This document shows, one piece after another, positions 1-29,924 of a stretch of 29,924 bases of DNA. Each line of letters begins with the position of its first letter. Position 1 is the stretch's first letter. The translations under genes were made by a program, and so were the position numbers. This DNA is from Mayamaea pseudoterrestris (lineage: Eukaryota), in the NCBI GenBank assembly GCA_027923505.1, contig BROI01000004.1, positions 1,240,001 through 1,269,924 of the forward strand. Reading direction: 5' to 3'. A model generated the notes under the pieces. The model saw only the letters and a program-made list of their open reading frames with translations, was not told the DNA's origin and searched no databases.

Positions 1-771
1 GAAGCGCTGTTGACCTGCGACACGGCGTCACAATCGACACCAACGACTGACAATAATAGTATCACCGGTAGTTCCAATGGCGACAATGCAAGTACATCGG
101 CCGGCTCCATCTCGGACGAACTCGCCCGCGCCACCCGCACCAAGCGACTCTGGATGGCGCACGGTTTGCTGCTTTCCGTGTCGTGGGGCATTTTGACGCC
201 CCTCGCCATTGGCTGCAGCGTGCTGCGGCGAAAGCAGGGCGGCACCTGGTTTGTGTTGCATTCCAGTTTGAACAATTTGGTATTTTTGACGACAACCATT
301 GGTTTCGCCATTGCCGTGTACATTTTGGGCAAGGAAGGTGACCAGCACTTTTCTGGAGAGCGACATAACTTATTGGGGCTGTTCGTATTTTTGTTACTGT
401 TTGTTCAAGTCATGTCGGGTTGGTTTCGACCCAAGCTTCCCACGCATGCAGCGGCGGCCCGCAAGACGGTGGTCCAGCCCAACGAGGAGGAAGGTGAACA
501 TGTCGCCACGGACATTGTCTACGCCAATGACCAAGCAACCGCACCAAAGAAGAGTTGCTTGCGTCTCATGTTTGAAATGCAACATCGCATCCTTGGGCTA
601 GTGCTACTGATCCTGGCCTGGTATCAGGTGCACTTGGGCATTGAGCTGTACGAGGAGGAGTTTACGATGAACTTTAACGGCAAGGCCATCTTCTTTGGAG
701 TGGCTTTCACAATCACAGGTTTGATCATTTTGGCCAAGATTGCACTCATTGTACGAAATAGACGTCGCTAA
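1..771 (+). CDS. Cytochrome b561 domain protein (DOMON/CYBDOM-type), 5'-partial
   Basis: The frame is open from base 1. Five hydrophobic segments carry four spaced His heme ligands in typical contexts: AHGLLLSVSWGIL, WFVLH, HNLLGL..FRP, HRILG..LGI. A Ser/Thr-rich linker precedes them, so an extracellular domain probably lies upstream of the window. Confidence 0.85.
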   Translation, partial: EALLTCDTASQSTPTTDNNSITGSSNGDNASTSAGSISDELARATRTKRLWMAHGLLLSVSWGILTPLAIGCSVLRRKQGGTWFVLHSSLNNLVFLTTTIGFAIAVYILGKEGDQHFSGERHNLLGLFVFLLLFVQVMSGWFRPKLPTHAAAARKTVVQPNEEEGEHVATDIVYANDQATAPKKSCLRLMFEMQHRILGLVLLILAWYQVHLGIELYEEEFTMNFNGKAIFFGVAFTITGLIILAKIALIVRNRRR

Positions 772-1180
772 GTGAATGTAGAGTAGATTTACAGTTTGTC
801 ACGTTACTCACTGGTATAGACGATATTGATAGACCAAACGACATAGCATAATTTACATGCATGATCCCTTCAATTTATCGTCATTGCTATGGTTGCCTTT
901 CGTCATCATTCTACCGTATGTGTAGCAAAAGCGAGCGACTTGCTCATTGAGTTATTTATTTTCCTTCGCAATAAATTCGGCCCTCGCCAACCTAGCAAAA
1001 ACGGTTGAGTACCAGTACGATGCAAAACGGGACCCACTTTCGACGGAAATTTCCTTGCTCGAAAACCGCACTTCACCATGGAAGAAAATCATTGACAGTA
1101 ACACAGCGTTCACAACATTTGGACAAGCTCATTTTGCTCGCAGCTAGAGATTAGTGTCGCAGATCAGCCTTGAAGCAAGC

Positions 1181-2716
1181 ATGACGTGGGATGATTTAGC
1201 AGTAGCGAAAACAACGGAGCTCACAAGAATTTGGATGTTTGCCTTTGGATCTCGAGGCGACGTTCAACCGTACGTGGCCGTGGCTCATGGACTAGTCAAG
1301 CGTGGCTACAAAATCACCTTCTTTTGCAACGCTCCCTCCTTTGCCAAATTTGCCGCATCGTTTGGATGCAAAGGCGTTTCCATGTGCGACAAGGAGGCGG
1401 ACGTGTACATGCGCGAGAATCCTCGCATGATGAAGGCCATGATGACGGGCAACGTCATGGTCGTATTCCAAGGACTCAAGGAAGAGACGAAACAGTCGGT
1501 ACCAACATATTGCGAAGCGTTTCTCAAGGAACTGAATGCGCAAGGTCCACCAGATTTATGCATGATCATGCCGCTCACCAACTACTTTGGCTGGTACCTG
1601 GCCATTCGTCACAAGGTTCCCTTTTTCCCAATGTCAACGTATGCAGCAGTCTACAATCCGGAACATCCGCCGTTTGGACTTCCGAAACTACCGTTTGGTT
1701 TGACAAAGTATTTGTTTCAAAACATTGTGCTCAAGGCCGTCTACGACGGCGTCAAGGGCTACGACAATTACCTCCAGGCGAACATTTTGGACCAGTATCC
1801 TTGGCCGCTCTTTCAACGTAACATTTTGAATCGCGTTTCTCCAGTCTTGATTCTTGGATCCTTTGAGATTGCCAAAGTACTGGCTGGAGGCGCGGAGCAA
1901 TTTCCGCGCGACAAGCTGATAACCGTTGGAACGACGGTCATTGAGCAAGACTTGCAGCTGCAACAGATTGATAACTTTGGCGGCCAGCACGAGTTTGATC
2001 GCCTTCAACAGTTCCTCGACAACGGCGAAAAACCCGTCTATCTTGGATGGGGAAGCATGATTAGTCAATCGTCCGAATTCATGGTCCAGTTGTGCGCGCG
2101 AGCTGCGTTTCGTTCCAACCACCGGGCCGTTGTTCTCGGAGGCTTTGCCAATCTTTCCATGGAGCTGCTTGCGTCGACCAACATTGAACCGCACGTCTTG
2201 GAGTATGCCAAGAAACATCTCTTGTTTGTCAAGCAGGCGCCGCACGAGTGGCTCTTTCCGCGCGTCTCCGTCATTGTACACCACGGTGGCGCGGGCACAA
2301 CGACGGCTGCCCTCCGCGCCGGTGTACCATCCGTCATTACGCCCGTGTTTGCGGATCAGTGGGACTTTAGCTACTTTTTGCGCAAGACTGGCGTTGGCAT
2401 TGGTTTCGACAAGCAGTTTCAAAAGATTACGAGTAATGAGCTTGGAGACGCTATACGCAAAGCTGCGAGCGACCAGGAGATGAAACAAAAGGCAGTAGCA
2501 TTGGGAGAAAAACTTCGCGCCGAGAATGGCGTTGCACAAGCAGTATTGGAGGTGGAGCGCTTTTGGGAAGACAGTTGCATATCGGGCACGTTTCACAGTC
2601 GCTTCCCTGGAACTCTTCTGTCAAAGCGCTTTACCGAGTCTATTTGGTTTCGCAGCAGCTTGGTGTTGGGAGCTGCCATTATCTTGGCGCAATTGATTGC
2701 GTTCATACAGTGGTGA
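1181..2716 (+). CDS. UDP-glycosyltransferase, sterol 3-beta-glucosyltransferase (UGT80/ATG26)-like
   Basis: N-terminal GSRGDVQPYVAVAHGL, VYLGWGSM, and the UGT signature APHEWLFPRVSVIVHHGGAGTTTAALRAGVPSVITPVFADQ. C-terminal hydrophobic anchor. First ATG is at 1181. Acceptor specificity is inferred. Confidence 0.88.
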   Translation: MTWDDLAVAKTTELTRIWMFAFGSRGDVQPYVAVAHGLVKRGYKITFFCNAPSFAKFAASFGCKGVSMCDKEADVYMRENPRMMKAMMTGNVMVVFQGLKEETKQSVPTYCEAFLKELNAQGPPDLCMIMPLTNYFGWYLAIRHKVPFFPMSTYAAVYNPEHPPFGLPKLPFGLTKYLFQNIVLKAVYDGVKGYDNYLQANILDQYPWPLFQRNILNRVSPVLILGSFEIAKVLAGGAEQFPRDKLITVGTTVIEQDLQLQQIDNFGGQHEFDRLQQFLDNGEKPVYLGWGSMISQSSEFMVQLCARAAFRSNHRAVVLGGFANLSMELLASTNIEPHVLEYAKKHLLFVKQAPHEWLFPRVSVIVHHGGAGTTTAALRAGVPSVITPVFADQWDFSYFLRKTGVGIGFDKQFQKITSNELGDAIRKAASDQEMKQKAVALGEKLRAENGVAQAVLEVERFWEDSCISGTFHSRFPGTLLSKRFTESIWFRSSLVLGAAIILAQLIAFIQW

Positions 2717-3036
2717 ATGCCCTACGGTAGTTCCCTTGCAAAGAGTGACATTAACTACCGGTAGCTGAAACTGTGAAAAGCGCCAGCCAAACATTAAAAT
2801 GGCTGCAGCAGGAGCAAGAAGCGAAGACGACACTTTATAATACTTGATATCAATAGAATATATGTGTTGTATGATATACATATGTTGCTGGCCAACTCAC
2901 AGTCAACCTAGGAATTCTCCAGCTGCTGCTACTCGAGGCATAGCTGGTATCGCTGCGCTGAACAGGCGACTGTGCTGTTTCCTCGACGAAATTCGAAACC
3001 CAACGCAACGCGGAGGAACGACTCGCGCGTGTCACC

Positions 3037-5034
3037 ATGAGAGGCATCAACCGTCATTACGAGAGTCGTTATCATAGTCGTCCAGTACCTCGGCTTGTAT
3101 CAACCGTGAACATGCTCGAAGAGTATCCATCACTTGCTGCTACGCCAGGGCGCTCATTGATAGACGGCGACAACGACTCGTGCCGAAGACAACCTCATCA
3201 CAACGACATGGGCAACGACGAAGACCATGAACTGGAATCACACTTGGAGATGCAGCCGGATGAATCCGAAGTACTACTCTTGTCTTCCGAAAGCAGTAGC
3301 GACTTGGATTCGTCAAGCGACTCGCTGCTCCATTCCTGCTTTCATCGCTTGCGTTCCTGCTGCACCTTGCCACCAAAGTCACTCTGCGCCAGCGCGCCTC
3401 GTGCTTGGAGCGTCCTGATTCCACTACTCTGTCTATGTAATCACTATCTATTCTTCGTCGGCCAAACGGAACCAATGTGGAAATTGAATTTCGCTGCCGA
3501 CATTAACGTTTGGTACAATGCCACGGGCCTGGAAGCCAAGGCGGCCTACTACTCGCTCGGTTTCGATCAAGAGACGCATGTAGTCTATAGCAACGACGAA
3601 GCAGTCAAGCAATTCACGTATGCCAACGCCATTCAGGAATTGTACCAGGCCAATGGTATTCCGGGAAACGCGCAATTCGTTCCGAAACTGGCGGCAGTTT
3701 TATTGATTCTCTTTTCCGGAATTTGGCCGCACTTGAAACTATGCATGCTGTCACTCACGTGGCTATGTTCCACCAACTCTCAGCGACGAGGCAGCATTTT
3801 GCAGTGGCTGTCCACACTGGGCAAGTGGTCGCTGGCCGATGTCTTGGTGGTTTGCGTCATGGTGAGTGTACTCAACTTAGATTGGACGCTGGATCCAAAT
3901 GCCACCATGAATGGTTTCGTCCACCAAGTGCCACTGCTCATTGATATAGTGCGTCATGCATACTCGGTCCAAGACGTTTGCAACTATTTGCTACATTTAG
4001 ACTGCGGCAATTCGCAAAATAGCTGGACCACGCGCGCCAAGTGTAAGTCGTGCATCAACTTTTTGCAAATCGAGTTTGATCACCCGGCCACCACGCGCAC
4101 GAGCTTTGCCGGTATTGCCAAGGGCGTCCAATCGTCGGGCGGCGGTGTCGCGCAACTGCAGGTGCAAGGCGTGAGTGGAATCTACTACTTTTGCGTGGCA
4201 GTGATACTGTCCATACTCTCGTCGCTACTGGTGGATGTGTTTGACGTGAGGGCGCAACAGCGGGAGCGAGTGGCGCAAGCGGAACACAACTTTTATAGGT
4301 ACGCGCGACTATCGGGTGGATCGCATGATGAGCAAGATGACGTGGAGCAAAACCAAGTAGTCATGTTGGAACGACGCCAGGCGCAGCAGCGTCGATTGGT
4401 GGCGGACGAATCTGTCATGTACGAAACATTGCGGCCGTCGGGATCGCTCTCGGTGGATTCCGCGTGCGCCAAGTATGGACTCGTTCTGCTTTCCACCGTG
4501 ACGAGTCTCATGGTCTTGCTGGGCGCGCTGGTGCATACGTTGGAGCGGAAAGTGACGGGCGCCATTCCGCAACTCATGCACGATATTCTGGGCATTGCCT
4601 GGGATCGCGAGTTTTCGTTTGCGACGCTCGTCGGAGTCACTGGAGCTGCGGGTGGTTGGGATTGGCTGCTCATGGCGACGTTTGCCTTGTTTATAATCAT
4701 TGGACCGATTCTGCGAGCCATCCTTTGCGTGCTTGCCTTGGCGCAGGCTGATGACAATTCGACGTTTCGATTGCGGCTACATACAGCGATTGACTTTATA
4801 GGAGCCTTTTGCGCATGGGAAGTCGTGGCGCTTGCCTGCTACCTCGTCAGCCTCATCATGCCGTTGGCTACCTCGACAATTATCACGAGGCCCGAGTGCG
4901 CCAAGGTTGACAGCAGTGGGTCATGCTTGGAGGTATCCTTTGACTTGCAAAACCATTTTTGGATGGTGATTGTCGGCGGCAGCATGCTCGTGTTTTCGGC
5001 GTACTGCTGTCATTTGATTCTGCCGCATCGGTAG
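3037..5034 (+). CDS. PqiA/LetA-like (paraquat-inducible protein A) multi-pass membrane protein with two repeats
   Basis: Repeat 1 has LILFSGIWPHLKL and LGKWSLADVLVV (compare bacterial PqiA GRWSMLDVFVV), followed by a GIYYFCVAVILS helix. Repeat 2 has FIIIGPILRA and IGAFCAWEVVAL. About 8 TM segments. The start could be a later ATG (3112 or 3208). Confidence 0.72.
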   Translation: MRGINRHYESRYHSRPVPRLVSTVNMLEEYPSLAATPGRSLIDGDNDSCRRQPHHNDMGNDEDHELESHLEMQPDESEVLLLSSESSSDLDSSSDSLLHSCFHRLRSCCTLPPKSLCASAPRAWSVLIPLLCLCNHYLFFVGQTEPMWKLNFAADINVWYNATGLEAKAAYYSLGFDQETHVVYSNDEAVKQFTYANAIQELYQANGIPGNAQFVPKLAAVLLILFSGIWPHLKLCMLSLTWLCSTNSQRRGSILQWLSTLGKWSLADVLVVCVMVSVLNLDWTLDPNATMNGFVHQVPLLIDIVRHAYSVQDVCNYLLHLDCGNSQNSWTTRAKCKSCINFLQIEFDHPATTRTSFAGIAKGVQSSGGGVAQLQVQGVSGIYYFCVAVILSILSSLLVDVFDVRAQQRERVAQAEHNFYRYARLSGGSHDEQDDVEQNQVVMLERRQAQQRRLVADESVMYETLRPSGSLSVDSACAKYGLVLLSTVTSLMVLLGALVHTLERKVTGAIPQLMHDILGIAWDREFSFATLVGVTGAAGGWDWLLMATFALFIIIGPILRAILCVLALAQADDNSTFRLRLHTAIDFIGAFCAWEVVALACYLVSLIMPLATSTIITRPECAKVDSSGSCLEVSFDLQNHFWMVIVGGSMLVFSAYCCHLILPHR

Positions 5035-5411
5035 CACATTGTTATCGAGGTATTTAGTCAAGTCCACACGTTCGTTCTTTCAGTTGCATGCCCGAGATGT
5101 GCTAGGATATCGTTGGTTACATTTAGCAAGGAACATAGCAGAGAGTAAATATTTTGTTATCATCGTTTGCGACGAGTCGGTTTATTGGTGAGCTGGCCAT
5201 GACTGCAAAATACTATTTACAACATTTAGAAAGCACTTTAACGCTTTGATGCATCATACTAATCTTCACATCTCGCAATCTTATTTTGTTCTTTAATAAA
5301 TTGGTTATTTCTATGTTAAATTGGATGAACATGCCCGCATGTTCTATTTAAATGCTCCAAAAGTGAGTCTTCGCCAATCTTGCACAAACATGCCCACAAT
5401 CCATTTCCCAC

Positions 5412-7380
5412 CTACTCGTACGTCAATCGAGCCTTTAGAACATCATTCTCCTGACTCAAACCTAAGTTTTGCAATGCGATAATCACAACGCTCATATTGT
5501 CGCGTGTCTCCAGACGCAAGCATTCGTGCAGCAGGTCATCAGCAGCTCGCGCCAAGGCAAAGACATCACCGTCCGCAACGCCCGCTTCCACACGACGCAC
5601 AACGAAATCCGCCACTTGCTCGTTCGACATGACGTCAAAGACGCCGTCGCACGCCAAAACTAGGAACCGATCCGTGTCAGATCGTCGGTGGACAATAATC
5701 TCTGGCATGACGGTGACCGCTTGATCCGTCGCCGGTAGATCTTTGTTGTTTTTGAATTCAAAGTCTCCAAAACTTCGAGACATACCAAGCGAGGAAGTGG
5801 ACAGACCAGTGTATATCACTTTACCGTTAAAGATTTCGATACCGGCCTTGCGAATTCGTGCCTCTTCAACTGGAAGATCCGGCTTGTGGTCAACACTGAG
5901 CGGTTTGACGCCAAACGAAACTGATTTCGTCTCGTCAGTCGCAATGGAAAGCTTGGCCAAAGATTCGCTAAGGTCTTCTTGAGCGGCAGCGCTATGGATC
6001 AGAATGCATCGACTGTCGCCAGCTGTTGGCAATTTGTTGATACGTGTGAGTGATTGTATGTGGCGCGACAGGATTAACAAAAGGTAACGTACCATTCGCC
6101 ACCAAAATCTCATCTTGCGTCACGACAGCAGTGACACACGTACTTCCACCGGAAATGCCTTCTGCTCGTAGCTTATCATCGACTGCGAGGAAAGCCTCCT
6201 CCATGCTCTTCGACAAGTCACCGTGACTCAGACTCTGCTCATTAAATTCGTCAGGCAAATGCTCCGAGACAAACTTGCTCACCAAACCGCCGTCCGCATG
6301 ACCATCGCAAATACCCACAATCACCTTGGTGTCATCCGCATAGGTTATTTTGGCATCCTCCATTTCGACGCGAATGCCCGGCATTTCGGAAAATGCAATC
6401 TGCATGTCGTTCAACGGCGCAACAATGATACGCTCCTCCACCGATCCTTGCTCGCCTATAATACACGGATCATTCAAATCAAACAGCTCCTCCTTGATGA
6501 GATTTTCGTACACTCTGCTTCGCTGCGTCGTTGGTGACAGCAAGCCTTCCGCCAGCGCCGATTGGTTCAAAATATTCTTGGCGTTCAACGGAATTCCAAA
6601 GTCAATCATTCTCTGCTTCAAGTAACTCACAATCTCACCATGTCCCTTGGACGCTGCAATATGCAACGGCGTATGTCCAGAAATGTTGGTTTGCACAAGC
6701 TGCTGGGCGGCATATTGTTCCGGCTCGTGCTCCAGCAGAATGCGACAAGCCACCAACCATCCCTTGTGGCAGGCCGCCATGAGCGGCGTGTACCCATCCG
6801 GAACGACGGCTCCAACGCCAAGCTTATGCGCCATGCGTCCATTGACGAGAAAGTCTGGATTCTGCGCCACCAGTTTGCGCAGCTTTAATTCGTTTCTAGC
6901 GTCAATCTCCTTGGCGACTGGCATGAAGATTTGAAAGAGCTGCTTGACGGGAGCAAGCAAGCGAAACTGCGGCGACTGAATGAGAGCCGTCTGCGAAACT
7001 GCCACGAGAATCTGATTCACAGTCGTTTCGGCGACTGGTGTCTTTGGATTGGCGCGCTTGCTGGCAGTCGTTGGCGTGCTAATGTATCGCAGCTGCTGCG
7101 ATGAGCGAGGCGTCGATGCGACCGCACTGCTTGGAGCGGGAGTCGACTGAATCGACTGATCGAACTGAACTACTGGAGGAGTTGCAACAAATGGAGCGCT
7201 CTGAGTGGGAGTGTTTGCTGCTTCTGCACCAGGCGTCGTCTCGTCCATCTTGTCGCTGGGATTAGGACTGGGAGTGCCGAAACCAACTTCAGAAGCGTCC
7301 GATTCGAGCTGCATCGCCTGCTCGCCACCATTGTCAGATGAAGAGGCAATTTGATCCATCGGCTCGGCCGACTCTTGCAT
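5412..7380 (-). CDS. Ankyrin-repeat protein phosphatase 2C (PPM family), 2 exons: 7380-6093 and 6022-5412 (632 aa)
   Basis: Ankyrin motifs GYTPLMAAC and GHTPLHIAASKG. PP2C motifs RVEMEDA, DGH, DHKP, MSRSFGD, LACDGVFDV and DNMSV. Removing the 70-nt GT..AG intron at 6092-6023 restores the conserved ANAGDSR motif in frame. Confidence 0.93.
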
Positions 7381-7965
7381 CCTCGAAAAATCACTTGTTC
7401 AATACCGTCGATATGCTCTCCCAGATGGTGCAGAAATATAATGAAGCGTCGGGTGGATGGATGTGTGGTTTTGGCGATGGTCGTCGTTTTGGATGAGAAG
7501 AAAGCTTTTAATGCCGCATCAATGTTTAGCTACTTTGTTGCTGTCTGTGCAAGGAGAGCGTTAACAAGCTTGAAGGACATGCTAGAGGCTTAAAGGCAGT
7601 AACAATTACCAAGACGAATACCAAAGTGGTTAAACAAGAGTATCATACTTCATTGAGTTTAAATTGTCCACATGTGCCGCAGCTTCAAAACCACAGGTTG
7701 TGTGCATGCTCGAGGCGAACATTTCATGCAGCAGCATGATTGCAGTCTCTATTATTGTACTCCATCACAAATATGTTCCGTCAATGACTTGTCTTATTCG
7801 TGGCGAGGGTGATGTTTGATTGGTTTGTTGGTAATAAGGTGTGCTGAGCGATTGAAAGGCATACCACCGTAGCTGCAGCACAACTACTTTTCCGCAGAAT
7901 TTCAGTAACATATCAATTATAGACTTCCACTAAACGTAAGTGCGAGTCATTCTTATTTATCTTAT

Positions 7966-8830
7966 TTACTGCTTACTAGCACTACTCTCCTTTGCCTTTT
8001 GCGCCTCCAGTGCCCGACTCAGTTCCTCCAGCGCCTTGCAGGCCTCGGCGGCAGCCTCCTCCACCGCGCACTCGTCATCCGAAAGGCCCCCGCCCAAACT
8101 GTTTTGCAGACCCGCCGATGCAATCTCCTCGACGACATCCCACGCCACCTTGGCGTCGGGACTGGTGGGGCCTTGCTCCTGCGAAATGCGCTTGGCCTCG
8201 GCCAGTGCGGCGCGGAGCTCGGGTGAGTCGGGTGCGGCCTTTCCAGTGCTGCTCGACATTTTGAGTTTGATCGAAGCCATTTCATCGGCGACAGCTTTCA
8301 AGCTGTTGATTTGTGGCGTCGTCTTGGCTAAAACCTGCGCCAGCTCGTCGAGCTTGCTGCCGTAGTCGACGCAGGCCTTGGAGATTTCCTCCTCCACGAG
8401 GCACTCCGTGTCGAGGGAGGGAATGTCAAAGGCGTTCTTGCTGTGTATGCGAATGAAAGAGAAAAATGAAATATAAAGGTGAGTGATATTTATAAGAAGG
8501 TAAAAAACGTGTAGCAGCTTTTGCCGTAGATTCATTCTATATACACTCTCATTCATTTTCAACAAATCCATTTTCATCATATACTTACGCATTGTTCGCC
8601 GCACTCAGTTCTTCGACATTGTCCCAGGCCACGGCCGCCTCGGGACTGTGGCTTCCAAATTCCTTGGAGATGCGCATGGCTTCCGCAATGGCGGCACTGG
8701 CGTCCGGGCGCTGCGTCGTGGCATGCAGGCGTGAAGCAGATGGTCGAGTGGTTGACGTAACAACAGCAAAGGCAGATGCAGATGAAGCAGCTCCAGATAA
8801 TAGGATAAAGGCAAGAGTTGACTTGATCAT
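7966..8830 (-). CDS. CP12: Plastid-targeted CP12-domain protein with two CP12 repeats, 2 exons: 8830-8589 and 8440-7966 (238 aa)
   Basis: Signal peptide ending ASA|FAV. Two CP12 cores (AAVAWDNVEELSA and AKVAWDVVEEIAS), each followed by a Cys pair. A 148-nt GTAAGT..CAG intron (8588-8441) joins the two ORF-track pieces in frame. Confidence 0.88.
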
Positions 8831-9131
8831 GGTATGTTTGTGTATATAAGAGAGAGAGGTTTTGGTTACGTCGTTTCGATTTTTGAAAATGGGGCCGCTG
8901 AACGAGTGAACGAGTGGCTTCGTCGGCATTCTGCTCGAACGACATGGAAGATCAAGCGACGTCTGTCGAAAGATCCAGCGAGCGCTAAAGAGTGACATAC
9001 TGTCGCTTTAGTGTAAGACAGCTACTCATGAGCGCACTTGTGCATGCCGAAACGCTCGACCATGGAGAGAAACGTCACAGCTGCGGCTTGATCCAAAACA
9101 CACCAGCGACGGCCAGGTCAGAAGCTGCACC

Positions 9132-10376
9132 ATGGCAACGAAAGTTTCCAAATCCTTCCAACTAATACTACTGCTGCTAATTTCGATAGCCTTTGATCAA
9201 GCATACTCATGGTCTGCCTGCCATATACAATCGCATTGCCGCTTTCAGCAGCGTCAATATCGGAACGAGCGTGACCGACGACGACAAACATGCCAATCTT
9301 CTTCACAAGACAATTATGAGCCTTCTGCAATGAAGGGGCGGGCTGCCCAAATAGCCGGCGTTTCGCTATCGCCGTCTGGTTTCTACGTCCTGCTGGAATG
9401 TTCGGAATCGGCATCATCCAAGAGTAGCAGCAATGATAACAACAATACACTCATTCTACCCATTCAAGTCACCAATGACTCGCGCGACGTTCATCAAGCG
9501 TCCAGTCCCCAGGCGTTGACGCTGCTGCAGCTGCTGGCGGCGCCTCTACCAGTCGACATGGCGGGTCCAGTCTTTCCCGTGGAAACGCTCACGAAACTGA
9601 TTGTTGTGCAGAGCGACTTGGAAACGAGTACCAACGAGCAAGAATATCAAGAGCAGCAGCATCCAATCATAAACTATTTGCAATCAAACATTGCCCAGCA
9701 GCTGCAAAGTCGCTTCAACGTTTCCGATTCATCGTGGCGCTACAGTCAGCAACCCGATTGGATACAAGCTCGCCTGTCGCTGCCTCTATGTTCGCTCCAT
9801 CGAGTGCAGCTACACGTACACAACGATAGCATGATTTGGTACTTGACGGTGCGAGCGCTTGACATGCCAGTAGCGTCGTCATTGTCAAGTTCATCAAGTA
9901 CCTCTACTTCTACATCTACATCTTCAACAGCAGCATTGTCATCGAACAGTTTGACGTTTGCTCCCAGCGAGCAAGCATTGCGTCAAGTCGTTTGGCGCGA
10001 CGACGAAACCAACGACGAACATTGGAATCCGCAGGTGGCAGCCGCCTTTACATGTTTGGCACTCGCCCTGCGCTACAAGGCGCCCATATTCTTGACGCAG
10101 TCACCTGATACAGCGAGTCCATTCATTTCCAAATCCGACGTTTCAACTCACTTTCCACTATACAAGAGCCAGGACGAGCTGGTGCAAGCACCAACACGCG
10201 TCCACCGCAACATTGAAACGGGGTTTGCCATTCACAAGCTGCAGGCAGCCTTGCAACTGGCCATGCAGAAAGGCGATGTTGCGGCGGCGCACAAGATTCG
10301 TGCGCGTTTGGACGAAATGGATTCCATGCAAGACTTGCCCGTGCAGGCGGAACATGATTTGGAGAATATGCAGTAA
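9132..10376 (+). CDS. Bifunctional nuclease (DUF151/BFN)-like protein with C-terminal UVR-like helix pair, probably plastid-targeted
   Basis: Signal peptide ending AYS|W. GFYVLLE..LILPIQV resembles the BFN N-terminal strands. CLALALRYKAPIFL resembles the BFN motif DAIALALRxxxPI. LQAALQLAMQKGDVAAAHKIRARL resembles a UVR motif. Confidence 0.6.
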   Translation: MATKVSKSFQLILLLLISIAFDQAYSWSACHIQSHCRFQQRQYRNERDRRRQTCQSSSQDNYEPSAMKGRAAQIAGVSLSPSGFYVLLECSESASSKSSSNDNNNTLILPIQVTNDSRDVHQASSPQALTLLQLLAAPLPVDMAGPVFPVETLTKLIVVQSDLETSTNEQEYQEQQHPIINYLQSNIAQQLQSRFNVSDSSWRYSQQPDWIQARLSLPLCSLHRVQLHVHNDSMIWYLTVRALDMPVASSLSSSSSTSTSTSTSSTAALSSNSLTFAPSEQALRQVVWRDDETNDEHWNPQVAAAFTCLALALRYKAPIFLTQSPDTASPFISKSDVSTHFPLYKSQDELVQAPTRVHRNIETGFAIHKLQAALQLAMQKGDVAAAHKIRARLDEMDSMQDLPVQAEHDLENMQ

Positions 10377-10807
10377 ACAAGGAGACTGGCAAGTTGCAAT
10401 TTGCGCGCGCGGAGATTGCGTTTGAAGGAAAGGAAAATGAAGGTTATGTCAGAGCTGCAATACTGACTATCCAACATGGCGGCTTGTGCGACGCGCTTGG
10501 CGACCGTCGCTCGGTCGCTCCACAAATGAAGAATGCTTATAATACTATAGAATACGCAATATTATGAATTCTTGTCTTGTTAGCATAAACTCAACGATCG
10601 TCTTGCAGTCGAGCACTAGCACGACAATCGGTTCGCGTATGATAAGCTAATCACGTAGTTGCAAAGTCCGTCATGGCAAAAGTGCTGCTAGGCAATATTT
10701 GTTTGCAACGCAGCAGACCTACTTTGCCGAAAGTAAGTTTTAATGAAACGTACAAACAATCAATGAAAACTATACTAGCATCTATTGTTAGCATATGCGC
10801 ATCTTCT

Positions 10808-12451
10808 TTATGCGAAAACGTCGAGTATATTAGAAATGGCCCAGTTCAAATGAGCACGCAACTGGCGGGCGGCCGGTAGTTGCATGTCTCGAGGCACACC
10901 GATCCGGTCCCGCATGTAGATCAAGCTATCAGCTACTCCATTCACATACTCTTGCCCGCCTTTTTCTGCAAATAGCTTGGCCACTTGACTTATGTTTGCT
11001 TCTTGCTCAACAGTTCCTTGTAAAAGCGCCAAGCACACGATCCGCATCGCAGCATCCACACCCATCATCACTGCCTCACTCGGCGACGCGTTTGGATCCG
11101 CCAACGGAGCCGACACTGGCGGCATGCCCTTTTTGCCTGCACCACGCGACGCAAACTTGACGATAGCTTCGTAATTGGCGCTGACGCGCTCCACCGCCTG
11201 TCGCTTGGCCGTTGGTGCGTCGCATCCGGGCCAACTCCAGTCGGGTTCAACATTGCCATTGTGCGCAACCAGTGGCAGCTCCCAACTACCGGGCGCTTGT
11301 CCGTCAATGGCGTTGCGAAACGGCTCGCCGGCCGCTTCACTCGCACAACCGCCCAGCTGCGGCGGCAAGTCCCAATTGTGCGTATAGTAGTCGGACTTTG
11401 TCAGTTGGTAGCTCGGCAACGTTTCCATAACATCAAACCAGCGATTAATGGCGGGATAGTCGGTGGGTTGGCTGGGTGTCACGCGCATCACAAAGCCTTT
11501 CAAGTAAACGACGGAAGCGGCCATGCGCTCCAGAAACGGAGCAAAGTGAACGTCGACCATGGAAATTTCACGGCCGAGGAAAAAGGGACCTTTGACTGAC
11601 AGTTGCTCCTCCACTTGGCCAAGCATTTCAATAAAGAGCTCCTTGGAACTACTCGATGTTCCTCGTATCCATTGAAACCACGGAACAAACAGGTTTCGCT
11701 CCAGTCGCAGCAAGGATTCCGCTTGCTCCTGGTCACGCTTCGACTGCGGCTGCAACGACTTGTGGTCTGGAAACGCCTTTTCCAACGCTTCCAGAATGTC
11801 ATTGGATTGTCCATACACTTGATTGTCAATGATTGCCACTGGTATTTGACCGCTCGGTTGCAGTCGCATAAAGTCGGCAGGTTTGTTGCCGTAGCAGCTC
11901 ATGTTGATTTTAATGACCTTGTAGGGTATCTGCTTTTCCTCCAACGCCAGCCACACTTTGTGGCAGTAGGGACACCAGCTGGCGCTGTCGCGATAAAACG
12001 TGACGCGAATGTCACGGGGCTGGTACTTGGTTGCGTCGTATAAACGCGTCAAATGGAGGGGGCTGCCGACGCCAACGCCGAGTGCAAGGTTGCTGCGAAA
12101 GTGGCGCTCACTGTCAGTCTCCATCATGCTTTCCAACGTGGAGCGAATGCTGGACCATGATGGAAGGTCTGAAAGCTCATGCTCCAATGCTTGATCGACC
12201 TTGACATGCGCTTGCGTTAGTTGATTCGACGACGATGAAAACAAGGATGCCGCCATGTCTTGAAAAATGTTCGAGTCGTCCTTGCGAGGCGCTGCTGCGT
12301 GCAGTGTCGTCGGGTTCGATGGTTGCTGTAACCTGGAATGAACGTGTATTGATTTCGGGGAAAAGCCGGAAGCTAATGAAAGTGTCAGGAGAAGGGCGGC
12401 AAACATCATGATTCTCCACCAAGCGGTTCTTGCTGGCTCATTTTGTGCCAT
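10808..12451 (-). CDS. Glutathione S-transferase family protein (Cys-dependent, CPYC), probably plastid-targeted
   Basis: GST-N motifs WCPYCHKVWLALEEKQIPY, GQIPV and SNDIL. GST-C motif GPFFLGREISMVDVHFAPFLERM. Presequence LLLTLSLASG|FSP. The start ATG is either 12451 or 12409. Confidence 0.88.
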   Translation of the reverse strand: MAQNEPARTAWWRIMMFAALLLTLSLASGFSPKSIHVHSRLQQPSNPTTLHAAAPRKDDSNIFQDMAASLFSSSSNQLTQAHVKVDQALEHELSDLPSWSSIRSTLESMMETDSERHFRSNLALGVGVGSPLHLTRLYDATKYQPRDIRVTFYRDSASWCPYCHKVWLALEEKQIPYKVIKINMSCYGNKPADFMRLQPSGQIPVAIIDNQVYGQSNDILEALEKAFPDHKSLQPQSKRDQEQAESLLRLERNLFVPWFQWIRGTSSSSKELFIEMLGQVEEQLSVKGPFFLGREISMVDVHFAPFLERMAASVVYLKGFVMRVTPSQPTDYPAINRWFDVMETLPSYQLTKSDYYTHNWDLPPQLGGCASEAAGEPFRNAIDGQAPGSWELPLVAHNGNVEPDWSWPGCDAPTAKRQAVERVSANYEAIVKFASRGAGKKGMPPVSAPLADPNASPSEAVMMGVDAAMRIVCLALLQGTVEQEANISQVAKLFAEKGGQEYVNGVADSLIYMRDRIGVPRDMQLPAARQLRAHLNWAISNILDVFA

Positions 12452-12624
12452 GGTGGAAAGCTCGCTCATGGATCGAGTGAAGTTGAATGTCGCATCGCAA
12501 CCCAAGAAATATCGTAGCGGTAATGGATCATGGGACGTCCTTTCATCTTTCCACCATGGCACAATCCATTTCCTTGTGCGAATCATTTACTCTACTGTAA
12601 CAAACGTTATACAATCTACAACAT

Positions 12625-13236
12625 ATGCAGCAGCAGCAAGACCAAGATAGCCCGGCGGATGAATGGCTGGCGTCCTTGAATGCAACGTGCAATCGCTTCT
12701 CGACGCAGTACCTGCAGCTGATTCGATCCGCCGCTTCGGCTCCATCGTCAGGAGCAGGCGAACATGACGGACGATCCGATCCAAGAGGTGAGACAAATAC
12801 TAGTATTAGTAATGTATATGAAATTTTATGATGGTCTAGAGAGTCCTTGTGCAGGTCTCATTTCTATCTTACGCTCGCTCACGTTCCATCCTTTCGCCTC
12901 ATCTTTATAACATGAAAACATTTGCACCCCTACTTGCAACAAACAGCTGGAGGCGGTCACATGATGTATCTACACGATCCTCCACCACCTCCACTTGCCG
13001 CGCACGTTGCCCATTCGTCATTGAGCTGCCAATTGGCGGCGGACAATTTATGCGTCGCCGCCAGTCAGTTGCTGTCGTTGATTCGAACGCTGCGACTCAG
13101 TCTGCTGCTCATGGACGCCGATACCATTGACGTGGAGCAGCATCAACAAGTGCAGCAGGCGCAGCGAGACACTCAGCGAGCCTTGGAGCAAGCGGCGCGG
13201 CAAATGCTCGAGTTGCTGCAGCGACGGCAAACGTGA
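12625..13236 (+). CDS. MED22: Mediator subunit 22-like protein, 2 exons: 12625-12787 and 12947-13236 (150 aa)
   Basis: A GTGAGA..CAG intron (12788-12946) joins two short ORFs in frame. The helix FSTQYLQLIRSA and CQLAADNLCVAASQLLSLIRTLRLSLLLMD match the Med22/Surf5 pattern, followed by a coiled-coil tail. Confidence 0.75.
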
Positions 13237-13326
13237 GAGACAGATGAACATTCTCAGCTCACAGCAATACTATATATACATTAAGTATTATAATTCTATT
13301 CTATGCAATTTCTGCCGCATAATATC

Positions 13327-14871
13327 CTACTGATAGATGGACGGCGCGACGCGTTCCCACGAGCTGCGTTGAAACACGGTCTCATCCAGCTTGGAGCATT
13401 GCAGACTGTAATTCTTTTCCAGGTAGCGAAAGGTTTGCTGATTGGGCTGATGATGCATGATACTCGTCGCAGCATTGCCATGCGCAGCCTCCATCACGTC
13501 GCGGCTCAACAAGATCTGCTCGCCCCGCACCATAAAGTTGATATCTTCGCGCAACTTGTAGTAGACTTCGTTTTCTGCGATTGGAAGACCGGAAAAGAAG
13601 CAAAAGCGCATGTACAGCTTCCAAACACGCACGTCGCGAATCTCCAATGGCAATGTGATGAACTGGTTCGGATAGAGAATTTGCATTTGGTCCAACAAGT
13701 GGCGGTCGGGGAGAGGTAATCGTCGCATTAGTTCTTGTCCACTGGGTGAGCTTGGATCCGCACCGCCGTCAAGGCTTCTTGACGAAAGGTCGTCGTGGCT
13801 TGTCAGCGGGCTCGTCGACATTTGACTCGTGCTCGCAGTGGACAATGAGCCACTCCAATATCGACGTGAAGTCTTCTTCTTCTTCGTTTTGTATTTGTAA
13901 ATGGCGTCGCAAACATCAATTTTGTCAGACGCCGTACCAACAGTAGAATCATTCGAGTGACTGCACATGCTCGTCTTGGCTGGTAGTCCCAGTGCAGACG
14001 GCAAGCAAAAGACAACCATGGTTCGCATATTCTGACGAAGGCAGCCAGCGTAAAACGGCGTGCCAGCGAATATAGGCTTGCCACTAAAGTAGCAACCACG
14101 GCTGTCTCCTGGCCCGTCCTTTGGTTGCTTGGCCCCCACGGCGTAGAACGCCATGCGACGATGGTCGGGCATGGTTTTCGAGCCAGTGGATACGTGACTG
14201 GATGGCAAGGTAAGCTCGCTAATGTTTCGTTCCAGTTCCAGCATGTCGCAGCTTACTTCCATGGAATGCGGCATGGCAGGCGTGTTGGAACGCACAACGC
14301 TTGTTCGAACTGCAATTGGAGACTGGACTTGGACTTGGACTTTGCCGTCAAAGTGAACTTCAATGTCATCGTGATTCTCCCAATCGCCTCCGAACAGCAG
14401 CTCCGCTTGTCGTTGCTTTTGTCGGTGGCGCTGAATCCTCCGGAGCCGCGGCGTTTCAGCTGTATCACTTGCACTTTTTGCGTTTGCCAGCTCCTCATCA
14501 CCAGGCGCCATCATTGGAGATATGCCTAGCAGGGTGACTGATTGTTGGCTCCCGCCAAAGCAGTTGCATGGATTGGTGGACATCATTCGACTGGAAAAGT
14601 AGCTGGCCTTGTCGCGCGCCAGATCACAAAATCGGCCAAATGGGGTCAAGCCATTGCGGAGCTTGCGTTCGTCAGTTTGTCTTGTCGACTCTTTCCATGG
14701 ACTCGATCCAATAGAGGAGCTAGATGCGCTGGTTTCGCTCAAATCGGTGCCGTGTTGCTTGGTAATTGCAGCCCCGCCTAGGCAACTCCACGATGAACAA
14801 GTGCAGCCGTCTGTCATGAATGAAGGCCATGACAGCTGATCGATCATGGTAGTAACTGTTTTGCTGCCCAT
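13327..14871 (-). CDS. Hypothetical protein (Ser-rich N-terminus; two C[YF]FSGxPI motifs)
   Basis: Long ORF with first ATG at 14871. Disordered N-terminal half and a globular-looking C-terminal half containing CYFSGKPI and CFFSGLPI. No family recognised. Confidence 0.75.
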   Translation of the reverse strand: MGSKTVTTMIDQLSWPSFMTDGCTCSSWSCLGGAAITKQHGTDLSETSASSSSIGSSPWKESTRQTDERKLRNGLTPFGRFCDLARDKASYFSSRMMSTNPCNCFGGSQQSVTLLGISPMMAPGDEELANAKSASDTAETPRLRRIQRHRQKQRQAELLFGGDWENHDDIEVHFDGKVQVQVQSPIAVRTSVVRSNTPAMPHSMEVSCDMLELERNISELTLPSSHVSTGSKTMPDHRRMAFYAVGAKQPKDGPGDSRGCYFSGKPIFAGTPFYAGCLRQNMRTMVVFCLPSALGLPAKTSMCSHSNDSTVGTASDKIDVCDAIYKYKTKKKKTSRRYWSGSLSTASTSQMSTSPLTSHDDLSSRSLDGGADPSSPSGQELMRRLPLPDRHLLDQMQILYPNQFITLPLEIRDVRVWKLYMRFCFFSGLPIAENEVYYKLREDINFMVRGEQILLSRDVMEAAHGNAATSIMHHQPNQQTFRYLEKNYSLQCSKLDETVFQRSSWERVAPSIYQ

Positions 14872-15579
14872 GGCGTGGTAGTTATTGTAGTGTAATGGGC
14901 GATGGCTTGCCGTTTCTAGGATCCTCACGCAAGTGACTCTTCCGTCGAAACACAAATGGCGGCCTGCGATGGGCCTGGGTCGCTTGCTGCTGCGTGAAGG
15001 CAAAGCAACTTATTACTCGGACCTAAGTTCCATACACACCGGAGACGCATGTACAATGAAACAGCTTTACCTTAAGACATTGCAATAAAAGCAAGCAGTT
15101 CCATTTTGACGCGTAAGCGCAAAAGGGTTGCCGTTTCTGCGACGAAAAAGTGAGCCACTCTCTAGCGTTCCGCATGGCAGGCATGTAACGATGACTCACT
15201 AAGTAATTTAAATTCCCGAACGCTGCAATCGACGATTCGCCCGGCGCGCTAGAATATTGGATGGAATCTTCGTCCACAATTTCTCGCTCCACGACCTGGT
15301 TGCAGGTTCGTCGTTCGGATCAGTGCTCCAGCTTGAACGGATAACAAGCAAGCTTCCTTCACTTGAAAGTACGCGCATTCGACTACACAACGATTTGAAT
15401 TAGTAATAGATGAGGTGCTGTCAGGGCAGAGCTGTGTGTGTGAGCATCATCCTTCACCGTTCACCGTCCGCCTCAAAATGGATCAAGCGCGCGATTCAAA
15501 TTGCCATCAATAAAAGAGATACTCTATGAATCAAAAAGCTGTAGCAGCATTATTGGACCTCGATTCATGACATATTTTT

Positions 15580-16464
15580 ATGGATACGCGAAATGTACGA
15601 TGCTCGCCCATCAATGCCAAAAACGTCATTGCGACATCATCCACGCTGGAGCTCGAGCTCACCGCAACGTTGAACGCCAGCAATCCACCACACGCTCCAT
15701 TATACACAACTATGATGCACCCAGACGCCATGAGTCTACAAACTGCAACTTTTGACAAGGAGGAAGATTTTGACGATGTCGAGCTGGCATCTGCCAAGCA
15801 GCAGCAGCAGCAGCAGCAGCTCACTGCCGATGATGACGCTTCGCACGAGACTTGCTCCTTGTCCGTGCCCGACGAATCCGAGTTGTTGCGCATTTATCGC
15901 ATCAAGTATCGCGTCTTTCGCGATAGCAAGCTCAAGCTGTGCAGCGACTCGCCGTACGATGTCATTGTCTGCAGCGAAAGCAAGGATGTTTGGTCGACGT
16001 TTGTCTTGAGTCGAGTGAATCACGAAGCAGACGATATCATTGCAGCTGACACTCAAATTCAGGCGTTTGAAGTGACGCTTTCCATGAGCCCGCTCCAGCG
16101 ACAGGTGGCCAAGGTCGGTTGGATTGCCAAGAGTTCCGTCGCCACGTACGATGGATCGACAAGCAGCCACATGGCAGTCATTGCGCGAGACACTGACATG
16201 GTGGAGAATGCCAAGACGTTTTACATCATTTACAATGGCATTGATCGAAGTGTTGCTCCAATTGCAAACGTTGACGCAGTCTGGGAGCAAAGAACGATTA
16301 ACATTCGTTGCGTGCTGCACGAAAAGACTTGGATGGTAAATGGCAAGTTGCTCTACACGGACGACCACGACTGGATGCAGGAGGCCAATGGATCCGAGCT
16401 GCTGCCTCTAGTAAAGATGAACCAAGGCTCCTTTTCGTTTACGCGGATTGAGCTTGGCGATTAA
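15580..16464 (+). CDS. Hypothetical protein (poly-Q N-terminus, beta-rich C-terminal domain)
   Basis: 294-codon ATG ORF with host-like composition, a (CAG)7 tract, and an AT-rich 3' flank. No family recognised. Confidence 0.65.
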   Translation: MDTRNVRCSPINAKNVIATSSTLELELTATLNASNPPHAPLYTTMMHPDAMSLQTATFDKEEDFDDVELASAKQQQQQQQLTADDDASHETCSLSVPDESELLRIYRIKYRVFRDSKLKLCSDSPYDVIVCSESKDVWSTFVLSRVNHEADDIIAADTQIQAFEVTLSMSPLQRQVAKVGWIAKSSVATYDGSTSSHMAVIARDTDMVENAKTFYIIYNGIDRSVAPIANVDAVWEQRTINIRCVLHEKTWMVNGKLLYTDDHDWMQEANGSELLPLVKMNQGSFSFTRIELGD

Positions 16465-17839
16465 TATTAAAGGAATGGACGGCCTTATTCTCGAGGGTCA
16501 TGTACTCATCGTTAGTGGGCAATATTCTTGTGACATTTACCTGTATATGAGATATAGAGTAATATACAGTTTCCATAGTCAAAGACTGTTTTCTACTCAT
16601 ATTTACGTCTGCAGCCGTTCCAAATGTCAATTTTATTGCAGGCGGATAGCTAAATTCAACGTGGATCTTTGAAGGTTGACGCACGTTCCGTGACGGATAG
16701 ACCTGATCTCTAGGAAAGCTGGAATTGTTCCTTGTCCTAGCAAGCAGACTTAACCACCGGAATGATTTCAAACAAATGTGCACCAGCAATCAAAGAAGAG
16801 CCACAGTGGACATTCAACATATTGATGTCGAAAGTAAGCTGGAGTAGTGGGGCAAGTTGGCAGCAATCCAGCTAGCGTAACAAGGCCGGCTGCCGCCGTT
16901 GGCACTGACCCAGTCTTGGGTGTTTGGATGGCAGGTTGGTCTATCAGTGGTGATTGCAATGGATAGGCACCTCATTTACTGTTCGCATGAGATAGCGGTT
17001 GGGTAGCTATCCACTTATTGCCAGCATGAACTAGCGGGATCTGTTCGCAAGAGATTATTGGTGCGCTGTTTGCAACGGTTACGTAGCTGTCCGACCTAAT
17101 GTATTGCAGTGGGTTACGCACGCACAGATGCACTCACATGCAAAACTTTAACTCACTGAGCCCATTCTGGGTCAGTGAAAGTTGCAACTGGACTGTACCC
17201 AATTGGACTATACCCAACTCCAAGCCTGAAGATCTCAGGACTCAAAGCAACCTCTTCATAAACATCCAGTGAAGCTGTCTAAAGGTCTTTTGTAGTAAAA
17301 AGTTGCAGCGATGGTTGTCAATGACATGCGACGCTGCTTGCCAGAACCAAACGGCTGGTTCGTTTTGAGTTGTTTGGAAAATAACTGACTGTGGATGCCT
17401 CCACACAAGTATACCTCCTTATAATCTGGTGCACTCAGAGCATAGGGAACCTTTTGGTAAATGAATACCTTCAGTGAGCATGAACTTATCATGACTGCAT
17501 GGGCAGCACTGATTGGCAATGGCCAATTCGCAGTCAAACTCAGATCTTATGGAGAGTTCTTCATTATCCATCATGTAATGTGCGTTTTTGCTTTCATTGA
17601 CTTGCCAGAACCATGCTGCTGCGCATCTCATGTAGCCTCTTGTCACATACAGGAAAGGGAAGATGTTCTATAATCACTGACCCGTACAAAGTAGGGTCCA
17701 ATGAGTACACAGTTTCTCGTGTCTGTCTGTCAAGATATCTGTGCCTCTAGGGTAATGAAACTTCAACAGGCAGAATCCATTGGAATGGTAAATGTCACAT
17801 TGGCGCATTACTTCAAACAACTATAAGGACTGCACAAAG

Positions 17840-18375
17840 CTGTACAGTGCCATAATATAGGAAGTAGGTACATCCATGTACTATCAATATAATATTGACT
17901 GGCCCTAGACTACAATAGCAGACTTGAAACTGTACAGCAACATAGTGTAGGAAGTAGGTAACATCCATGTACTATTATTGACAGGCCCTAGACTACAATA
18001 GCTGAGCTACCATCAAATCCCACCAGTGCATTACATGCAGAGGTACACATTTATCTACTCAGCTATAAGATACGAGCCATTGGGAAAGGAAGAGCTACAG
18101 TCAGGCCCACACTATGAAGTGCAGTGCTTCAGTCCAGCCCCACACTACCAGCAGCAATGAAAGAGGTCTTAGGAGTTTATAGAGCTACCATCCAGCTACC
18201 AGTATGACTATGGAGACAAGCCCTATGCATACAAGCTACAGTCAGGCCCCATTGGTACTCTACAAGTAGTAGATCTACATCAATATCTCAGTACAATATT
18301 AAGGAGCTACCATCCATATTATGGAGAAAGGCCCAGCACTACAAAGGCAGAGCTGCAGTCAAGCCCTACACTACA
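17840..18375. repeat. Degenerate tandem/subterminal repeat array
   Basis: Two ~90-bp-period copies (17840-17919 and 17930-18002) share TAGGAAGTAGGTA, CATCCATGTACTAT and GGCCCTAGACTACAATAGC. Beyond them, GAGCTACAGTCAGGCCC and GAGCTACCATC variants recur near 18005, 18091, 18181, 18234, 18303 and 18350. Confidence 0.75.
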
Positions 18376-19588
18376 AATCGTGGTGCTATACAGTCACACA
18401 GGTATCACGTCCGTTTGTGCACAAGTGCCGAGGCAGTGCCAAAGTCCATGAGGTCCCCTAGTTTTTGGATCATGAAACTTAAAAAAAGTTGCAGAAACCA
18501 AGGACCCAGAGAAGTGAGCTGTTGCAATCCGTCACACTGTCAGGGGTATGTGCACTTCCATTGCAGTTGCAATGCAGTGGGTGGTGTTGTCCACGGAGAT
18601 ATTAAGTGAGTGATTAAGAGCTTCAATTCATTTGGCCAGCTTACGCATGTTGCTTACTTTGGTAATCATTTTTGCGGTGGTCACTATGACTGTCATGGAA
18701 GGGGATGGGCCAATCTTTGCATTTACTATCTTGGCGAGTGGGAGCTGTTGCCGGTTGGTGCTATTGACTTTTCGCTCATTGATTGGGGATTTGGGAATTT
18801 GATGTTCCTGATAAATGTGTGAGCCACTCAGCAAATGCTTTTATTGAACCAGCAAGGCTTTTGGTGATAAACAGGCTTGGTTCAAACTATAGCGACGGTT
18901 ACAATTTGGTGCTAGTCATCTTGGCAGCTTTAGATGGGGGTGTTACAATGTGGGAAACGATGCGCATGGGGGGAATCACCTGTCCGGAAGCCTTTCATGA
19001 AGCTGTCTGTGCGTCGATTAAGCAAGACAGACTGGGTCACATATTTAATGCCAAGAAGAAAGTAATTGTGGCAAACTCATTCTGGTTCCACCTTGTCCTT
19101 GTGTATACAAAGGATAGATGGATATCAATTGAGTTGCATGCTGTTTGTGATGGCCAGCTAGGCACCTTAATTGCAGACACGCATGAGCATCCACATTTTG
19201 CCTAAGATGTAGAATGGTTTTTGTTGGCATATGGTCCCAAATAAAAACACATACGCCGGAGCAGTGTCATCAAATTGGGCATGCTTGTCAGGAGCATGCA
19301 TTTACTGCTACATGCATTGGAGCACCGGGCATATTTGCCAAATAAGGTATGCGCATTGACAACTGCATCCAAAGGTCCTGATGAGTAAAATTGCAAGTGA
19401 AAGGTTGCTCTAAAAATTACATTGCCCCAAGAAGCCAATAGGCATTGTCATTTAAACACACGAGTAGTTACCTATATAAGGACCAAGGTAGTATAAGCCT
19501 TCGTCTTTGCCAGAAACTATGCGGTCAGGCTCAACAACAGCCTCCCCCTCCAGAATTACGGCTGCAGGCTCTGGAGTCGGGACATGCT

Positions 19589-20925
19589 TTAGCACATTGT
19601 CCAAGTTTCATCCTGATCCTCAAAGAATTGGTATAAATCATCTTGAAGCAATGCCAAATTTACACAAGTTGTGTCGACGGTTGTGAAACGCTTTGGAATA
19701 TCCAAAAGTTGCTCCTGCATGTTGCTCAATTGGGCTGTTTGGGTTTTGTGTTGACCGTGCTGCACCTCAGTCAATGTGCCAAATTGCTGGTCCATGAAGA
19801 CATGGGTAGCACTGACTTGCAGCGAGGTTTTCAACATTTGTCTGTGAAGTTAGTGCACTTGCTTTAAGGTAGGAAATCTGCTGCTGCTGATGCTCCAAGA
19901 CCAGATCAAAGAGCTCTGTGACAATGCCTAGGAAAGAATGAAACCGGCCATTGATCATCTTCTCCAGTGCTTCATGCTTTGCAATTTGCAACTGCTGCTG
20001 CCAATGCTGCTGCGCAGCTTCATCAAAGCGGTGGTTGAAAAAGCCTTGAAATGATGCCAACTGTGTAGCAACATTCTGCAACTGGGCGAGTGTGGTGTTG
20101 GCGCGCGTCTCGTCATGGCATTGCGTGTGGTCTGCGCCTCAGAAATGTATTCGAAGCTTTCGTTGGAAGATTGTTGGAAGACTGAAAGCCGCTCCATGAT
20201 GGTGGCAAGTTGACCATTCTGCTCAGTGAAGATACCTGCAAGTTGGTCAAAGCAGTTGGTGTTGGAGGCTTGGTGTGCTCCAAGTTGTGTCACAAAATCT
20301 TTATTGCTTAAAAGCAAGGCTACAGCATCTTGAATGGCTGTGAACTGCGCAGGAAGGGTTGTAAGTTTTTGGCCGTAGATTTGACAAGCCAACTGAGTGC
20401 CATGTTGATGCTTGTTGTGGTGGATGTTACGTGGCCAGGTTGTCCCGAAATGGCTGACACCTGCTGGCTTGCACTGCTGACTTGGTCATACCCATGGCAT
20501 TGCCCCTGACAGTGATTGAATGCAGTCTGCTGCAAGTTGAGCTGCTGCAAAAGGTTGGGAAAGGTGACGGCTCCATTGATGTTGGCGTTGTTGGTGTTGG
20601 CTGCAATGACTTCACGCAAATTGGCAATTGCTTGGTTCAAAGCATTGGTATTGTTACTGCTGACAGTTGACATGTGGTTGCGCAAATCCACAAACCCTTG
20701 GCTAAGCTGCGAGGTCATGCTGCCAAAGCTTTGGGTGACTCCTGCAAACTGTTTGGGAAGCCAAATGACATGGCCGTTGATGGTGTCATTCAATGCCAAA
20801 CGCGCACCATACCCTTGGCAGAACTTTTTTAAAACTTGCGCGGCACCCTGAGGGACCTGACGGAGTTGCTCAACAAGGTCTGCAAAAGATAGTGAATGGA
20901 TGTTAGTGACTGTTTGCTTGTCCAC
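19589..20925 (-). pseudogene. Frameshifted remnant of a long Q/L/A/N-rich coiled-coil protein gene of unknown family
   Basis: Four overlapping minus-strand ORFs (20320-20925, 19955-20392, 19767-20081, 19589-19837) hand over to one another with the same helical composition. The region is rich in TG/CA. It may extend to about 18600, but support for that is weak. Confidence 0.6.
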
Positions 20926-21004
20926 ACACTGCCCTTGTGTGCATGCATACCTTCATATTGAGTGGCAACCGGAGGAGCTGCAGTTTAAATGTGAGAAAAG
21001 TTTG

Positions 21005-21205
21005 ACGACAAGTGGTGAGGACAAGTGGCAAGCAACAAGCGGTGAGAGACAAGCGGTGAGCGACAAGCGCGAGCGGTGAGTGACAAGCGACAAAGCGGCA
21101 AGTGACAAGCGACAGCGACAGATGGCGAGCGACAAGCGGACAGCGCGACAAGCAGCGAGTGACAAGCGGCGAGCAACAAGTGGCGAGCAACAAGTGGCAA
21201 GTGAC
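21005..21205. repeat. Degenerate 14-bp minisatellite, consensus GCGACAAGCGGCGA
   Basis: In-phase units at 21032, 21046, 21145, 21159, 21173 and 21187, with partial 7-mers between them. Confidence 0.9.
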
Positions 21206-22875
21206 TTACCCTCAACATGAACCATTGCACCACGGTTACGACCGGTTGCAGCTGCAATGAAGCAGACAAATGAGCAGGCTCTGATGCAGTTTTGGCTAGG
21301 AGGGCATTTCCTGCAGCCATCGTGCAACATGTCTCCTCGACAACGACACAGCAATTGCGCAAAGGTCATTGTTTTTTGGCAGCAGTAGTGGTAGTAACCA
21401 TGATGGAGGAGAAACCAAAAAGAATTGAGTGTGATGGGTTCCACGATTCAATTTTGTGAGCCTCGATTTTTGATCAAAAGTGAGGAGGTGCTTCTGATTC
21501 TGGCCCTAGAGCAAATCAATACGTCTTACGTGTTCTCCGTAATAATTCAACGCTTAGTAGACTTTCTACGGTTCTGTTTCCGTAGAGTTTTTGTGGGAGG
21601 CCACGATTTGATTGTGGACTCCAGAGCTCAAAATGACCTTTGCTTCCAAGACCTAAGTAAAAAGACATGTTAGAGTCATTCGTTGCGAGAGTCCTCGACT
21701 CAAGCTTGAACTCCCGCGTGTCGCGTGGACGTCACACTCTGCCACCTGCCACCACATTGAATCATTGTTGAACAGTCGTCACGCAGGCACATGCACACAG
21801 CAGTTGGCGATCCACTTTCAACTTACCATAAGAAAGAAGCAATCAAGCAATCAAACAATCAAAGTGGTGGATTAAATTTGTGGTAAAGACTGCATTAAAG
21901 GAAGTGGAGGAAGTGCTGCAATGGTGAAAGCTGTGTCCACAGTACAGCCAAAGCAGATTGTCAATTTGTCAATCAATTGTTGTGTTTGAGCTGCGAATGT
22001 GTCCCCACACTTTGCAGGGAGCCCACTGCTGCTCCACGATGGCGTGCTCCACAACAGCATGCTGTCCCACGATCGTGTGCTGTTCCACATCCACATGCTG
22101 CTGCACGTGCTGTCACGTACGCGTGCCATCCAGGAGTTAACCAGATTTGATTTGGCTTGGCTGATGGCCAGAGTGACAACAGTGTACGGAGAGCGTGTAT
22201 GATGGTAGATATTATGATATAACAGGAGTTTTTGCATGTATCTTTATACTGTAGCGCACACCTATTGTCCATGGTCAAGCAGCTCACATGCTGGATGCTG
22301 GCAGCATGGCGCGCGATTTCAAAAAAAAGTCGTACCGGTTATTACACCAGGCTGGTGCACTGACGCACCTACATCATCAGCAGCTCTTGCGAGCTGCAAG
22401 ACCTGTGACGAAGTGGTTTCTTTGTTCACAATGAGATTGTCCTCACCATCGTCAACCTTTTGCCCTTTCATTAACTGTCAAGTGTTTTTGCCTCTCAATC
22501 AGTCTGTGAGATATAGATTTGATTTTGGTTGTGACATGTATGAAAGTTTCTGTTGTTGGTAGATACTATGAGAATAACAGGATTTTTTTGCCACTGGTGC
22601 ACTATCCAATGCGCATCTGCATGGTTTGTCCCAGATGTTCAAATGGCATGGTGAAACCCCTCCATCACATCCAAGTAGCTCAGTGACTGCCAGAAAAAAA
22701 ATAAAAACTTCTGAGTACCACTTGAATGGTCATCTGCTTACAAAGAAGGTGTCACTGGTGCACCAGTCTACCATCCAATGAGCACCTGCATGGCTAAACC
22801 CTTGTCACATTGTAACTTGTAAATCAAATCGTTGCACCTTTCGCTGGTAGCTGTCCATGGATGGCCAATCCAAGC

Positions 22876-23122
22876 TTGCAGTTGCTACAATACGAGAGAT
22901 GAATAAATCACTTTCTTAACTCTTCAAGCTTAGTAAGTCTGCTTGTTTCTACTCTATATCGCACTTGTTTCAGCAATATGTTTGTTGAATTGCTTCGAAG
23001 CCGTCACTGCCACACATCACGCAATTGTGAGGCTGTGGTGAGCCACGAGTGCCACTGTGTCACCCTATCGGACATTCAGTGTGACTTGCCCAATTTTCAC
23101 TGTTTTCGTTCGCATCCTGCAA
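22876..23122 (-). repeat. Putative 3' LTR of the oldest copia element (C), about 247 bp
   Basis: On the minus strand it begins immediately after the polypurine tract GAGGGGAG (23130-23123). It is bounded by a 6-bp inverted repeat, TTGCAG (22876-22881) and CTGCAA (23117-23122). The left boundary is less certain. Confidence 0.5.
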
Positions 23123-23477
23123 CTCCCCTCAAGTCATACCTAATAGTTCGATTCCTTGAAGAGCAGGTTCTTTAAGTGCTTGCTTGCCATAGCCCGCGGA
23201 AGAAACTTTGGTAAGTACATCCACTGCGTTTGTCGTCGTTCCCATGATGTGGTTGAAATTAATAATTCCCGCCGCAATTGCTTCACGTACATGGTGAAAT
23301 GCCAGTGCATTGTGTCCCGTCAGACTAGAGTGTGGTAAGTTGCTACTTTGCGTTACCAACTTGTTGCCTCCAAACATCCATGAGGGTCCATCAAGCGGAA
23401 CTCCCAACATGCGTAGAGTGAAGCGAAGATCCATGATCTGCTCCGTGCTCACTCTTGCTGCTACAAACTCCGAGCCG
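23123..23477 (-). mobile_element. Ty1/copia element C: decayed RNase H C-terminus plus PPT, interrupted at 23477/23478 by element A
   Basis: GSEFVAARVSTEQIMDLRFTLRMLGVPLDGPSWMFGGN...HNALAFHHVREAIAAG...VDVLTK is the copia RNase H domain. The catalytic DN motif reads GN. Similarity stops abruptly at the TG of the next LTR. Confidence 0.9.
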
Positions 23478-23806
23478 TGACACAATATTATTGAGTTGAG
23501 TTGACCTGCGTCTCATGACAAGACGGTTAGCTACCTGTGTTTTGTATGCATTTAATCCTGTGCAGGGTTGAGTCACACTTGTGACCGAATCCTCACATAC
23601 ATGAGTGAAATCGCTGACGATCGAGGCGTGAACCTCGACCGTGAACCCAGTGAGAACGAGAAAGAAGCGCACGAGTAGAGTAGCGAGTAACATGCACTAT
23701 TCTAGCAATTGAGTTTGTTTGTTTGCTTTACGCTGGACGAAGAGGTTGATCGCTCCTAGTCCATTGTAGTCGCTGGAATAAAGGTTCGTCTGATATTATC
23801 GTGTCA
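23478..23806 (+). repeat. 5' LTR of copia element A (329 bp)
   Basis: Starts TGACACAAT exactly where the RNase H breaks and ends ATCGTGTCA (8/9 inverted match). AATAAA at 23777-23782. Followed by a leader and gag. Confidence 0.75.
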
Positions 23807-24025
23807 GATTAACAGTCTTGCTAGCTTGTCTTGACCTGAGAGAGCTGTGCGAAAGAGAGAGAGTGAAAGAATCGAGAAATTGAGAGAGAAAGAGCAGATT
23901 CCTTGCGGCGTCGTCAATCCGAATACTTGGCACGAGCGCGTAGAACAGGATCGTATAAGGCTCGACTGCATTGAGAGCGGTTGTTGTGTGAGAAAGGACT
24001 TGCGGAAAGCGAGGTATTCACTATC

Positions 24026-26870
24026 ATGGTTGCGATTACTGCGGAAGCTTTGCAGCTTCTCTGCACGAACGTTTTCGGACGAGACATCCAAGAAGCGTTC
24101 TTGTTTTGGAATGTAACCACCACTACCCAGATGTTGAGATTGACCAAGGAGCAACTTGAAGCCCCCTACTGGGTCGAAAGATCCGCCATCCCACCAGGCG
24201 AAGACCAACCTGGAGGCGCGCAACCCGACGATGCGCAGCCGGGCGACGAGCCGGCCGACGAACCGGCCGAGGAACAAGCAGCCGCCGCCCCAGTACGATA
24301 CGAAACGACACTAGCACCAGTCTACGTGAACCTTATCCTCGATGCATGCGAATGGTTTAACATGCACGACGGACCCCCGAACACCAGGAAGTGGGCGTTG
24401 CTTGATTTAGGCAAGCTCGAGCGATTCCAAGAGATACTCGCCGAACAAGAAATCGGTCGGAAGCGTGAAGAAGGATACTACGTCCTCGAGTCCAAGAAGA
24501 AGCAAGCTGAGCTACTTGCCAAGCAACTCGTAAATGAGAATATCAAGGCTGAGAAGGCCGAAAAGGAAGCAGATGCCAAGGGTCGTTTCTCGAACATCAA
24601 GACGAAGCGAGATTACAAGGACTACAAAACGTTCCAACATCCCCACGCGTGGTTGAGTTGGAGCGCGTCTACCAAGGCAATCGCCAAGCTCCATGGCTGT
24701 TCTAACGTGCTCGACAGCAAGTACGTACCAGTCACGGAAGAAGAGAAGGAAGAGTTCGAGAATCAGCAAATCTTCATGTACACTGCGTTTCGCAATTGTC
24801 TCGAAGTCCCTGGACACCAGTCGCTCCTAATGAAGCACGGTGACAAGTCCGACACTCAGAGCGTCTATCGCGAACTCGCGACCAAGTTTGGTTCTGGCGA
24901 GTTAGCTACCATCCAAGCAAACGAACTGCAAGCCAAGCTTGCGACGATTCGCCTAGATTTGACCTGGACGAAGGGACACTACAAGTTCCTAAACTACATC
25001 GAACAGCTCATGAAGAATCTCGAAGAGTTCCGTCCTGGAGTGACGGATGACAAGAAGAAGTACTACTGGCTCCGAGCTGCAGTGGAGGGCGACGAAGAAT
25101 TCGGTCCCACGTGCACGACATTCGACCAGCACTTGACATTTGAACGACGACGCATCATCAACGCAAACGGTGACCCAGATGCCGTCTTAACGGAAGATTA
25201 TGACTATCTTTTCGACATGTTGTCGCAGCAGGCTCTGCGCGTCGACAACAAGAACGCCAAGCTGAACAAGGGCAAGAAGAACGCCGACCGCCAAGCGAAC
25301 AACGCGAACACTTCCGGGCAAGGACGTGGTAATGGGCGCAGTTCCGGCCATGGTGGAGGACGCGGCGGCCAAGGCGGACGCGGCGGTGGACGAGACGGTG
25401 GACGTGGCTCCCAATCGGGCCGCGGTTCCGGAGGACGAGGCTCTTCCGCGCCACTACCAGCAGCTGGGACGCAAGCGCATCGGGAACGATTCCCTGGTGA
25501 TTATCTGAACTTTGAACAGTTGTTGCAGGCCCCTGAGTACATGTATAACGACTCGGCTGACTTAACGAGGACGAATACGCTCAGCTCATGGCTCGACGCG
25601 AAGCCATCCCAAGACCCGCCACAACAAGACGCGTGAACAATGGGAACCGCGCGAATAACCAGCAGTCACAAGCGGCTGCTTCGGTGCCTGGTACAATCTT
25701 GTATCAGAATGATGCTGTCTCGATCGCCCCGACGACAGCCACTCAAGGTGCACCGGATGACATGATTAGATCTTTCCTTGCGAACGCCGCGTCGTCTCGC
25801 ACTCAAGCTGCGAATAACACCCAGCAAGAGTTTATGGGAAGCGACGGCCATCGGTACCGCGCAATGGTATCGGTGCGCTACACTGTGAATCGAGCTCGCA
25901 GCAACGAGACCCGCCAAGGATCGCTGATTGACGGCGGTGCAAACGGTGGACTCGCTGGAAGCGATATGAGAATCTTGAGTACTACCAACCACACGTGTAA
26001 CGTGACAGGTTTGAGCGACCACACGGTTCGCGACCTCCAAGTCGGAACTGGCGTCGCATTGATTGAGACTCGGACTGGACCCATTATCGGTCAGTTCAAC
26101 CAGTATGCTTTGTACGACGGTGCTGAATCCATTCATGCTCCATCGCAGCTTCGTTCGTTCGGCCATCTGATCGACGACATGCGCGCTCCCAGAATGGAGC
26201 ACAAGCCATTGTCACCAGTTGTGGCAAGACCATCCCCTTGGCGATCCGTGACGGCTTGCCTCGTATGGATATGCGTCCACCGACGGACGCAGAGTTGGAA
26301 ATGTATCCGACGGTCATTTTCTCTGCGGACACCCTTTGGGACCCGGCGGAGTTGGATAATGAATGGAACGAAGAAGAACTTGAGTTTAATCGTCGCTTCG
26401 ACGAATTGGAAGAAAACCACGGTTTCGTCGACGCCCGCATGGATGACTTCGGCGACGCCACCTACCGGAACAACATGAACTCAGTGGAACGTGTGGTGCA
26501 GTATGTCGATCGCAATCAGGCTGATACGACGCGCCAAGCCAATGCACGACGCATCATGCCACAAGAACCTGACTACCAAGCGCTTCGACCCTACCTTGGC
26601 TACTCGCCACTTGAACGAGTCAAGCGCACAATTAAGAATATGACACAGCTTTTCCGTGCATCGGCACACACCCCATTTCGCCAACATTTTAAGTCGCGAT
26701 TCCCTGCCGCCAATGTGGCTCGTTTCCATGACAATACGGCGACAGATACCTGGTTTTCCAAGGAAGCCACCTTTAACGACGGAATCCGCGGTCATGGCGG
26801 ATGCAAGATGATGCAACTGTTCGTCGGCAAGAAGAGTCTGCTGACGAGGGGATACCCACTGAGAACCGAG
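24026..26870 (+). pseudogene. gag-pol polyprotein of element A, with frameshifts at about 25560 and 26180 and truncated by insertion
   Basis: ORF-track pieces 23981-25636, 25588-26478 and 26238-26939 join with one missing base at each junction, giving ..SADLNEDEYAQLM.. and ..IDDxARSQNGAQAIVT.. Confidence 0.85.
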
Positions 26871-27271
26871 TGTCACAATGACGATCTAGTCCAGTCGCTT
26901 GACGCGAACCTAGACGTCGCCGGGGGCGCGCGAGCATAGTACTCGAACCTCCGTTGCGGTACCAGAAAAGACATCTACTCACAACTACGTCATTGAAATA
27001 TTGCATGTGTGCCAGCCGCAGGCACGATTAAACAAGATTAGTATTCACTATCGTGAATGGTCTTGAAAGAGCCATCTGATCAATCGCTCTTTCTCGACCG
27101 ATCGTAAATCAACTCACTTTCTAGAGAACTGCTTAATCAACTAGCGTTTTGTAGGATAAGACCCCTGTAGGATAAACCAAGGTAAAGGACTGATCATCCC
27201 GCTCACTTGGAAACCGACTACAGAGGGTGAGGAATCGTTGCAGCCGTACGAACTGGAACTGCATCGTGTCA
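26871..27271 (+). repeat. 5' LTR of copia element B (401 bp)
   Basis: Starts TGTCACAAT at the integrase breakpoint of A and ends ATCGTGTCA, the same 9-mer that ends LTR A. Confidence 0.72.
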
Positions 27272-27520
27272 GATCACACAGTCTTGGTCTTTACAATCAA
27301 CTCTCTCGGGCGCTGGTGACGACCACTCCCGTCGTTTCGTTGCACACTACATTGGCAGCGGACATCCCTCGTTCATTTCCTGTCCGAGGCTTCAATCTAC
27401 AATAGTCCGGCAGACGGAGGGATTGAAGACCGAGTCGAATTGCAAGCATCGCTCGGATAGAATCGACTTCCTCGATTATTCTCGCGGTATATATTCATCC
27501 CGTACCAATCAATCAACAAC

Positions 27521-29924
27521 ATGACCGTCGTCGAAGATGATCCTCCCGACGGACCCAATGTCACGCAAGATGACGCGGAAGACAACTTGCTCGCCGTCGG
27601 ATTGAAAAGCATTTACAAGCTGAAGACCGTCAACAACGACAAGTTCATGAAGCTTCCAGTCATCGTCGCCATCAAGTCACTCCTCCCGGACGGACGCCTA
27701 CTCACGGAGCCATTCCTAATGCTGACCATCAAGGACATCGAGTCGGTACTGAAGGAATCCGAAACCCACATCACGGTTATTCGAACCATTACCCGTCTTC
27801 GTCAATGGGCATCGGAAGAGCGCGAACCCAAGGAATGGGTGATGCTCACACTCGCCGGACTCATCAAAGCGACTGAATCGCCCGAAGAGTCCCTATTCCA
27901 AAGCGACATGAGTCGGATTCAACGAGTCAACTCGACGGACGTTCCAGAGAAGTCCGATGCCGAGAAGTACAAATCTCGAGTCCGAGTCGACACCAAAGCA
28001 TACACCGAGTTCAAAGACGAGTACAAATTCCGTCAATGGTGGCTCAAGACGTTCGCAACGGCCAAGAACCAAGGCATCGAGCGAGTCTTCGATCCGGATT
28101 TCAACCCGACAACGCTTTCGCCCGAAGATCTCGAGGTATTCAAAGCGCAAGAAGCCACAGCATTCGACATCATCACTTCATACTGCAAAGTCGCCAACTG
28201 CATCCCGATCATTCGTCGCCACAAGGACGGGTCGGCCCACGAGTGCTTCAAGGAAATGCACAAGATGTACTTGACGGGCAAGAACGCCGAGCGCAGCGGC
28301 GAGCGAGTCGAGAGTTCGCGACATGAAACTGACGACGAAACGACCACGGCAGCAACACTGCGTGGTTCACTCAATGGGAGAATGCCTTGCTCGATTACGA
28401 AGATTATACCGGCGAAACAGTCCCCGACGCGACGCGCAAGAAGTGGTTGTCCGAATCGGTTCGCTGGAACGATGCCTTTCGCCAAGAAATCAGTTCGGCG
28501 AGTCGTATCCTCAACGCACAAGGTCAAGATCAAAGCTTCGAAGACTGGTACAAGCAGCTCATCGAGTTCGCTCGCGATACCGACGACGTCAAAGCGGCAC
28601 GCAAACGCCAAATGAAGATCCACCAATCCATCCAACAAGCAAGTACTCCACCGACCGGAGGCACTCCACCGACTAGCGGCAACACTCCAAGCAGCAGCCA
28701 AGGCGGAAACGGTCGTGGAAATGGCAGCGGACGCGGAACCGGTCGCGGTTCTGGACGCGGCGGTGGACGTGGCGGCCGAGGTAACTTCGGACGAGGTGGT
28801 GGACGCGGACAGTGCACCAATCCTTCTGCAGCATCGAACCGTCGAGTCGAACCGGATGTATGGTTCTCTTGGACGGAGGAGCAACGCGAAGCTCACAAGG
28901 CAGAAACTCGCCGAATCCGAGAAGCGGAACGTGCGCGCCTGCAGCTGAACGCAAGCCAAGCCAGCACGAACAACACTAATACACCACCAACTCCACAAAT
29001 TCAGCTTCCACCGGCGAATACGACGGCGATGTCAACCATGTCGGCGATTACTCAGCCTACAGTCGGAACTACACCAGCACGTGGAACCGCCATGCGCGCG
29101 TTTCAGTCTCAGCAACAAGGCTCGATCGCTCAAGGAAGCCAGCCATCTACTCCACCAGTGTATCAAGCACGAGTTGGCGACGTTACATACAACATGTATC
29201 GTGCCAATGCAACCAACGTCACGCGTCGTTCTACAAACCATGTCGCTACACATTATCCCTCGCCAGATGCGCTTATGGGTATGAATACTCCGGCAACCGA
29301 AGGGCCACGCGTCACAGTTCCATGTTACTGCGTGCAATTACGCGCCTCGAAGCCCGTCCATGATGGATCGCGGTGCCAACGGTTCGATCGCTGGTAAGGA
29401 CATGATTTGCTTGGATCGATCGACGACTCAGTTCGCCGACGTTACCGGAATCGACAATCACATGATGCAAGGACTACCCATCGGAACATTCGCCGCCAAG
29501 ATCTGGACGACGGAAGGGTACGTCATTGGCATTTTCTACCAGTACGCCGACGGAGGAACCGACGCGACCATTCATTCGGTCGTTCAGCTCGAGGACTTCG
29601 GAAACAAGGTATTCGACAAGGCAAGCGCACTTGGCGGACGGCAGCTCATGATTACACCCGAAGGAGCATTGATCCCATTCACGGTCCAGAACGGTTTGGT
29701 CCATTTGAAGATGCATCATTTCACCGACGCCGAGTTCGACACATTGCCGCACGTCGTCATGACGGCAGACACGCCTTGGGATCCGTCAAAGTACGATGGA
29801 GACCTTAATGACGATTCGATTCAAGCGGAAATTGAAGCCGCGACGGACGATCACGAAGCGCCAACACTACTAGTCAACAACACCCAAGTCAACGGAAACG
29901 CGCAAGACGAATATCCCGAAGACC
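27521..29924 (+). CDS. gag-pol polyprotein of element B (3'-partial; frame breaks at about 28310-28360 and 29240-29320)
   Basis: ORFs 27521-28615 and 28387-29397 plus the protease frame open from 29285 to 29924. CpG-rich and otherwise intact-looking, so the breaks may be assembly errors. Confidence 0.75.

Follow-up and report, generated by a model that had tools for sequence, protein, structure and literature searches.

Hemivirus primers, as described in passages of PMC1181622 for Drosophila copia, yeast Ty5, Volvox Osser and Drosophila 1731, start cDNA synthesis from the 3'-OH of nucleotide 40 of the tRNA. The element at the centre of this study, A, resembles these systems in being of the Ty1/copia type and in having, abutting its 5' LTR, a putative primer-binding site that would pair with an anticodon stem-loop and predicts the same primer end, C40. 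The comparison is one of sites, and whereas the hemiviruses use initiator tRNA-Met, the site of A points to tRNA-Asn (AAC opposite the anticodon GUU).

Half-tRNA priming with tRNAs other than Met is already published for Arg, Ile and Lys; the mechanism is known, and it is the Asn version that is new. The fungal element FunCo1 has an internal tRNA-Lys site, ATTAAGAGTCT, which, as given in part of PMC5445492, differs from the core found here, ATTAACAGTCT, only at the base opposite nucleotide 34. Here too the comparison is one of sites; the tRNA is Lys rather than Asn, and the host belongs to another group. Candida albicans elements with LTR gamma and those of the short-match class (e.g. whio) carry sites homologous to a stretch inside tRNA-Arg(UCU), according to passages of PMC4139406, and thus share with A an internal site for a non-Met tRNA, albeit Arg instead of Asn and in yeast hosts. 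The plant Ty1/copia lineage Bianca is assigned half of tRNA-Ile, a half-molecule of a non-Met tRNA as here but Ile instead of Asn, and Osser, Bryco and Gymco-II are assigned half of tRNA-Met; in passages of the same survey, tRNA-Asn is listed solely for sites of the 3'-end type (2% of elements; PMC6317226).

The CoDi elements of diatoms (Maumus et al. 2009, PMC2806351) are likewise of the copia type and belong to marine protists. In the main text of that paper the word tRNA does not occur, the single 'PBS' is a buffer and no primer site is described. Neither an Asn half-tRNA site nor a primer site of a diatom copia or CoDi element was found in a literature search of open-access papers and a few supplements. 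There was none in passages of PMC3601003 and PMC3587641 and no match in the main text of PMC3155517 or in one supplementary file of PMC4247016, and a string search with the motif and its complement returned no retroelement paper by title. Table S3 of PMC4247016, on tRNA fragments, is described as including 9 'D loop/anticodon' fragments, which may be relevant to the fragment discussed below.

Here we analyse a stretch of 29,924 nucleotides, the window, in which the sequence directly following the LTR of A is most likely a hemivirus-style half-tRNA primer site using tRNA-Asn, with a primer that would end at nucleotide 40.

Nested copia-type elements in the window

Three copia-type elements lie nested in the right third of the sequence (23129-29923), an older element C being split by A and A in turn being split by B. 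Their features are as follows.

23129..23477, minus strand: RNase H end of the older copia element C; the translation matches the C-terminus of a long homologue (P0005), and contigs show C uninterrupted
23478..23806, plus strand: 5' LTR of A, 329 nt, TGACAC...GTGTCA; printed termini, left edge from contigs
23807..23820, plus strand: putative primer-binding site of A, GATTAACAGTCTTG; complement of tRNA-Asn(GUU) positions 27-40
23975..25636, plus strand: gag frame of A, ATG at 24027; Gly/Arg-rich tract, no CCHC knuckle and no Pfam match
25561..26478, plus strand: protease region of A with the motif LIDGGANGG at 25924; long homologues align to it in their own protease part
26127..26870, plus strand: N-terminal part of the integrase of A; six long homologues; cut off by the insertion of B
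26871..27271, plus strand: 5' LTR of B, about 401 nt, TGTCACAATG...CATCGTGTCA; inserted in A
27272..27286, plus strand: putative variant primer-binding site of B, GATCACACAGTCTTG; similar variants in related loci
27461..29923, plus strand: gag and protease frames of B, frame-shifted; protease motif at 29360; running off the window

The left edges of A and B are confirmed as true insertion edges by contigs from three sequencing runs (X1-X3). For A this follows from contigs that continue the flanking C uninterrupted beyond 23478, without A; for B, one contig continues the integrase of A past 26877 without B and another carries B from 26868 in a different context. The 10 bases at the insertion point of B (26868-26877) are common to the B-free copy of A and to the copy of B elsewhere, and the start of the B LTR, TGTCACA, coincides with native A sequence at the target, which may be microhomology or chance. 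In the same three runs a contig joins the start of the A LTR (23478) to position 23397 on the opposite strand, so that those genomes hold an A-like copy in a C-like element at another place or in another orientation.

Up to the insertion of B, element A has the order gag-protease-integrase. Its integrase frame has six long homologues with 35-43% identity, three of them with PF07727 (RVT_2), and all six run on to RT and RNase H. This is the domain order of the Ty1/copia elements (Pseudoviridae), with the RT seen in the homologues and that of A itself lying beyond the window. The protease of A is frame-shifted relative to both the gag frame and the integrase frame. With these two frame shifts and the split by B, A is a dead copy, and the site it carries is a relic of the priming mechanism. 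A Pfam search of nine frames of A, B and their neighbours gave 0 families at E 0.01 or better, and a search of viral contigs for loci related to the protease frame of A gave 0 loci. Both gag frames contain Gly/Arg-rich, RGG-like tracts (25341-25419 in A, 28691-28808 in B) and are devoid of a CCHC zinc knuckle; these tracts may represent a different solution to the need for a nucleic-acid chaperone.

The remainder of the window has a different character. Positions 1-16464 hold host genes in long open frames, encoding a cytochrome b561, a UDP-glycosyltransferase, a PqiA-like protein, a PP2C phosphatase with ankyrin repeats, a CP12-domain protein and a GST-domain protein. CP12 is a regulator of the Calvin cycle and would fit a photosynthetic eukaryote. 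A non-coding region (17837-18351) contains dispersed direct repeats of 33-34 nt, in 2-3 copies with 82-91% identity.

A conserved motif directly outside the LTR

The 5' LTR of A starts with TGACACAATATTAT and ends with ATATTATCGTGTCA; it has TG...CA ends and inverted termini, which match at 12/14 positions when counted by hand. No second copy of the A or B LTR is present in the 29.9-kb window, the 3' LTR of A and the target-site duplication lying beyond it, and the end of the A LTR was set from the inverted termini together with related elements that have LTR pairs. Among the contigs listed for the three runs there was no break at either LTR end, and a second A LTR was not seen. In a further run (X5) the summed contig depth was ~23,000 over 23494-23787 and ~1,200-4,600 further inside, a measure that cannot rank the parts of the element. 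Positions 23798-23825 (ATCGTGTCAGATTAACAGTCTTGCTAGC) thus comprise the last 9 nt of the LTR (with its GTGTCA end at 23801-23806), the motif and 5 further nt. TGG is absent from the 60 nt after the A LTR, and A does not have a canonical primer site for a tRNA 3' end.

The LTR bodies of A and B do not align. Their junctions share only the LTR end ATCGTGTCA, followed by GAT, two or three bases and ACAGTCTTG. This 9-mer occurs twice in the window, both times just past an LTR end (23812 in A, 27278 in B), where 0.40 matches are expected and two were reached in 4/100 shuffles. The site of B keeps GAT and ACAGTCTTG but has a C opposite nucleotide 37 and one extra base.

A site that stays the same while the LTRs differ also speaks against self-priming of the Tf1 type, in which the site would pair with the 5' end of the element's own transcript. 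A candidate complement does exist in the A LTR, where CAAGACGGTTAG at 23519 is complementary to the site at 10/12 positions. This score was, however, reached by 30/300 shuffled LTRs, and the best complement in B (8/12) by 300/300. With both scores near the shuffle background, and with LTR bodies that are unalike between families while the site is fixed, which self-complementarity would not predict, we rejected self-priming as very improbable.

To place the motif in a wider context, we used 78 related copia loci from metagenomes (480,147 nt), found with an integrase/polyprotein alignment. The 11-mer GATTAACAGTC occurs exactly on the coding strand in 37/78 loci and on the other strand in 0, with about 0.11 expected per strand; the count itself selects on the motif, and it is the tests of strand, position and LTR pairs that are independent of this selection. 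In all 37 loci the 11-mer follows an LTR-like end, the two preceding bases being CA in 29 loci, TA in 7 and AA in 1. It lies 1,661-2,996 nt upstream of the protease motif in 24/37 loci, a range that includes the distances from the primer site to the protease motif in A (2,117 nt) and B (2,088 nt). In the other 13/37, the locus lacks the start of the protease, or its contig begins within the element and the motif follows the pol end.

The carriers and A fall into 29 families by their flanks. Only the last ~6 nt of the LTR are alike between them, and outside these six bases no flank position exceeds 0.7 bits; that the core is invariant in the same flank table is circular, the loci having been selected on it. 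The motif is conserved over a large and diverse family. Of the 41 loci without the exact core, 10 carry a variant no more than 2 edits away at a comparable junction and most of the others are short fragments. Among 14 loci of >6 kb that lack the exact core, four (L061, L086, L087 and L127) show nothing recognisable as a site where an LTR-like end occurs. As for the hosts of these elements, Bacillariophyta is recorded for 1 member of one Atlas cluster, a weak hint. In many families (e.g. L071, L081, L083, L105 and L118) we noted by eye, 10-40 nt past the primer site, a short inverted repeat through which downstream sequence would pair with the site's 3' part or with the next bases.

The preliminary description of this DNA had noted that its reading would fall if the motif belonged to the LTR itself. 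Only two loci, L065 and L135, have a second LTR copy other than a duplicate of the whole junction, and in both the motif falls beyond the LTR, the two copies stopping at the same (C/T)A. Those of L135 end alike in GCGTGTCA, one being followed by GATTAACAGTC and the other by unrelated sequence, and in L065 the copies end in GAGTTCA-CA and GAGTTCA-TA and then diverge.

Being outside the LTR, the motif is no integrase end site. This bears on a more general alternative, namely that the motif is a cis signal of the element itself (for dimerisation, packaging or integrase contact) which resembles tRNA-Asn by chance. Conservation alone names no partner and would be compatible with such a signal, but the Asn loop and the stem pairs next to it are matched by the conserved block at every base, the arm completed from it is part of a tRNA-Asn gene in most of its matches (see below), and its variable triplet lies where tRNA stems vary. 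We therefore regard a chance resemblance as unlikely.

The position of the motif is also relevant to a second alternative, in which a tRNA-Asn, possibly full-length, binds via its anticodon arm as an accessory contact in packaging or annealing and priming takes place elsewhere. The TGG triplets 14 and 43 nt after the LTR of B would be in line with this idea, as would the insertions that several relatives tolerate inside the motif. On the other hand, A lacks such a triplet in the stretch given above, the motif abuts the LTR end in 37/37 loci, exactly where the 3' end of a primer must sit, and the downstream flanks are not conserved between families. An accessory role thus appears improbable to us, and a primer-binding site is the reading that we pursue in the following.

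Correspondence with tRNA-Asn and pattern of variation

The reverse complement of GATTAACAGTCTTG has the form of a 5-nt stem strand, the 7-nt loop CTGTTAA and TC, corresponding to positions 27-40 of tRNA-Asn(GUU). We completed it to a full stem, giving a 17-mer hairpin, and searched for it in viral contigs. The arm was found at 57 loci. At 46 of these (including L015 and L052, whose contig names are those of giant-virus MAGs) the match is covered by a tRNA-Asn(gtt) called by ARAGORN, at 2 (L045 and L047) by another tRNA and at 9 by none. The predicted arm is therefore a real tRNA-Asn arm in nature, as seen in tRNA genes of viral contigs only; ARAGORN called no tRNA genes in the window and none in the 78 metagenome loci.

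In the tRNA-Asn genes found, the five bases before the stem end in AGCG, GGCA or similar. The preliminary description had extended the pairing by GCTAG, of which only the G next to the stem fits these genes, so that the duplex comprises 14 bp. It could reach up to 16 bp if the last A of the LTR paired with U41 and the C after the site with G26.

The identity of the tRNA can be read from the triplet opposite the anticodon. A regular-expression count over the family gave AAC in 38 hits and every other triplet in at most 3, with TAC (Tyr) and AAG (Lys) at 0; on the opposite strand AAC occurred once in the same count. This dominance of AAC argues for Asn, and the triplet is not the ATG of an initiator-Met site. 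It also weighs against a primer made from half of another tRNA, such as Tyr (GUA), Lys or a further ANN-reading tRNA with a similar arm. There are reasons to consider such a primer, as a single mismatch separates the site from a Tyr-type loop and the fungal copia site that differs by one base has been assigned to tRNA-Lys (in the part of PMC5445492 cited above). The triplet in the family does not follow either of them, and the one locus with AAT (L130, a C-to-T change opposite nucleotide 34) would still pair with G34 as G-U. We therefore consider another tRNA hardly credible as the primer, and a Tyr half, for which the family offers 0 hits, was rejected.

A single string in L073 (327-339, CAGATTATGAGCC) corresponds, in the frame of the Asn motif, to the complement of an anticodon loop of the Met type (CAT). 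Located upstream of the main element of that contig, it may be due to chance or to a neighbouring element with a Met half-tRNA site.

The earlier interpretation is thus supported in its central part, namely a primer-binding site of a non-canonical type that mirrors the anticodon arm of a tRNA and fits Asn rather than Met, given the lack of TGG after the LTR, the 46/57 arm matches within tRNA-Asn genes and the exact core in 37/78 related loci. Its Tyr alternative, its GCTAG extension and a proposed link to stress, which we return to below, are not supported. It had also assigned A to the CoDi elements of diatoms, an attribution for which the Atlas cluster offers the one hint, as to the host.

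Within the site, the bases opposite tRNA positions 30-40 are fixed in the 37 exact-core loci, which were selected on that core, and the three bases opposite 27-29 vary (GCA in 13 loci, GTA in 9, TTG in 8, TCG in 5, ACA in 1 and TGA in 1). Stems of tRNAs vary at the positions where this triplet varies, and the variation of the site fits the pattern of tRNA conservation. In a protease-integrase tree (FastTree on a query-anchored alignment, read without support values) members of the TTG class and of the GCA class each turn up in several clades, and A and B are far apart yet both have TTG and share one genome. Thus, the triplet classes do not simply follow descent, as would be expected if the triplet followed the stem of the host tRNA-Asn.

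Other variants are less easily accommodated. Insertions of 1-3 nt between AACA and GTC are found in L090, L092, L093 and L097, single-base insertions in L073 and L076, and a C or a gap opposite nucleotide 37 in B, L085, L088 and L119, while every variant seen retains GAT. These insertions and nucleotide-37 changes, which concern B and about ten loci, are not accounted for by a simple 14-bp duplex.

Proposed priming by a tRNA-Asn half and its implications

We propose that GATTAACAGTCTTG would serve as the minus-strand primer-binding site of a Ty1/copia-type retrotransposon, pairing with positions 27-40 of a cytoplasmic tRNA-Asn(GUU). The duplex would take in the anticodon stem's 5' strand, all of the loop C-U-G-U-U-A-A, and U39-C40. 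Copying would proceed leftwards into U5, with the 3'-OH of the primer located at the partner of the site's first G. Because minus-strand synthesis runs into U5, the 3' end of the primer must pair with this first base, which makes it C40, and since a full-length tRNA cannot provide such an end, what is needed is a 5' fragment made by a cut within the anticodon stem. The primer would accordingly be a 5' fragment of tRNA-Asn produced in the hemivirus mode of copia and Ty5, with Asn replacing initiator Met. The site has the layout of a half-tRNA site, in that it directly follows the 5' LTR, is complementary to an anticodon stem-loop and ends at nucleotide 39/40. From this we infer that the host has a tRNA-Asn with this arm, that a cut fragment ending at nucleotide 40 is formed and that this fragment acts as the primer.

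The preliminary description had gone on to suggest that such priming links stress-induced tRNA cleavage to retrotransposition. Stress-induced tRNA halves are typically cut in the loop, and the primer end required here is at nucleotide 40, in the stem; the suggested link found no support.

More tentatively, a widespread clade of protist copia elements, comprising at least 29 families, may prime from a 5' fragment of tRNA-Asn(GUU) ending at C40, and half-tRNA priming might depend on the loop type of ANN-reading tRNAs, a generalisation that we put forward as possible but rather doubtful. To our knowledge, the half-tRNA primers known so far all read ANN codons; with Asn added to the published cases (initiator Met, Ile, Lys and Arg-UCU), every half-tRNA primer would then do so. 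These ANN-reading tRNAs (initiator Met, Ile, Lys, Arg-UCU and Asn) carry U36, t6A37 and A38. A dependence on this loop type could lie with the nuclease that produces the fragment; alternatively, t6A37 could halt plus-strand copying of the primer after nucleotide 38. Such a stop would explain why GAT is kept while the base opposite nucleotide 37 drifts, as it does in B and the three loci that share this change (L085, L088 and L119).

On a practical matter, tools for LTR annotation usually seek complementarity to tRNA 3' ends and would therefore call elements of this kind primer-less or misplace their LTR ends. The 11-mer following a CA or TA end offers a simple marker of the 5' LTR boundary for this clade in protist genomes and metagenomes. 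Furthermore, positions 27-29 of the host tRNA-Asn are predicted to be mirrored in the three bases that follow the core, which could help to assign environmental elements to their hosts. With the elements described here, tRNA-Asn would join the short list of half-molecule primers, as the signature of a large family and not of a single copy, and the ANN pattern of the half-tRNA primers provides a mechanistic lead.
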